Origin: Candidatus Aenigmatarchaeota archaeon
GTDB taxonomy: Archaea; Aenigmatarchaeota; Aenigmatarchaeia; QMZP01; QMZT01
Assembly (NCBI GenBank): GCA_026397315.1
Contig: JAPLVC010000001.1
Location: 32,001 to 96,000, forward strand
DNA length: 64,000 nucleotides
Reading direction: 5' to 3'
The position numbers were made by a program, and so were the translations under genes. The notes under the pieces were generated by a model. The model saw only the letters and a list, made by a program, of their open reading frames with translations. It had not been told where the DNA came from and searched no databases. Positions 1 to 64,000 of this stretch are shown here, one piece after another (the stretch's first letter is position 1; each line of letters opens with the position of its first letter).

Positions 1-3000
1 ACAACAGCGTGCTGCAGTGCAAACACAAAATGCATAGACCACACTGGCGCATGCCAATCAACAGACTCGTGTTATACATTCGGGTCAGGCGGCTTAATGT
101 CATGGTGCAACTCCGGAACATGGGAAGACCCTGACGAAGCATCTGGCTATTGCACGGCAACTGGCTGTGCTTATAGCTGGATGTCCAATGTTCCTACCTC
201 GGGAACTCGCTGCTGCGGTGACGACACGGGCAGCGACAACTCTTATTATTATTCGGCTAATCCTACGACTGCAACATCGCTTTCCTGCGAGCGCTGCAAC
301 GCGGGCACTTATGCTTCCGCGAATACGTATTACGGCAACGGGTACATGCCGGGAAGCTCGACGACGAGGACTTGTTATTATGGTGACATAACGTGCAGCG
401 CCGCGTCCGGGGCGAACGGCACTTCTATCAGTGTATATGGGTGGGGGTGGTATAATTCAAGTCTAACGACAACGCCTGCTGTAATATGCCTGAGCGGAGC
501 GGCGACTTGTTCTGACGGCAGCGCTGCTAACGACAGCGCGAGCACTCTGTATGGCAATGGCCGTTGGTCAGGCACGGACAAGACAACCGATACGAGCGGC
601 ACATGTTATTACGGCGACATAACATGTTCTGACGGTTCCGAAGGCAACGGCGCGTCGGCGAGCCTCATAGGCAACGGCAACTCGAACGGCTGTTCGCTTA
701 CGACGGCGACTGGCTGCACATGCTATTATGGCGATCTAACATGCGCCGACAATAGCGCGGCCAACGGCACTTCGACAGGTATCATCGGAAACGGTAATTT
801 GCAGGGCTCGGGAACTTCAAGGACATGCTACTATGGCGACATGGGATGCTCAGACAACTCGGCGACCAACGGGACCACGCAAACAGTTTTTGGTTGGGGC
901 TGGTATAACGCAAGCCTGACAACTACACCGGCCGTGCTGTGTATGAGCGATGCGGCAACATGCACCAATGGCAATGCGGCAAACGATACTATAAGCATAT
1001 TGTTCGGCAACGGTTACCTTTACGGCAGCGGGACTTCCAGGGTGTGCTTTTACAACGACATAACATGTGCATCGGGCAGCGAAAACAACGGAACGTCAGC
1101 AACCGTTTACGGCTGGGGGTGGTACAACAGCTCGCTCACGACGACGCCTGCGGTAATATGCAGAAGTAACGCCGGATCATGTTCGGACGGGAGCTATGCC
1201 AACGATTCCGCCACGACGCTATGCGGCAACGGCTACTTCTCCAGTTCGGCCGCGTCGTGCAGCTCGGCCGACGCTACGTCCGCGACAAGCGGCTATTGCT
1301 ATTACGGTGACATAACTTGCTCATCCGGGAGCGAGGCGAACGGCGCGGTGAGCAGCCTCCTTTTAGGTAACGGCTACACCACCGACACTCCGGCAAGCGA
1401 CGCTTCAGGCACATGTTTCTACGACGACATCACCTGCGCCAACGGCAACAGCGCGAACGGGACACAGGCGACCGTTTACGGCAACGGATACGATTTCGGC
1501 GCCACATGCTATCATGGCGACTGGTCCTGCGGCGACGGGACGTATGCTAACGGCAGCAGCTGTACGATGGCGTGCAGCGGAGCTAGCGAATGTTGCACAA
1601 GCCAGAACATCTACACCGACGCTGTCGGTTGCTCCGACACTGGATGCGCGCAAACCAATCATGAAAGAGACAGCGGCTCGAGCTATTGCACGGCCACCGC
1701 TAGCGGATGCACGGCATACGACTGGAATATAGGCGGCGAGATTAACGCTAGCGTATGCTGCGGCGACGATGCTGGTGAGAACATCCTGGTAAGGTTCTGC
1801 GGTTCGTGGTGCACTTCGAACTCGAGCGACGACGCATGCTGCGACGCGGGCAGCAAGTGTGTTTATGAAAATTCATGCTACGATTCTGCTTCATGTTATT
1901 CGAACGACGCTTACTGCGACGCTGGCACCTGGCGCGACTCGGACGGAGGGCAGACATACTGCGAGGCCTGCGCCGGCGCGGGCAGGTGGAACGCGGGCGG
2001 TGAAATCTCGCCTACGACATGCTGCAGCGACGACACTGGCGAGAATTATGCGTACAGGCTTGCGGACGGAGGGATGGACAACAGCTGGGCCACGAATTCC
2101 AGCGATAACGCATGCTGCAACGCCGCGGACAAATGCGTCGCGGAAAGCGTATGCTATGCGAGCGGCTCGCGCAACGATACGGACAGCGACGGGGACGACG
2201 ACTACTGCAACGCTGGCACGTGGTATGACTGCAACACCCAGTCTGACTGTCCTGCCGGTTACGACTGCTACGGCGGCGACTGCGTCGACGTGATAGACCT
2301 TTCATATGTTTTGCCCACGCCATCGCACGACTCGGTCAACACTGACAACTCGGTCACCATAAACGTCACGGCCAACGATACTCAGGGCAACGGCATAGAC
2401 ACGTGCACGCTTGAATGGAACGGCGTGAACGAAACGATGACCAAGCACGGCAGCGGGACGTATGTCACCTGCCATTCGGACAAAGCCACGATGGCTGGCC
2501 AGAGCTACACTTTCCGCGTCTACGCGAACGACAGCGCGGGCGTGATAGAACTCGAGAACGAGAGGACGTTCGCTGAGAACACCGTACCGTCGATGATGTC
2601 GGTTTACATGAATGTCAGCTACGCCAAGAACGGCGACACCGTGATCATCGCCAGCTCAGGCGCGTCGGACGGTGATGGCGATACTTATTGCATGCGCTGC
2701 GGCAATACCAGCGGCGATGAAAACGTCTGCAATTCGACGCTCGGCTCCGGCGAAATGAACTGCACGTTCGCCAGTGCATGGAGCGGCAATTCACAGCATC
2801 CTGTTTACTGCCGCCTTTACGACGGTTATGAATATTCTTCCGAAAGCAACGCTAGTCTGACAGCGGACAACACGCCTCCGACGCCGGAACCTGCGCAGGT
2901 TTCGTCGCTAGCTCTGGGCTCGACGACAGCATCAGTGACTTCCGTTGTGGCTAGCGACAGCGGTTCCGGACTGCATGCGACTGCATACAGGTTTTATGAT

Positions 3001-4290
3001 GCAGGCGTATGGAGCGATTGGCAGGCTTCAAATGTTTACGTTAACTCGTCGCTAGCGCCGAACACGCAATACTGTTTCCGCGCGCAATGCAGGGACAACG
3101 TGAGCAACGTGGGAACGCAGAGCAATGAAACATGCAATTACACCCTTGCGGACCAACCGTCGATAACAAGGGTCGCATGCTATTACGGCGGCACGCACAT
3201 CTGTGTCGTAAATTTCTCCATGGCGTTGAATCCGACGGGAGTTGATTATTACATAGAAGAGACCAGCGGCAACGCCGGAGGCAGCGACGAGAACTGGACC
3301 ACGTGGTCCGGCGAGCCGTCGTATAGCGACGTGGTCTCGATGCCGCACACCCAGTATTGTTACAGGATAAAGGCGAGGAACCAGAACGATGAGGAAACCT
3401 CTTACTCCTCCGCAGTTTGCAATACCACGTATAACAACCTGCCTTCCGCTTCGAACGTGAAGACTTACGATTCCACGATGACGCAGAAGAGCTTGCTCCG
3501 CGCGGGAAGGATGATATACATAAGAGCCGACGCGACCGACGGCGACGGAGCGGGTGATATAGAAAGCGTGAAGATAAGGATACGCAACAACAACAGCGAC
3601 ATAATGGTCAACAATGCCGACATGACAGCTATTGCATCGATAACGGACGGCTACACGTACCAGTATCAATACACAATCCCGTCGAACGCCGACGGGGTAT
3701 GGCAGATCGAAATCACCGCCACGGACCTGGGCGCGGCTGAGAACGTGACTTACGCGTCTTTCACCGTAGTCTCGCTGAAGCTCAACATAAAACTCGTGCT
3801 TAACGAGACGCAAGCCAGCACCTATGTCCCGGGAGCAGGCGAAAAGAGCTTCGCTGACTTGGCTTACGCGTATTACGCCATACCGCAGAACTATTACATA
3901 ACATCGTATTATGCGGGCGCGCTTTACGGTCTCGTGTTCCAGAACCAGCAGCCGCTGGGCGTCCTGGTCGACAAAGGCGTCGATAGCGTGACGCTGGGCC
4001 TGGACCTGAAATACCCGAATTCGATAGCGTTCGTCGTGAGCTCGAAAGGCGACTGGAAGAACATGCAGAACAGGATTGGCCTGATAAACAGCGGCTCTTT
4101 CCTGCAGTTTTCGGAACCGACGTTCTCGTTCGGCCTCGGAGACAAATATCCCATGGCGATAGTGCTTAATTACGATAACATGGACATACTCGGCAGGAGA
4201 ATGGACGTCGGCAAGGGAAGCAACAATATTGCCATAAGACACGAGGGCCTTTTCGACGAGGACATAGGCCTCAACATATCGAGAAAGTGA
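1..4290 (+). CDS. Giant Cys-rich extracellular/adhesin-like protein, 5'-truncated: tandem Cys/Gly repeats, CCGDD modules, Ig/FN3-like domains
   Basis: Frame is open from base 1 (TTACCSANTKC...), so the start lies upstream of the window. About 11 G[NW]G...CYYGDITC-type repeats, several CCGDD/CCSDD motifs, FN3-like 'PNTQYCFR' and 'PHTQYCYRIKARN' segments. Confidence 0.75.
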   Translation, partial: TTACCSANTKCIDHTGACQSTDSCYTFGSGGLMSWCNSGTWEDPDEASGYCTATGCAYSWMSNVPTSGTRCCGDDTGSDNSYYYSANPTTATSLSCERCNAGTYASANTYYGNGYMPGSSTTRTCYYGDITCSAASGANGTSISVYGWGWYNSSLTTTPAVICLSGAATCSDGSAANDSASTLYGNGRWSGTDKTTDTSGTCYYGDITCSDGSEGNGASASLIGNGNSNGCSLTTATGCTCYYGDLTCADNSAANGTSTGIIGNGNLQGSGTSRTCYYGDMGCSDNSATNGTTQTVFGWGWYNASLTTTPAVLCMSDAATCTNGNAANDTISILFGNGYLYGSGTSRVCFYNDITCASGSENNGTSATVYGWGWYNSSLTTTPAVICRSNAGSCSDGSYANDSATTLCGNGYFSSSAASCSSADATSATSGYCYYGDITCSSGSEANGAVSSLLLGNGYTTDTPASDASGTCFYDDITCANGNSANGTQATVYGNGYDFGATCYHGDWSCGDGTYANGSSCTMACSGASECCTSQNIYTDAVGCSDTGCAQTNHERDSGSSYCTATASGCTAYDWNIGGEINASVCCGDDAGENILVRFCGSWCTSNSSDDACCDAGSKCVYENSCYDSASCYSNDAYCDAGTWRDSDGGQTYCEACAGAGRWNAGGEISPTTCCSDDTGENYAYRLADGGMDNSWATNSSDNACCNAADKCVAESVCYASGSRNDTDSDGDDDYCNAGTWYDCNTQSDCPAGYDCYGGDCVDVIDLSYVLPTPSHDSVNTDNSVTINVTANDTQGNGIDTCTLEWNGVNETMTKHGSGTYVTCHSDKATMAGQSYTFRVYANDSAGVIELENERTFAENTVPSMMSVYMNVSYAKNGDTVIIASSGASDGDGDTYCMRCGNTSGDENVCNSTLGSGEMNCTFASAWSGNSQHPVYCRLYDGYEYSSESNASLTADNTPPTPEPAQVSSLALGSTTASVTSVVASDSGSGLHATAYRFYDAGVWSDWQASNVYVNSSLAPNTQYCFRAQCRDNVSNVGTQSNETCNYTLADQPSITRVACYYGGTHICVVNFSMALNPTGVDYYIEETSGNAGGSDENWTTWSGEPSYSDVVSMPHTQYCYRIKARNQNDEETSYSSAVCNTTYNNLPSASNVKTYDSTMTQKSLLRAGRMIYIRADATDGDGAGDIESVKIRIRNNNSDIMVNNADMTAIASITDGYTYQYQYTIPSNADGVWQIEITATDLGAAENVTYASFTVVSLKLNIKLVLNETQASTYVPGAGEKSFADLAYAYYAIPQNYYITSYYAGALYGLVFQNQQPLGVLVDKGVDSVTLGLDLKYPNSIAFVVSSKGDWKNMQNRIGLINSGSFLQFSEPTFSFGLGDKYPMAIVLNYDNMDILGRRMDVGKGSNNIAIRHEGLFDEDIGLNISRK

Positions 4291-4345
4291 ATCGTTTCTG
4301 CGTCAAGAGTCTTGAAATATAAGCGGACTAGGACAATTAATAAAC

Positions 4346-6460
4346 ATGGTCAGCCTCTTCAAAAAAAAGAAGAACGACAGGGCAAAGGAAGAAGCATCTG
4401 AAGGCGTCCCGGACAGCATAATAAAAAGCTACCAGACGCTGCGCTTCCCGGAAGACAGGAAAGTAACGGTCACGTCGAGGGAATTCCAGCTGTTCAAGAA
4501 AAAGGAAGACATCCCGCTCACGTGGTTCGAAAGGCTCGCCGGCATTGCGGGAAAGATAATTTCCGTTAACCCGCCGGACGCGAAGACGAAAGCGGACATC
4601 GACAGCGCCATAAACTTCACCGGCATGCGCATCACGTCCAAGGACGTCACGGCGCTCGTTTATCTGACGATAATGTTTTTCGTGATTTCATCCATCATAC
4701 TCGTGGCGCTGGCTCTCATTCCTTTAATGGGCATACTGTTCATATCAGCCGCCGGAGTCGCCTTGGCGTTCTATTTCCTGAAATATCCGATCAACCAGAT
4801 GAAGATGTACAGGATCGAAGCCTCGTCGCAAGTCGTGCTGGCCATCCTTTACATGGTCGTGTCGATGCGCGTCACTCCCAATCTCGAGCAGGCGCTGCGC
4901 TTCTCAGCGGCGAACGTCACTGGTCCGCTCGCATGGGACATGCGCAAGCTGCTGTGGGACATAGAGATGGGCAAGTATTATTCCGCGTCACAAGCCATGA
5001 CAGATTACATTGCCAAATGGAAATCCGAGAACGAGGAGTTTTCTGAAGCGCTGCGGCTTATCCGCGACTCGCGCACGCACAGTTCCGAGAAGGCGGAGAT
5101 AATCCTCGACGAGGCGCTCGACGTCATACTCAGCGGCACCAAGACGCGCATGAAGCACTACGCCCAGGATCTCACGCTGCCTGTCAGCATAATACACATG
5201 ATGGGCATCGTGCTTCCGATACTCGGCAGCATCATGGCGCCGCTAGCGGCCGTCTTCCTTTCCGACATCGCGAAGCCGGAATATTTCTTCGCGCTTTACG
5301 ACGTCATCCTGCCGATATTCATCATATGGTTCATCAACTCCATCCTGAAGAAGCGCCCGACTACATTCTCGCAGGTCGACACTTCCATGCATCCCGACCT
5401 CCCGCCGCAGGGCAGCTTCAGCGTGAGGATTGGCAAGAAGAAAGTAAATCTTCCAGCCATGCCGTTCGCCTTAATCGTGGGCCTCGCCTTCATCCTGCCG
5501 GCGCTGCTTTTCTTCGCGGCGAACCCGGAATCCATAATCTCGGCGAAAGGGACGCACGACATAGTGTCCATGGTCATGTCCATGATGCTGATATTGGGAG
5601 GGGCCTTCGGCATCGCGACTTATTGCATACTTTCCAATTTCCAGCGCATAAGCATACAGGACGACGTGCTGAAGACGGAGAGCGAGTTCGAGATGGCGCT
5701 GTTCCAGCTGGGCAACAGGATTTCCGGCGGCATACCGCCCGAGCTGGCCATAGAGAAATCCGCCGACGACGTGAAAGACCTGAGCATTTCCGGCCTCTTC
5801 ACGATAACGATAAGGAACATGAGAAACCTCGGCATGACATTCAGGGAGGCGCTGCTCGACGAGAAATACGGCGCGATACGCTACTACCCGAGCAACCTGA
5901 TAAGGAACATCATGTTCATGGTCGTGGACATAGCCAGAAAAGGCGTCAAATACGCCGCCGAGGGCATGCTCACCGTCTCGAAATACCTGCGCAACATCCG
6001 CGAGACGCAGGAATACATCCGCGACCTGTTACAAGAATCGGTGTCGTCGATGAAGTTCCAGGCCTACATGCTCACCCCGATGGTAACGGGGCTCATAGTC
6101 TCGATGGCCCAGATAATCATAAAGGTGCTTGCCATCCTCAGCTCCAAGCTGAGCAGCCTGAGCGCGGGCACCGACATGCCCATAAACATCAGCGGCGGCC
6201 TGATGGGAGGCGGCGACATGTCCAGCACAGTCTCGCCGGAGATATTCCAGATAATCATAGGCATCTACCTGATAGAAATAATAATAATCCTCGCCATGTT
6301 CATGACCAAGATATCACAGGGAGAGAACAAGGTCTACATGTGGTACACTGCTGGCAAGATGTTAATCGTAGCGGTGGTCATGTACTTCCTGGTCGCGCTC
6401 GGAGCTTCGACGATGTTCGGCGAGCTCATAGCCAGCGCGGTCGAGGGCATAACAGGATGA
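4346..6460 (+). CDS. Type II secretion F / TadC / FlaJ-like polytopic membrane protein (type IV pilus platform)
   Basis: 704 aa, many TM segments, two T2SSF-like cytoplasmic domains ('NLEQALRFSAAN..GPLAWD', 'LGNRISGGIPPELAI'). Confidence 0.75.
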   Translation: MVSLFKKKKNDRAKEEASEGVPDSIIKSYQTLRFPEDRKVTVTSREFQLFKKKEDIPLTWFERLAGIAGKIISVNPPDAKTKADIDSAINFTGMRITSKDVTALVYLTIMFFVISSIILVALALIPLMGILFISAAGVALAFYFLKYPINQMKMYRIEASSQVVLAILYMVVSMRVTPNLEQALRFSAANVTGPLAWDMRKLLWDIEMGKYYSASQAMTDYIAKWKSENEEFSEALRLIRDSRTHSSEKAEIILDEALDVILSGTKTRMKHYAQDLTLPVSIIHMMGIVLPILGSIMAPLAAVFLSDIAKPEYFFALYDVILPIFIIWFINSILKKRPTTFSQVDTSMHPDLPPQGSFSVRIGKKKVNLPAMPFALIVGLAFILPALLFFAANPESIISAKGTHDIVSMVMSMMLILGGAFGIATYCILSNFQRISIQDDVLKTESEFEMALFQLGNRISGGIPPELAIEKSADDVKDLSISGLFTITIRNMRNLGMTFREALLDEKYGAIRYYPSNLIRNIMFMVVDIARKGVKYAAEGMLTVSKYLRNIRETQEYIRDLLQESVSSMKFQAYMLTPMVTGLIVSMAQIIIKVLAILSSKLSSLSAGTDMPINISGGLMGGGDMSSTVSPEIFQIIIGIYLIEIIIILAMFMTKISQGENKVYMWYTAGKMLIVAVVMYFLVALGASTMFGELIASAVEGITG

Positions 6461-6529
6461 CGATTTCGAATGACGACCTGAACTATAAATCCAAGTCGTC
6501 TATCGCTTTCTTTTTCTGAAAGAAAAAGG

Positions 6530-6604
6530 GGCCACGGCCGAGATTTGAACTCGGGCTAAGAGATCCACAGTCTCTTGTGCTGACCAGGCTACACCACCGC
6601 GGCC
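6530..6604 (-). tRNA. tRNA-His(GTG), G-1 apparently genome-encoded, no CCA
   Basis: Acceptor stem GCCGCGG/CCGTGGC, anticodon arm AGAGA-CT-GTG-GA-TCTCT, T-loop TTCAAAT, C73 discriminator. Confidence 0.95.
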
Positions 6605-6657
6605 ATAGTAATATAATGAATCATCGATGCTTTAAAAATTTAAAAGCGGCGGGCCGT

Positions 6658-8250
6658 TTATTTTTCTTCCTTTTTTTCGTGGTGTTTTTCCTGCGGCTTG
6701 TCCTGCGGTTTCGCTTCCATCTCCGGCCTCATGAACGGGAACAGAATCACGTCGCGGATCGAGACCGAGTCTGTGAGCAGCATGGTCAGGCGGTCAATCC
6801 CGACTCCAAGACCCGACGTGGGCGGCATCCCGTATTCGAGCGCCTCGATGAAGTCCTCGTCCATGCGCTGGCTCTCGTCGTCGCCGCGCTTGAACTCTTT
6901 TTCGGCCTCCTGCCAGTACTCTCGAAGGCGGTTTGGGTCGTTCTCCTCGCAGTATGAAAGCCCCATTTCCCAGCCATTTATTATTATCTCGAATGCCTCG
7001 TTGAGCCTCGGGTCGTCCTTATTTATTTTCGCAAGTCCCGCCGCCTCGAACGGATAATCGTGAACCAGCGTGGGCTGGATGAGCTTCGGCTGGGCCAGCT
7101 CCTCGAACGTCGCTAACACTATCTGGCCCCACGTCTCGCATTTCTCCAGCTTGACTGCATCGACTCCAGCTTTGTGCGCCGCCTTTTTCGCTTCGCTAAA
7201 ATCGAGACTGTCGTAGTCGACGTGCGCGTGCTCCTTTATCGCGTCGAGCAAACGCACGCGCCTCCACGGCGTTTTCATGTCGAGCTCAGTGCCCTGGTAA
7301 TTCATCTTCGCGTGACCATGAACTTTCTTGGCGATGAAGCTGAACATCTCCTCGGCGAAAGTCATGTTGTCCTTGTAGTCGGCGTAGGCCCACATGGTCT
7401 CGACCTGCGTGAACTCGGGATTGTGCAGCTTGTCTATCCCTTCGTTGCGGAAGTCGCGCGAGAACTCGAATATCTTCTCGTAACCGCCCACGATGAGCCG
7501 CTTGAGATAGAGTTCATTAGAGATTCGCATGTAGACTTTCATGTCGAGCGCGTGCAGCTTCGACTCGAAAGGCCTTGCGGCCGCGCCGCCGTATATCGGC
7601 TGGAGTATCGGCGTTTCGACTTCGGTAAATCCTCGTTCAGTCATGAAGTCGCGGATGGCCTGCATGATTTTTGAGCGGTTGTCAAACGTCTTGCGCACGT
7701 CCGGGTTCAGTATTAGGTCGACGTATCGTTTTCGATAGCGCAACTCCTTGTCCTTGAGGCCGTACCAGTCCTTTGGAAGGGGGAGCAGTGATTTTGTCAG
7801 CAGTTCAAAGTCGTCCACGTGCACGCTCAGCTCTCCTCGTTGTGTGCGCAGCACGCTTCCATGCGCGCCGACAATGTCGTTGGTATTTATCATCGCATCG
7901 AAGAACGCGAACTTCTCGGGTCCCACACCTTTCTCGTCTATGAAAAGCTGTATTTTGCCAGTCCCGTCCTGCAAATCGGCGAATATGAGCTTGCCGTGCT
8001 TTCTTATCGACTTGAGGCGGCCGGCTATCGACGTTTTCGCTCCATGAAGATGCTCGCCGTTCTTGAGCTCTTTCGCTTTTTCTGCGATCGCTTCTATCAT
8101 GTGCGTCTTCTCGAAGCGCCTCTTGTATGGATCATTCGCTTTTCGCAGCTCTGCCAGCTTCGCTTTCCTCTCCTCGATTTCAGAAGCGGAAGCATCCTGC
8201 CCAGGCTGATCTGGGATTTTATGCTGGGAACTTTCATCTTTACTACTCAT
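6658..8250 (-). CDS. lysS: Lysyl-tRNA synthetase, class II
   Basis: OB-fold N-terminus, 'YMRISNELYLKRLIVGG', motif 2 'FRNEGID..HNPEF', motif 3 'GMPPTSGLGVGIDRL'. Confidence 0.97.
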   Translation of the reverse strand: MSSKDESSQHKIPDQPGQDASASEIEERKAKLAELRKANDPYKRRFEKTHMIEAIAEKAKELKNGEHLHGAKTSIAGRLKSIRKHGKLIFADLQDGTGKIQLFIDEKGVGPEKFAFFDAMINTNDIVGAHGSVLRTQRGELSVHVDDFELLTKSLLPLPKDWYGLKDKELRYRKRYVDLILNPDVRKTFDNRSKIMQAIRDFMTERGFTEVETPILQPIYGGAAARPFESKLHALDMKVYMRISNELYLKRLIVGGYEKIFEFSRDFRNEGIDKLHNPEFTQVETMWAYADYKDNMTFAEEMFSFIAKKVHGHAKMNYQGTELDMKTPWRRVRLLDAIKEHAHVDYDSLDFSEAKKAAHKAGVDAVKLEKCETWGQIVLATFEELAQPKLIQPTLVHDYPFEAAGLAKINKDDPRLNEAFEIIINGWEMGLSYCEENDPNRLREYWQEAEKEFKRGDDESQRMDEDFIEALEYGMPPTSGLGVGIDRLTMLLTDSVSIRDVILFPFMRPEMEAKPQDKPQEKHHEKKEEK

Positions 8251-8839
8251 ATTCCACCCATGCTTTTTCGAAATACGTCTCCATCTGGCGCGCCAGCGCC
8301 TCGGAGTATATTATGACGTTGGCCTCGCGGTTCGCTTCGAATGAATAATGTTCCAGATGCGACGAGCCTATTATAACAATTTTCGAGTCTATTATTATAA
8401 AGTTAGCGCCGGATGTTGTGTTGGTCGAATCGTATCGTATGCTCATGTTCCTCGCGTCTATCGTCACCAGGACGTCCCTGGACGTGGCCTTTCTCGAAGT
8501 TATTATCTTAACATCAACGCCTCTTCCGAGCGCGCCTTCCATGCTTTCGACGACGCGGTTGACGCTGCTCTTCGGGTAGGAAAAGTAGAATCTCATGTCG
8601 TACATCATCATGCGAACGCTGGTATTGGCCGAGTTTATCAGGCCCGTCACCGCCGGGAAATAATCCCTGTCAGTGACCAGACGGACCTGGTTCCCGCCGA
8701 TGTCAAAAGGGCCGTGCGATGACAGCGTGAAAGCGAAATACGCGTAAGTCAGAAGCGAGCCGAGCAGCGCAGCGGCCGCCAGCCATATACAAAAAGCCCT
8801 GAAATCGATTTTCCCGCAAGGCATATGCTTCGCGCACAT
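8243..8839 (-). CDS. Membrane-anchored phospholipase D/Nuc-like domain protein with degenerate HKD motif
   Basis: N-terminal TM; PLD-like segments 'LINSANTSVRMMMY', 'RGVDVKII', 'IIIDSKIVIIGSS', 'NREANVII'; HxK replaced by 'GAN'. Confidence 0.75.
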   Translation of the reverse strand: MCAKHMPCGKIDFRAFCIWLAAAALLGSLLTYAYFAFTLSSHGPFDIGGNQVRLVTDRDYFPAVTGLINSANTSVRMMMYDMRFYFSYPKSSVNRVVESMEGALGRGVDVKIITSRKATSRDVLVTIDARNMSIRYDSTNTTSGANFIIIDSKIVIIGSSHLEHYSFEANREANVIIYSEALARQMETYFEKAWVEYE

Positions 8840-8895
8840 AGCTATACTATATAAGTTAATTATAATAATAAATAGAAATAGAGGCAGCCATAATT

Positions 8896-11800
8896 TTGGT
8901 GGGTATGATGCGTAATTTGAGAAATCTATTGTTCGCTTCAGCGTTAGTTTTGTTTGTTTTTTTGTTTTCGTTATACCAGGGCTCTGCTGTGAACAGCAGT
9001 CTCGGCAATTTCACGGTAACGCCGGACACACTGTATGTCAACTGGACCAGCGGCGTGATAAACATAACATCCATAGCCGCTAACGATACTTTCTACCACA
9101 TTCAGAACACGACAGAAGCGCTCTCATCCCAATACTTCAGCAGCAGCATATATCCGCAAAATTCTTACACTGGATATAATGGAACTAACACTTCCTATTG
9201 TTTTACCAGCGGTGCCAGCGGCATGAAATTCTATGTCCAGAACGCCAGCTCAGGCGCTTACACAAATTTAACCGACTTTATTAACATCAGCATTCCGACT
9301 CTTTATAATATAATTGCATATCAGTTCTGTCCGCCGGGCCTTTACAACGGCACGTTCAATGTCACAAGAAACAGCACGTTTATCGATTACGCAATCATCA
9401 ATGCCTCAATAATAATACCCGTCAGCACGTCGAACACTTTTTCCGAGGCCAGCAGTTACGGCTTCGTGAGAGGCACGGTGACGACCGGCTCCAACCTCAT
9501 TCATAAATTCTACTTCAACACGAGTATCGCGCAGAACCTGACCGGCGTGTTCATCAATCTGACCGACACGACCGACCAGACTGAAGACATAGACGCTTAC
9601 CTTTTCGATTCTTCCGGAACGCTTCTTGTGCGCTCCGCCGAGAACGGCACGACCATGGATAATATTTACAGGGAACTGCCATCTACGAGCGACATGTGGC
9701 AGCTGTGGGTGCTCGGCAACGTCTCGTCTTCGCATAGCTATCATGTCAACATATCTTTCTCGACGCTGAACGCCACCAACGCTAACGACGGGCTCCAGCA
9801 AATCACGTCGCTGGATTTCGGCGAGTTCACACCAGTGAACAACCAGTCATCTCAGATAAACGTGACGCTCAGGAACATCGACACGACTGAATGGAGCAGC
9901 GTGATGCAGAGGAGCGAGATTTACCGCACCGAGACATGGACCATGAAAAACACGACCGGCGACTATTACTTCATCGTTCCGTCATTCGCAACCAAGGTCA
10001 AAATCAAAATAGAATGGAAAGGCCAGACGCGCTGGACAGTCGCGCTTAACAAGACCGACACTTTTGTGGGCAACAGCTCAAGGAAATACCAGACGGGCAA
10101 CCTGACCAGCACGACTCAGGAGGAAAACGTCATTTACACTGGTGCAATAAGCGAGAGCAACGACGGCCTGTGGAAAATAAGCGTCGGTAACATATCTGCC
10201 ATAGGCGACGACAAATACAACGTGACTGCGCAGGTCTGGTATAACTCATCATACTGGCTCAGTTCCGACTACCCTGCTTCGGGGTTCAATTTCAACTCGT
10301 CACTTGGCTTGGACAACTCGACCAAGAACGTTTCATTGAGGATCACGCTTCCGCCGGCAAACATAAACAATGGCAACTACAGCGGTTTCGTGGAATACTA
10401 CAGAGACGGCAGTTGGGCCAAGAGAATCCCGCTGTCATTCTCTGTCAGAGCCGGAACACTTATAATCAACAACACGCTGAGCACCGTGACCGAAACAAGG
10501 CACGACAACATCGGCTTCAACAGAGCAGGGGACGGCGCGCTTTGGGTGAACCTCACGCTCAACAACACGGGCGGCTCGGACATATACTTTGTTAACACCA
10601 CGTCGAACTACACGCTCTTGAACTCTGGCTACAACATAAGTTTCGACGTGCAGTGGCCTTCCAGTCCGATAGCCGCAGGCACACAGAAGACCATGAACAT
10701 AAGCATAACCATAAACACAAACAACACACAAAACACACAGGGCCTTTATTACGGCGAGATAATCCTGAACACTACCAATTCGACAAATTCATCTTCAGTC
10801 TCGTACCCGTTCAACGTATACTATGTGTACCTTTACGTCAACCTCACGGATGTCGTGATTGTTAACGTCACTGACGTGAGCCCGACTTTCATCGCGCTGC
10901 CGAACATCAGCAATAACATGACGTTCAATGTGACGGCGATGCTGGCAAACGGAAGCGTAATCTCACAGATGGATTTGATAAACGAAAACCATTTCACAAA
11001 CATAAGACTCATTGAAGGTAACTTATCGGCAAACAACATCACAACGCTCGGTAGTTACGGCAAATCGAACATAAGTGCTCCGTGGGATAAAGTTTGCCCG
11101 ACATCCGGAGGGTATACATATTGCAGAATAAATGCAACTCAGCCAAACGGGGCGCCGCCGGGCGGAACTTACTATGGTTATGTCACCGTCAATTTCAACA
11201 CATTACAACTCGGCGGAACCGGAGAACGCAACATAAGCGGCACAGGAAGGACTGCCGTGCCCGTGACAATAAACGACTCCGGCCTCAAGTTGCATCCAGA
11301 CATATTCAACGACGACAACGGGTTCTACGAAAACAAAATCGCTTATTTCTCGGCAAACATTTCAAATTACGGCCCGCTGGGCGTGACCAACGCATTCGTG
11401 ATTTTCAAGAAGAGTTCATCTACTGATTGCACAAATGCCATATACAGTGTCATAAGAACTAATGCCACATGCAGCGTCGGGACAGTGGTTGCAGGATCGG
11501 GCAACGATATATGGAACGTGACACTTCCCGGATTCATGATCGGTGCCACAAACTGCACGCTGAGATGGAGAGTGACTGCCAATGCAGTCAACGCCAATAC
11601 TGACTGCAATATGATATTGGGCATAGCCAACAATTATTCAAATTTCGGCAACTACACGCAACTCTACATAACAGTGCTGGACAATACGACGACAACGACC
11701 GATGAGGATGAAGGCGGGGGCGGCCAGACGACGACTTGTTCGTCCAACATAACATGCGGCGACACGCAATACTGCAAGAGCGGAACATGCACGAATCTCG

Positions 11801-12825
11801 TGTGCCAGTCCGGGTACGTCGCGTCAGCCCACAAGTGCGTGCAGAAAGCCGGCAAGCTCGAGGTGACCGATTACACTTCAAAGGTTTACGTGGTGCAGGG
11901 AGCGACGAACGCGACCAAAGTCACGGTCAAGAACACGGGCGGATATTTGTACACGACGAAGATGACCGCGACGTCACCCATAAGCGAACTCACTGCGACC
12001 GTCACACCAGCCAGTTATTCATTAGGCATCAGCAACTCGGGCATATTCACCGTGACTTTCACCACTACCGAAGCGACCGAAGTGGGCTATCATACCGTGA
12101 CGGTGAAGGCTTACGCCTCGGAGAACGGGAGCGTTTACGTCACCAAGGACATAATAGTCGGGGTCCAGCCCGCGGAGGGAGGAAAGACCGTGATAAACAC
12201 GACCCGCGACGATTTGAAAGCGTTGTTCGCGTCGGTGACGACGCTGTTCAACCAGCTGCCGCCAAGCGCGGAACAGAATTACACGCTGGCGAACAGGACC
12301 TACACGCGCATCCTCAACATGTTCCAGGAAGTGGAGAGCAACATACAGGCGGGCAATTATCTCGAAGCGAACAGCCTTCTCACGGAGCTTAACGCTTCCA
12401 TCGCGGAGTTCAGGAGCCAGGTGAGCGGTGTAGGAGCCGCCGGCATAGGCTCGCTTTTCGGCGGCGACATGAGCGGCACGCTCATGCTGGTCGCGATACT
12501 CGTGGTGATAGTCGTCATAGGCGCGTTCCTGGCGTACCTGCTCATGCCATCGAAGAAAGGGTATCATCCGGTCCTTGGCTACCTGCCGAAAGAGAAGACT
12601 TCGATAATGGGCAAGATAACGCACGCCTTCTCGAAGCTGAAGTTCGGCGGCAGGCAGAAGAGCCTCGGCGATTTCGGGGCAAGATCCGCCGCTCCGTCGG
12701 TTCAGCCCACGCCCGTCCAGCAGGCCAGACCGGACAACAAAACGTATGCGGATGGTTACCACAGGCTCGACCAGTTCGGCCTGACCTACGACAAGACGAA
12801 ATTCAAGGACAGGGAAAAGAAGTAG
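8896..12825 (+). CDS. Large surface glycoprotein (signal peptide, Ig/CARDB-like beta domains, C-terminal TM anchor)
   Basis: Hydrophobic N-terminus, very many N-x-S/T sequons, Thr/acidic/Gly linker, small Cys-rich module, TM 'LMLVAILVVIVVIGAFLAYLLM'. Confidence 0.75.
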   Translation: MVGMMRNLRNLLFASALVLFVFLFSLYQGSAVNSSLGNFTVTPDTLYVNWTSGVINITSIAANDTFYHIQNTTEALSSQYFSSSIYPQNSYTGYNGTNTSYCFTSGASGMKFYVQNASSGAYTNLTDFINISIPTLYNIIAYQFCPPGLYNGTFNVTRNSTFIDYAIINASIIIPVSTSNTFSEASSYGFVRGTVTTGSNLIHKFYFNTSIAQNLTGVFINLTDTTDQTEDIDAYLFDSSGTLLVRSAENGTTMDNIYRELPSTSDMWQLWVLGNVSSSHSYHVNISFSTLNATNANDGLQQITSLDFGEFTPVNNQSSQINVTLRNIDTTEWSSVMQRSEIYRTETWTMKNTTGDYYFIVPSFATKVKIKIEWKGQTRWTVALNKTDTFVGNSSRKYQTGNLTSTTQEENVIYTGAISESNDGLWKISVGNISAIGDDKYNVTAQVWYNSSYWLSSDYPASGFNFNSSLGLDNSTKNVSLRITLPPANINNGNYSGFVEYYRDGSWAKRIPLSFSVRAGTLIINNTLSTVTETRHDNIGFNRAGDGALWVNLTLNNTGGSDIYFVNTTSNYTLLNSGYNISFDVQWPSSPIAAGTQKTMNISITINTNNTQNTQGLYYGEIILNTTNSTNSSSVSYPFNVYYVYLYVNLTDVVIVNVTDVSPTFIALPNISNNMTFNVTAMLANGSVISQMDLINENHFTNIRLIEGNLSANNITTLGSYGKSNISAPWDKVCPTSGGYTYCRINATQPNGAPPGGTYYGYVTVNFNTLQLGGTGERNISGTGRTAVPVTINDSGLKLHPDIFNDDNGFYENKIAYFSANISNYGPLGVTNAFVIFKKSSSTDCTNAIYSVIRTNATCSVGTVVAGSGNDIWNVTLPGFMIGATNCTLRWRVTANAVNANTDCNMILGIANNYSNFGNYTQLYITVLDNTTTTTDEDEGGGGQTTTCSSNITCGDTQYCKSGTCTNLVCQSGYVASAHKCVQKAGKLEVTDYTSKVYVVQGATNATKVTVKNTGGYLYTTKMTATSPISELTATVTPASYSLGISNSGIFTVTFTTTEATEVGYHTVTVKAYASENGSVYVTKDIIVGVQPAEGGKTVINTTRDDLKALFASVTTLFNQLPPSAEQNYTLANRTYTRILNMFQEVESNIQAGNYLEANSLLTELNASIAEFRSQVSGVGAAGIGSLFGGDMSGTLMLVAILVVIVVIGAFLAYLLMPSKKGYHPVLGYLPKEKTSIMGKITHAFSKLKFGGRQKSLGDFGARSAAPSVQPTPVQQARPDNKTYADGYHRLDQFGLTYDKTKFKDREKK

Positions 12826-12895
12826 CGCTTCCGTGCTTTTTATTTTTAACGCCATAATACCATAATAGTTTCATATATCAGCGGAAGGTGTTGAC

Positions 12896-13711
12896 GTGCT
12901 CAGGGTAATCGGAGTATCTTTGTTTTTCATCGCGCTGTTCACTCTCACTGGCTTTGTAATCGGCGCGGCCGGCGTCTTCTTCGGCTTGTGGAGCATGCGG
13001 ATTCTGACCATCGTCTCCATGATATTCGCCATGGTTTCGATTCTGCTCATAGCCGCGGCATATCATTACGCTCCTTCCGTCATACTGAAAAAATACAAGG
13101 CAAAAACAAGTGATAAAAAAGAGATTAACGCGATAGTGGACAAGATGGCCATAAACGCCAAGATCCCGACGCCGAAAGTCTGCGTCCTTCCAATCGACGT
13201 GCCGAATTCGTTCATCGTGGGCAGAAACAGGAATGACACAACCATATGCGTCACGGAAGGCGTGCTGAGCATGAACAAGGGCGAAATAGAGAACATAGTC
13301 GCCCACGAGATGTGGCACGTATACAACGGCGACTACAAGATACAGCAGTTCGTCTCGGTCGTCGCGGCCGTGCTGAGGAAGACGGGCATTTTCATACCGC
13401 TCGCCATGCTGACCGTGAGGCTCGGCCTTTCGGAGCGCGTGGAATACAGGGCGGATTATTACGCCACGAGGTTCTCCGGCAAGCCGCGCGACCTTGCGTC
13501 GGCGCTGAACAAGATGAGCGAGACGGCGAGGCAGAATCCCATGCACGGCTCTCCCACTTACGAGAGCATATGGATAGTCAATCCATTCAAGCGCGAAGGC
13601 CATCGGCGATGGTACTACACTCATCCTCCCACTGTCAGGAGGGCCAAGAGAGTCGAAGAGATGACGCACGAGGGCATGTCTGAGATACCCGAGGCGACGG
13701 AGGTGGACTAA
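12896..13711 (+). CDS. htpX: M48 family Zn metalloprotease (HtpX-like)
   Basis: N-terminal TMs, 'PNSF', HEXXH 'AHEMWH', 'EYRAD', 'THPP'. Confidence 0.85.
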   Translation: MLRVIGVSLFFIALFTLTGFVIGAAGVFFGLWSMRILTIVSMIFAMVSILLIAAAYHYAPSVILKKYKAKTSDKKEINAIVDKMAINAKIPTPKVCVLPIDVPNSFIVGRNRNDTTICVTEGVLSMNKGEIENIVAHEMWHVYNGDYKIQQFVSVVAAVLRKTGIFIPLAMLTVRLGLSERVEYRADYYATRFSGKPRDLASALNKMSETARQNPMHGSPTYESIWIVNPFKREGHRRWYYTHPPTVRRAKRVEEMTHEGMSEIPEATEVD

Positions 13712-13959
13712 TGGCAAAGAAAATCACGGACAGCATAGACAAGGAGCTGAAGCTGCTGCATACAAGGATTGAATCAGGCGGCTCCGGCATGGACGCCTTA
13801 TGCGCTACGCTGGAGAAAGTCATGCGCGACCTTAAAGTCTACGACCAGAGGCGCCACCACCACGAGCAGATGGAAGACGATTTGAACAGGCGCTTTGAAG
13901 CGCTGGTCCTCTCGCTCGAGAAGATAACGAAAACTCTCAGGGAAAACGGCATGCTCTGA
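13711..13959 (+). CDS. Small hypothetical helical protein
   Basis: Start overlaps the htpX stop (TAATG); host-like codon usage. Confidence 0.6.
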   Translation: MAKKITDSIDKELKLLHTRIESGGSGMDALCATLEKVMRDLKVYDQRRHHHEQMEDDLNRRFEALVLSLEKITKTLRENGML

Positions 13960-13971
13960 GCGACTAAAGAA

Positions 13972-14460
13972 TTAAGACGGTTTCTGTTCCTTTTTCTTCT
14001 TTACAGGGGCGGCTGCAGGCTTCTGTGCCGGCTTTACTTCAGGCTTTACAAACGTCTCGTATTCCTTCTTGAAGACCACGAGCCTGTTGTCAAGCTCCTT
14101 CCTTTCCTTGTTGTACATGTTCTTGTCTATGAGGTTGTCCTTGGAGACGATCTTCAGCGCGCCCATGTCCCTGTATATCTTCATCATGTCGGCCTTCACG
14201 TCTTTGGACGTGCGCGGGTGGGGCTTGGCTACTCCAGGCTTTACGCCTGCATCTATCTCCTTCTTGAGCTCCATGAACCTGAAAAGCATGATGGCAATCG
14301 TTATGAGAATCGCTATGAAGACACCGGTCAGGATGGTCTTTTCGAGTATGACCGTCACGCTTGGCGCGTTGAGGACTGACACTATGTAATATATGGAGAT
14401 TATCACGCCCAGAAGGAATATCGTCACGACGGTGTATTCGTTGTCTTTCATCGCGCACAT
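13972..14460 (-). CDS. Hypothetical two-TM membrane protein
   Basis: Two hydrophobic helices then a charged tail; start reassigned to the ATG at 14460 to avoid overlap with the neighbouring gene. Confidence 0.65.
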   Translation of the reverse strand: MCAMKDNEYTVVTIFLLGVIISIYYIVSVLNAPSVTVILEKTILTGVFIAILITIAIMLFRFMELKKEIDAGVKPGVAKPHPRTSKDVKADMMKIYRDMGALKIVSKDNLIDKNMYNKERKELDNRLVVFKKEYETFVKPEVKPAQKPAAAPVKKKKEQKPS

Positions 14461-14507
14461 AATATATTTTTTACGCAGCTTGCTTATTAAGTTGGAATCG
14501 AGACGGC

Positions 14508-15059
14508 TTACGGCACCAGCTTTCTGTTCTCGGACGCGCGTTTCACGAGCTCTGCTATTCGTCTCCGCCGGGTCTCCGGCCTCCTGGAGCTTATTACCCA
14601 CCATAAGAAGTGCTTCCTGTGGCTCGGGGGGAAATTGCGGAAATTCTCCCAGGCCTTCTTGTCCGCCTTTAGCGCTTTCTCAACGTCGTTTGGCATTCCC
14701 ACCAAAGACGGGACTCTCGTTTTCTCGTGGCAGGCGAATTTCTCCAGTCCCGCAGGCGTCATTTTGCCGAGCTTTATCATCTTCTTCACACGGTTTATGT
14801 TGCTCTCGGCCCACACGCTGCGCTTCCTCCGCGGGCAGAAGCGCTGCATGAACCTCTCAGTATCGAGTCTCTTGATCTGTCCGTCTATCCAGCCGAAGCA
14901 TAGGGCTTCCTCGACCGCGTCATCGTAAGGGATTCTGGCCTTTCCCGTGCCCTTCTTGTAATAAATCAGCCATACCTCCTTCCTTCGCGCATGGTTCGCC
15001 TCCAGCCACTTCCTCCACGCGCGCCTGTCGCTGGCGTAGAACGTGCCTTTCGTCTCCAT
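14508..15059 (-). CDS. YdeI/OmpD-associated family protein
   Basis: 'WRKWLEANH', 'DAVEEALCFGWIDG', 'WAESN', 'KHFLWWVISSRRPETRRRRI'. Confidence 0.9.
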   Translation of the reverse strand: METKGTFYASDRRAWRKWLEANHARRKEVWLIYYKKGTGKARIPYDDAVEEALCFGWIDGQIKRLDTERFMQRFCPRRKRSVWAESNINRVKKMIKLGKMTPAGLEKFACHEKTRVPSLVGMPNDVEKALKADKKAWENFRNFPPSHRKHFLWWVISSRRPETRRRRIAELVKRASENRKLVP

Positions 15060-15198
15060 ATGAATCCTATGCCTCCGCGAATAATATTGACGTGGCAGGG
15101 CTTCGCCCGCGCACGCTTACCTCGCTTGCCTGGCCTGAAAAGCTTTATATATATATAATATAGTATAAGGATACAAAACCCAATACGGAGGGATAAAT

Positions 15199-15432
15199 AT
15201 GGCAAACGTAACATTCGAAACTGTGAAAGCAGAGGAAATAAAATTCGGTAGGAACAACTTCCTGGAAGTTGCCCGCAAAAAGGCGACCACAGAACAGGGA
15301 GAGAACGAGTTCATAGCAATTTCTCGTGGATTCTTCCTTCCAGACGGAACGAAGAAGTTCAAGAGATCCATTGCAATACCGGACGAGCAGGAAATAAAGG
15401 ACTTCATAGCCAAGAACATAGCGGAGTTCTAA
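15199..15432 (+). CDS. Small conserved-looking protein, possible PC4/Whirly-like nucleic-acid-binding fold
   Basis: Strong TATA (TTTATATATA) and RBS (GGAGG); beta-strand pattern followed by a C-terminal helix. Confidence 0.6.
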   Translation: MANVTFETVKAEEIKFGRNNFLEVARKKATTEQGENEFIAISRGFFLPDGTKKFKRSIAIPDEQEIKDFIAKNIAEF

Positions 15433-15547
15433 TCGGGAGCTCGTGCGATTAAAAACGCAAAACAAACTGTTTATTTTTAATTTTTCTTTCTTATCATCTA
15501 GCGACTTAGACCCGAGTCTGGGGCTTTAAAATAAAATACGAAGAGAA

Positions 15548-15892
15548 TCAGCCTATGTAGCCTTCTTCCTTGCCCGAGATTATCTCAGTGTCGGCTTTCA
15601 CTACCTTTTTCTGAATCTTGGGCAGCTTTATCACGCCGTGCTTCTTCTCGTAACCATCGACGGATTTCTTGAGCGTCTCAAGGAATATCTTTGCGAATTT
15701 TATGTCGAGGATTATGACGTTGTGCTTCACGGCGATGGTCTGCTGCTGCTTGTCCTGTATCTGGTCGATCCTCGGCGTGCTCTGCTTGAAGTCAAGTATG
15801 AATTTCGATGGATTGTAGATTATGCTTATGGAATCCGAGTAGAAACCCGCATCCCTGTGGTCTATCTGGACGTTAATGCTTTTCTCTTCCAT
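15548..15892 (-). CDS. DUF3467-like protein
   Basis: 'FYSDSISI..NPSKFILDF', 'AKIFLETLKKSVDGYEKKHGVI'; RBS GGAGGTG. Confidence 0.7.
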   Translation of the reverse strand: MEEKSINVQIDHRDAGFYSDSISIIYNPSKFILDFKQSTPRIDQIQDKQQQTIAVKHNVIILDIKFAKIFLETLKKSVDGYEKKHGVIKLPKIQKKVVKADTEIISGKEEGYIG

Positions 15893-15985
15893 AATGACAC
15901 CTCCGGTCGTGCTCACATGAGAATGCAAACATGCGACAATTGTCTGATTATTGGCGCGCTTCTTAATAACTTTTCGTGACCAGCG

Positions 15986-17536
15986 TTACCTGAAGAAGTT
16001 GAGCAGTAGCGGCGAGGCGTTGAGCAGGATGAGAACGAGTATTATGGCTATCATTATTTTTATTATGAGCTCCTTGTGGCGCTTCCTTATGCGGAACTCC
16101 GCCATCACTTCCTCGAACATCTTGCCGCCGTCGAAAGGCGAGATGGGCAGCAGATTGACCAGTGCGATGTTGAAGCTCAGGAAGAATATCCAGAACAGCG
16201 TCGGCCCCAGAAAGAATACCGCCTCCGTCTGCAGCGCGTATTTGGTGCGGAATTCCTCGCGTATGTCGTACGCTTGCTGCAAGTCGATGCCTATGTAGCC
16301 GCGGCTCGCGTTGTCGGGTCTCGGGGAGAGCGTCAGGTTGAACGTGCCGTTCGACGTGGCGAATGCGACGGTCTGGTTGGGCTTAAGGCCGACAACATAA
16401 TTGTTGAAATCATCTGTCGTGTTTATTTTCTTGCCGTTTATCTCCTTTATTATCATGCCTTTCTGCAGGACGCCGTAGGAAGGCGTGCCGTTAAGGGCGG
16501 CCGTTATCTGCATGCCCGTAGGCTCTGTTATCGCATCCAGCATGGGCGACAGGACGGTCACTATCAGCAAAATGGAAAGCAGCGCCACTATCAGGTTCGT
16601 GAACGAGCCGACCGCGTATATCCTCATCTTCTCCCTGCTTCTGCGCAATCGCAGTATGCGTTCGTCAGGCTCGACAAAAGCGCCTATGGGAATGACGCTC
16701 GCCGTCAGCACGCCCGCCGATTTCAGGCGTATCCTGTGCGCGCGCGTCAGTATGCCGTGCGCCAGTTCGTGCGGCACGAGCAGGCATATCATGGCTATGA
16801 GCGCCTGCCAGAACGGGATGAATATGCCGGTTCCGGGGAAGAAGAAGCCCGGTCCCTCGTCACTCACGGTAGGCAGCAGCGGCGAAACGCCTGGGACGTT
16901 GGACTGGCCAAGCGTTATTTTCGCGGCCTGAGAGAACATCAGGCTGACCAGCAAAGCGGGTATGCCCAAAACGCCGACCAGCAGCGCGACAAAGGACCGC
17001 ATTATGGCCACGTCGGAAAATCCGGGGAAGATGGCGAACATTATAGTTCCCAGGACCGCGACGCCCGCGCAGAAATGGAAAATGGGTTTCGGGTATTTCT
17101 TCAGCAGAATCGCGCCTGCGGTCAGCATCACTAACCCGGCAGCAGCGGCTTCAAGGCCGACTGTGGTGTAAACCAGCGCGAGCGCGAATGTCCCTAGAAG
17201 CGCGTTTATGAGCCACGTGTTGCGGTATCTCGAAACATAGTATGAGCCTAAGCCGCCGAACGAGACGACAATCGCCATGTCACCGAAAAACTTCCAGAAT
17301 TCAGGAGCGAGCCTTGCAATTTTGTCCACGAAGTTAAGGCCGTGCCTCGTCTGTATGAGGAAGAATATGTAGTAGCGCTTGACTCCGAGCCTGTAAAGCA
17401 GCAGGAATCCAGCTATGAAAACGACCAGCCCGGCAATCAGATAGTTGCCAGCGACTATCGCTAGAACTGTGATTGGTCCTCCTACGGCAAGCAGCAGGAT
17501 TGTCAGAAGGACTGGAGAAATATCATTGAATTCCAT
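15986..17536 (-). CDS. Site-2 protease (M50) with PDZ domain
   Basis: HELAH, 'GAFVEPDE', PDZ-like insert, 'NLLPISPFDGG'. Confidence 0.92.
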   Translation of the reverse strand: MEFNDISPVLLTILLLAVGGPITVLAIVAGNYLIAGLVVFIAGFLLLYRLGVKRYYIFFLIQTRHGLNFVDKIARLAPEFWKFFGDMAIVVSFGGLGSYYVSRYRNTWLINALLGTFALALVYTTVGLEAAAAGLVMLTAGAILLKKYPKPIFHFCAGVAVLGTIMFAIFPGFSDVAIMRSFVALLVGVLGIPALLVSLMFSQAAKITLGQSNVPGVSPLLPTVSDEGPGFFFPGTGIFIPFWQALIAMICLLVPHELAHGILTRAHRIRLKSAGVLTASVIPIGAFVEPDERILRLRRSREKMRIYAVGSFTNLIVALLSILLIVTVLSPMLDAITEPTGMQITAALNGTPSYGVLQKGMIIKEINGKKINTTDDFNNYVVGLKPNQTVAFATSNGTFNLTLSPRPDNASRGYIGIDLQQAYDIREEFRTKYALQTEAVFFLGPTLFWIFFLSFNIALVNLLPISPFDGGKMFEEVMAEFRIRKRHKELIIKIMIAIILVLILLNASPLLLNFFR

Positions 17537-17559
17537 AGTGTTATTTTGGTAGCATACGG

Positions 17560-18141
17560 TTAAATAGCATCCCGGTTTTTTTCGGAAATATGCTTAAAAT
17601 CGGCGCGGACCTTCGAGAAAGCCGCCCTTATTTCCGGCGTCGCGATGTTCTGCTCCCCGTCCTCGAAAAACTCGGCGAATTTCTTTTTGTTTTTATCCTT
17701 CCTGGCATATTCCAAAGCCTGCATGCACATCTCCAGCTTGTCCAGGTCCTTGACTAGCTGCGCTTCTTTCGTTTTGCGTGCCACGAATTCCTTCCAGAGG
17801 CCGCGCATTTCCTTCGCTTGCGCTAGCGGCAGGCGAGAAAGCGTCTTGCGCATGCCCGCTGCTTCGCGTTTTCTTTTTTCCTCACGCGGCATCGTCCTGT
17901 CGCGGTCGTTTATCCTGTCCGGTATGTCGCCAGAGAACGCCTCGCCAAGGTCATGCACCAGCGCCATTTTGACGCACCTGTCCGCATTGAGGTTCAGCTT
18001 TTTCGCATATAAGTAAGACATGACGGCCAGCATGAAAGAATGGTCGGCAACGCTCTCAGGCGCCGCGACGTTTTTGAGAACCCACCCCGTCCGCTTGAGG
18101 CGCTTGAGCTCCCGCGCCTTATTCAAAAAAGAAAAAAACAT
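17560..18141 (-). CDS. HD-domain 5'-deoxynucleotidase (YfbR/HDDC2-like)
   Basis: 'LKRLKRTGW', 'ESVADHS', 'HDLGE', 'DLDKLEM'. Confidence 0.9.
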   Translation of the reverse strand: MFFSFLNKARELKRLKRTGWVLKNVAAPESVADHSFMLAVMSYLYAKKLNLNADRCVKMALVHDLGEAFSGDIPDRINDRDRTMPREEKRKREAAGMRKTLSRLPLAQAKEMRGLWKEFVARKTKEAQLVKDLDKLEMCMQALEYARKDKNKKKFAEFFEDGEQNIATPEIRAAFSKVRADFKHISEKNRDAI

Positions 18142-18142
18142 A

Positions 18143-18282
18143 TGCGGGAGCAGGGATTCGAACCCTGGAAGGCACTAAGCCACTGGGTATCTAATCATAG
18201 AGGCCAAGCCTCTCTTCGGGCTAGATTTCGGACAAAGCCGTGAACCTTAGCCCAGCCCCGTTGACCGCTTGGGTACCCCCGC
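18143..18282 (-). tRNA. tRNA-Leu(AAG) with 56-nt intron at 37/38 (intron 18189-18244)
   Basis: GCGGGGG/CTCCCGC acceptor, long variable arm, A73; anticodon stem CTGGG/CCCAG; BHB central helix CTAA:TTAG fixes the loop as CT-AAG-GA. Confidence 0.88.
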
Positions 18283-18381
18283 GTGCTTTGATTTTTTACT
18301 CTTTGCTAAAGTTTATAAGCTTTAAAGTTTTTATATCCTTAATTGCTTTAATTATAGTTATTATTTAATAAAGGTGATATT

Positions 18382-19161
18382 TTGAAGATAAAAATCCTCA
18401 GCAAGAAAGGTGAAAACCTGAAGTTCGTCCTTGAAGGGGCGACTCCCGCATTCGCGAATTCGATGCGCAGGATAATGATAGCTGAAGTCCCTAACCTCAC
18501 GATAGACACGGTCGAGTTCCACGACAACACGTCCGCGCTGTTCGACGAGATAGTCGCGCACAGGCTCGGCATGATTCCCCTCGAGTTTGACCCGGAAAAG
18601 TTCAACATGCAGAACGACTGCAAGTGTGACGGCAAAGGCTGTCCGTCCTGCCAGGTGTTCTTCGCGCTTGAAAAGACCGGACCGGCGATGGCATACTCTT
18701 CTGACCTGAAATCTTCCAACAAGAGTGTCAAGCCCACATCACCGGATTTCCCGATAGTCAAGCTGCTCAAGGAACAGCACATCAAGGTCGAGGCGACCGC
18801 GAGGCTCGGCACGGGCAGGGAGCACTCGAAGTTCCAGACCTCCAACGCGACCTACACTTATGTTATTTCCGTGGAATGCTCAAAGACAGACGACGCGAAG
18901 AGGATAGTCAACGCATGCCCCAAGAACATTCTCGAAGTCAAGGGCACGAAAGTCGTCCTGGCAGACCCATACGAGTGCAACGAGTGCAAGGCCTGCGAAG
19001 AGGCGAGCGGCGGGGACGTGAAGGTCGTAGGCGACCCGAGCAAGTTCGTCTTCACCGTCGAGAGCATTTCCGGCCTCGACCCCGAATACATAGTCGGGAA
19101 GGCCGCAGAGATACTTGAAGGGAAAGCCAAGGAATTCAAGGATTTGCTGAAGGATGTTTAA
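18382..19161 (+). CDS. rpo3: DNA-directed RNA polymerase subunit Rpo3 (D) with ferredoxin-like insert
   Basis: 'FANSMRRIMIAEVP', 'DEIVAHRLGMIP', 'G.GREHSKFQ', Cys cluster CP...CxxCxxC. Confidence 0.95.
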   Translation: MKIKILSKKGENLKFVLEGATPAFANSMRRIMIAEVPNLTIDTVEFHDNTSALFDEIVAHRLGMIPLEFDPEKFNMQNDCKCDGKGCPSCQVFFALEKTGPAMAYSSDLKSSNKSVKPTSPDFPIVKLLKEQHIKVEATARLGTGREHSKFQTSNATYTYVISVECSKTDDAKRIVNACPKNILEVKGTKVVLADPYECNECKACEEASGGDVKVVGDPSKFVFTVESISGLDPEYIVGKAAEILEGKAKEFKDLLKDV

Positions 19162-19369
19162 AGGGAACGGCATGACTACCAAGCTCATAGCCTCCTGGAT
19201 TTTTGGCGGCATTCTTTTATCCATAGGAGCATGGATAATGGGCCACGTCGAAGTGAATGTCGGGGTTTCTGATATCGCCTACGCCATGGCGATTATAGGC
19301 GCTTTCATACTGATTCTGCTGGGCGGGCTGGTCTGGATAAGCGTCGCTACCGCAACTTCGAAGAACTGA
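19154..19369 (+). CDS. Small two-TM membrane protein
   Basis: Two hydrophobic helices; follows rpo3. Confidence 0.6.
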   Translation: MFKGNGMTTKLIASWIFGGILLSIGAWIMGHVEVNVGVSDIAYAMAIIGAFILILLGGLVWISVATATSKN

Positions 19370-19415
19370 TTTTCAGCAGAAACGAATAAAAGGGAAACCC
19401 GACCAATAATAAAAC

Positions 19416-19634
19416 ATGTTAAGCGAAAGCGAAAAACAAGTTCTTGGGGTCTTCGGCAAGTTTCAGCTCATCAGAAAAGACGAGCTCAGGCGAGTGCTCA
19501 CCGAGAGCGGAGTCGACGAAGGCATCGTCACCGTCAACAAGCTCAGCGGCATGGGTTACCTGAAGTTCATAGAGGCTGTAGGCTCGCCGTGCTACACCAT
19601 AACGCAAGAGGGTATCAGGGTCCTTAAGACATAA
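19416..19634 (+). CDS. Small winged-helix protein
   Basis: 'LSESEKQVL...VNKLSGMGYL...YTITQEG' wHTH pattern. Confidence 0.65.
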   Translation: MLSESEKQVLGVFGKFQLIRKDELRRVLTESGVDEGIVTVNKLSGMGYLKFIEAVGSPCYTITQEGIRVLKT

Positions 19635-19703
19635 AAACCCTCGCGCTTCTTTTTTATTAAAACCATAACAACAGTTAATAGACGGCAGACCGTCTTGCAT
19701 TTT

Positions 19704-19827
19704 AGCCCCGTAGTCTAGTGGCCAAGGATCCCAGGCTTTGGATTCACGAAGTCCAAAACTTCGAGCAGGTTTCGCCTGCGGTGAGAGAAGAAACCTGGTG
19801 ACGGCGGTTCGAATCCGCCCGGGGCTA
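19704..19827 (+). tRNA. tRNA-Gln(TTG) with 51-nt intron at 37/38 (intron 19742-19792)
   Basis: AGCCCCG/CGGGGCT acceptor, CCAGG-CT-TTG-G/A-CCTGG, BHB helix CTTT:GAAG, TTCGAAT loop. Confidence 0.93.
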
Positions 19828-19835
19828 TTCGCTTT

Positions 19836-20390
19836 TCAGCAAAAATAATCATAAAAAAATTCGTCATCAGCGACCAGTTCTTTCAGCCTTTTCTCGGTGG
19901 ATTCAACTTCTCCCGGGGCAATGGGTTCCCAATGCTCGAGGTCGAACCAGTAGCCCATGCCCCTTTTCGTGTCGAACATGAAACCATCCCCGCTGCGTTG
20001 CAGAATAGGCTTTATGCCACCTTCGGTGAAGATTTGGTGCATTTCTTTCATGAACGCGGCGATAGCTCTGTCAGCATCGGCGCCTTTCAGACAGCGGACT
20101 TTTTTGGCCAGGTCGCCGATATCCATCATAACCACAAAATAACCGGTTTCGTTTCCGGTATCCGCTGGTAGGACGCCAGGTCTTGTTATGACGGGCGTTT
20201 GCTTGCCGATTTCCTTAAGCTTTAGAGAATAAAAGACCTCGTTGCGGGCATTGTCAATCTGGCCTTCGCTGAACTCTTTGGCTATATAACCGTTGCCCAG
20301 GTCATAAATGACGTGCCTGCCACCGCTATAGCTCCTGTTGTTTCGCCTGACGGAAGACTCTATTGAACGGATAATCTGCCCTGTATCCAT
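19836..20390 (-). CDS. Hypothetical protein, possible degenerate protein-kinase-like fold
   Basis: 'GGRHVIY..GNGYIAK', 'E' helix, 'YWFDLE' at the DFG position; catalytic loop not canonical. Confidence 0.45.
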   Translation of the reverse strand: MDTGQIIRSIESSVRRNNRSYSGGRHVIYDLGNGYIAKEFSEGQIDNARNEVFYSLKLKEIGKQTPVITRPGVLPADTGNETGYFVVMMDIGDLAKKVRCLKGADADRAIAAFMKEMHQIFTEGGIKPILQRSGDGFMFDTKRGMGYWFDLEHWEPIAPGEVESTEKRLKELVADDEFFYDYFC

Positions 20391-20454
20391 GGAGAATTAT
20401 TGGTTTTCATATTTAAAAATTTATCACTCAAACGTTGTAATAATTTTTTGCTTT

Positions 20455-20862
20455 TCAAGCCGCATGATACAAGTTGAACGTGCCCCTCGTGTTGCGTCCC
20501 TGGGACGTGAGGCTCACGCTCAGCCAGAGCGGCGCTGGCGGCGACGTCGCGAGCCAGCGCGTGCAGTTGAGGTTGTAGTTAATTTCGATGGAGTACTCCC
20601 TGCCGTGCTCCTCAAGGAACGATGTCTTAATGTCTTCCATACGCATGCCGAAGCTGTCCTTGGTCTCGTTGCAGTAATACGTCTCCGCAATCGTCCTGTT
20701 GACCACGCCGACTATGTTGCCGAAAAGTTCGGCGTCCTTGTTAGCGAAGGGCTTCGACATCTCTATGGTCGAATACTGGAAAAGCGATTGCTGGACTATG
20801 AAAATCATGCCTATCAGGAAAACGATGGATACCAAAAAAAGCTGGCCCTTTCTCGCGCTCAT
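20455..20862 (-). CDS. Type IV pilin-like protein (class III signal peptide)
   Basis: N-terminus 'MSARKG|QLFLVSIVFLIGMIFIV': basic, KG|Q cleavage site, hydrophobic helix. Confidence 0.7.
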   Translation of the reverse strand: MSARKGQLFLVSIVFLIGMIFIVQQSLFQYSTIEMSKPFANKDAELFGNIVGVVNRTIAETYYCNETKDSFGMRMEDIKTSFLEEHGREYSIEINYNLNCTRWLATSPPAPLWLSVSLTSQGRNTRGTFNLYHAA

Positions 20863-21003
20863 GAAAATACTTTGAAAGGATTAAATAAAAAGCAAGAGGC
20901 AGGCTAATTGAAGGAGGGGTGAGTCTCAATCGTCATAGCCTACTCTCTTTTGATTCTGAATACTGGACTCTGGCGTATCGCAACCGCCTTTACGCGAGCG
21001 CCT

Positions 21004-22167
21004 TTATGCTAGCAGCGGTATGCCCAGTTCCCTGTGGACAAGCGCGTGCACGTCCGGAATGTCTTTCATGTGGGAATGCGCGTCCAGCTTGCCCAGGATG
21101 TAAGGCGACTTGACTCCAGTGACGATTGTTATGACCTTTATCTTGTTCTTGAACGAGGGATCGATTCTCGCGCCCCAGATGACCTGAGCATCAGGATCCA
21201 GCTGTTTCGAAACGTATTCTCCTATCCTGCTCACTTCGTCGAGCCTCATGTCAGGTCCGCCGGTTATGTGGATTAACGCCCCGCTTCCGCCGTGGTAATC
21301 GACGTCTAACAACGGGTTGGACATGGCCCTTATGATGCATTCCTCGGCGCGCTCGTTCGAGCAGGCCTCGCCGAACCCTACGGTAGCTACGCCTCCCGAG
21401 TGCATTATAGCCTTCACGTCTGCGTAGTCCAGATTCACCAGCGACGGGGTCGATATCGTCTCGGTTATGCCCTTTATCATGCTGGCCACCAGGTCATCCG
21501 CCACTGAAAACGCTTGCTTCAGCGGCAGGTTGCCCGCTATCTTGAGCAGGCGGTCGTTCTCTATGGCTATGACCGTGTCGCAATACTGGCGCAGGTCGAA
21601 AAGGCCGTCTTCCGCCTTCCCCATGCGCGCGCCCTCGACCTTGAAAGGCATGGTCACGTTCGCTATAACAATAGCTCCGGCTTCCTTGGCTATCCTCGCC
21701 ACTACAGGTGCGGCTCCCGTTCCCGTTCCGCCGCCCATGCCGGCCACCAAAAACAACATGTCTATGCCTTCAAGCATCTTCTTGAGCTCGCGCTCGCTCT
21801 CTTCAGCGGCCTTCTTGCCCGTTGCCGGGTAACCGCCCGCACCAAGCCCACGAGTGACGTCTTTGCCTATGAGGAACTTCTCGTGTGCCCTCGAAGCCGT
21901 CAGATGCCTCGCGTCCGTGTTTACCGCTACCGTCTTCGCTCCAGTTATGCCTATGTCCGTCAATCTGCTTATCGTATTGCTGCCGCCGCCTCCGATGCCC
22001 ATGACCATTATCTTGGCTCCCATGAGCTCGAAGCCCAGCTCGTCTTTCACCCTTTGCTCATAGGAGGTGTCGGCCACGCCCTGGCCCGGTATCTTTACGG
22101 CTGCCTGGACTGGCGCCACGCTAGCGAGCGCGTCCGCTCCTACCTCCACATTCACTATCTCTCCCAT
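21004..22167 (-). CDS. ftsZ: Cell division protein FtsZ (FtsZ2-type paralog)
   Basis: 'GIGGGGSN', 'GMGGGTGTG', T7 loop 'NLDYAD'; RBS GGGGTGAGG. Confidence 0.97.
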   Translation of the reverse strand: MGEIVNVEVGADALASVAPVQAAVKIPGQGVADTSYEQRVKDELGFELMGAKIMVMGIGGGGSNTISRLTDIGITGAKTVAVNTDARHLTASRAHEKFLIGKDVTRGLGAGGYPATGKKAAEESERELKKMLEGIDMLFLVAGMGGGTGTGAAPVVARIAKEAGAIVIANVTMPFKVEGARMGKAEDGLFDLRQYCDTVIAIENDRLLKIAGNLPLKQAFSVADDLVASMIKGITETISTPSLVNLDYADVKAIMHSGGVATVGFGEACSNERAEECIIRAMSNPLLDVDYHGGSGALIHITGGPDMRLDEVSRIGEYVSKQLDPDAQVIWGARIDPSFKNKIKVITIVTGVKSPYILGKLDAHSHMKDIPDVHALVHRELGIPLLA

Positions 22168-22650
22168 ATGCCTCACCCCTTAATTCAAAGCATCCCGCCG
22201 CGAGACAACGATGCATTCACTGCATCATATATTTCCGGTTTGTTGTTTTCGAGCAGCGAAATGTATTTAAGTTCTTTTCTCAATTATTCTCAGAAAACTA
22301 GCTTATACTCAAGGGTGACACAAAAGAACCAGATTCAACGAATCCTCTTCGTCGCCAAACGAATTGGATCCGCATCGAGGCAACTTCGCCAAAAGTTGCC
22401 TGTTAATCCCCTATTTCTGATGTCGTTTCTAACAGTTTGAATAATTTACAGTAAATAGTTCCTTTTTTGCTATATAAGCTTTTCCCGCCCGTTTTGGACG
22501 AAAGGGGGATTTTTAGGCCCTTTTTACCGCCTTCCGGGAGGCTTTCTCTCATTAAGAATAGAGGCGACGTATATCGAATTTCGCCATAAGTAAGCTTTAT
22601 AAGTCTTCGAATTAATTACTTAGCAGAGATAACACATATGGAGGGTAAAT

Positions 22651-23163
22651 GTGATATCTCGGATTTATACAAAAACACAAAACAAAACAGACGAAAAGAA
22701 AAGGGTGCTTGAGATGAAAAAGAATCCGTTCAAAAACTACACGGGAAAAGAAGGCGGACTTGGCCAGACGGAGTCGCAGTTCAAGGAGTACCTTAGACTG
22801 GGTCTTAGTGGTCTGGGCACGGCTTACGATTTGTTAGTCAACGGTACGAATTTTGCAAAACCCAAGCGTGAAGTTTACGGCAAAACCGTGATAGACGGCG
22901 AGCCGGTCACACTTGCGGACAGCGACTACATAGGCTGGGTCCTGGACACGAACGGCGGCAGGAGTGACAAAGTCAACCTTGGTGCTTGCGTTTCCGACAC
23001 GGGCGAGATTTTCGTGAACCCTGATTCCATAAGATGGGGTTATCATCCTCTTGAAATATTCGGCCACGAACTTGCTCACAAAAATGGTATTCTTGATGAG
23101 GGGCAGGCTGACGCGGCAGGGGCAATATTTTACAAGGGCAAAGTGAGCAAGCTTAGTAACTAA
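22651..23163 (+). CDS. Hypothetical small zincin-like metalloprotease
   Basis: 'IFVNP...FGHELAH...DEGQAD' (HEXXH plus downstream E); alternative start at 22714. Confidence 0.55.
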   Translation: MISRIYTKTQNKTDEKKRVLEMKKNPFKNYTGKEGGLGQTESQFKEYLRLGLSGLGTAYDLLVNGTNFAKPKREVYGKTVIDGEPVTLADSDYIGWVLDTNGGRSDKVNLGACVSDTGEIFVNPDSIRWGYHPLEIFGHELAHKNGILDEGQADAAGAIFYKGKVSKLSN

Positions 23164-23176
23164 TCTGGTGAAATAA

Positions 23177-24217
23177 ATGGCAGGAAAAGCGTCTCTGGGA
23201 AGAATGACAAATGGTCTTTATCCAGATGAAGCTGCGCTTGCGCAAGTTCTCAAATCGGCCGCGCACGGCAACGGAGGTAATAATGCAGCAACTGAACCCC
23301 CAAAAGACTCTTTTGATGCTATCGACGAAAGATTCGGGGCAATGTTCTGGGAATTACCAAAAGCGGCTATTATTGAGAAAATTTTTGGTCAACTCCCCAT
23401 ACCTAAAAGTGAAGGTTTGTTAGCTACATTTTACACAAACATTGTTAATGGTATAAAAAACAGATATAACACACAGAAGCACATCAAAGGTCAAATAGCT
23501 TTTGAAAATCCCTTTAAAATACCGTTTTTAAGACAATTTCCATTCCAGAATGGATGGTCGGCTTATAAATTTTCACAAGGCTGCACCACAATCAATGAAA
23601 TTTATACAGTAGTTGACAGTCAAGGCGCAGAAACTATATTTTATATTGGTTTAAAAGGCGGAAAAACACCTGGCAATGCAGAAATAGAAAATGCTGCCAG
23701 AGATTTGATGGCAAAGGATACAAAAGAGATAGCTATGCTTTCACAAAACATGTTACAAACAGTATTACAACGCGCGGAAAACGGTGAATTTACCTACGGA
23801 GGGTGTTATGACGAATTAACAGACAGAGAACTTGGCGTACTGAAAGGTAAATACGCCGATCCGTCAAGAATAAAACCAATTTTCATGCAGAATGAAATTT
23901 CACTTTACATGAGCGGTCCTAAACAAGTTGTTTCGAACAAACAAGGCGTTAAAATCATAAAATACTCGGATCCTGGGTCAATCAAAAAATTAGCATATTA
24001 CACATTAGCTAGCAACATTTTTACTCTGATGGACATAGTTTACGAACCTGCAGAAAAAATGCTTAGCGGAAGCGGCTTTGAACTCCAGAGAATGAGGGCT
24101 TACGATAAGGAAATAAAGGGTACGTTTAATGTAGCTAATTCGGCTTTCAATGTACAAAACAGGTTTGGTTACGTAAATAACAATAACGGACAAGGTGGCA
24201 GCCATGGCGGCCATTAA
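23177..24217 (+). CDS. Hypothetical soluble protein (AT-rich gene)
   Basis: 346-aa ORF with RBS GGTGA; no motif recognised; Gly/His tail. Confidence 0.6.
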   Translation: MAGKASLGRMTNGLYPDEAALAQVLKSAAHGNGGNNAATEPPKDSFDAIDERFGAMFWELPKAAIIEKIFGQLPIPKSEGLLATFYTNIVNGIKNRYNTQKHIKGQIAFENPFKIPFLRQFPFQNGWSAYKFSQGCTTINEIYTVVDSQGAETIFYIGLKGGKTPGNAEIENAARDLMAKDTKEIAMLSQNMLQTVLQRAENGEFTYGGCYDELTDRELGVLKGKYADPSRIKPIFMQNEISLYMSGPKQVVSNKQGVKIIKYSDPGSIKKLAYYTLASNIFTLMDIVYEPAEKMLSGSGFELQRMRAYDKEIKGTFNVANSAFNVQNRFGYVNNNNGQGGSHGGH

Positions 24218-24265
24218 CTGTCTCGAATGCCGTCTTATTTAAATTTGGCCGCTCAATAGATTAAC

Positions 24266-24940
24266 ATGGCAGTCGACATATTCGAGATGCTGATTGACAT
24301 ACTCAAGATAAACCAGAACCAGGTCGCTGAATACGCGGCGCAGGGGCCGCTTTACCAGCTTTTCTACCTGATTTTCTTCCCCACGATTTTCATCGTCATT
24401 TTTGTATGGATATTAACACACGCGATAATAGGCAGGGAAGGCCAGCATAAGGCCATGAGACTACTGCTAGCGATTGCTGTTTATGCTTTCATAGTGTTGC
24501 AGGGCTTATACAACTGGTTCGTCATGCTCAGCAAGTTCTGGCTTTTCGGCCTGATGTTCCTGGGCTTCATCTACTTCATCACGTATCGCGGCGGCCGCGG
24601 AGGCGGCGGAGGTGGGGCGCACGGCAAGACGATTGGAGGAGTAGGAAGCGGCGGAGGGGTTGTAGGCTATATCGAAGGTATCACCGGAAAGAAGCTGAAC
24701 CCGCTGAAGTCCGTCGAATACGGCCAGAAAATAAAAAGGGACATAGTCATATTAGAAAATAACAAGCGAGCGCTCCAGAGAGAGGCAGACAAGCTAAAGA
24801 AAGACCCGAAAGCGGCAGAACAGATATTCGATCAGATAGCGCACGTGGATGTGGCCTTAACAACACTGCAGAGTTTCCTGCAGACCGGCGATTTCGCCGA
24901 TTATGAGAAATGGAGAAACGGCAGCCGATTGTTCAAGTGA
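24266..24940 (+). CDS. Membrane protein (three TMs, Gly linker, coiled coil); distant paralog of 24945 and 26218
   Basis: 'IFFPTIFIVIFVW', 'LLLAIAVYAF', poly-Gly, helical C-terminus. Confidence 0.65.
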   Translation: MAVDIFEMLIDILKINQNQVAEYAAQGPLYQLFYLIFFPTIFIVIFVWILTHAIIGREGQHKAMRLLLAIAVYAFIVLQGLYNWFVMLSKFWLFGLMFLGFIYFITYRGGRGGGGGGAHGKTIGGVGSGGGVVGYIEGITGKKLNPLKSVEYGQKIKRDIVILENNKRALQREADKLKKDPKAAEQIFDQIAHVDVALTTLQSFLQTGDFADYEKWRNGSRLFK

Positions 24941-24944
24941 TATC

Positions 24945-25436
24945 ATGGCGGACATATTCAGTTCTTTTGGAGGCGGCATGTTCTCGATGGAGATACTGCT
25001 GCCCTTCTTCCTCGTGCTGGCAATTGTCTATGGCGCGCTCGAGGTCTCGAAAGTCTTTTCCAACAAGGGCGTCAAGGCGATAATAGCGGTCGTCTTCGCC
25101 TTCTTCGCGATAATGAACTCGCAGGTTGTCACGTTCATAAACTCGATCCTGCCCTACGCCGCGATGATATTTGTCGTGATATTCATAGCGTGGATACTGC
25201 TAAAGCCTTTGAGGGGCGAAAATAAAGACGGCAAGAAAAAAGATCCTGTCCTGATAATAGTCATCCTCGTTCTGGTTATGGTCCTGCTGGCAAGGATGCA
25301 GGCTACCGATTATCTGCCGGAAAACAGCATATTGTCGAACACGAATCTCATATGGGTAGTGGGCATCCTGGTGATAGGCGTTATTCTCTGGAAAATATAC
25401 AAAATGTCTCAAAACGAAGGCGGCGGGCATCCCTGA
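24945..25436 (+). CDS. Polytopic membrane protein, 'LPFxLxxAIVYG' family
   Basis: 'ILLPFFLVLAIVYGALE...KAIIAVVFAFF'; start reassigned to ATG 24945. Confidence 0.75.
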   Translation: MADIFSSFGGGMFSMEILLPFFLVLAIVYGALEVSKVFSNKGVKAIIAVVFAFFAIMNSQVVTFINSILPYAAMIFVVIFIAWILLKPLRGENKDGKKKDPVLIIVILVLVMVLLARMQATDYLPENSILSNTNLIWVVGILVIGVILWKIYKMSQNEGGGHP

Positions 25437-25475
25437 CAATTATTGGAATACAATGCTCATTGATAAAATAAAGCG

Positions 25476-26006
25476 TCAAGCTGCCAGAGGCATTTCCGAC
25501 CCTTGCGCGGATGCCGCCTCTCCTTTGATTTTAGCTATCATTTCGTCGCCAAGAAAGTAATCTTTCAGTATTTTGCAGCCTTTCGTGAAAATACTACTGG
25601 GTACACCGCCTTTGATAGCATAAATTTTGACAATATCCTGCGTTATCTGAGGATCAATAAGACTATAAAATTGGGCTGAACTGTTGATTATTGTTCCGTA
25701 TGTTTTCTGAAGTTCCCTATTGACGCCTTCCACGTCTTTTATCTTGCCGGATTTCGCTTGCTCAACTAACTGGTCTATATAGCCGAGTGACTGCCCCATC
25801 TGGCCGGATAGTTTTGAAAGAGCTGATTTGTAACTATCATTATATTTTTTTATCTTACCGAAGTCAGCGTTTTCTCCTGCAACTACGGATAATCTGTCCA
25901 TGTGAAGGTCCAGCTCGTAAAAAAGTTCTTTCTCGTATTCCTGCAGAGCGCCCATCCCTTCATGCATTGCACTAATAGTTTTGGCACCATCAACCTGTTT
26001 TGTCAT
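25476..26006 (-). CDS. Hypothetical helical protein (AT-rich gene)
   Basis: Helical ORF with RBS-like GGTGTGA; own TATA-like region upstream. Confidence 0.55.
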   Translation of the reverse strand: MTKQVDGAKTISAMHEGMGALQEYEKELFYELDLHMDRLSVVAGENADFGKIKKYNDSYKSALSKLSGQMGQSLGYIDQLVEQAKSGKIKDVEGVNRELQKTYGTIINSSAQFYSLIDPQITQDIVKIYAIKGGVPSSIFTKGCKILKDYFLGDEMIAKIKGEAASAQGSEMPLAA

Positions 26007-26217
26007 AATCACACCATCAATCACGAAGCTCGGAAAAGTTAAACATTCTGTTGTTACTTATTAGTAGTTTTTATTACTTATAAAGCTTTTTGAGGCTATC
26101 ATTTAGCACTGGAACGGCGTGGGAGCGGGCCCGGACGGCATGGCAAAGGCCGGTGATAAAAAGCGATATCTGCCGTTGAAGATAATACTTATAAAGGTTG
26201 TATTCTAATACTTTAAC

Positions 26218-26766
26218 ATGGCAGGAATATTCGACCAACTGGTCCAAAACATGTCGAGAATGGGTTTCTTCCAGTTCTTATTTCCGTTCCTGCTCGCTTT
26301 GGCGATAGTCTACGGACTCCTGACATGGGCACTTGAAAAACAGATACCCAAGTCTGCTAGGGCGTTGGTTTCACTGATAGCGGCATTCTTCGTGATGCTG
26401 TACTCCAGCTGGAACGTCATGGTTGTGCAGTTCTTTGCCAACCTTTTCGGTCCATTCTTGGCGGTGGCCACGGGCATACTAGTGATAGTAATGCTGTTCG
26501 CTCTGGTCGGCTTCAAGGTTGAAACGCTCACCCAGGGGAAGTACAGCAAATGGGTACTAGTCTTGCTGATGGTATTCATTGGCATCGTGCTTTTCTTCGG
26601 AGCAGGCGCATCATACCTTATAGACGTGCCAGGATTTGCCATGAACTCTGACTTCTTTACAGTGATATTCTTCATCATAATACTCGCTGTAGTGATGTTC
26701 TGGCTATCGAAAGAAGGCGAGGGTGGCGGAAGCGCAGCGACGCCTACGACTGGAGGAAAGTCGTAA
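26218..26766 (+). CDS. Polytopic membrane protein, 'LPFxLxxAIVYG' family paralog
   Basis: 'FLFPFLLALAIVYGLL...RALVSLIAAFF'. Confidence 0.75.
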   Translation: MAGIFDQLVQNMSRMGFFQFLFPFLLALAIVYGLLTWALEKQIPKSARALVSLIAAFFVMLYSSWNVMVVQFFANLFGPFLAVATGILVIVMLFALVGFKVETLTQGKYSKWVLVLLMVFIGIVLFFGAGASYLIDVPGFAMNSDFFTVIFFIIILAVVMFWLSKEGEGGGSAATPTTGGKS

Positions 26767-26851
26767 AGTTTTTTCTTTTTTGCTTTTGCTTTATTTTGCA
26801 TGCTCAGCGGCAGCAATATTTATTGCGGCCCGCCAAGACATTCATGAGAAC

Positions 26852-27190
26852 ATGAACAGGAAAAAGCCCGAGGCCTGGACCAAGCTCGCCAGAGAGCGCA
26901 TGCAGATATTGCTAGCGCTGGCTGAGGTCGAGGCTGGAGCGCATCCTAAACGCTCGAAGCGATACATAGAGCTTGCGAAAAAGATAGGCATGCGCTACAA
27001 CGTGCGGCTGAAAGCTACGAAGCGTTTCTGCCGCAAATGTTCATCGCCGCTGGTTCCGGGCGTGACATGCAGGATCCGCTCGAGAAAGGACAGGCAAGCC
27101 ATGGTAACGACATGCCTCAAATGCGGCGCTATATCGCGACACCCTTATATACGCGAGAAGAAAATTATTAAGCAAAGGAGAACTGCATGA
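26852..27190 (+). CDS. rnp4: Ribonuclease P protein component 4 (Rpp21)
   Basis: 'LARERMQIL', 'RYIELAKKIGMRYNVRL', CxxC...CxxC zinc ribbon. Confidence 0.92.
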   Translation: MNRKKPEAWTKLARERMQILLALAEVEAGAHPKRSKRYIELAKKIGMRYNVRLKATKRFCRKCSSPLVPGVTCRIRSRKDRQAMVTTCLKCGAISRHPYIREKKIIKQRRTA

Positions 27191-27450
27191 AACTCGTCAT
27201 TTTCCTCAGCACGCTCGTCATTTTCATCTCGTGCTTTTTCATATTCTTCACTTTCGACTCCATGATAAAGACGAAGATGGTCTGCGACTACAAGGAAACG
27301 TTCAAGTGCAACGTCGTCGAGCTCAACTCGACCATCATATTCGGCATCCTGATAGTGGGCATGTTCCTTTTCGTGGACTGCATCGTGATGTACATAATGG
27401 TAAAGACATGGGTGCCGAACCTGTTCATGTACAGCTTTAGCCGAAGATAA
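27187..27450 (+). CDS. Small two-TM membrane protein
   Basis: Two TM helices; ATGA overlap with rnp4. Confidence 0.6.
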   Translation: MKLVIFLSTLVIFISCFFIFFTFDSMIKTKMVCDYKETFKCNVVELNSTIIFGILIVGMFLFVDCIVMYIMVKTWVPNLFMYSFSRR

Positions 27451-27454
27451 CGCC

Positions 27455-28126
27455 TTATTCTACGCCCAGCAGCTTCCTGAACAACAGCGACGCTCCCATC
27501 AGGAAAATCAGTATATACCACGCCAGCCAGTTCAGGTAAGTCCATCCGACCAGCGGTACAGTGAACGGCAGCTTTACGGCGGTCTCCATCTTCGTCGAAT
27601 TGAGGTCGAGCGGGTTCACATCCCAGACGACGCTGCCGAACCTCACGAGCTCGCCCTTCGCATACGTCTTGTCGTCCGAGAAATCCCCGTTGTCGTTGGC
27701 GTCTATCGTCACCTTGTATTCCAGATCGCTTATCTTATCCGTCCTTATGGTGTGGTTAAAGTCCGCGAAAACGAAATGGCCCGTCGCCGAATTTTCGCTA
27801 GCGGACGCAGTCTGGACGATCACGCTGCCGTACGTCTGGCTCAGGAAGCCGAACGCCAGCAGGACTATGCCAAGGCTTATGAACATGGGCAGCATGTTCA
27901 TGCGCATCTGCTTCTGGCTCAGCTTCATCATCTCGCTGACGTATTCATTCGCTTTTTTGACGTCCTTTTCCTTCTGCGCTTCCTTGGACTTCTCCCTGTA
28001 GAACTTCATGTCTTCTTTTATCTTGCGCATCTCTGCCGGTTTGTTGAAGATTCGATAGACTAAGCTGGATACGAATGAGAGCAAGAGCGTCCACAGGAGG
28101 ATATCCTGGTAAGGAAGGAATATCAT
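27455..28126 (-). CDS. EMC3/TMCO1 (DUF106, Oxa1-superfamily) membrane insertase-like protein
   Basis: TM, coiled coil, 'PMFIS' TM, C-terminal 'WLAWYIL...RKLLG'; adjacent to adk-like gene as is usual in archaea. Confidence 0.85.
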   Translation of the reverse strand: MIFLPYQDILLWTLLLSFVSSLVYRIFNKPAEMRKIKEDMKFYREKSKEAQKEKDVKKANEYVSEMMKLSQKQMRMNMLPMFISLGIVLLAFGFLSQTYGSVIVQTASASENSATGHFVFADFNHTIRTDKISDLEYKVTIDANDNGDFSDDKTYAKGELVRFGSVVWDVNPLDLNSTKMETAVKLPFTVPLVGWTYLNWLAWYILIFLMGASLLFRKLLGVE

Positions 28127-28135
28127 AAAAACCGC

Positions 28136-28654
28136 CTACTGTTTGAGCATCTCCCCGAGCTCTTTCATCGAGTCCATCATCTTCTTCTCGTGGAACTTTA
28201 TTATCTTGAGCGCGGAGCCGGAAGCGGAAGAATAGATCGAAGCGTAATAGCGGTTTATGCGCTGGTGCTCGTTCGTCTTGTCGTCGCCTGGCGTGTCTCC
28301 CGCTTTTTCAAAAACGACTATAGAGTCCGGTCTGAACGAGCGGAAAAATTCATCAGGTATGGCCCTCACGTAGCCGTATCTGGTGAGGAACGTGAGATAA
28401 CCGCTGACTATTATGTTGCCTTTCTGATCCTTCAGTTTGGTGATCATTATCTTCTGCAACTTGTCGTAGAACTTGGCGGCGACCTTCCTGATCGCGTCTA
28501 TGTCCGGGATTTCCCCGATCTCCTCGGCCAAGTTCTCTATCTTGTCGAAGTCGACGACCGTGAAATCGTTCTTTCTCCCCGCGTGCTGGAGCGCCAAGTC
28601 TACGAGAGTCGCCTTGTCTATGCCGTAAACGCCTGAGATGAAAATCAGCTTCAT
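28136..28654 (-). CDS. Archaeal adenylate kinase (AdkA)-like protein with degenerate P-loop
   Basis: 'LIFISGVYGIDKAT', 'T..GY...IP', 'PDSIVV', 'EHQRINRYY...Y'; synteny with DUF106. Confidence 0.7.
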   Translation of the reverse strand: MKLIFISGVYGIDKATLVDLALQHAGRKNDFTVVDFDKIENLAEEIGEIPDIDAIRKVAAKFYDKLQKIMITKLKDQKGNIIVSGYLTFLTRYGYVRAIPDEFFRSFRPDSIVVFEKAGDTPGDDKTNEHQRINRYYASIYSSASGSALKIIKFHEKKMMDSMKELGEMLKQ

Positions 28655-28683
28655 AACACACCCTCCCGGATTGTATATTATTG

Positions 28684-29724
28684 CTATTGCTCTTTTAAAA
28701 TAGTTTTCAGCTTGGATATCAGGCTGTCGTCGCCCGGGTCCTTGCCGCGCAGCATGCCCAGGTATATGCTCACGAAGTCGAGCACGTACATGGTCGACAG
28801 CGCGCGAGAAAGCTCGTACGGGTAGACGGACCAGACCTCTATGACCGAGCGCGCCGACCTCTTTAGTAGTTCCTTGGTGAAGTTTATCCTCCTGCGCATG
28901 CGCTCATTCTCGCTGTTGTCGCGTATGATTATGACTGAAAAATTTCTCGAAAGCGCCGTGTCCTCCCACCCGAGGATCGAGTTGTGGTTGAGCTCGGGAT
29001 ACGTCTCGCACATGGCCACGACCTTCGAGTTCTCGTTGAACTGCGTTCTAGCGCGGTAGACGACGGGCTCGTATATGCCGAAACCATGGATGACAGGAAC
29101 CGAGTTGATCAGCTTGTAGGCGATGCGCTTCGCTGGATTGTCCTTCATGAGCTTCGATGACTTTATTTCGTCCCTCGTTTCCTTGAGATTCTTGATGACG
29201 AGGTCAAGGTTCTGCTTCTCCAGAAACTTCGCTTTTTCCAGAATCGCTATGATGGGGAAAAGCATGTGGCCTATCGCGAAGCGCGGCTTGAGCCCCTTCG
29301 GGACGCGCATGCACGCCAGGCCGCGCCTGCAGCACTCGCGTTCGAGCTCGCCTCCCGAGGTTATGGCGAATATCTCACACTTCCTTTTGACGGCTTCTCT
29401 GAAGGCGGAAAGCGTCTCTTCAGTATCGCCGGAATAGCTGACGAAGAAAACCATGTCGCCGTTCTTCACGTATGCGGGCAGGCCATACCCTTTGAGAACG
29501 CGTATTTCATTGTTGGGGAAAACGCCCGCGAGCATGTCGCCCACTATACCCGAGCCGCCCATGCCGCACACGAAGACGCGCTCAGGCTTCTTCAGCTTAA
29601 GGTCTCCCGCGAATTTCTTCCCTGACGCAATCGCCTCCTCGCACTGCTCGGGGAATTTCTCGAGAGAAGCGACCACTTTGGAAAGGTCAAGCTTTTCCAT
29701 TTCCTTCTGGTCGTCAAGAATCAT
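28684..29724 (-). CDS. Bifunctional phosphoglucose/phosphomannose isomerase
   Basis: 'GMGGSGI.G', 'SYSGDTEET', 'QFNENSK', 'PELNHN'. Confidence 0.93.
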   Translation of the reverse strand: MILDDQKEMEKLDLSKVVASLEKFPEQCEEAIASGKKFAGDLKLKKPERVFVCGMGGSGIVGDMLAGVFPNNEIRVLKGYGLPAYVKNGDMVFFVSYSGDTEETLSAFREAVKRKCEIFAITSGGELERECCRRGLACMRVPKGLKPRFAIGHMLFPIIAILEKAKFLEKQNLDLVIKNLKETRDEIKSSKLMKDNPAKRIAYKLINSVPVIHGFGIYEPVVYRARTQFNENSKVVAMCETYPELNHNSILGWEDTALSRNFSVIIIRDNSENERMRRRINFTKELLKRSARSVIEVWSVYPYELSRALSTMYVLDFVSIYLGMLRGKDPGDDSLISKLKTILKEQ

Positions 29725-29741
29725 GTTTTCCTCAAATCCAA

Positions 29742-31115
29742 TTATTTGTGTTTTTTTGTGTGTTTTTCCTCTTTTGCCACAGGTTTTTTCGGGGCTATCT
29801 CGCTGAAGCCCGTATATTTTACCAGCGCCTTGGGAATTTTTATCGTACCATCTCTCGTCTGGCAGTTCTCGAGTATCGCCGTTATCGCGCGCTCAGTCGC
29901 GATGGCAGTCGAGTTTAGAGTATGGACAACTTCTGTTTCTCCGTGTTTGTTCATGAACCTTATACCCAGCTTCCTGGGCTGGTAGTCCGTGCAGTTGGAG
30001 CACGACACCATCTCGCGGAAAGCGCCCTGCGCGGGCATCCACGCCTCGAGGTCGTATTTTATCGCTGCGTTGTCGTTCATCTCGCCAGAGCAGACGGATA
30101 TCACCCTGTAAGGGATGCCCAGCTTCTGGTAAATCGCTTCGGCATTGCCTATGAGCTTCTCGAACCATTTCTCCGATTCGCATGGCTTGCAGAAGACGAA
30201 CTGCTCGACCTTGTCGAACTGATGGACGCGGAATATGCCTTTCGTGTCCTTGCCGTGCGACCCTGCCTCGCGCCTGAAGTTCGTGGAGAAACCGGCGTAT
30301 GTTTTAGGCAGGTCTTTCTCCTGGAATATTTCTCCCATGTGATACGCGGCCAGCGTCTGTTCGGCGGTTGCTATCAGGTAAAGGTCCTCGCCTTCGATCT
30401 TGTAGAGCTGGCTCTCGAAGTCCGCCAGCTCGGCCGCGGCGGAAATCGCCGCCTTCTGCAGCATGAAAGGGGTCCACATCGGAGTGAATCCTTGTTCTAT
30501 AAGGAAGTCAAAAGCGAATCTTATGAGAGCGAGGTTGAGAATGACCAGCTCGTTTTTCAGGTAGTAAAACCTCGCTCCAGCGAGCTTCGCCGCCTTGTCC
30601 GTGTCGGCCAGGTCGAGGCTCTGCAGAAGTTCCGTATGGCCTTTCGGCTCGAAATGCATCGGCTCGAATTCCAGCTTGCCGCGCGTGTCGCGCTTGAAGC
30701 TTTCCATGTCCTTGAGAAGCACGAGAGGCTTGCCCCACGCGCGTATGAACTTGTTCTCCTGGTCGCCATTGCCAACATTGACGTCCTTGTGCAGGATGTT
30801 GCCTATCTTATACCTGTAAATGTCGCGCTCGGCGAGAAGCGCTTCGGCCTTCTTGTCGCTGTGTTCTATCTCCTCGTTTATCTTCCTCATCTCGTGGATT
30901 TTTTCATCCGCTTTCTTGCCCGCCTTCTTCATCTCGGCAATCTCGCGGGAAACAGTGTTCCTCTTGCATTTCAGCGCCTCGACGTGCTTCAGTACGTCAC
31001 GCCATTCCTTGTCAAGCTCCACGACCTTCTCGACGACGGCCGGGTTCTTGTACCTTTTCTTTTCCGAGTCTATGACTGCCTCCGGATTTGTCCTGAAAAT
31101 CTGTATGTCAAGCAT
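29742..31115 (-). CDS. serS: Seryl-tRNA synthetase (bacterial/standard type)
   Basis: 'LIATAE', 'FRREAGSHGKDTKGIFRVHQF', 'EMVSCSNCTDYQ', 'HTLNST'. Confidence 0.97.
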   Translation of the reverse strand: MLDIQIFRTNPEAVIDSEKKRYKNPAVVEKVVELDKEWRDVLKHVEALKCKRNTVSREIAEMKKAGKKADEKIHEMRKINEEIEHSDKKAEALLAERDIYRYKIGNILHKDVNVGNGDQENKFIRAWGKPLVLLKDMESFKRDTRGKLEFEPMHFEPKGHTELLQSLDLADTDKAAKLAGARFYYLKNELVILNLALIRFAFDFLIEQGFTPMWTPFMLQKAAISAAAELADFESQLYKIEGEDLYLIATAEQTLAAYHMGEIFQEKDLPKTYAGFSTNFRREAGSHGKDTKGIFRVHQFDKVEQFVFCKPCESEKWFEKLIGNAEAIYQKLGIPYRVISVCSGEMNDNAAIKYDLEAWMPAQGAFREMVSCSNCTDYQPRKLGIRFMNKHGETEVVHTLNSTAIATERAITAILENCQTRDGTIKIPKALVKYTGFSEIAPKKPVAKEEKHTKKHK

Positions 31116-31123
31116 GTTAGCAC

Positions 31124-31660
31124 CTACTCTTCGGCGTCGTAATTGACTACGCTGAAAACATCATAACCCTTAAGCTTCTCCCGCCCCTTGAGGAAGCTCA
31201 GCTCTATCAGTATCGATATGCCTACAACGTTGCCACCGAGCCTTTCGACGAGTTTCGTCGCCGCTTCCAGCGTCCCTCCGGTCGCCAGCAAATCGTCGAC
31301 TATGAGAACCGTTTCGCCTTTCTTTATCGCGTCCTCGTGTATTTCGAACGCGTCTTTCGAATATTCCGTATCGAACTCCTCGCGCAGCTTTTTCCACGGC
31401 AGTTTGCCCGGCTTGCGCAAAGGCACGAAGCCCGCGCCAAGCTCGTAAGCTATCGCTGAACCCAGGATGAAGCCGCGGCTCTCGGCGGAAACGACTTTAT
31501 CTATGCGTCTGCCATCGAAATGCGACATCATCTGCTTCACGGAACTGCGGAAAGCATTCGCGTCCTGCAGGAGCGTGGTGATGTCCTTGAACATTATGCC
31601 TTTCTTCGGAAAATCAGGCACGGTGCGTATCTTTGACCTCAAATCAACCTTGTTCTCCAT
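31124..31660 (-). CDS. apt: Adenine phosphoribosyltransferase
   Basis: 'PDFPKKGIMFKDITTL', 'ESRGF', 'RKPGKLP', 'VDDLLATGGT'. Confidence 0.96.
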   Translation of the reverse strand: MENKVDLRSKIRTVPDFPKKGIMFKDITTLLQDANAFRSSVKQMMSHFDGRRIDKVVSAESRGFILGSAIAYELGAGFVPLRKPGKLPWKKLREEFDTEYSKDAFEIHEDAIKKGETVLIVDDLLATGGTLEAATKLVERLGGNVVGISILIELSFLKGREKLKGYDVFSVVNYDAEE

Positions 31661-31684
31661 GTTATCAATATTGTTTCAGCGGTT

Positions 31685-31695
31685 TTAAATAAAAT
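31685..31695 (+). repeat. Left direct repeat TTAAATAAAAT (candidate attL core)
   Basis: Identical 11-mer at 51011-51021; coincides with the composition boundary. Confidence 0.65.
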
Positions 31696-31707
31696 ATAGC
31701 GTCCTTG

Positions 31708-31720
31708 GGTTAAACTTTTT
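31708..31720 (+). repeat. Left subterminal inverted repeat GGTTAAACTTTTT
   Basis: 12/13 match to the reverse complement of 50984-50996. Confidence 0.55.
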
Positions 31721-31769
31721 TTAGACCTATTTACTTACAACGCTACCTTATAGAAACGAGAGTGGTGGT

Positions 31770-33014
31770 ATGAAAGAGGGAGACGAAATTTGGGCTAGAA
31801 TGGAAAAAATAAAAAATATGGACGTAAACGCAGAAAACATAAAGACTGTGGTTGAGTTCGACAAGTTGAATGAAATAAACGGACTAACGCCGGGAACAAG
31901 AGTCGGTCACCTAACAATGCTGAGGCATCTTCTGACATATTGTGGCGGCAAACCATTTACCGAGTTGACTGGCTCAGACATAAGGGAGTTCATGGGATTG
32001 CTGAAAGAGAGTAAGGTTGAAACGCAGGTTGATATGAGATTTAACCGTAATGTAGCAAAAAGGGGTGGAAAATTAGAGCAGGGCACCATGAACACATACA
32101 CGCAAAAGGTCAAAAGATTTTTCCGCTACCTCCACAATACCGGAAGAGACACCCCAAAAGTCATACGAGACGCAGACCTCAAGCAGAAACAGGTGGCATT
32201 CAAGCTAACCAGTGCAGACCTGCCCACCGAACAGGAAATACTGAATATGATAAATGCGACCGAAAGTCCACTCTATAAGGCGCTTTTGGCGGTCATGTAT
32301 GACACTGGTATGCGAATAGGGGACATACTTGACCTTAAGTTTAAAGACCTAATGGTGACCGAAAACGAGGTAAGGCTTCGATTTTACATAAGAAAGACGA
32401 AACAACACCTGCTTTACAGTCTTGGCAGTTCGGTAGGCTTTCTTATGAACTGGCACAACCTGCACCCCACCAAAGACCCAGAAAGCCCTCTTTTCTGCAC
32501 AACAGCGACAAACTGCCGTGGTAAGAGGATGTCGCACACAAACGCATACAACATGGTCAAAATGCTCGCAGAAAAGGCTAATATACACAAGAAAGTGTCC
32601 TGCCATACCTTCCGGCATTGTGCGACTGCGAGAGATAAGCCGCATTATAGCGATGAAGAGCTTCGCGTACTTCGTGGATGGACGAGGAATAGCACTATGC
32701 CTTTGAGATATGCGCCAGTCTCAAATGATGCCGTATTTCGAAAGAAACAGATTTTAGAGGGCAAGATTAAGGATGAATTGCAACCAAAAATCATAGAAGC
32801 CCGTAGCTGTCCGAGGTGCAAGAACACTGTCACGCCTGATTCCGCTTACTGTTGCGTGTGTGGTCAACTGCTATCGAAAAAGGTTATCGGTCTCAAGGAC
32901 ATGCTCGAAAACCCTCTCATTTATGAGACCATGAAATCCGAAATCGAAAGGCGGGAAGATTTGAGGCAAAAATACCAGCAACAACTCAATGAGCGGGTCA
33001 TGGCTTTTTCATGA
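31770..33014 (+). CDS. Tyrosine recombinase/integrase with C-terminal zinc ribbon (resembles SNJ2-like archaeal integrases)
   Basis: 'TGMRIGD', 'RKTK', 'HTFRH..T', 'LRGW...S.MPLRY', CPRC...CxxC. Confidence 0.92.
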   Translation: MKEGDEIWARMEKIKNMDVNAENIKTVVEFDKLNEINGLTPGTRVGHLTMLRHLLTYCGGKPFTELTGSDIREFMGLLKESKVETQVDMRFNRNVAKRGGKLEQGTMNTYTQKVKRFFRYLHNTGRDTPKVIRDADLKQKQVAFKLTSADLPTEQEILNMINATESPLYKALLAVMYDTGMRIGDILDLKFKDLMVTENEVRLRFYIRKTKQHLLYSLGSSVGFLMNWHNLHPTKDPESPLFCTTATNCRGKRMSHTNAYNMVKMLAEKANIHKKVSCHTFRHCATARDKPHYSDEELRVLRGWTRNSTMPLRYAPVSNDAVFRKKQILEGKIKDELQPKIIEARSCPRCKNTVTPDSAYCCVCGQLLSKKVIGLKDMLENPLIYETMKSEIERREDLRQKYQQQLNERVMAFS

Positions 33015-34050
33015 CCTCACTTCTTTTTTCTCTTTCAAACTTTGTCATCGTAACCTCAATCTTTCTATCTTCCTTTTTCAACTCATCGAAAAGTTTTTCC
33101 ATTTCTTTCATTTTAGAGTGAAAGTTAACAATGTCTTCTTTCTCATTCAACAACCCATTACACTCTTCAAAAAGCTTCAGACCTCTTTTGCCTATATCTT
33201 CAATATTGGAAAAATATTTTCCCTGCAGGTCAATTATTTTTTGAAAATATTCCTTTTTTTGTTCAAACAACATTTTTTCCATTATATTAATGAATTCCAA
33301 TGTTCTGTATCTCTCATTGATTTTTTTCTGTTTTTCGTTAATTTTATCAATTATTAATCTCCGTATCCTTTCTGGTACATCATATTCGCTTAACCTTTCT
33401 ATTTCTTCCCTCGTTCTATTACCAACAACGATGAGTTTGCCAAAATTTTCAGGTTCTGGGAACAAAACAGATAGCAATGCAAGTCTTATATCCTCTTGCT
33501 CATTTGTTGTGATATTTCTTTTAACGTAACTTTCTACTTCTCCCCGAACATTATTATAACCCATTGTCTTGAGGATTGTTTGTATTTTTAGTGGGTCAGG
33601 TTCTATCCCTAAAATCTGAGAGAATATGTTACAAAATCCAAAATTTTCTTCTTGATCTAAATTCATCACTTTAAAACCTCTACAATACAAACCATTGACT
33701 TTAGCATATTCAAGATAACATTCTATTATGAAATTGACATCCGCTTGATATTTTTCGGGAATTTCAACTGCTCCCCCTCGTGTTAATTTTTTCTTCACAA
33801 GATTTTTTAACATTAGTCTTTTCAAATAGCCGCTTGCATCTTTAGCATCTGTCTTTTTTAAGAGTTTTTTAAAATCATCACATCTTACGACTCTTTTTTC
33901 CAATATATAGAGAAGAATTGCATTTGTTTTTGTATATTTCTTCAACTCATCAATTATTTTTGTTGAATAGTTTTTAGAGTGCATTTTTGTAATATGTATC
34001 TTTCTATTCCTCTCGCTTTCAAACTCATCTCCGCATTCTTCGCATCTCAT
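32998..34050 (-). CDS. C2H2 zinc-finger + winged-helix + coiled-coil protein
   Basis: 'CEECGDEFESERNRKIHITKMH', wHTH-like 'ILLYIL...SGYLKRLMLKNLV', heptad C-terminus. Confidence 0.6.
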   Translation of the reverse strand: MRCEECGDEFESERNRKIHITKMHSKNYSTKIIDELKKYTKTNAILLYILEKRVVRCDDFKKLLKKTDAKDASGYLKRLMLKNLVKKKLTRGGAVEIPEKYQADVNFIIECYLEYAKVNGLYCRGFKVMNLDQEENFGFCNIFSQILGIEPDPLKIQTILKTMGYNNVRGEVESYVKRNITTNEQEDIRLALLSVLFPEPENFGKLIVVGNRTREEIERLSEYDVPERIRRLIIDKINEKQKKINERYRTLEFINIMEKMLFEQKKEYFQKIIDLQGKYFSNIEDIGKRGLKLFEECNGLLNEKEDIVNFHSKMKEMEKLFDELKKEDRKIEVTMTKFEREKRSEVMKKP

Positions 34051-34099
34051 AAAAAACATTCCTTTTTTTCATGTTTTACTTTACGCAATATATACCTTT

Positions 34100-34115
34100 A
34101 AAAAAACGTTTTTTT
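34100..34115. promoter_or_regulatory. Perfect 16-bp palindrome AAAAAAACGTTTTTTT in a divergent promoter
   Basis: Lies between the 34050(-) and 34129(+) starts. Confidence 0.35.
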
Positions 34116-34128
34116 TGGGTGGCGTAAC

Positions 34129-34281
34129 GTGGACAAACAAAAACTTATCAAGCGACTTCGACAAAGTGCAGACCCGGATGACGCTTTACTATCAAAATTA
34201 TTAGAGGATAACGTACTCGAAATGCCTAAAGTCGAAGAAAAGAAAGTGGCGGAGGGCAAGGAGGTTCGTCATGAATCCTGA
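34129..34281 (+). CDS. Small hypothetical protein (50 aa, not in ORF track)
   Basis: GTG start after GGGTGG; MDKQKLIKRLRQSADPDD...; overlaps the next gene. Confidence 0.45.
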   Translation: MDKQKLIKRLRQSADPDDALLSKLLEDNVLEMPKVEEKKVAEGKEVRHES

Positions 34282-34561
34282 CCTCGCCCCTAAAAAGCAG
34301 TTAACGGTGGCTAATTTAATAGGTTTAGCCTTTCTGGACAAGATTTCAGACGGACAAATACACGGTGTCAAGGAAATTCGCTTAACGTCTAATTGTTTCT
34401 TTAGGGGATTCACGCTGTCAAAAAAACAGGTTAATCATGTCTTGCTTGGTCTCGAAAGAGGCGGCTACATCGAAATTAGACGGCGTGGGTTCGGCATAGA
34501 TGGGATAAAAATCACCGATTATGGTCTCGCATTTATTAAAGAAAGTGGAGGTTGTTTATGA
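34271..34561 (+). CDS. Small winged-helix protein
   Basis: 'VNHVLLGLERGGYIEI...IKITDYG'; RBS GGAGG. Confidence 0.6.
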   Translation: MNPDLAPKKQLTVANLIGLAFLDKISDGQIHGVKEIRLTSNCFFRGFTLSKKQVNHVLLGLERGGYIEIRRRGFGIDGIKITDYGLAFIKESGGCL

Positions 34562-35040
34562 CTGAAAATAATAAGGTACTGGAAAAGCTCGATACTCTGA
34601 TTGAAGGGCAAAATCGAATAGTGGAGATGCTCCACAAAAAGGGGTATAGTTCCGAACTTGATATCAAAAAACTTATCGAAATGGTGAAGATGAGAAAAAC
34701 AATTAACAGGGAAACTGTTTGTAGAGAGTTTCAGATTTCTTCGCCAACTGCATTAAAACTCATGAAAAGAATCGATAAGGTCGAAGGAATTAGGTACGGT
34801 ATTGGCATCGGTCGTGTTCAATCTTTTCTGATGTGTGTTGAGCCAAATTCCGTCACCGATAAGGCGTTCGACATCGTTAATGATGTGCCCAAAAAAAGTT
34901 CCATGACCATTGACGAAGCAATGAAAAAATTCAAAATTAATGGCGATGATGAATTTTGGGCAGTGATTCGAAAAATACGTGACTTATTTTCCAATGTAAT
35001 TTTCACGCAAAACGGGAAGCTTGTGAGGTCAGGATTATGA
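34558..35040 (+). CDS. HTH-domain protein
   Basis: 'NRETVCREFQISSPTALKLMKRI'; RBS GGAGG. Confidence 0.55.
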   Translation: MTENNKVLEKLDTLIEGQNRIVEMLHKKGYSSELDIKKLIEMVKMRKTINRETVCREFQISSPTALKLMKRIDKVEGIRYGIGIGRVQSFLMCVEPNSVTDKAFDIVNDVPKKSSMTIDEAMKKFKINGDDEFWAVIRKIRDLFSNVIFTQNGKLVRSGL

Positions 35041-35248
35041 CGTCATTAATTGATATAATAAGCGTTAAGGTATTAGGCGGTGGTTTAAATGGGAAAGTAC
35101 CTATAGTTCGTTTAGCGCTTACCTTAACGAATATTGTAATTATTATAAGAAACATAAAAGTAAGTACTATAGAAAAAAACTTCCTTCTTCTTCAAAATAC
35201 CATTACTACTACGTTAACGCCTCTTGTAGCCATTATGAGGGTGTTTGA

Positions 35249-35524
35249 ATGAAACGAGGAAGAAAGACAAACGAAGAAGCGAGAAAATGCATAAAAGAGC
35301 TCTTAAATAATTCTCTAAAAGGAGTGGTCACACGCGAAGACCTGTGGCGAAAGTTTAAACATGATTACGGCAATGTATGCTCAAAAAGCCTATTCTTCTC
35401 GATTTTAGATGACTTTGAAAGAAAGGGCTGGATTAAGCGAGAAGTTATTTACAAGTTCTCAAAAATAGCGGCGTACAAAGTGCTTAAAATTATCGTAGAC
35501 GCGGTCATAGCAAATGTAAAGTAA
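35249..35524 (+). CDS. Small winged-helix protein
   Basis: 'TREDLWRKF...SKSLFFSILDDFERKGWIKRE'. Confidence 0.55.
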   Translation: MKRGRKTNEEARKCIKELLNNSLKGVVTREDLWRKFKHDYGNVCSKSLFFSILDDFERKGWIKREVIYKFSKIAAYKVLKIIVDAVIANVK

Positions 35525-35602
35525 GTAGGAAATAAAACTGAGACTGTCCTATTAGAAAAACATTTTCGATATGCGTTTATAGCCTAAATACAACATTATG
35601 AC

Positions 35603-36280
35603 ATGATTGAAATAGACACTGCGATTTTACAATTACTCTTTACAGCAGTTGGTGGTTTCATAGGATTTTGTGGAGCCTATTTCATATTCAGACGTCAGGA
35701 AAAAGTCAAAATACAGCTAATGCACTTCGAGAGAATAAAGTTAGAAGTCTTGGAGCCTTGGTTGGATTTCTTGTTACAGGAGGATGTAATGGAGAATTGG
35801 GAAGATGGACAATGGACGGAAGCAATGAATGAGTATGAATCCATGAACAAACAACTATTAAATGACGTTCTGATAAATCATTTTCCTAAACTAAAAATTC
35901 TTAAGAGGTCTTTTGAGAAGGAAAAAAGAATAATGAAAGTGAAGATAAAACAATTGGAGGAAATTTATAAAGGTCGATTTCCAGAACTTGAAACAGTTGT
36001 CGGTAAATCTATAATGAATTTTTTCATAAATGAATCGGATTTGTATAAATTGCATTTGGAAACTACAAATTTGTCTTTCGGTGTAAAGGTTATTGCTCAT
36101 GGAGAAGAAAGGCTATTGAGCAAACTCAAGACTGAGTTAGAAAAAGATTACGGTGGTAAATTAGGAAAGGAAACAAGAAAGATTAACCATAACATAATCA
36201 AAAAATCGAGTTTGATACATACCGAAATAGAGAAGGCTTTGGCAATAGAAAAACTGCCGGGAAAATGTAATCTTATCTGA
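35603..36280 (+). CDS. Hypothetical N-terminally membrane-anchored protein
   Basis: TM 'LLFTAVGGFIGFCGAYFIF' then a helical domain. Confidence 0.6.
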   Translation: MIEIDTAILQLLFTAVGGFIGFCGAYFIFRRQEKVKIQLMHFERIKLEVLEPWLDFLLQEDVMENWEDGQWTEAMNEYESMNKQLLNDVLINHFPKLKILKRSFEKEKRIMKVKIKQLEEIYKGRFPELETVVGKSIMNFFINESDLYKLHLETTNLSFGVKVIAHGEERLLSKLKTELEKDYGGKLGKETRKINHNIIKKSSLIHTEIEKALAIEKLPGKCNLI

Positions 36281-36327
36281 AATTCAAGTCAAATGAAATT
36301 TTTAACTCTCTTCGACAACCTTCCATT

Positions 36328-37362
36328 ATGAAGAGAAAACGGCTTCCCACATTAGTAGCAATGATTTTAACAATCCTGTTTATTTTCGTATTAAACCCGA
36401 GTGTTACATGGATAGCTTATGTGAACTATCCGTTATGCGATATGCGTTTGCATGATTTAGCATCAGAAATAACCAAAAACTCTACGAATGATACACAAGT
36501 TGTTTATGATATAGCATGGTGGGTTTCTAACAACGTAAACTGGAGCGCACAATTCTACTGTCAAAGGTTTCTGTCGGATTGCGAAACTGTATACAAACAG
36601 TGCGGTTCTTGCGGCGGCAAGGCAGACCTCGTAAGAAGCCTCCTCTACACGCTAGGATTTAACGAGGCGACGAAGGGCGGAACCCAAGGTGAAGACCATG
36701 AATGGAACGAAGTCTTTGTAGATGGCAGCTGGATTGCTCTAGATGCATCGGGGGACAGGTATGTTCTCTGGAACTTCTCGAAGAGGGAGCTGGAAGAGAT
36801 AAAGGGAGGAGGCAACGGCTCGTTAAGGCGGTATTCCATAATCAAGAAGTACTACCCTAACGGCACTGTGGTCGATGTCACGAACGAGTACACCGATACG
36901 GGTCATGTCGTTTTAATGGTCTTGGACGAGTATGGAAAGCCAATCGATTCCGCCACAGCGACTGCGAAGAGCCACTCGCTCATGGAAAGCGACCCAACCT
37001 TCACCGCCCCGAAGGACTCGGAACATTGCATTACGAACTCTAGCGGCATCTGCGAATTGAACTTAGGTGGTAACAACTACACATTCGCTGTCTCAAAATA
37101 TTTATTCGTCTACATGAACGAGACGGAGAGTCTTGTAAGCGAGAACTCCAACCTTGAAATAACCATAACATCAAAAATAGACCCAGAAAAGGCGGTTTTA
37201 CTGTTTGTCATAATTGCAGTAACGTCGGTTACAATTCTGTATATCTTTATCAGGTTTTATGTCCCCATGATGCGTAATTGTGTAGTTCGAAAAATTCAAA
37301 ATATATCTCATTCAAGAATTTTAATACAAGAAAGGAAAACAATTATGCTGTCTGAGAGCTGA
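36328..37362 (+). CDS. Exported transglutaminase-like (PNGase-like) protein with Ig-like domain and C-terminal TM
   Basis: Cys-His-Asp triad 'GSCGG', 'DHEWNEV', 'WIALD'; 'DVTNEY'; carboxypeptidase-regulatory-like 'VLDEYGKPIDSA'. Confidence 0.75.
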   Translation: MKRKRLPTLVAMILTILFIFVLNPSVTWIAYVNYPLCDMRLHDLASEITKNSTNDTQVVYDIAWWVSNNVNWSAQFYCQRFLSDCETVYKQCGSCGGKADLVRSLLYTLGFNEATKGGTQGEDHEWNEVFVDGSWIALDASGDRYVLWNFSKRELEEIKGGGNGSLRRYSIIKKYYPNGTVVDVTNEYTDTGHVVLMVLDEYGKPIDSATATAKSHSLMESDPTFTAPKDSEHCITNSSGICELNLGGNNYTFAVSKYLFVYMNETESLVSENSNLEITITSKIDPEKAVLLFVIIAVTSVTILYIFIRFYVPMMRNCVVRKIQNISHSRILIQERKTIMLSES

Positions 37363-37964
37363 TGATGATGTCAAAGAAATTCAACGCTGTGGAAATAAGT
37401 TCAGATTTTAGAAAACAAATCGATGGAGAGATATCTTGGATAGAAAAATCCTGTAACGACTATAAATATTTCAGACAATTTATTATAATCTCGTACATAG
37501 ATATTGATTTGTTTGTCGAAAAAACTCTAATAATTTTTTTTAACTGGTTACAAGAAAATGTTAGATATGCGAAAGCAGGGAGTAAAGAAGAATCGTTATT
37601 ATTTAAAGTGAGTAATTTTCATCTCGGAGGTCTTTTTCTGGATGCAATAAATGGAAAAAAACTGCACAGTAAGATGGAAATTTTGGAAAAATATTTAAGC
37701 AAAGAAAGTAAAACTGATTTCAAAAATTTCCGAAAAAATGTCAATATCATCAGGGATTTGAGAAACCAAGCTGCCCACGGACTTGTTACTGAAGATATGA
37801 TTAAATTCAAAGGGGAAAACGTAAGGATGAATATGGAAGTTTTCGAGGAGATAAAAAGCCTCGTTATAGGTACGATAAAATTACTTGAAGATATAGAAAT
37901 AGACCCGTATATGGACAATAAAAATTTTATGAAGAAACTTTTTCAGATTAAAACAAGTATGTAG
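37362..37964 (+). CDS. HEPN-superfamily protein (possible RNase toxin)
   Basis: R-x4-H motif 'RNQAAH' in an all-helical protein. Confidence 0.6.
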   Translation: MMMSKKFNAVEISSDFRKQIDGEISWIEKSCNDYKYFRQFIIISYIDIDLFVEKTLIIFFNWLQENVRYAKAGSKEESLLFKVSNFHLGGLFLDAINGKKLHSKMEILEKYLSKESKTDFKNFRKNVNIIRDLRNQAAHGLVTEDMIKFKGENVRMNMEVFEEIKSLVIGTIKLLEDIEIDPYMDNKNFMKKLFQIKTSM

Positions 37965-37990
37965 AAATCATTTTATGTTTCATATGATGA

Positions 37991-38290
37991 TTATTTCATA
38001 ACTTTGTACCCACACCTTTCCAGCAACTTCTTCGCGTTCTCTATCTCGTTGTTCTTCGGCTCAAAAATCTCTCTCAGAATTTCCAGCACGTGGTCGTTTC
38101 TAAATTCTTTATCGTTCTTGATGGACTCATAATAACTTTTTAATGCCCTGATTTCAGACTGTCTCGCCTCTTTCATTGCATTTTGAAAATCGGCATCATT
38201 TTTGAACTTCTCCCCCATTTCTTTTTCCATGTAGCGCAGTCCAAACATTCTCAATATGCTATCGAAAATCTCGGATTTTATTTGGTTCAT
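37991..38290 (-). CDS. Small hypothetical protein
   Basis: 99-aa ORF co-oriented downstream of the restriction enzyme. Confidence 0.5.
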   Translation of the reverse strand: MNQIKSEIFDSILRMFGLRYMEKEMGEKFKNDADFQNAMKEARQSEIRALKSYYESIKNDKEFRNDHVLEILREIFEPKNNEIENAKKLLERCGYKVMK

Positions 38291-38316
38291 TTTTCTTTCT
38301 CATATCGCATAAATTT

Positions 38317-40086
38317 TTAGTTGAAAATTCTCATTTCTGGTTTCTTGTGCTTTGGATTTTTCATGGTTTCTATCAACTTTTCTCTTAATGCCGGTTTGTA
38401 AGCACAATTGATTAAATAATTTTTTGTAACGAATAGAACACTAACCGCATCGGACATGATATCGGAAATAATCTTTTTGGATTTTCCATCAAGATTACCC
38501 TCATAAACTATTGTTATAGAATCTGATTTAACTTCATCAATGTAGGTCTGATATATGATAAATTCTTTGGGTATACTCTTGACATTGGTTAAGGGGTATC
38601 GCCATTCTCCTATACTCTTACATTCAACCAATGATTCTATGCCGTTCTTTATCAGCATGTCCGGATTATTTTCAAAGAAACGAGCGATGTATGATTTATG
38701 GCATCTATCTGCAAGCTGACCCTGATACTTAATCGCATTGAGTTTAAGAAGCCGAAGCAATATTGCAACTTCTTTCTCAAAATCGCTTCTGTATTGATTT
38801 AGAATTCCTGTTGAAGGTATAATCTTTTCAACCCTTTCCAAAACTGGGTCTTCTATTATCCTCGTGTTTTCAGAGAATTTGTTTACAATCCCGATTTTGA
38901 GTTTGTTATGTTCAGTTTCAAGCATAGATTTAAGCGTACTTATGGAATAAATTTCTGTCATCTTGATTACGTCACTAATACTCTTCGAATATAATTTTGA
39001 TAGTCGCTTAAGAATGCTAAATATTTCATCTTTATTTTCAGGAGGTACATCATATTCCAAAGTGAAATCTATTTCTGTATGAAGCGCTGAAAATCCTCTC
39101 TCAAACTTAATGTTATTTTCTTTAGTAAGAGCATGAAGGATATCTCTGACCTTCATTCTCACCAGACCGAACGCTATCTCTGAATCTAAAAATTTCGAGT
39201 TTATGTCGAGTTTAATATGCTTAAGAAAATCACAAAATATCAACAACGAAGCCTTCAAACTTTCGTGTTTTTTTAGGTCTATGAACCACAAAGGCGTCTT
39301 TTTTCTGTATATTTCAAGTATCTTCAAACCTCGGTCAGTTAAGGTGTACCATCTTCCTCTAACGCCCTCTATATCACTTGACGCAATAAGACCGAGGGAT
39401 TCGCACCAATCAAGGAGCGGTCTCATATTTCTACTCATATTAATTCGGTTTCTTTTGCTTATGGAAAAATCACTATAGAATTTTTCAATGGTAACCTTGT
39501 TCTTCTCTTTATATGCAGATACAGAACGCAATAATCTTTTTTCTGTCGAGCCCATGAGAACTGGGTCAGATTTTTTTGTCCCGCATTCTAAAGCAATTTG
39601 ATGTTCATGCAAACCAGCAACACTATTCAATAAACTAAGGATATACAAACACGGTCTTGAACGAATATCCAAATATTGACCACCAGATTGAATATCAAAT
39701 ACGTTGGTAATTTTCATTCGCATTAGTTTGTCGATAAATACAGATTCCTCGTTCTCATCATTTGGACATTCTTGGTCAAAGGTATACTTAGATAGCATCT
39801 TACCCGATTCTGTGCAAAAGTAGCGGAAAGGTCTGCCCTTTCTACTAATCAACCCCATATAAGAGGCTGTGAGCAAATGGTCCCTTGCCCTGCGCATTAT
39901 CCTATCTTTCATTTTTTCTTTTCTAAATTTGCTCAACTTTGATTCTGCGAGAACCTTTGCTATCTCCTTATCATTTGGGTATTTGCTTTTTTCATTCTCT
40001 TGGTAAACCGCATTAGATATTGTCCTAATCCTGAATATGTTATGGACTCTCGTAATTGGTTTCATGTATTCCTGTTTGCCAATCAT
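38317..40086 (-). CDS. Putative restriction endonuclease (wHTH-like N-terminal domains, C-terminal PD-(D/E)XK; type IIS-like layout)
   Basis: 'NPDMLI...LVECKS'; directly downstream of the MTase. Confidence 0.65.
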   Translation of the reverse strand: MIGKQEYMKPITRVHNIFRIRTISNAVYQENEKSKYPNDKEIAKVLAESKLSKFRKEKMKDRIMRRARDHLLTASYMGLISRKGRPFRYFCTESGKMLSKYTFDQECPNDENEESVFIDKLMRMKITNVFDIQSGGQYLDIRSRPCLYILSLLNSVAGLHEHQIALECGTKKSDPVLMGSTEKRLLRSVSAYKEKNKVTIEKFYSDFSISKRNRINMSRNMRPLLDWCESLGLIASSDIEGVRGRWYTLTDRGLKILEIYRKKTPLWFIDLKKHESLKASLLIFCDFLKHIKLDINSKFLDSEIAFGLVRMKVRDILHALTKENNIKFERGFSALHTEIDFTLEYDVPPENKDEIFSILKRLSKLYSKSISDVIKMTEIYSISTLKSMLETEHNKLKIGIVNKFSENTRIIEDPVLERVEKIIPSTGILNQYRSDFEKEVAILLRLLKLNAIKYQGQLADRCHKSYIARFFENNPDMLIKNGIESLVECKSIGEWRYPLTNVKSIPKEFIIYQTYIDEVKSDSITIVYEGNLDGKSKKIISDIMSDAVSVLFVTKNYLINCAYKPALREKLIETMKNPKHKKPEMRIFN

Positions 40087-40087
40087 A

Positions 40088-41365
40088 TCACACCTTCTGA
40101 AATATTACAATGCTTTCTCTCGAAATTGTCTCTCCAGTTGGAGTCTTCCAAGGTATCATTTTCATAGGTATTTTTCGGAAGAAACTATTAACATGTCTGA
40201 ACCCTGCCGCATTACCAAGCTCAACCGTGACCTTTTCCATGTCTAAAGATCTTTTTCTTATCATTCTGTCACCGACAACAACGCAGTAGTATGCTCCATC
40301 TTTAACTATTCGATAAACTTCCTCAAAAGTTTTCAGATAGTCAAAAAAGAAAGGTAAAGCATCTATCACTCTTTCTTCATCCGTTTTGGCAAGTTCATAT
40401 AATACATTTATTGTTGTTTTTGATGGTAACTCTTTTAGTCTGCCTACGACATCTTTATTGACCATTGAACCCAAAGCGTTCTTTTCGGCTTTATTCATCG
40501 AACCATGATTCATTTTTAGCCAAGCAACAGAAAGTTTTGACCATCTTGCGTAGCCTATGGTATTTTTCTCCTCTCCATATGGAGGTGAAGTTATAGAACA
40601 ATCGAATTCATTGTCCTTGAATGGGAGTTTTCTTGCATCATTTTTTGTGATTCTGACTGTGGGTATTCTTTTTAATCCAAGTTTTTCTATTTCTCTTACG
40701 AACTCGTTCATCATTTTCAGAGAGTCAAATGTGTTTTTGCTGAAAACCGCAAAAGTATTGGGTTTGAATTTTGACAATTCATCCGGCTGTAATATTCTAA
40801 TGAATCTGCTGGAACGATGGTCTATGTTCGACACATCGAACACTGTTTTTGAGAAAACTACCTTGAGAAAATCTTTTATATCATCATTTTTTACTTTGTT
40901 TATCTCATTCAAAATAAAATCCAACCGACAGGCAACGTCTTCCCTAAACCAATGTAGAAGATTGGGCAATATATCCTTCGGTGGTTCGATAAGTTTATTG
41001 GTTTTAAACCCGTCGTTAATGCCAGAAAGAAAATCTGTCATATTAAAATTTAACTTCCTGAATTCGATGGGTGTTGATTTTACTTTTGTGAGTAAAACAG
41101 CAAGAGGATTTATGTCATTACCAACCGAGTTTCTCCTCAGAAGCAAAGATTCGACAAGTACCGTACCACTACCACAAAAAGGGTCGAGAATAGTATCGTC
41201 TTCCTTAGAATAGACTTTAATCAATCTATTTGCTATTTGTGGTATCATCCTGGCTGGATACTTATGTATTCCATGAGTAAGATAACTCGTATCAGCTCCA
41301 GCAAAATCCCAATCTTCTATCTTTTTCCCACTCAATGTAGTTTGTGCGGTTTTCCTATTCTTCAT
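40088..41365 (-). CDS. DNA methyltransferase, probably N4-cytosine
   Basis: 'HKYPARMIP', motif I 'DPFCGSGT', motif IV 'TSPPY'. Confidence 0.9.
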   Translation of the reverse strand: MKNRKTAQTTLSGKKIEDWDFAGADTSYLTHGIHKYPARMIPQIANRLIKVYSKEDDTILDPFCGSGTVLVESLLLRRNSVGNDINPLAVLLTKVKSTPIEFRKLNFNMTDFLSGINDGFKTNKLIEPPKDILPNLLHWFREDVACRLDFILNEINKVKNDDIKDFLKVVFSKTVFDVSNIDHRSSRFIRILQPDELSKFKPNTFAVFSKNTFDSLKMMNEFVREIEKLGLKRIPTVRITKNDARKLPFKDNEFDCSITSPPYGEEKNTIGYARWSKLSVAWLKMNHGSMNKAEKNALGSMVNKDVVGRLKELPSKTTINVLYELAKTDEERVIDALPFFFDYLKTFEEVYRIVKDGAYYCVVVGDRMIRKRSLDMEKVTVELGNAAGFRHVNSFFRKIPMKMIPWKTPTGETISRESIVIFQKV

Positions 41366-41638
41366 GAAATATTGTTATGTTAATTGCTTAAAAACCAAAT
41401 TTTACAGTACATGAATAACAATAAAATATTTGATTTTCAAATTTGACATTTTTCTTTTATACAAAAATGTTTAAACATATCTTTTTATAACGTACAGATA
41501 ACCCTAAAATATGCACGCAAGCTCTGAACTCAATGTGGACAAAAGTATTGTAGATTCTATAGCTGAAATCACAAAGAGAGTTATCAGAGAAGATTCTCTG
41601 GAAATAAGAACTTTACCTAAAAACAAAGGGATAGTGAA

Positions 41639-42118
41639 ATGAAGAACGTTGGTGACTACGGAGAAAAGATGGTTAGGGATATCCTAAGAAGAAAGGGATT
41701 TAACGCTAAAATCAAGGGAAAACGAACTCACGGTTATGATTTAGCCGTCAAAAAAAATGATAAGAAGACAGAAGTACAGGTTAAAACTATTCAAAAAGGG
41801 AAATTATTTCAGTTGACAGTAACGAATTTTCTTAAAATCGACATCATCGACGGAAAACAGAAGGTAAAAGGAAAAAATGATATCGGCTTGGATATTCCAT
41901 GGGTATTCGTGAAAAAAATTAAAAATGGTAATGAGTTTTTCATTCTTAGCAAATCGAACGTGCAGGATATCGTCTTGAGGAGCTATAGAGCAATGCTGAT
42001 AAAAAATAAGGGTTTTAGACCTCAAAATCATTACTCCTTTCATTGTACAATCGATGCAGACAAATTGACAAAATGGAAGAATAATTGGAAGCTTATAAAA
42101 AATAGCCTCCACCCGTAA
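41639..42118 (+). CDS. PD-(D/E)XK endonuclease
   Basis: 'GDYGE', 'GYDL', 'EVQVKT'. Confidence 0.75.
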   Translation: MKNVGDYGEKMVRDILRRKGFNAKIKGKRTHGYDLAVKKNDKKTEVQVKTIQKGKLFQLTVTNFLKIDIIDGKQKVKGKNDIGLDIPWVFVKKIKNGNEFFILSKSNVQDIVLRSYRAMLIKNKGFRPQNHYSFHCTIDADKLTKWKNNWKLIKNSLHP

Positions 42119-42180
42119 CGAGTAGTTCAAAACAGCAAGTATCTATGTATTAAAATAGAAAAATTATACATGATGATAGA

Positions 42181-43278
42181 ATGAAAACAGTAAAGTTAAT
42201 ACACACATCAGATTTACACCTTGGGAAAACATTCAGTGAGCTAGGGGATGAGTCAAAGCTCCATAGAAATGATTGTCAAAACGTGTTTTCAAACATTATT
42301 GACTTGTGCATAAAAGAAAAGGTAAATGCACTGCTTATTGCTGGTGACCTGTTTGATAGTCCAGAACCTAATAAATCGCTAGTAAAATTTGTTATCGGAG
42401 AATTCGAAAGACTAAAAAACGAGAAAATTAGCGTTTTTATCTCATCCGGTAACCATGATCCATACAAAAAGGGGAGCGTCTGGCTTGAGCATAGATTTCC
42501 ATCGAATGTAATAGTTTTCAGTTCTGTCGATATGGAAGCCAAGGAGCTTGATGGAATAACAATATACGGGTTAGCTTATACAAACGATGCAAAAGAGCCG
42601 ATGAAGAACTTTGAGGCTGAAGATTCCGATAACTTCAAGGTTGGTTTGGTTCATGGCTCTACGACGGATATCAATTGGAATGAAGAGCCTGAAGCCGGAT
42701 ATAGGAGAATAACAAAAACTGACGTGGACAACTGCAAACTAGACTATGTCGCACTCGGTCATTTTCATGACATTATAGAAATCAAAAGCAAAACGAGGTG
42801 TTTCTATTCAGGCTCACCAGAGCCATTATCATTCAAAAACAAAGGAGATTCTTGTGTTCTATTGGTTACCCATGTAGATGGTAAAACTGTCGTTAAACCC
42901 ATAAAAACTAACATCAAGACATTCGAAACTTTGGAGATAGACTGCACAAATATGGAGTCAGACTCTGACATAAGAAAAATTCTTGAGAAAAATTCTGGTG
43001 AAAACAAGATTTTAAGACTAGTAATAACGGGCAGTCCATCTCTTGACTTGAATCTGGATAAAGAATTTCTTAAAAAGGAATTTGAGTCCAAGTACTTTTG
43101 CCTAAAAGTTGTTGATAATGTTCATTTACCTGAGAATCTAACCGAAGATGAGACAATCAGAGGACACTTCATCAGATTGGTTAAATCGGAAATAGATAAA
43201 GAGAAAGACTCTGAAAAGAAAAAAAGGCTTGAAAATGCTCTCAGACTGGGCGTAGGCTATCTGGATAAAAAACTGTGA
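42181..43278 (+). CDS. Mre11/SbcD (YhaO-like) metallophosphoesterase nuclease
   Basis: DLHLG, AGDLFD, GNHD, HG, ALGHFH, YSGSPE. Confidence 0.92.
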   Translation: MKTVKLIHTSDLHLGKTFSELGDESKLHRNDCQNVFSNIIDLCIKEKVNALLIAGDLFDSPEPNKSLVKFVIGEFERLKNEKISVFISSGNHDPYKKGSVWLEHRFPSNVIVFSSVDMEAKELDGITIYGLAYTNDAKEPMKNFEAEDSDNFKVGLVHGSTTDINWNEEPEAGYRRITKTDVDNCKLDYVALGHFHDIIEIKSKTRCFYSGSPEPLSFKNKGDSCVLLVTHVDGKTVVKPIKTNIKTFETLEIDCTNMESDSDIRKILEKNSGENKILRLVITGSPSLDLNLDKEFLKKEFESKYFCLKVVDNVHLPENLTEDETIRGHFIRLVKSEIDKEKDSEKKKRLENALRLGVGYLDKKL

Positions 43279-43282
43279 ATGT

Positions 43283-45004
43283 ATGGTTCAACTACTAAGG
43301 CTCGATGTTGAAGGATTTGGGAAGTTCGATAGACACAAAACCATCAATTTTGAAAACGGCATAAATTTTATTACAGGACTAAACGAGACTGGCAAGAGCA
43401 CCATTCTTGAAGCAATTATGGCATCTATTTTCAAATACACCAGAGGTCAAATCGAACAGTTTCTATGCTGGAAAAATAATGATGTGTGCCGAACTGCCCT
43501 TACGTACAAGACAGAAAAAGGCGAAACATTCAAGATAACTTCGGACTACAAGTCTGGGAGAAGAAGACTTGACAAAATAAAGAAAGGCAATTCTGAAGAA
43601 ATAGCGACTCTGGACAAAACAATCGAGCCTTTCATAAAGAAACACTTCGGTTTTGATGACAAGAAAGTATTCGAGAATACCGCCTTCATAAGACAGTCTC
43701 AAATGGCTATCTTAGATGATAATTCTGTTAGAAATAAGATTAAGGACATGATTGAAGAGGTATTTGCCGGCAGAGCTGAGGCATCGGCAACAAAGGCGCT
43801 CGCAAAAATAAGAAAGATAGCAAAAGATGCGACAAAGGAAACAGAGGTTCTTGAAGCGGAACAACACGAGCTAAAGAAAAATCTCAGGTCGGCGGAGGAT
43901 AAAAGAGAATCTGTTTCTAGAGACAGCGGAGAGTTTGAGAAGGTAGACAAACAACTCAATGAGAAGAGCAAGGAACTTGAAAAACAACAGAAAAACAAGA
44001 AACTCTTCGATGAAAAAGAAAAACTACTGAAGGAAAAGGAACATCTGGACGAACAGATGACAAAGGTCGATGAGTTGTTAGAAACGCTTTCTGAGGGAAA
44101 AGAACCCCAGAGAGAACAACCTTCCAACAAGAAAACAACCAGTGTCATTTTAATGGTCATAGGTGGTTTGCTCTCGATTACTGTAATAGGAGCAATAATA
44201 GGCATTCCGTTGATAATCTGGGGAATTATGAAATTAAGAAAGAAAGAAGTAGCGATTAAACCGATAAAAAGTGACGACGAAAAAATATCCAAATACAGAA
44301 AGGAAAAGAAGGAAATCCTCAACAAAAAAGCGGTCATTGAAACGAGACTAGAAGAGTATAGTCTAGTAAATTTTAATATAAATGATTTCGACGAACTTGA
44401 GACTCTTAAAAAAGATGTGGACTCGCTGAAGGAGAAAAAAACAGAACTAAAGACTAGCATCAAAACCACGACCTCTCTTGTAGAGAGTCCTGAAGATGTA
44501 AGAGAAATACTAGATGCGAATAAAGAAAAGCGACTCGGTTTTATTATGAAAATCGAGGAGCACGAACTAGCAGCAAAATTCTTGGAGATGGCTGAATCAG
44601 AAGTACATCACAAATTAACTCCAGCCATTGAGAAAAATTCCAAACCCATTTTAAAGAAAATAACGAACGAGAGGTACTCCGATTTAAGGGTGGAGGAGGA
44701 TACCCTCGATATCAAAATCAAGGCTCCCGAAATTAAAGATTATGTTGACGTGTTCTTTCTTAGTCAAGGCGCAAGAGACCAGTTATATTTCGTGTTAAGA
44801 GTAGTAATGTCAGATTTGCTTGGAGGAGAAGCAAACATACCTCTCATACTTGACGACCCTTTCCATAACTTTGACGACCCGAGACTAAGGAATACAATCG
44901 ACACTCTAAAACAAATCGCTAAAAACAAACAAATAATTTTGATTTCCCATAGACCTTATCATCATGAATTCAAAACTGTTTGCGATAATGTTGTTGAGTT
45001 ATGA
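43283..45004 (+). CDS. Rad50/SbcC-like SMC ATPase (YhaN-like) with central TM hairpin
   Basis: Walker A 'GLNETGKST', signature 'LSQG', Walker B 'LILDDPF', H-loop 'ISH'; hydrophobic 'VILMVIGGLLSITVIGAIIGIPLIIWGI' at the coiled-coil apex. Confidence 0.88.
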   Translation: MVQLLRLDVEGFGKFDRHKTINFENGINFITGLNETGKSTILEAIMASIFKYTRGQIEQFLCWKNNDVCRTALTYKTEKGETFKITSDYKSGRRRLDKIKKGNSEEIATLDKTIEPFIKKHFGFDDKKVFENTAFIRQSQMAILDDNSVRNKIKDMIEEVFAGRAEASATKALAKIRKIAKDATKETEVLEAEQHELKKNLRSAEDKRESVSRDSGEFEKVDKQLNEKSKELEKQQKNKKLFDEKEKLLKEKEHLDEQMTKVDELLETLSEGKEPQREQPSNKKTTSVILMVIGGLLSITVIGAIIGIPLIIWGIMKLRKKEVAIKPIKSDDEKISKYRKEKKEILNKKAVIETRLEEYSLVNFNINDFDELETLKKDVDSLKEKKTELKTSIKTTTSLVESPEDVREILDANKEKRLGFIMKIEEHELAAKFLEMAESEVHHKLTPAIEKNSKPILKKITNERYSDLRVEEDTLDIKIKAPEIKDYVDVFFLSQGARDQLYFVLRVVMSDLLGGEANIPLILDDPFHNFDDPRLRNTIDTLKQIAKNKQIILISHRPYHHEFKTVCDNVVEL

Positions 45005-46386
45005 AAAAATTTGATTTGAACATCGAGAAGGTACTTGAAGATTGGGAAGTTTTTCACGCGTTGAGGGAAGTTATAGCCAATGCGATTGACGAACAACTGC
45101 TGACAAAAACGAAGGAAATTCAAATTTTGAAGGATAAACATAATAAATGGCACATACGAGATTTTGGAAGAGGGCTAAAATACGAGCATCTAACACAGAA
45201 TGAATGTGAGGAGAAGTTAAAACATCCAGAGTTAGTTATCGGAAAGTTTGGCGTTGGCTTAAAGGACGCTCTGGCTACGTTCGAGAGGAGAAAAATCAAA
45301 GTCATAATAAAATCGAGACATGACGACATAACTCTTGGAATGTCTTCAAAGCACGGATTTGAAGATATGTTGACCTTACATGCGTTTATCTCGGAGCCCT
45401 CGGACAAAAATTTAATAGGAACGGAGTTTATTTTTGAGGGAGTAAAGGACAAAGACATAGAACTAGCAAAGGAGTTCTTTTTAAAATTCTCTGAGGAAAC
45501 CTTATTGGAAGATACGCCGCTTGGACAAGTCCTTAGAAAAGGTAAATCCAAAGCCAAAATATTCATTAATGGTTTAAGAGTTGCTGAAGAAGAAAATTTC
45601 CTATTTTCTTATAACATAACTTCCCTGACCAAAGCCATGAGAAAGGCACTAAACAGGGAAAGAACCCATGTTGGTAGAACAGCATATACGGATAGAATAA
45701 AGTCTATCCTTCTAGAGTGTAAGAAAAAAGAGGTTGCTGAATTATTGGTCGACGATTTGGACAACTTTGAAACGGGAAATTTGCACGACGAATTAGCTTG
45801 GGTTGATGTTTCTGCTCATGCCTGTAAACTGTTAAACGCTGCAGAGAAGGTAGTGTTTTTAACCTCATCTGAATTGATTCGAGCCAAGGATATGGTAGAT
45901 AGGGCTAAGAATGATGGCTTTGACATTGTAATGGTTCCCGAAAACGTAAAACAGAAGATAAGGGGAATTAAAGACCTTGAGGGGAATGTGATAAGAGACC
46001 TGGAAGAATACAGAGCAGAGTGGAATGAAAGTTTTGAATTCAAATTTGTCAAAGAAAAAGAGTTAACAAAACAGGAAAGAGAAGTGTTTTCTAAAACAGA
46101 TTTGATACTAAAGCTAATTGGCGGGAGACCAAAAAACGTAAAAGATATATTAATTTCCGAGACAATGAGACTAGAAACTATGGGTTATAGCGAAGCAGTT
46201 GGATTATGGGAAGCGGATAACCAACGAATAATTATTAAAAGGGAACAGCTTAGAAACTTAAGACCGTACGCAGGAACGCTTTTACATGAAGTAGCGCATG
46301 CAATAAGTGGCGCGTCTGATATTTCCAGAGAATTTGAAAATGAACTAACTAAAGTTATAGGCATTGTTTCATCAGAAAAACTATGA
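45001..46386 (+). CDS. GHKL ATPase (MPN635-like N-terminus) with C-terminal HEXXH motif
   Basis: 'REVIANAIDE', 'DFGRG', 'GKFGVG', 'GT'; C-terminal 'LLHEVAH...EFE'. Confidence 0.75.
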   Translation: MKKFDLNIEKVLEDWEVFHALREVIANAIDEQLLTKTKEIQILKDKHNKWHIRDFGRGLKYEHLTQNECEEKLKHPELVIGKFGVGLKDALATFERRKIKVIIKSRHDDITLGMSSKHGFEDMLTLHAFISEPSDKNLIGTEFIFEGVKDKDIELAKEFFLKFSEETLLEDTPLGQVLRKGKSKAKIFINGLRVAEEENFLFSYNITSLTKAMRKALNRERTHVGRTAYTDRIKSILLECKKKEVAELLVDDLDNFETGNLHDELAWVDVSAHACKLLNAAEKVVFLTSSELIRAKDMVDRAKNDGFDIVMVPENVKQKIRGIKDLEGNVIRDLEEYRAEWNESFEFKFVKEKELTKQEREVFSKTDLILKLIGGRPKNVKDILISETMRLETMGYSEAVGLWEADNQRIIIKREQLRNLRPYAGTLLHEVAHAISGASDISREFENELTKVIGIVSSEKL

Positions 46387-46478
46387 CATCAAACTTTGAT
46401 TATTTATTTTCGGAATATATCTTTACCTAATAAGCCTGCTAAACGACCTTTTCATTAAGGAGAAAAACACAAAAAGAA

Positions 46479-46817
46479 CTACTTTTTGCCAATAATTATG
46501 TTCAATCTATACTGCTTATCTATTTTCGGGTCAACCTTGAAATCCCACATTATTGCGGAATCCTTGCCTGCTTTGAACGATTCTACGATGTTATCAGCAA
46601 TTTCCTTATTGACTAAATCCTTACTTTTTGCCGTGAAGTTCAGCAAAATCCCCGTTGCATTTCTTTTGATTTTTGTTAGCTCTTTCATAGCCGCTTGTTC
46701 AATATCATCACTTTCGATTATCACCTGTGAGATGGAATTTGCTGACGATAATAAAGTCATTAAGTCTGCCTTATCGAACCTCTTTCCTAAAATCTCATCT
46801 TTTATTATCCTATCCAT
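46479..46817 (-). CDS. Stand-alone FtsZ C-terminal (T7 loop + C-terminal fold) domain protein
   Basis: Colinear by eye with the host FtsZ C-terminal half: RFDKAD~NLDFAD, ESD~ESD, ATGILLNF~ATGALINV, AIMW...DP~IIWG...DP, IIIGKK~IITGVK. Confidence 0.7.
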   Translation of the reverse strand: MDRIIKDEILGKRFDKADLMTLLSSANSISQVIIESDDIEQAAMKELTKIKRNATGILLNFTAKSKDLVNKEIADNIVESFKAGKDSAIMWDFKVDPKIDKQYRLNIIIGKK

Positions 46818-46948
46818 ATTTACCGCCCCCTTAATTATTTAGTAAAGCGAAATATATTGCATACTTTTTGATACCTATTTTAGCTAAAGGGGTAAGCAAA
46901 ACGACCCTTTTATTAGGGAGAAAATAGGCTTTTTGCTAAATCTCAGTT

Positions 46949-47464
46949 TTATTTTATCCTATCAGTATGTTCATGTACAATTTTCCTTCGCTTCGTATTT
47001 ATCTTCTCTTTATTCTTATGGTAATAATCAAGATGATATTTTCGATACCATTCTTTGTACCTTTCCTTATATTTTTTGTCCCGAGCCTTTACATAAGGTC
47101 TTTTTGCGTATTCCTTTCTGTATTGCTTTATTTTCTCCGTGTTCTCAGGTTTCGAAACGTACTCTTTGAAGCGGACTTTTTGGCGTTCTTTGTGTTCTTT
47201 ATTGTATTTTTGATGATACTTCTGGTACCATTCATTCTTTTCTTGTTTCCGCTTCTTGTCGGCTTTCCTAAATTTAGGACTTCGGACATATTTTTTGTTA
47301 TATTTCTTCCTTTTCTCCTTGTTTTCAGTATTTGAAAGATAAGCCTTCAGATATGCTTTCTTCTTTTCTTTGTTTTTCTGATAGTATTGTTTCATATGAG
47401 TAAGTAATCTTTCTTTGTTTCGCAGATAATATTGACGATTGTATTCAGTTAAATCTTTAGGCAT
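46949..47464 (-). CDS. Lys/Tyr/Arg-rich low-complexity helical repeat protein
   Basis: Repeated 'Y[YH]..NKE' units; no catalytic domain seen. Confidence 0.55.
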   Translation of the reverse strand: MPKDLTEYNRQYYLRNKERLLTHMKQYYQKNKEKKKAYLKAYLSNTENKEKRKKYNKKYVRSPKFRKADKKRKQEKNEWYQKYHQKYNKEHKERQKVRFKEYVSKPENTEKIKQYRKEYAKRPYVKARDKKYKERYKEWYRKYHLDYYHKNKEKINTKRRKIVHEHTDRIK

Positions 47465-47470
47465 ATTTTC

Positions 47471-48106
47471 TCAACCCATCTTTCTCCCAACAGGAACTCC
47501 TAACAAATGTAAAGCCCTTGCTGTCAGCGAATCTGTATAAATGACATAAATCCTTCTATCTTTTCTGATTGGAAATTTCTTTTTGAACACTTTTTGGAGT
47601 TTCCTTCCCAACCTATTCAGTTCGAAAGAGTCTGCACTCCATATTTTTGCCATGTTCAGTTTATTGTGTATATGTCCGTGGTCATGGGTATAGTTAACAA
47701 TGAAGTCCAAATCTTCGGATTTCCTCAACGGAAGCCACCTACACGATTTCAACATTTTGTAAACAGTGGGAGACATCGTCTCGTTTGCATAATAGCCAAC
47801 AGAGGATGGGCTTAATTTCATGTCTTTAGCGATTTGAATTATTCTTCCTCCCCTTTGCCTTGCTTTCATAATTTCAGGATATTTAATTACCCTTTCTCTT
47901 GTCATTAGTGAGTACGTTTCGAGTAAATCCTCAACCGAAACAGCTATGTTATCACCATTTTCCATAGTTTTGAGGCTTTTTGGGATTCTTTTAGGCTTAT
48001 TGAATCTACTTTCCCAGAAACATTGTCTTGAACAATATCGGGAACTTTTTCTATATACAATAATATGTTTTCCACAAGTTGAACATTTAATGATGCGACG
48101 TGGCAT
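47471..48106 (-). CDS. Zn-finger + HTH + degenerate LAGLIDADG-like domain protein
   Basis: CSTC...CSRQC, HTH 'IQIAKDMKLSPSSVGYY', 'FIVNYTHDHGHI' resembling a LAGLIDADG helix. Confidence 0.5.
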   Translation of the reverse strand: MPRRIIKCSTCGKHIIVYRKSSRYCSRQCFWESRFNKPKRIPKSLKTMENGDNIAVSVEDLLETYSLMTRERVIKYPEIMKARQRGGRIIQIAKDMKLSPSSVGYYANETMSPTVYKMLKSCRWLPLRKSEDLDFIVNYTHDHGHIHNKLNMAKIWSADSFELNRLGRKLQKVFKKKFPIRKDRRIYVIYTDSLTARALHLLGVPVGRKMG

Positions 48107-48175
48107 ATTTGAGAATTTGAACTTGGATATAAATGGCTATGTTTAAACGAATGTTTAAACTTTTTGTTCCGATAG

Positions 48176-48420
48176 GATTGCAATCACATTATTGCTATGG
48201 GATTGCGTAGATTGCAATTGGAACATTATTGCAATCGGATTGGTGCAACATTGCATATCAGCAGATTGCACCTTCGGAAAAATATTTGTAGTAGGTATCT
48301 ATCTTTATAGAGTAGCATATTGAGGGATTGCAGTACATTGCTATTGGGGATTGCAATTGCACCATTATTATTGGAGGATTGTTGTTATAGCAATAATGTA
48401 TTGCAATGGTGGCGCAATAA
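48176..48420. repeat. Non-coding array of ATTGC/GCAAT short motifs
   Basis: About 12 ATTGC on + plus several GCAAT, including palindromes GATTGCAATC and ATTGCAAT, in ~250 bp. Confidence 0.7.
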
Positions 48421-48428
48421 TAATCTTA

Positions 48429-49199
48429 TTATTTTGTGTTGTATCCTATGCCCTCTATATCATTTCTGCCAACAGAATTAGTGATTTCAGAACATTGAGT
48501 AGAATGGATTTCTGCACCATCCAGGTCTTCTTCTGAGGGAATATCGAGGGTATTTATATTCTGAGATAATACTTCAAAGCTATCTTTGTTTACCACGCTT
48601 TCTTTACCGCTTGAATATTTGAGTCTAACAAAAAATCCTTTGAGGTCTACGCTACCAGTATTGAACAATCCCAAAGATAAAATCCCATCGGAAAAGGATG
48701 CTCTCTGTATCAGTATCGCAGCTTTTCCGCAAAACAAATTTTTCTCCTTCTGTGGTTCATAATAAATGTCAAAAAGGGAACCATAACAATACTTTGAATA
48801 AGGCGTCAAATCGCCAACAAGAGGTATATGACCTTCCCAATTAGACATCGGTACATGACAAGACATTTCATCTCCTACATGAAAATTTATTTCTGGCGTT
48901 GGGTTTTTCATGTCTGATACGACATATCTTACAATGCAGGTATCACCACTTTTGGTGAGGTCAATTTTAAATTTCACATACTTTTCAGAATTTCCAACTG
49001 TCGAATAAACAATTGAATCGGTACATGAAGTCATGTAGACTTGGCTTGTTTTTGCACACTCTTGGTCATCAGGAGAACAATCATAAGTTGCTTTGACAGG
49101 ACTAATGACACCGACATTACTCCCAGTCGTACAACCAGAAATTAAAACAACGCCAAATAACAAAACCGCTAGACTGCAATGAATTAATTTAGCCTTCAT
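48429..49199 (-). CDS. Putative lipoprotein / surface protein
   Basis: Lipobox-like 'VVLISGC'; paired Cys; beta-rich C-terminal domain. Confidence 0.65.
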   Translation of the reverse strand: MKAKLIHCSLAVLLFGVVLISGCTTGSNVGVISPVKATYDCSPDDQECAKTSQVYMTSCTDSIVYSTVGNSEKYVKFKIDLTKSGDTCIVRYVVSDMKNPTPEINFHVGDEMSCHVPMSNWEGHIPLVGDLTPYSKYCYGSLFDIYYEPQKEKNLFCGKAAILIQRASFSDGILSLGLFNTGSVDLKGFFVRLKYSSGKESVVNKDSFEVLSQNINTLDIPSEEDLDGAEIHSTQCSEITNSVGRNDIEGIGYNTK

Positions 49200-49252
49200 A
49201 TACTAATATAGTATCGAAGACTAATAAATCTACTACCTTTCTACGCTCTTTT

Positions 49253-49270
49253 AATAACTATGCAGTTATT
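49253..49270. promoter_or_regulatory. Inverted repeat AATAACT-N4-AGTTATT, candidate operator
   Basis: Perfect 7-4-7 dyad between the divergent lipoprotein and wHTH genes. Confidence 0.5.
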
Positions 49271-49292
49271 CCGTTCAAACTAAAAATATTTT

Positions 49293-49562
49293 ATGGTTAA
49301 TATTGATTGGGAACTATATAGCTGGCTCGTAAGAGGCAGTCAAAGAAAAGCAATAATTGAGGCTTTAGAAAAACCTAAGATTCCCAGCCAGATAAGGAAC
49401 GACACAAAGTTATCAATTGCTAACGTATCAAAAATACTCAAGTTGTTTGTTGATAATGGAATTGCAGAATGTCTTAATCCGAATACGAAAATGGGCAAGC
49501 TCTACAAATTGACTCCGAAAGGTCAAGCTTTAAGAGAGGAACTGATAAGAAAAGAAGCCTGA
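49293..49562 (+). CDS. Winged-helix transcriptional regulator (ArsR/MarR-like)
   Basis: 'RKAIIEAL..PKIPSQI...LSIANVSKILK...G...C.NP...YKLTPKG'. Confidence 0.85.
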   Translation: MVNIDWELYSWLVRGSQRKAIIEALEKPKIPSQIRNDTKLSIANVSKILKLFVDNGIAECLNPNTKMGKLYKLTPKGQALREELIRKEA

Positions 49563-49631
49563 ACGAGTTTGTCGAAGAAGGCATAGCGAAATATCCATTC
49601 TATATAAAAAAACAATAGATAAACAGATATT

Positions 49632-50708
49632 ATGTATTTCAGAGATAATAAAAAATCATGTAAAAGTATTTCTTTTGGTGATGGTCTCTATTTTCCTTAT
49701 TATGAATTTAGCAAGTTACAACAATGGTTGGAAGTTGGACAAAGAATAGAAAGGGTTTATAATTTGCATAGAGAACTATCAATCCTTTTAGATGGTTTAG
49801 ATTCAAAACATGGACCGATATTACAAAAAACGTATGATAAAACAACTGGATTCACATCAGCAACTGCTAAGCCAGTAAAACAATTTCTTCAAGATGAACA
49901 GATAAAATATTTATGCAGACTAATAGAAGAACTGTTTAACAAAGATTTAGAGTTGATTTCAAAGGCTGATATTAGAATTAGAGAAATGAGACCATTCAAA
50001 AATTTGATGGAAAATTTAAAGATTTACAAAGATGGAAATAATGTATCAAAGGAAAATGTTGAAAAATATTTTGACTTTATGATTTTAGATTCGTTGCGTC
50101 ATGATCTATTAGAATTATGGGATGATATTAGAAAATTTCTGGATGATAAAACAAATGAAATTATACTCCCTGAACCAACGATTGAGAATAGAGAATTTTA
50201 CTCGTATTTTCTTCAAAGTAGAGATTGTTATGTCGAGGCTAACGAAGAAATCGCATTAGCAGTAATTAGAAAAGCCGTTGAGGATATTCTAACCAGACTG
50301 TGGATTTTACATTTTGATAAATTAAATGATATTGATTTGAAGAACAGAAAGGAATTAGATAATCTTCCGGGATTTTTAAAGGGTAGACAAATATTATCGG
50401 AACAAGAGTTTAGAGAAGCTCAACCATTTGTAAAATATGGAAATGCAGGAATTCATATTTTAGGTGAAATTCCAAAGGAAAAATTAACGGAAAATGCAAG
50501 AAGAATGATTAATAATGGCATTAATTTTGTTAATAGTCTATCAAAAAAATACATCGAATTGATGAGAAAAAAGAATTACAGTAATATTGAATTTACCAAA
50601 ACAGGTTTTTCAATCAACATTGGGAAATTAGAAAATTATATCTGTAGCAAGACTTCTGACGATATTTTTAATAAAGAAGATATAGACGAATTTAGAGAAG
50701 AAGAATAG
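49632..50708 (+). CDS. Protein with C-terminal DUF4145/HEPN-like domain
   Basis: 'CY...ALAVIRKAVE...KYGNAGIH'. Confidence 0.6.
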   Translation: MYFRDNKKSCKSISFGDGLYFPYYEFSKLQQWLEVGQRIERVYNLHRELSILLDGLDSKHGPILQKTYDKTTGFTSATAKPVKQFLQDEQIKYLCRLIEELFNKDLELISKADIRIREMRPFKNLMENLKIYKDGNNVSKENVEKYFDFMILDSLRHDLLELWDDIRKFLDDKTNEIILPEPTIENREFYSYFLQSRDCYVEANEEIALAVIRKAVEDILTRLWILHFDKLNDIDLKNRKELDNLPGFLKGRQILSEQEFREAQPFVKYGNAGIHILGEIPKEKLTENARRMINNGINFVNSLSKKYIELMRKKNYSNIEFTKTGFSINIGKLENYICSKTSDDIFNKEDIDEFREEE

Positions 50709-50757
50709 TGGTTCGAAATTATTTCATTGAGAAGCATTAACTACAATGTGAGAATCT

Positions 50758-50904
50758 TTACTCAGGCACTTCCATCAAAACCAAGTCTCCATTAGGATAT
50801 TCCGACCAGTCAAGAACCTGACCCTTCTTCCATCCCTTGCGCCTGATTTTCTCGTATGGTATGCTTATAACGAAAGTCCCACTGATTTGTTGAAGTTTTG
50901 GCAT
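50758..50904 (-). CDS. AbrB/MazE/SpoVT-like DNA-binding protein (48 aa, not in ORF track)
   Basis: MPKLQQISGTFVISIPYEKIRRKGWKKGQVLDWSEYPNGDLVLMEVPE; RBS AGGTGA. Confidence 0.75.
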   Translation of the reverse strand: MPKLQQISGTFVISIPYEKIRRKGWKKGQVLDWSEYPNGDLVLMEVPE

Positions 50905-50983
50905 CTAATCACCTTTAGTTTATACCTATAAATAAACTATATGCAATATAAAGTTTTAAGGGTATAATTAATTAGGTGGCGCT

Positions 50984-50996
50984 AAAAAGCTTAACC
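50984..50996 (-). repeat. Right subterminal inverted repeat
   Basis: AAAAAGCTTAACC; its reverse complement matches 31708-31720 at 12/13. Confidence 0.55.
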
Positions 50997-51010
50997 TAGG
51001 ATACTGATTA

Positions 51011-51021
51011 TTAAATAAAAT
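51011..51021 (+). repeat. Right direct repeat TTAAATAAAAT (candidate attR core)
   Basis: Identical to 31685-31695; GC-richer host sequence resumes right after. Confidence 0.65.
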
Positions 51022-51036
51022 TAATTTTGCCTTTTA

Positions 51037-51804
51037 TCATACGCTCTCGCTCTTCTCGAAGAAATAAGCGCCCAGAAAAACCATGACCGCGGATATGCAC
51101 AAAAGCACGGCGAAATCCAGCGCGGCCGGGAACGTCGACTGGCCTATCAGGGAGGCGCGCATGCCGTCGATGCCATAGGTGAGCGGGTCGATGTAAGACA
51201 CGACCTTTATGAAAGGGGGCAGGTTGTCAATCGGGTAGAGCGCTCCTGAGAGGAAGAACATCGGGAAAATGACGAAGTTCATTATCAGGTTGAAACCCTG
51301 CATGTCTTTCATCTTGGATGCGAATATCAGGCCGAGGCCTATGAACGAAGTCGATATGAGGAACATGAAAACCACCGCCAGCGCTAGCGAAAACAGGCTG
51401 GTCACTGCGAAGCCGAGAACCATCGAGATTAGCAGGATCGCCATGCCCTGTATGAGCGAAGTGGTCGCTCCGCCGGCTATCCTGCCGAGAACGATCGAGA
51501 CGCGGCTCACGGGCGCTATCATTATTTCCTTGAGGAAGCCGAACTCCCTGTCCCAGAGGACTGATATGCCCGCGAACATCGAAGTGAATAGCATGCCCAT
51601 GCCCACTATGCCGGGCACGAGAAACGTGATATAGCCTACGCCGCCTTCCACACCGGGTATTGCCATTTTCGAGAATCCCATCCCGAGGAACGCCAGGAAA
51701 AGCAGCGGCATGGCCAGCATGCCTATTATCCTGGACTTGGCCCTGACAAACCTTTTCATCTCCCTCAGCCACAAAACGTAAATAGCGGTAAAGTTTATTA
51801 TCAT
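51037..51804 (-). CDS. ABC-2 transporter permease (DrrB-like)
   Basis: 'DREFGFLKEIMIAPVSR', 'FLSGALYP', 'PLTYGIDGMR'. Confidence 0.93.
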   Translation of the reverse strand: MIINFTAIYVLWLREMKRFVRAKSRIIGMLAMPLLFLAFLGMGFSKMAIPGVEGGVGYITFLVPGIVGMGMLFTSMFAGISVLWDREFGFLKEIMIAPVSRVSIVLGRIAGGATTSLIQGMAILLISMVLGFAVTSLFSLALAVVFMFLISTSFIGLGLIFASKMKDMQGFNLIMNFVIFPMFFLSGALYPIDNLPPFIKVVSYIDPLTYGIDGMRASLIGQSTFPAALDFAVLLCISAVMVFLGAYFFEKSESV

Positions 51805-51815
51805 GACAACAACCC

Positions 51816-52808
51816 TTACATGCCGTGACCCCTTCTCATCATCGGGCCGCGGAATCCGTTATGATCCGCTTCCTGCTCTCTGATGGTCTTGCCCGTGAAA
51901 TACAGGAACACGTCCTCGAGGCTCGGTTTATGCAGGTCAACGGAGCTTATGGTCATGCCGTGCTTTGGCGCGGCACACACGAGCTCGGGTATCCTTTTTT
52001 CCCCGTGATCCATCGTGAGGCACAGCTCGCCTTCGCGCATCTTGTGGTTTTTTATCCACTTGAGCGTCTTTACGAATTTCATGTATTTGCCCGTGCTGCC
52101 CTCTATCCTGAGGCACACGACATCGCCTCCCAGAACGTCTTTCAGCTTCTTCGGGGTGTCGAGCGCTATGATCTTGCCGCGGTCGATTATGGCTATCCTG
52201 TCGCAGAGGTAATCCGCTTCCTCCATGTAATGCGTAGTGAGTATGATGGTCACGCCGGCCTCCTTGTTGAGCTTCCTTATGTATTCCCATATGTGGCGCC
52301 TGGTCTGAGCATCGAGGCCAAGCGTAGGCTCGTCGAGGAACAGCACTTTCGGCCTGTGAATAAGGCCCCTCGCAATCTCCAGCCGCCGCTTCATGCCGCC
52401 GGAGTATTTTTCCACCAGAACGTCTGCCTTGTCCGTGAGTTCGACCAGCGCCAGAACGTCTCTTACCCTTTCCCTTATCACGCCGGCCTTCATGCCATAC
52501 ATCATGCCGTGGAACTCGAGATTCTCCTTGCCCGTCAGCTTGTTGTCGAGGGCAGGGTCCTGGAACACGATGCCTATGCTTTTCCTCACGTCTTCCCTGC
52601 TCTTGTTCACGTCGAAGCCGGCAACCTCCGCGCTGCCTGACGTCGTCTTTAGAAGTGTGCACAGCATGTTTATGGTCGTCGTCTTGCCGGCTCCGTTGGG
52701 ACCCAGCAGGCCGAACAGTTCGCCGGACTCGACCGAGAACGAGATGCCGTCGACTGCAGTGAAAGAATTGAACTTCCTGATCAGCTTATCGACTTTTATA
52801 GCGTACAT
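51816..52808 (-). CDS. ABC transporter ATP-binding protein (DrrA-like)
   Basis: GPNGAGKTT, YSGGM, LFLDEPT, TTH. Confidence 0.95.
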   Translation of the reverse strand: MYAIKVDKLIRKFNSFTAVDGISFSVESGELFGLLGPNGAGKTTTINMLCTLLKTTSGSAEVAGFDVNKSREDVRKSIGIVFQDPALDNKLTGKENLEFHGMMYGMKAGVIRERVRDVLALVELTDKADVLVEKYSGGMKRRLEIARGLIHRPKVLFLDEPTLGLDAQTRRHIWEYIRKLNKEAGVTIILTTHYMEEADYLCDRIAIIDRGKIIALDTPKKLKDVLGGDVVCLRIEGSTGKYMKFVKTLKWIKNHKMREGELCLTMDHGEKRIPELVCAAPKHGMTISSVDLHKPSLEDVFLYFTGKTIREQEADHNGFRGPMMRRGHGM

Positions 52809-52891
52809 AAAATCACACGGTTATTTCTTGCTCAGAAGAGAGATAAATGCATTCGGATGTTTAAATGCTTTTCATGCGGCTGTTGCAAATG

Positions 52892-53377
52892 TCACCCGAA
52901 AAGCGTCGCTATGGCGTCGCCCACATAATGCGTTATGATTATAACGACCAGCATTATGCCGACGTGCTCGAAAATCACGTTTAACGGCTTCTGTTTCGAT
53001 GACTTGGCAATCTGGTAGCTTGCGAAAGTCATTATTATTAGGCCCCACGCTATGCTCACGAGCACTGCCGCAGGAAGCTCAAACAGCATTACCGGCACCA
53101 GGAAAGTCATGGCGAAAAGGAACTTGGCTATGAAAGTCGAGAATGTCGCCATCCATATCTCCCTGTTCGTGTGCTTGTTTTCAGCCTCTTCGGAGACGTG
53201 TATGCCCAGAGCGTCCGAGAACGCGTCAGCTATCGCTATCGTCAGAATGCCGCCCAAGACTATAAGCTTCGACTTGGTCCCAGCCTCGAGACCTGCCATG
53301 AGGCCGAGCGTGGTTATCGTTGCCGAAGTCAGCCCGAAACTGAACCCGGTCTTTAGCGAATGGTTAAGCTTCATCAT
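52892..53377 (-). CDS. VIT1/CCC1-like membrane protein
   Basis: 'FGLTSATITTLGL', 'IAIADAFSDALGIHVSEE'. Confidence 0.75.
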   Translation of the reverse strand: MMKLNHSLKTGFSFGLTSATITTLGLMAGLEAGTKSKLIVLGGILTIAIADAFSDALGIHVSEEAENKHTNREIWMATFSTFIAKFLFAMTFLVPVMLFELPAAVLVSIAWGLIIMTFASYQIAKSSKQKPLNVIFEHVGIMLVVIIITHYVGDAIATLFG

Positions 53378-53480
53378 ATAGAAATTGCACAGCTTTCTTA
53401 AAAAAGTTCACAGAAAATGATAAAAAGAAAAAAGGGCGAAAAACCGCCTTGAGTATAATTTTTGGAAGCCTGGGAAGCCC

Positions 53481-53585
53481 TCAGAACTCCTCTTCTTCCT
53501 CTTCTGTCGATTCCTCTTCCGTCGACTCTTCTTCCTTCTCTTCCTCTTCTACTTCTTTTTTCTTGCCTTTCTTGCCGAATGTCAT
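53481..53585 (-). CDS. 34-aa highly acidic micropeptide (not in ORF track)
   Basis: MTFGKKGKKKEVEEEEKEEESTEEESTEEEEEEF; GGAGTG RBS, upstream TTTATAAA, downstream T-tract. Confidence 0.5.
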   Translation of the reverse strand: MTFGKKGKKKEVEEEEKEEESTEEESTEEEEEEF

Positions 53586-53770
53586 AATCCCACACTCCCG
53601 TTTATAAACATCGAAAACAGTCTTTGATTTTTTATGCGCCGGACCGGAATATAAAGCTTACGCTGCCATGCGGATTTAAGCTTTAACGCCCATATAATTT
53701 CCAGTTATTCCGGCTGTCCTGCGACCGTTCTGCTTTTCTGGTTTTTATGGTATGAAGCCCAATTAAAAAC

Positions 53771-54589
53771 ATGCACATTTTTCTCGGTCCTGCCGGTATC
53801 CCGCTGACGACGAAAGGCCCTTCGACAGTCGATGGTATTAGACGCGTCGCCGAGCTGGGCCTCAACGCCATGGAAGTCGAGTTCGTGCGCGGAGTACACA
53901 TGAGCATCGCGACAGCGAAGGAAGCCGGAGTCGTCGCTAGAGATGCGAACGTCGTGCTGTCGATACACGCACCCTATTTCATCAACCTGTGCAACCCCGA
54001 GAAAGCCGCAGCATCGAAGAAGCGTATCCTTGATTCGTGCGAGAGGGCGTATCACCTCGGCGCGTGGGTCGTGGTTTTCCACCCGGGCTTCTATGGCGCG
54101 CTCGAAAAAACAAAGGCGTTCGAGATGGTTCTCAGCGAGTGTGAAGCCATGAATGAAACGTTGCTAGCGAATGGATGGGATGTGAAGCTAGGTCTTGAGA
54201 CGACAGGCAAACCGTCGCAGTTCGGCACTTTGGACGAGACCATGGCGATACACCATAAAATAAAGAACTGCATACCAGCCGTCGATTTCTCCCACATCTT
54301 CGCCAGGGACGCCGGCCATATCGATTTTCACGAAGTCCTGAAGAAAATGGAGGCACTGGGCATGGACAGACATCACTGTCATTTCTCCGGCATAGAATAC
54401 ACCATGAAAGGCGAGAGACGACATCTAACCATCGACAGCAACCAGCCCGACTTCCCGGCGCTGGCGAAAGGCCTGCTGAAGACAAAAATAAGAAACATCA
54501 CGATAATTTCCGAGAGTCCCGTTCTGGAAAAGGATTCTATGAAAATGCTCGAAATATTAAAACAGGAAGGATACGCATGGAAAAAATAA
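53771..54589 (+). CDS. Endonuclease IV-like TIM-barrel protein
   Basis: 'HAPYFINL', 'HPG', 'ETTGK..QFG', 'DFSH', 'HCHFSGI'. Confidence 0.88.
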   Translation: MHIFLGPAGIPLTTKGPSTVDGIRRVAELGLNAMEVEFVRGVHMSIATAKEAGVVARDANVVLSIHAPYFINLCNPEKAAASKKRILDSCERAYHLGAWVVVFHPGFYGALEKTKAFEMVLSECEAMNETLLANGWDVKLGLETTGKPSQFGTLDETMAIHHKIKNCIPAVDFSHIFARDAGHIDFHEVLKKMEALGMDRHHCHFSGIEYTMKGERRHLTIDSNQPDFPALAKGLLKTKIRNITIISESPVLEKDSMKMLEILKQEGYAWKK

Positions 54590-55002
54590 AAATTTACACT
54601 GACGGCGCTTCGCGCGGCAATCCCGGCCCGGGGGCAATCGCTTACATGATAGTGGATGAAAAAGGCGCTCTGATCGCGGAGCGTGCCGAATTCATAGGCG
54701 CGTGCACCAACAACATCGCCGAATACAAGGCCCTCATAGCCGGCCTCAAGGCCGCTGAAAAGCTCGCGCATGCAGGCGAGCTCACATGCATATCGGACAG
54801 CCAGCTGATGATAAGCCAGATGAAGGGGGAATACAAAGTCAAGAAAGGCCACCTCAAGGACCTGCACGACGAGGCGAAGGCGCTCGAGAAAAAATTCGCC
54901 AAAGTCGAATATGTCAATGTCAGGAGAACCGATCCTGTCATACAGAAAGCCGACAGGATGGTAAACTATGTTCTGGATTCGATGTCAAGATTCAGAAAAT
55001 GA
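54577..55002 (+). CDS. rnhA: Ribonuclease HI
   Basis: 'YTDGASRGNPG', 'TNNIAEY', 'DSQL', 'AD'. Confidence 0.92.
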   Translation: MEKIKIYTDGASRGNPGPGAIAYMIVDEKGALIAERAEFIGACTNNIAEYKALIAGLKAAEKLAHAGELTCISDSQLMISQMKGEYKVKKGHLKDLHDEAKALEKKFAKVEYVNVRRTDPVIQKADRMVNYVLDSMSRFRK

Positions 55003-55686
55003 TTTTTGCTTTTCGACCAGCTCTGCATTCTCGATTACGTATTCGCCTCTCGCGCCGTCCCATTCCTTGTGCGCGCGCAGTATCCTTATCTTCTTTTTGA
55101 ATATCGGCGCGTCAAGGACGAACGATTCGTACTCCCCGCCCTCGCCTCCCACGTGCACGCCGTATTTCTCGTGCAGCTTTTCCAGGTCTTTCAGCGCTTC
55201 TGCGTCGAGCCGCCTGCCGAGCCACTTCTCGGTCAGGCCTTCGGCCGCGACGGCCGTGAAAATGACGTCGAAGCCGAGCATCAGCAGTTCGCTCATGTAG
55301 TCCTTCATCGGCCTCTCCCAGTGGGGCGCGAACGATTCGAGGCCTATCTCCCTGCACACGTTGTCGATGCGTACGCGCTGGTAGCGGCTCGCGAGCGCGC
55401 CGGAAACGACGCCCTCTATCTCGGGCTTCAGCGACTTCAGTATTTCCTTCATCTCCTCGACTTCTTTCGTTTCTTCTCCGCTTACTTCCCTGAAGACTAT
55501 GGGGATGCCCATCGCCTCCGCGTGGAGTTTCGCCCAGCGCGCGTTGGGGTGGTGGAACATGTACGAGTCGCTCCTTGCCGGCACGAACGTGAGCAGCATC
55601 TTGACGTGCAGCCCCATGGCCAGCGCCTTGTATACCGCGAACGTCGAATCTTTAGCGCCGGAGAAAAGAACTGCTACGTTTTTCAT
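54985..55686 (-). CDS. Diphthine--ammonia ligase (Dph6-like PP-loop ATPase)
   Basis: 'FSGAKDS', 'SYMFH', 'GAL.S.YQ', 'GEGGEYES'. Confidence 0.9.
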   Translation of the reverse strand: MKNVAVLFSGAKDSTFAVYKALAMGLHVKMLLTFVPARSDSYMFHHPNARWAKLHAEAMGIPIVFREVSGEETKEVEEMKEILKSLKPEIEGVVSGALASRYQRVRIDNVCREIGLESFAPHWERPMKDYMSELLMLGFDVIFTAVAAEGLTEKWLGRRLDAEALKDLEKLHEKYGVHVGGEGGEYESFVLDAPIFKKKIRILRAHKEWDGARGEYVIENAELVEKQKSFSES

Positions 55687-55713
55687 ATTATCAATTATCT
55701 TTTCGCGGGAGAA

Positions 55714-56517
55714 TTAAAAAAGGTCTTTGAGCTCGCCGAGGAACGTGCCGTCGAGCATGTAGACTTTAGCCGTTCTTAATCTGGCCGAGCGCACGAGAAC
55801 GCCTATGCCGCTCTGCTCGTTCTTGTGCTCCCTTTCTATTTCCGGCATCGAGTAGTTCATGGATATTCCTCCTGAGAGTCGGTTGAACTTCGGCACCATT
55901 ATAAGCTCCGGCAGCTTTGACGGGAGATTTTTGTATTTTTTCGCTAGCTTCACCCTGTCCAGCTCCGCGCGTATCCACACCTGCTCGTAAAACCTGTGGC
56001 CGAGCTTGTCGCGGAACTCGATTTGCGGATGCTCGTGGCCCACGAAAACATAATCAGCCTTCAGGAATTTTTCATCGGGCCATGCGTGGCCATGCAGGAA
56101 AAAGAAGCCGTCCTTTGCGAAGCCTGCGCTGGGATGCAGACGCACGTTCTCTGGCAGGAAGTTCTTCAGGTCCGTATCATGGTTGCCTGTAGCTATGTCT
56201 ATCGAAGTTTTTCTGCCCAGCTCGGAGAGGAATTCCGGTATCTCGCGCAGCTCCTGTTTCGTCGAGCCGGGGACCTTGTGCTTCACGTCGCCTAGCATTA
56301 TAAGGTTCCTGGCGCCCGTCAGGCCTATGAGCTCCTTAATGGCCTTCAGCAGGCCCGGCGTGTTGGAAGGTATGCGTATGCCGGATTTGTAATAACCATA
56401 TTCGACGCCTATGTGAAGGTCCGCGATGACCAGCGTGTCGTTCACCAGCACTGCAGGCTGGCCTGTCACGAACTTTATCTCCTGCTTCTGCACGACCGGT
56501 GCTTTCCTCATGGCCAT
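55714..56517 (-). CDS. Metallophosphoesterase (archaeal ICC/PdeM-like)
   Basis: ADLHIG, GDVKH, GNHD, HGH, GHEHP. Confidence 0.85.
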   Translation of the reverse strand: MAMRKAPVVQKQEIKFVTGQPAVLVNDTLVIADLHIGVEYGYYKSGIRIPSNTPGLLKAIKELIGLTGARNLIMLGDVKHKVPGSTKQELREIPEFLSELGRKTSIDIATGNHDTDLKNFLPENVRLHPSAGFAKDGFFFLHGHAWPDEKFLKADYVFVGHEHPQIEFRDKLGHRFYEQVWIRAELDRVKLAKKYKNLPSKLPELIMVPKFNRLSGGISMNYSMPEIEREHKNEQSGIGVLVRSARLRTAKVYMLDGTFLGELKDLF

Positions 56518-56565
56518 GTGATTTATTTGCGGTTTGTTTTTAAAATCTGATTACAAGAATAAGGC

Positions 56566-57495
56566 ATGGACGAGCGACGGATGGAGAATGAAATCCGCGA
56601 AGAACAGAAGCGCCTCCGCGATGAGATAAAGGCGGACGAGAAAGAAGCGGACGACAGGCTTGACCAGATACTTTTCAAGAGGAAGATTGATTTCTGCCCG
56701 CGCTGCGGCAGCAAGATAACGTCGCGCGCGGACTGGGCAGGCAGGTGCATGCACGAAGGCTGCGTCGAGATGCTCTGCTCCTCATGCTGGTCTTCCGAAG
56801 ATAAACGCTACTGCAAGAAGCACGAGAAAGACGTCGTGACGAGAGAGGAAGCTACTGCCGACGATGCAAAGAATCTCACGCTCAATTACATGGACTTCGT
56901 ACAGGAGCGGCTGAAGAAGTTTCACCTCGATTGGAACCACGAGGGCTACATAAAGAAGGCGAAGGCCTTCCGCAAAAACAAGAGATACGGCGAGTTCGAG
57001 ATGCTCGTGTGCGAGAGGAAGTTCTTCTCCAAGAAGCCAAAGGTCAGGATTCTCGTGAGGCCGCTTGCAGAAGCCTACCAGAACGAGATTAACATGGTCA
57101 TAGAAAATTCCGAGGACAGCGAAATTTACACTGTCTTTGTTTTCCTGGGCGGCGAGCCGCGGCTTGGCATGAAGGCCGTAAGACTGGCGAACGATTTCTC
57201 GAACAAGAAAGCCTCGCTTTTCGTCATGGACATGGAGAGCGGCAGGCTTAATTTCAACGCATCTGAAAAATTGTCCGAGCGTTACTCGTTCTGGCTCGAT
57301 CCGTCGAAAGTGCCTGTGACGTTCGCCGGAATGCTGGCGAGCGTCGCCGAAAGCGTGTCCGGCAGGAAGATCGTCCATGCACTGGACTTCGGCAAGATGC
57401 TCGGCAAGCCGGAAGACGAAGCTGCCAATATGCTGCGAAAGAGCGGCCTGCTCGAGGAAGCGAAGGGCACGAATTCTTTCATCATGAAGGAGTAG
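56566..57495 (+). CDS. Hypothetical protein with Cys/His zinc-binding domain
   Basis: CPRC...C...C...C..C...C..H cluster after a charged helix. Confidence 0.6.
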   Translation: MDERRMENEIREEQKRLRDEIKADEKEADDRLDQILFKRKIDFCPRCGSKITSRADWAGRCMHEGCVEMLCSSCWSSEDKRYCKKHEKDVVTREEATADDAKNLTLNYMDFVQERLKKFHLDWNHEGYIKKAKAFRKNKRYGEFEMLVCERKFFSKKPKVRILVRPLAEAYQNEINMVIENSEDSEIYTVFVFLGGEPRLGMKAVRLANDFSNKKASLFVMDMESGRLNFNASEKLSERYSFWLDPSKVPVTFAGMLASVAESVSGRKIVHALDFGKMLGKPEDEAANMLRKSGLLEEAKGTNSFIMKE

Positions 57496-57557
57496 AGTCG
57501 CTGGCCCAGCGAAGGAAACTTATAAATTGCAGCGCTCTTTTATAGATATAAGTCAGG

Positions 57558-57673
57558 GGTCCCGTGGCTCAGCCTGGTTAGAGCGCCCGACTGATAAACT
57601 GCCAGCGTCATTCGAAATATCCGCTGGTGATTTCGATATCGGGAGGCCCTGGGTTCAAATCCCAGCGGGACCA
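57558..57673 (+). tRNA. tRNA-Ile(GAT) with 41-nt intron at 37/38 (intron 57597-57637)
   Basis: GGTCCCG/CGGGACC acceptor, CCCGA-CT-GAT-A/A-TCGGG; relaxed BHB helix. Confidence 0.9.
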
Positions 57674-57756
57674 TTAAAGCTTTTTGGGAAAAAGCTTTAG
57701 CAAAAAACGAGAAAAGAAAAACTGAAAACGGATGCTTTCGGAAAATATGTGGAGGT

Positions 57757-58455
57757 ATGATTATGCAGCATGGAGATTTCGTTGAAGTGGATTACGTGGG
57801 AAGGGTAAAGATCACGGGGGATATTTTCGACCTGACAAACGAAGAGGTCGCGAAAAAGGAGAAGATACACGACCCCAAGGCGCCGTACGGGCCCGCGCTG
57901 ATAATCGTCGGCTCGCAGATGACCGTGCACGGCGTCATGAAGGAGCTGGAGCAGATGAACATCGGCGAGGAGCGCACGTTCGACGTGCTGCCGCAGGAGG
58001 CGTTCGGCCAGAGGGACGTGAGACTCATCAAGATACTGCCCACCTCGAAGTTCATAGAGAACAAAATCAATCCCGTGCCTGGAGAGTATTTCGACATCGA
58101 CGGCACGCAGGCGAAGATACAGAGCGTTTCCGGCGGGCGCGTGCGCGTCGACTTCAACAACCCGCTTGCAGGCAAGGCTCTCACATACGACCTGAAGGTC
58201 GTCAGGAAAATCGAAGACGATAAGGAAAAAATCGAAAAGCTGCTGAAGTACTACAGGGTCGACTACACGCACGTCGTCATCAAGGGCAAGGAAGCGGAGA
58301 TAAAAACCAAGAAGCCCGTCAACCAGATGCTCAGGAAGTTCATCGGCGACATCGTCACGAAATGGATAAAGGCCGTCGAGAAAGTTGAATACGTTTCCGA
58401 AGAGGACAAGAAAACGGAAGAAAAAAGCGAAAGCCAGGACGCGAAGAAGGAATGA
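57757..58455 (+). CDS. Long-type archaeal FKBP peptidyl-prolyl isomerase (SlyD-like)
   Basis: 'GDFVEVDYVG', 'EAFGQRD', 'VDFNNPLAGK'. Confidence 0.92.
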   Translation: MIMQHGDFVEVDYVGRVKITGDIFDLTNEEVAKKEKIHDPKAPYGPALIIVGSQMTVHGVMKELEQMNIGEERTFDVLPQEAFGQRDVRLIKILPTSKFIENKINPVPGEYFDIDGTQAKIQSVSGGRVRVDFNNPLAGKALTYDLKVVRKIEDDKEKIEKLLKYYRVDYTHVVIKGKEAEIKTKKPVNQMLRKFIGDIVTKWIKAVEKVEYVSEEDKKTEEKSESQDAKKE

Positions 58456-58596
58456 CGTTTTTGCGCAATAAAATTCCGCAACTCTTGCCGCTTTTTCAAA
58501 GGCTGGAGTAAATAAAATTTAAATAGTTTATTCCCATTATTTTCTTATGAATATTGTTGAACTGATAATTATTCGAGTTTAATGGAGGGGTTTTGT

Positions 58597-59706
58597 ATGG
58601 GCGTAAGAAGTGTTGATGCTAAGGACGTAATAAAGGAAAGGGAGAGGAAACCGCATCCAGAGGTCGACGAGGAACTCAGGAAGATTCTCGAGTCCAAGAG
58701 GGCCGAGATCAAGGTCATCGGCGTCGGCGGCGCGGGAGGCAACACGATTTCCCGCATGGTGCAGGTAGGCATCATCGGCGCGGAGATGCTGGCCATGAAC
58801 ACTGACGCCCAGGACCTGCTTTACACTGATGCTGACACCAAGGTTCTCATCGGCAGGGAGCTTACCGGCGGCCTTGGATCGGGCGCTGACCCGAAGACGG
58901 GCGCGGAAGCCGCAAAAGAATCGAAGGAAGACATTAAGAAGGCGGTTGAAGGCGCAGACCTCGTATTCGTCACGTGCGGCCTTGGAGGCGGCACTGGAAC
59001 TGGAGCCGCACCCGTGATTGCGGACATCGCCAAGAAGAACGGCGCGCTTACGGTCGGCGTCGTAACGCTGCCTTTCACCATGGAAGGCAGGCAGAGAGCG
59101 AGGAACGCTCAGGAAGGCCTTGAAAACCTTCAGGCTGTTGCCGACACGATAATAATCATACCCAACGACAAGTTGCTGGAAATAGTCCCGGACGTCTCGA
59201 TAACGACCGCGTTCAAAGTCGCGGACGAGATTCTGGTAAACGCCGTGAAAGGCGTGACTGAGCTTGTCACGAAACCCGGTCTTGTAAACCTTGACTTCGC
59301 AGACGTGCGCGCTGTCATGGGCGCTGGCGGAGTAGCGATGATAGGCATGGGCGAGAGCGACACGGACAACCGAGCTATCGAATCGGTAGAGAAGTCGCTG
59401 AACAACCCGCTGCTGGATGTCGATATTGAAGGCGCGACGGGCGCCCTGATAAATGTCTGCGGCGGCGAGGACATCACGATAAAGGAATGCCAGGAGATTG
59501 TCGAGGCCGTCACGACTAAGCTTAACCCGGACGCCAAGATAATCTGGGGAGCGCAGATAGTCAAGGAGCTTGGCGACACCATCAGGTCGATGCTGATAAT
59601 CACGGGAGTGAAGACTCCGCATCTTTACGGCCCTTCGGAGAAGAAGATAACCAACGCCAAGCAGAAGGAAATAGAAAGGGTCCTGGGCATAGACTTCGTC
59701 GAGTAA
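58597..59706 (+). CDS. ftsZ: Cell division protein FtsZ (FtsZ1-type)
   Basis: 'GVGGAGGN', 'GLGGGTGTG', 'NLDFAD'; upstream of secE-spt5-rpl11. Confidence 0.97.
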   Translation: MGVRSVDAKDVIKERERKPHPEVDEELRKILESKRAEIKVIGVGGAGGNTISRMVQVGIIGAEMLAMNTDAQDLLYTDADTKVLIGRELTGGLGSGADPKTGAEAAKESKEDIKKAVEGADLVFVTCGLGGGTGTGAAPVIADIAKKNGALTVGVVTLPFTMEGRQRARNAQEGLENLQAVADTIIIIPNDKLLEIVPDVSITTAFKVADEILVNAVKGVTELVTKPGLVNLDFADVRAVMGAGGVAMIGMGESDTDNRAIESVEKSLNNPLLDVDIEGATGALINVCGGEDITIKECQEIVEAVTTKLNPDAKIIWGAQIVKELGDTIRSMLIITGVKTPHLYGPSEKKITNAKQKEIERVLGIDFVE

Positions 59707-59803
59707 AGCAGGTCTTTAGCCCTTGGTTTTTTTCCCTTTTCCAAACCTTTTTAAAGCAGTTATTTAAACAGATATCCTATATAATACAGAATAAGGTATC
59801 TAC

Positions 59804-59989
59804 ATGAAGTTCAAGGAAACCATTGAAAACTGGAAGAGAGTGCTGCAGGTGGCGAGGAAGCCGGACAAATTTGAATTTACCTCGACCAGCAAGATATGCG
59901 CCATAGGCCTTGTGCTCATAGGCGTGATAGGATTCGTGATATTCATGGGTTCTGTGCTGGCATGTTCGTTCGGAGGTTTTTGCTTATGA
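59804..59989 (+). CDS. secE: Protein translocase SecE/Sec61-gamma
   Basis: 'RVLQVARKPD..EF...G..LIG.IGF'. Confidence 0.92.
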   Translation: MKFKETIENWKRVLQVARKPDKFEFTSTSKICAIGLVLIGVIGFVIFMGSVLACSFGGFCL

Positions 59990-60528
59990 CCATATATACG
60001 GTAAGGACAACCGCGGGAAGAGAACTCATAGTAATAGACATGATAAACAACAGGGTGCGCGCGGACAACCTCAGGGTCAAGAGCATTTCTCATCCCGGCG
60101 AACTCAAGGGCTACGTTTTCATCGAGGGTCCGGAGGGCGACGTAAGGAAATCCGTCCAGGGAGTCATGCACATAAAGGGCTTCATAGAGAAGCCTGTCAC
60201 GCTGCCTGAAATCCAGCAGTTCTTCGAAACCAAGAATGTCAAGATAACCGTTAGCGAAGGCGATATTGTCGAGATTGTTGGCGGCCCGTTCAAGGGCGAG
60301 AAAGGCAGGGTCCAGAGAATCGACAAGGTAAAAGACGAAGTGACGGTCGAGCTTCTGGAGGCGAGCATTCCCATACCGGTCACGATTTCGGTAGAGCTGC
60401 TTAAGCTCATCAAGAGGGACAAGCCCGCACCCGAGGAGCAGGCCAAGCCAACGCAGCGCGAGCAAGAGGAGAAAAAGGAGCGCGCTTACAACCCGTTCGA
60501 GGACGAACCGAGCGAGCCGAAGGATTAA
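59986..60528 (+). CDS. spt5: Transcription elongation factor Spt5/NusG
   Basis: 'VRTTAGRE', 'KGYVFIE', KOW 'GDIVEIVGGPFKGE'; start reassigned to ATG 59986. Confidence 0.95.
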   Translation: MTIYTVRTTAGRELIVIDMINNRVRADNLRVKSISHPGELKGYVFIEGPEGDVRKSVQGVMHIKGFIEKPVTLPEIQQFFETKNVKITVSEGDIVEIVGGPFKGEKGRVQRIDKVKDEVTVELLEASIPIPVTISVELLKLIKRDKPAPEEQAKPTQREQEEKKERAYNPFEDEPSEPKD

Positions 60529-60554
60529 TATTTAAATTTATGTGAACAATAAGG

Positions 60555-61169
60555 ATGATTATGCCGACGGAAAAGATAAGCGTCATGGTTGAAGGTGGAA
60601 AGGCGACGGCAGCGCCGCCGCTAGGACCAGCCCTTGGACCGCTCGGAGTCCCGATAAAGAAAATCATAGACGAGATAAACAACAAGACCAAGGGCCTTGC
60701 GGGCATGCAGGTCCCCGTTACTGTCATAATTGACAAAGCCACCAAGAATTTCGAGATAAAGGTCGGCACGCCGCCGGTCAGCGCGCTCATAAAGAAAGAG
60801 CTCGGCCTCGAAAAAGGATGCAGCGAATCCGGCAAGGTAAGGGCTGGCGACCTTACGGATGAGCAGGTCAGGAAAATCGCGCTCGCGAAATTCGGCTCCG
60901 ACGCTCCGCGTTATTACAACATGATCATCGGTTCTGCAAGAAGCATGGGCGTAACAGTGGGCAAAGGCCCGCTTTCCGAAGCTGAAGCGAAGGAATTAAA
61001 GAACGCCATGAAAAGAGCCGCAGAAGCGAAGCTTGGCGCAGCGGCGCCGGCAGCGGCAGCACCAGGCGCAGAAGGCGCTCCAGCTGCGGCGGCGCCAGTA
61101 GCGGCCGAACCCAAGAAAGAGGAAAAGAAAAAGGAAGAGAAGAAGAGAAAGGTCATGAGAGGCAAGTAA
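60555..61169 (+). CDS. rpl11: 50S ribosomal protein uL11 with Ala-rich/charged C-terminal extension
   Basis: 'GGKATAAPPLGPALGPLG', 'GSARSMGV'. Confidence 0.95.
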   Translation: MIMPTEKISVMVEGGKATAAPPLGPALGPLGVPIKKIIDEINNKTKGLAGMQVPVTVIIDKATKNFEIKVGTPPVSALIKKELGLEKGCSESGKVRAGDLTDEQVRKIALAKFGSDAPRYYNMIIGSARSMGVTVGKGPLSEAEAKELKNAMKRAAEAKLGAAAPAAAAPGAEGAPAAAAPVAAEPKKEEKKKEEKKRKVMRGK

Positions 61170-61246
61170 GCTTCCCTTCCGCTTTTTACTTTATTTTCAA
61201 AATTTTCTTTTCCAGCTTGTTTTTCAGGTTACATTACTTTTCAGAA

Positions 61247-61765
61247 CTAGTAGTCGGTCATCTCTATCTTTTCAGCGAGGCCTTTCTTTACGAGGAGATC
61301 AGCATTAGGAGCAGGGATTGTCGCTATGTCGCCTTTACTGAAGGGACCGTATGCCTTCATGTTCATGCCCACGAACTTCGGCACGCCGTCCAGAAGCGTG
61401 ACCAGCACGAGGTTCTCGTCCTTCTTCTCCATCCTGCCCTCGCGCATCTTCTGGAACTCGTTGATGCACTCGACGACGCGCTCGAAGAACTTTCGCTCTT
61501 CATCGCTCATGTGCTCCGGCACGACGCCGGACTCGATGAAGCCGTGCGCGGAGTTGAGCATTTTCCTCTCGCGCCTCTCGAATATCGTCTTAAGCCTGCG
61601 CTTGACCGCGTCAAACGCCCATTTTTCGCTCTCGTCCCTCGCCATTTTCTCCTTCTTTTCCACGTAGGCGCGGACCTCGTCGAAAAAGCCGTCCGGCAGC
61701 TTTGACAATCCCGCTGTATTCCGCTCTTCTTCAGCGATTTTCCTGATAGTCTCGTCGGTGAGCAT
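61247..61765 (-). CDS. GINS subunit (Gins51-like)
   Basis: 'EER...LSKLPDGFF', 'RRERK', 'FVGMNMKAYGPF..GD...P..NA.LL..KG'. Confidence 0.85.
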   Translation of the reverse strand: MLTDETIRKIAEEERNTAGLSKLPDGFFDEVRAYVEKKEKMARDESEKWAFDAVKRRLKTIFERRERKMLNSAHGFIESGVVPEHMSDEERKFFERVVECINEFQKMREGRMEKKDENLVLVTLLDGVPKFVGMNMKAYGPFSKGDIATIPAPNADLLVKKGLAEKIEMTDY

Positions 61766-61836
61766 GATTAATGGTTAAAAGAAGGAAATATAAATTGTTT
61801 TATTTATAGCAATATCATACATAGTAAGTGATTCCT

Positions 61837-63558
61837 ATGCCCATACGACAGCCGATAATATCAGTGCTGGGTCACGTTGACTCGGGGAAGACGACTTTGC
61901 TGGACCGCATCAGGGGTAGCACCGTCGCTAGCGGTGAGGCTGGCGGCATAACCCAGCACATAGGAGCCAGCGAGGTGCCGATAAACAAGATAATGGGCGT
62001 GTGCGGCAGCCTCGCCAAGAAGATGAACGTTGATGTAAAGATACCGGGACTTTTATTCATAGACACGCCCGGCCACGAGGCGTTCATTACGTTACGCCGC
62101 CGCGGCGGCTCAATCGCTGATCTCGCAATCCTGATTATCGACGTGAACGAGGGCCTGCAGAAACAGACGGAAGAAAGCCTCACGTTCCTGAAGGAGTTCA
62201 AGACCCCGTTCGTCGTGGCCGCGACGAAAATCGACCGCATACTCGGTTGGCGTTCCGAGGAGAATGCATGTTTTCTAAAGGGATACTCAACGCAGGACGC
62301 GCGCGCGCAGGACGAACTCGAGGAGAAGATATACAGGATAGTCGGCCAGCTTGCCGAGCGGAACATAAAATCAGAGCGCTTCGACCGCGTCGAGGATTTC
62401 TCCAAGCAGGTATGCATCGTTCCCGTCTCGTCATTAACGGGCGAGGGGATTCCCGATCTTCTCATGCTGCTCACGGGGCTTGCGCAGAAATACCTTGAAA
62501 AGCGGCTCAAGGTAACGGAAGGCATAGGCAAGGGGACGATACTCGAGGTAAAGGAATACCGCGGCCTGGGGGCGACCATAGACGTCATCCTTTACGACGG
62601 CTGCGTCAGCCGCGGCGACATTCTCATCATCGGCGGACGAGACGTGATAGTCACGAAAGTCAAAGCTCTCCTCAAGCCGGAGCCGCTCAAGGAGATGCGC
62701 GTGGAGCGCGTGTTCCAGACCATTGAAAGCGCGACGGCCGCATGCGGCGTGAAAATATCATCCCCGGATTTGAGTGGCGTCATCGCCGGTTCCCCGGTGC
62801 GCTTCGTGAAAAGCGAGAAAGACGTCGAAGCCGCGACGGCTGACATAGCGAAGGAGATAGAGGAAGTCGAGATAGAGACTGAAAACGACGGCGTCATAAT
62901 CAAAGCCGATACGCTGGGAAGCCTCGAAGGCCTGATAAAGGTGCTTAAAGACAACGGCATACCGATAAGGAAGGCAAAGGTCGGTAATGTGCTCAAGGGG
63001 GACGTGATGGAAAGCTCCAGCATGAAGAAGCCCGTAGTTTTCGCCTTCAACGTCGATGTCCTTCCCGATGCCGACGAGAGCGCGAAGAAGGCCGGCGTAG
63101 AGATTTTCAAGTCCAACATAATCTACCGGCTAATCGAGGGATACCAGAAATGGGAAGCGGACCTCAAGAAGAACGCGGAGGCGAAACTTCTCGACAGCGT
63201 GACGCATCCCGGGAGAATGATAATATTGCGCGGCTACGTTTTCCGCCAGTCTAAGCCGGCGATTTTTGGCGTCGAAATTCTTGCGGGCCAGGTGAAGACC
63301 GGATACAAGCTGAAGAAGAACGGCATCATGATCGGCGAGGTAAAGGAGCTGCAGGCGGAGGGTGACAACGTCCCGATGGCGAAGGCTGGGGACAAGGTTG
63401 CAGTGTCGATGGACGGCGTCACGATAGGGCGCCAGATAAACGAGGGCGACGAACTGGAGAACGCGCTCTCCGGCCGCGACCTGGAAATTCTGGCGAGGGT
63501 GAAGCACAAACTGCCAGAAGACGAGCGCAGAATGCTCGATGAAATGCAACAGATTTAA
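61837..63558 (+). CDS. infB: Translation initiation factor aIF5B (IF-2)
   Basis: 'GHVDSGKT', 'GGITQHIGA', 'DTPGHE', 'TKID', 'DTLGSLE'. Confidence 0.97.
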   Translation: MPIRQPIISVLGHVDSGKTTLLDRIRGSTVASGEAGGITQHIGASEVPINKIMGVCGSLAKKMNVDVKIPGLLFIDTPGHEAFITLRRRGGSIADLAILIIDVNEGLQKQTEESLTFLKEFKTPFVVAATKIDRILGWRSEENACFLKGYSTQDARAQDELEEKIYRIVGQLAERNIKSERFDRVEDFSKQVCIVPVSSLTGEGIPDLLMLLTGLAQKYLEKRLKVTEGIGKGTILEVKEYRGLGATIDVILYDGCVSRGDILIIGGRDVIVTKVKALLKPEPLKEMRVERVFQTIESATAACGVKISSPDLSGVIAGSPVRFVKSEKDVEAATADIAKEIEEVEIETENDGVIIKADTLGSLEGLIKVLKDNGIPIRKAKVGNVLKGDVMESSSMKKPVVFAFNVDVLPDADESAKKAGVEIFKSNIIYRLIEGYQKWEADLKKNAEAKLLDSVTHPGRMIILRGYVFRQSKPAIFGVEILAGQVKTGYKLKKNGIMIGEVKELQAEGDNVPMAKAGDKVAVSMDGVTIGRQINEGDELENALSGRDLEILARVKHKLPEDERRMLDEMQQI

Positions 63559-63591
63559 ATCCCCCCGCGCTATTTGTAGTTATTGATATTC

Positions 63592-64000
63592 ATGCAGCCG
63601 GAAAATTCATACGACACTCTTTTGAAGCAGGCATTTGACAAACTGCCGAAGAAGTCGGAGGGGACCGACCGCTTCCAGATGCCGAGGGCGAATGTCCAGC
63701 CGGCAGGCGCGCGCACGATAATCATAAACTTCATAGACATAGCGAACACCTTCCGCCGCGAGCCGGACCACATGCAGAAATTCATTCTCAAGGAACTAGC
63801 GACTTCAGGCGAGATGCAGAGCGGCAGGCTGGTCGTGCAGGGCAGGTTCAGACCCGATGTTGTAGACAAGAAGATCGAGCTTTACGCGAAGGAATACGTC
63901 CTCTGCCCGGACTGCAACAAGCCCGACACGAAATTCATCAAAGACGACCGCTTCCTTTTTCTCAAGTGCGAGGCCTGCGGCTCGAAACATCCCATAAAAA
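63592..64000 (+). CDS. Translation initiation factor aIF2 beta subunit (runs off the window end; not in ORF track)
   Basis: MQPENSYDTLLKQAFDKLP...DRFQMP...TIIINF...KELAT...EYVLCPDCNKPDT...LKCEACG. Confidence 0.93.
   Translation, partial: MQPENSYDTLLKQAFDKLPKKSEGTDRFQMPRANVQPAGARTIIINFIDIANTFRREPDHMQKFILKELATSGEMQSGRLVVQGRFRPDVVDKKIELYAKEYVLCPDCNKPDTKFIKDDRFLFLKCEACGSKHPIK

Follow-up and report, generated by a model that had tools for sequence, protein, structure and literature searches.

A stand-alone gene resembling the FtsZ C-terminal domain on an integrative defence element of a DPANN archaeon

Introduction

In FtsZ the contact surface towards the next subunit is made up of the T7 loop, S9 and the N-terminal loop of H10, and the protein's two domains are structurally independent (PMC5414002). 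In E. coli the FtsZ fragments that act dominant-negatively come from the head-to-tail interface, T7 included (bioRxiv 2022.01.04.474984), and a further study reports that division is blocked by bottom-face mutants and not by top-face ones (bioRxiv 2020.02.25.965095). Natural FtsZ inhibitors include MciZ, SulA, MinC-N and MipZ as well as the phage proteins Kil, Gp0.4, Hdi and Icd; these are small, are in some cases borne on mobile elements, and are not FtsZ homologs, and those that have been mapped structurally bind the bottom face. Isolated C-domains engineered by Oliva in 2004 and by Osawa and Erickson in 2005 reportedly fold and inhibit assembly. No natural FtsZ consisting of the C-domain only was described in the literature searched, many subscription papers lying outside that search.

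The gene considered here lies in a 64,000-nucleotide stretch of DNA (the window) from a Candidatus Aenigmatarchaeota archaeon and encodes a 112-aa protein. This protein is like the archaeal FtsZ C-domain (PF12327, in TIGR00065 proteins) in the order of its elements, the Asp-x-x-Asp of T7, the S8 Gly and the S9 Trp, but it differs from archaeal FtsZ in having no GTP-binding domain, C-terminal tail/anchor peptide or most of H7, and from archaeal FtsZ_C in that the T7 Asn and Phe are replaced, the NPLL loop and S7 glycines are gone, and its score falls below the Pfam cut-off. With the engineered C-domains it has in common a bottom face and no usable top face, whereas it is natural, selected, about 24% rather than 100% identical to its candidate target, and located on a mobile element. 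Top-face mutants likewise offer no usable top face (Redick 2005 and Du 2018, via bioRxiv 2020.02.25.965095). Like the natural inhibitors, the 112-aa protein is small and could act on FtsZ assembly, but it copies the very face to which the mapped ones bind and would bind the opposite face. TubZRC and PhuZ also place a tubulin-superfamily domain on a mobile element, adjoining DNA-binding genes, but they require a full polymerising GTPase, and there is none on this element.

The host and the integrative element

The host is a DPANN archaeon with a genome of 1.05 Mb (91% complete, about 52% GC) that encodes four intact full-length FtsZs, one FtsZ1-type and three FtsZ2-type, located at C1:100801, on C3 (two genes) and at C4:71568. 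Four FtsZ_C matches per genome were found in all five genomes of the genus, versus two to three in most of the phylum, among the matches listed. The 90% cluster of the FtsZ1 contains the Ca. Aenigmatarchaeota FtsZ MFH1237388.1. The candidate targets in the window are as follows.

58582..59706, plus strand: host FtsZ1 (TIGR00065, 433.6 bits), candidate target
21004..22176, minus strand: host FtsZ2-type protein, candidate target; two further FtsZ2-type genes are on C1 and C4

The 112-aa gene sits in a 19.3-kb integrase-bearing defence element with 35% GC, against the roughly 52% of the host. The features of the element are these.

31685..31695, plus strand: attL core TTAAATAAAAT, 11 bp, just upstream of apt
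31770..33014, plus strand: tyrosine integrase (Pfam Phage_integrase, E 5.7e-17), at the left end of the element
38317..41365, minus strand: type II methyltransferase (PADLOC MTase_II, E 1.9e-92) and putative restriction nuclease
41639..46386, plus strand: PD-(D/E)xK-like nuclease, metallophosphoesterase, SMC/Rad50-like ATPase and GHKL-HEXXH genes, co-oriented
46438..46466, plus strand: 29-nt direct repeat, downstream copy
46896..46924, plus strand: 29-nt direct repeat, upstream copy, 25 of 29 positions identical to the other copy
46949..48106, minus strand: Zn-finger/HTH protein (211 aa) and Lys/Tyr-rich helical protein (171 aa), co-oriented, upstream of the 112-aa gene
51011..51021, plus strand: attR core TTAAATAAAAT, 11-bp direct repeat

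The tyrosine recombinase, the terminal direct repeats and the empty site in relatives confirm the island as an archaeal integrative element, and thereby the mobile-element setting given in the initial annotation. In two congeners apt is joined straight to the ABC permease gene, which constitutes the empty site, and in one of them (G351) the repeat occurs once; another study's contig (run X2) connects position 31685 to 51037. The integration target is an AT-rich 11-mer just upstream of apt and not a tRNA, with imperfect inverted repeats internal to each end. In the closest congener, G350 (L055, after position 2691), the sequence on the far side of this att site picks up again at window position 53091; the ABC transporter and VIT-like genes at 51037-53090 are thus missing there, which makes the site a rearrangement hotspot. 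A second integrase island, at C6:6470-16000, adjoins a tRNA-like sequence and holds a paralog of the gene at 46949-47464 for the Lys/Tyr-rich protein, with 72% DNA identity over part of the length; a different small gene follows it there.

The nuclease of the 38317..41365 pair is designated a restriction enzyme on account of its adjacency to the methyltransferase. The SMC/Rad50-like ATPase has a hydrophobic mid-segment and is LmuB-like (E 4e-12), and the 41639-46386 cluster as a whole is a candidate undescribed defence system. It is convergent to the 112-aa gene and is not co-transcribed with it. The element further carries a membrane-anchored transglutaminase-like protein (36328-37362, plus strand; Pfam E 8e-9), and short repeated GATTGCAAT-type motifs occur at 48139-48420, 5' of the Zn-finger/HTH gene, with a related stretch on a contig of run X2.

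The 29-nt repeat brackets the 112-aa gene and is present in the genome in two copies only, on which ground an integron-like cassette array was rejected. Its downstream copy, of which there is a weak trace in homolog contig L001 and none in L002, lies within a decayed duplicate of the upstream region (score 55, maximum of shuffles 45). The repeat is possibly a trace of cargo swapping beside the gene.

A selected gene with two homologs

The 112-aa ORF is a real, selected protein-coding gene, given its two homologs, its dN/dS ratios and the conserved DNA upstream of it. The initial annotation had placed it correctly and had credited it with its own ribosome-binding and promoter-like sequences, and both a Shine-Dalgarno-like run and a TATA-like box are present.

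46479..46817, minus strand: stand-alone FtsZ C-terminal-domain-like gene, 112 aa, ATG start
46818..46938, minus strand: upstream conserved region, the same upstream backbone in both homologs
46823-46830, minus strand: Shine-Dalgarno-like G-run upstream of the gene
46851-46858, minus strand: TATA-like box upstream of the gene

Two homologs of the protein (P0001) were found among 5.8 billion proteins, namely P0002 (88% identical) and P0003 (62%), each encoded on a metagenomic contig of about 570 nt (ENA ERZ27247851 and ERZ27248148). All three have the start region, length and stop position in common, save for three more T7-loop residues in P0003. The dN/dS ratio (Nei-Gojobori) is 0.15-0.18 in all three homolog pairs, with dS up to 1.46, and purifying selection on the gene is significant (Fisher p 1e-5 to 1e-11). 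No further homologs were found in a search of 1.84 billion representatives or in a profile search, in scans of metagenomes, genomes and viral contigs, in plasmids and phages, in scans with the upstream DNA pattern or the neighbour genes, or in 371 genomes of the phylum searched by profile, DNA and integrase; sequence searches of the PDB gave no match.

About 110 nt 5' of the gene are identical on homolog contig L001 and closely similar on L002, where the TATA-like box reads TTTATATT. Downstream DNA and neighbours differ among the homologs. Since the upstream DNA is common to all three and the downstream DNA diverges, the gene is to be grouped with the upstream backbone, apart from the defence cluster. 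A structured RNA upstream of the gene finds no support, its predicted fold not being significant (z -0.24). One Logan contig, possibly from the source sample, covers the whole gene without differences, and among the matches listed no RNA data set carries the gene. Neither a signal peptide nor a membrane segment is visible in the protein, and the suggestion that it might act in a partner cell finds no sign of secretion behind it.

Likeness to the FtsZ C-terminal domain

The protein covers the region from the end of H7 through T7/H8 and S7-H9-S8-H10-S9-S10. The alignment to the C-terminal halves of the host FtsZs, first made by eye, was reproduced by BLASTP against FtsZ1 (24% over 107 columns, pairwise E 0.003) and by an unbiased profile built from 30 archaeal FtsZ C-domains picked without reference to the 112-aa ORF. 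This profile gave 22.1 bits for P0003, 16.3 for P0001 and 13.2 for P0002; the highest score among about 3000 shuffles was 12.8, and reversed sequences did not exceed 2.1. When all 9,735 genomic reading frames are ranked, only the four FtsZs stand above the ORF (E 0.0045), and the frame below it has E 0.49. In Pfam, FtsZ_C ranks first for P0001 (E 0.011, 16.4 bits) and for P0003 (E 0.042, 14.6 bits), in both cases under the 27-bit gathering cut-off, and P0002 has no match. With the unbiased FtsZ set the probability given by hhalign is only 12.5% (E 0.002). The 89.5% obtained with a query-enriched FtsZ set, and the profile scores of 18-29 bits there, are inflated because the FtsZs in that set had been retrieved with the query. 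A blind search of the 371 phylum genomes with a three-homolog profile returned mostly C-terminal halves of full FtsZs, with FtsZ encoded at 14 of the 19 non-self loci fetched.

Identity to each host FtsZ is only about 20-25%, and the alignment does not separate an FtsZ1-type from an FtsZ2-type origin. By these comparisons the likeness to FtsZ_C exceeds chance but is remote. We regard it as likely that the ancestry and fold of the protein are those of the FtsZ C-domain. Its most fitting place is that of a truncated variant within the FtsZ superfamily; it is not itself an FtsZ and lies below the Pfam family cut-off.

Residues kept and lost

Residues were compared with a motif-selected set of 159 archaeal FtsZ C-domains. 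Two features of the gene are central.

46764..46781, minus strand: T7-loop remnant RFDKAD, both Asp kept, Asn replaced by Arg and Phe by Lys
46545..46547, minus strand: Trp91, equivalent to the S9 Trp (FtsZ1 W322), which is invariant in the archaeal FtsZs sampled

The T7 aspartates D15 and D18 correspond to D238 and D241 of FtsZ1 and are invariant in all three homologs, the remnant in P0003 being KLDKAD; their retention had been recorded before, but the accompanying losses had gone unnoticed. The T7 Asn, found in 100% of the 159 archaeal FtsZs, is R or K in all three homologs, so that the N-x-D-x-x-D pattern of FtsZ (TIGR00065) is absent, and the T7 Phe is K in all three. Three T7 residues are deleted in P0001 and P0002, while the T7 loop of P0003 is full-length. 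The S9 Trp is retained in all three homologs. Also kept are the Ala after the T7/H8 Asp, the ES that closes S7, the S8 Gly and the H10 Glu. Lost are the S7 glycines, in whose place there are bulky residues, the NPLL loop between H9 and S8, most of H7 and the whole tail: C-terminal linker and tail peptide are absent, the protein stopping two residues after S10. Where H10 begins, the hydrophobic residue of FtsZ (L272 in E. coli) aligns with a polar one here in either plausible register; L272E in E. coli FtsZ locks monomers (PMC12754632).

Within the three homologs the best conserved segments are S7 (10 of 11 positions invariant), S10 (13 of 16) and the N-terminal segment (9 of 12). The least conserved include the docking face, with two of nine positions invariant in the S8-H10 loop and five of 14 in the loop plus S9. 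Such variability, in what are effectively two independent sequences, hints that tight mimicry is not at work.

Structural models

Predicted elements of the protein comprise helices at residues 16-25, 39-50 and 71-81 and strands at 29-35, 56-63, 87-96 and 102-111. An ESM Atlas model (pLDDT 0.67) superimposes on FtsZ_C-bearing models with a TM of 0.75-0.76 over 106-109 residues and on unannotated bacterial proteins of 111-145 aa with a TM of 0.74-0.81. The latter belong to Atlas clusters, mostly from Bacteroidota, of the same size as the 112-aa protein and nearest to it in language-model features (0.90-0.93), one Campylobacterota cluster having 22% FtsZ_C; they differ in being bacterial, undescribed and without detectable sequence homology to it.

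Two AlphaFold2 models show the expected order of helices and strands at low confidence (pLDDT 57 with 3 rows and 63 with 7 rows), the second being biased by design, its alignment having contained FtsZ rows. Both match folds of the IF3-C, SirA and Alba type with Z of 6-8, a level that the tool calls common. No FtsZ or tubulin chain appears among the Foldseek matches listed (PDB, VIA wide, Atlas and viral sets), the AlphaFold2 models being too weak for exclusion. A complex prediction for the FtsZ1 core with the 112-aa protein, FtsZ1 being the sole partner tried, gave a score of 0.01 and a mark of 0.32 and is uninformative either way.

Proposed action and alternative explanations

The GTP-binding N-domain with its GGGTGTG motif is absent from the ORF, as had been stated at the outset, and also from the frames upstream of it and from the island. 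There is no remnant of a GTPase domain upstream of the gene or elsewhere in the island, and the absence of a frameshifted N-domain upstream, together with purifying selection, speaks against the pseudogene that the initial annotation had named as a test of its proposal. A decaying fragment or an assembly artefact is accordingly very improbable. Many FtsZ_C-only calls turn out to be housekeeping ftsZ genes that are split or frameshifted, as in all three of the long-contig cases checked, but here a dN/dS of 0.15-0.18 persists over dS up to 1.5, start and stop are intact in three independent sequences, and the Logan contig agrees across the gene. A hybrid-profile search returned fragments of canonical FtsZ. 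On the metagenome contigs L088, L089 and L090 an archaeal ftsZ1 is called as adjacent N-half and C-half ORFs, probably through sequencing frameshifts.

The reading that we tentatively prefer is that the protein caps or sequesters host FtsZ mildly and probably without catalysis. The C-terminal half of an archaeal FtsZ would have been captured, would have diverged greatly under its own promoter, and would have been kept by the integrative defence element. Its T7/H8-S9-H10 face would presumably dock onto the GTP-bearing top face of one host FtsZ, either a monomer or a filament at its top end. As the 112-aa protein has no top face of its own, nothing could add above it; the bound protein would block further addition, and the pool or the length of polymer would fall. 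The outcome might be a mild, regulated delay of division benefiting the element or its defence cargo, and not lethal abortive infection. Since the T7 Asn is replaced, a weak non-catalytic cap or sequesterer is likelier than a GAP; the GAP-like activity once suggested is doubtful because this replacement occurs in all three homologs and the T7 loop of P0001 is shortened. A protein consisting of the C-domain only can moreover bind only the top (shrinking) end, which is the weak geometry for inhibition. Loss of the Asn, the variable docking face and this top-end-only binding together make a mild modulator or a decoy likelier than the potent abortive inhibitor proposed in the initial annotation, from which a stand-alone, probably FtsZ C-domain-derived gene survives and the mimicry proves overstated. 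The low identity to the host FtsZs also counts against a mimic, since one might expect a copy of a conserved target to stay close to it; the polar residue where H10 begins and the variable S8-H10 loop and S9 tell against this reading as well.

It is rather unlikely, though a serious competitor to a cap, that the domain has been repurposed, being either derived from FtsZ and bound to another partner (itself, an element protein or nucleic acid, via the conserved S7/S10/H7-remnant side) or an unrelated alpha/beta protein. The better conservation of S7, S10 and the N-terminal segment than of the docking face favours repurposing, as does the replacement by bulky residues of the S7 glycines that permit packing of H7 and the N-domain. 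The fold matches of the low-confidence AlphaFold2 models and the low unbiased hhalign probability are consistent with either form, but the retained T7 Asp pair and S9 Trp and the Atlas TM of 0.75 to FtsZ_C argue against both. An unrelated protein of the Alba/SirA/IF3-C type, whose likeness to FtsZ would be a coincidence of composition, is improbable taken separately: there is no Pfam match to Alba, TusA/SirA or IF3 up to E 10, and FtsZ_C is the top family for two members. The pI of 8.8 is typical of the AT-rich island and so does not point to DNA binding. The conserved S7/S10 side is also the side that faces the N-domain, and FtsZ domains can swap (PMC5414002), which would suit a split tubulin-like system in which the partner is a separately encoded, degenerate GTPase half. 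That arrangement has a slim chance of being correct: a profile of 41 N-domain sequences had no match across the 284 frames of the island (best E 0.73) and picked out only the four full FtsZs in the genome, which is 91% complete and in which a very degenerate half could escape, and Pfam Tubulin and Tubulin_2 revealed no separate N-half in island or genome beyond the four FtsZs.

A decoy or sensor, which would not have to bind FtsZ itself, is an unlikely alternative to the cap that we prefer. The protein would present an FtsZ bottom face as bait for inhibitors from viruses or competitors, either soaking them up or switching on the defence genes next to it. SulA, MciZ, MinC-N and MipZ all target the bottom face, which has been called a hotspot (bioRxiv 2024.03.31.587266), and Icd of phage P1 is predicted to bind T7-H8 and H10-S9 (PMC11897509); the island carries a restriction-modification pair and the SMC-like/nuclease/GHKL cluster, and loss of the catalytic Asn with a variable docking face would suit bait in an arms race. 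At about 24% identity, however, the protein reproduces the host face poorly, the gene is convergent to the defence cluster, its downstream neighbours vary among homologs, no effector is fused to it, and literature searches yielded no archaeal viral FtsZ inhibitor.

Implications

It is quite possible, if short of probable, that mobile defence elements of archaea and bacteria have repeatedly captured a stand-alone rear half of FtsZ as an undescribed class of effector, acting on host FtsZ at its GTP (top) face, across from the side that the structurally mapped inhibitors bind, or serving as bait for viral division inhibitors, with this gene as the DPANN example; the weight of the case is limited by a three-member family and remote homology. 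Those natural inhibitors of FtsZ that have been characterised structurally are not related to it and attach to its growing-end face. A half-FtsZ occurring in nature, if true, would be an in vivo test of what only engineered fragments have done so far, and would bear on the idea that FtsZ originated by fusion of a GTPase with its activator. It would also provide a first handle on the manipulation of FtsZ-based division by mobile elements in DPANN archaea.
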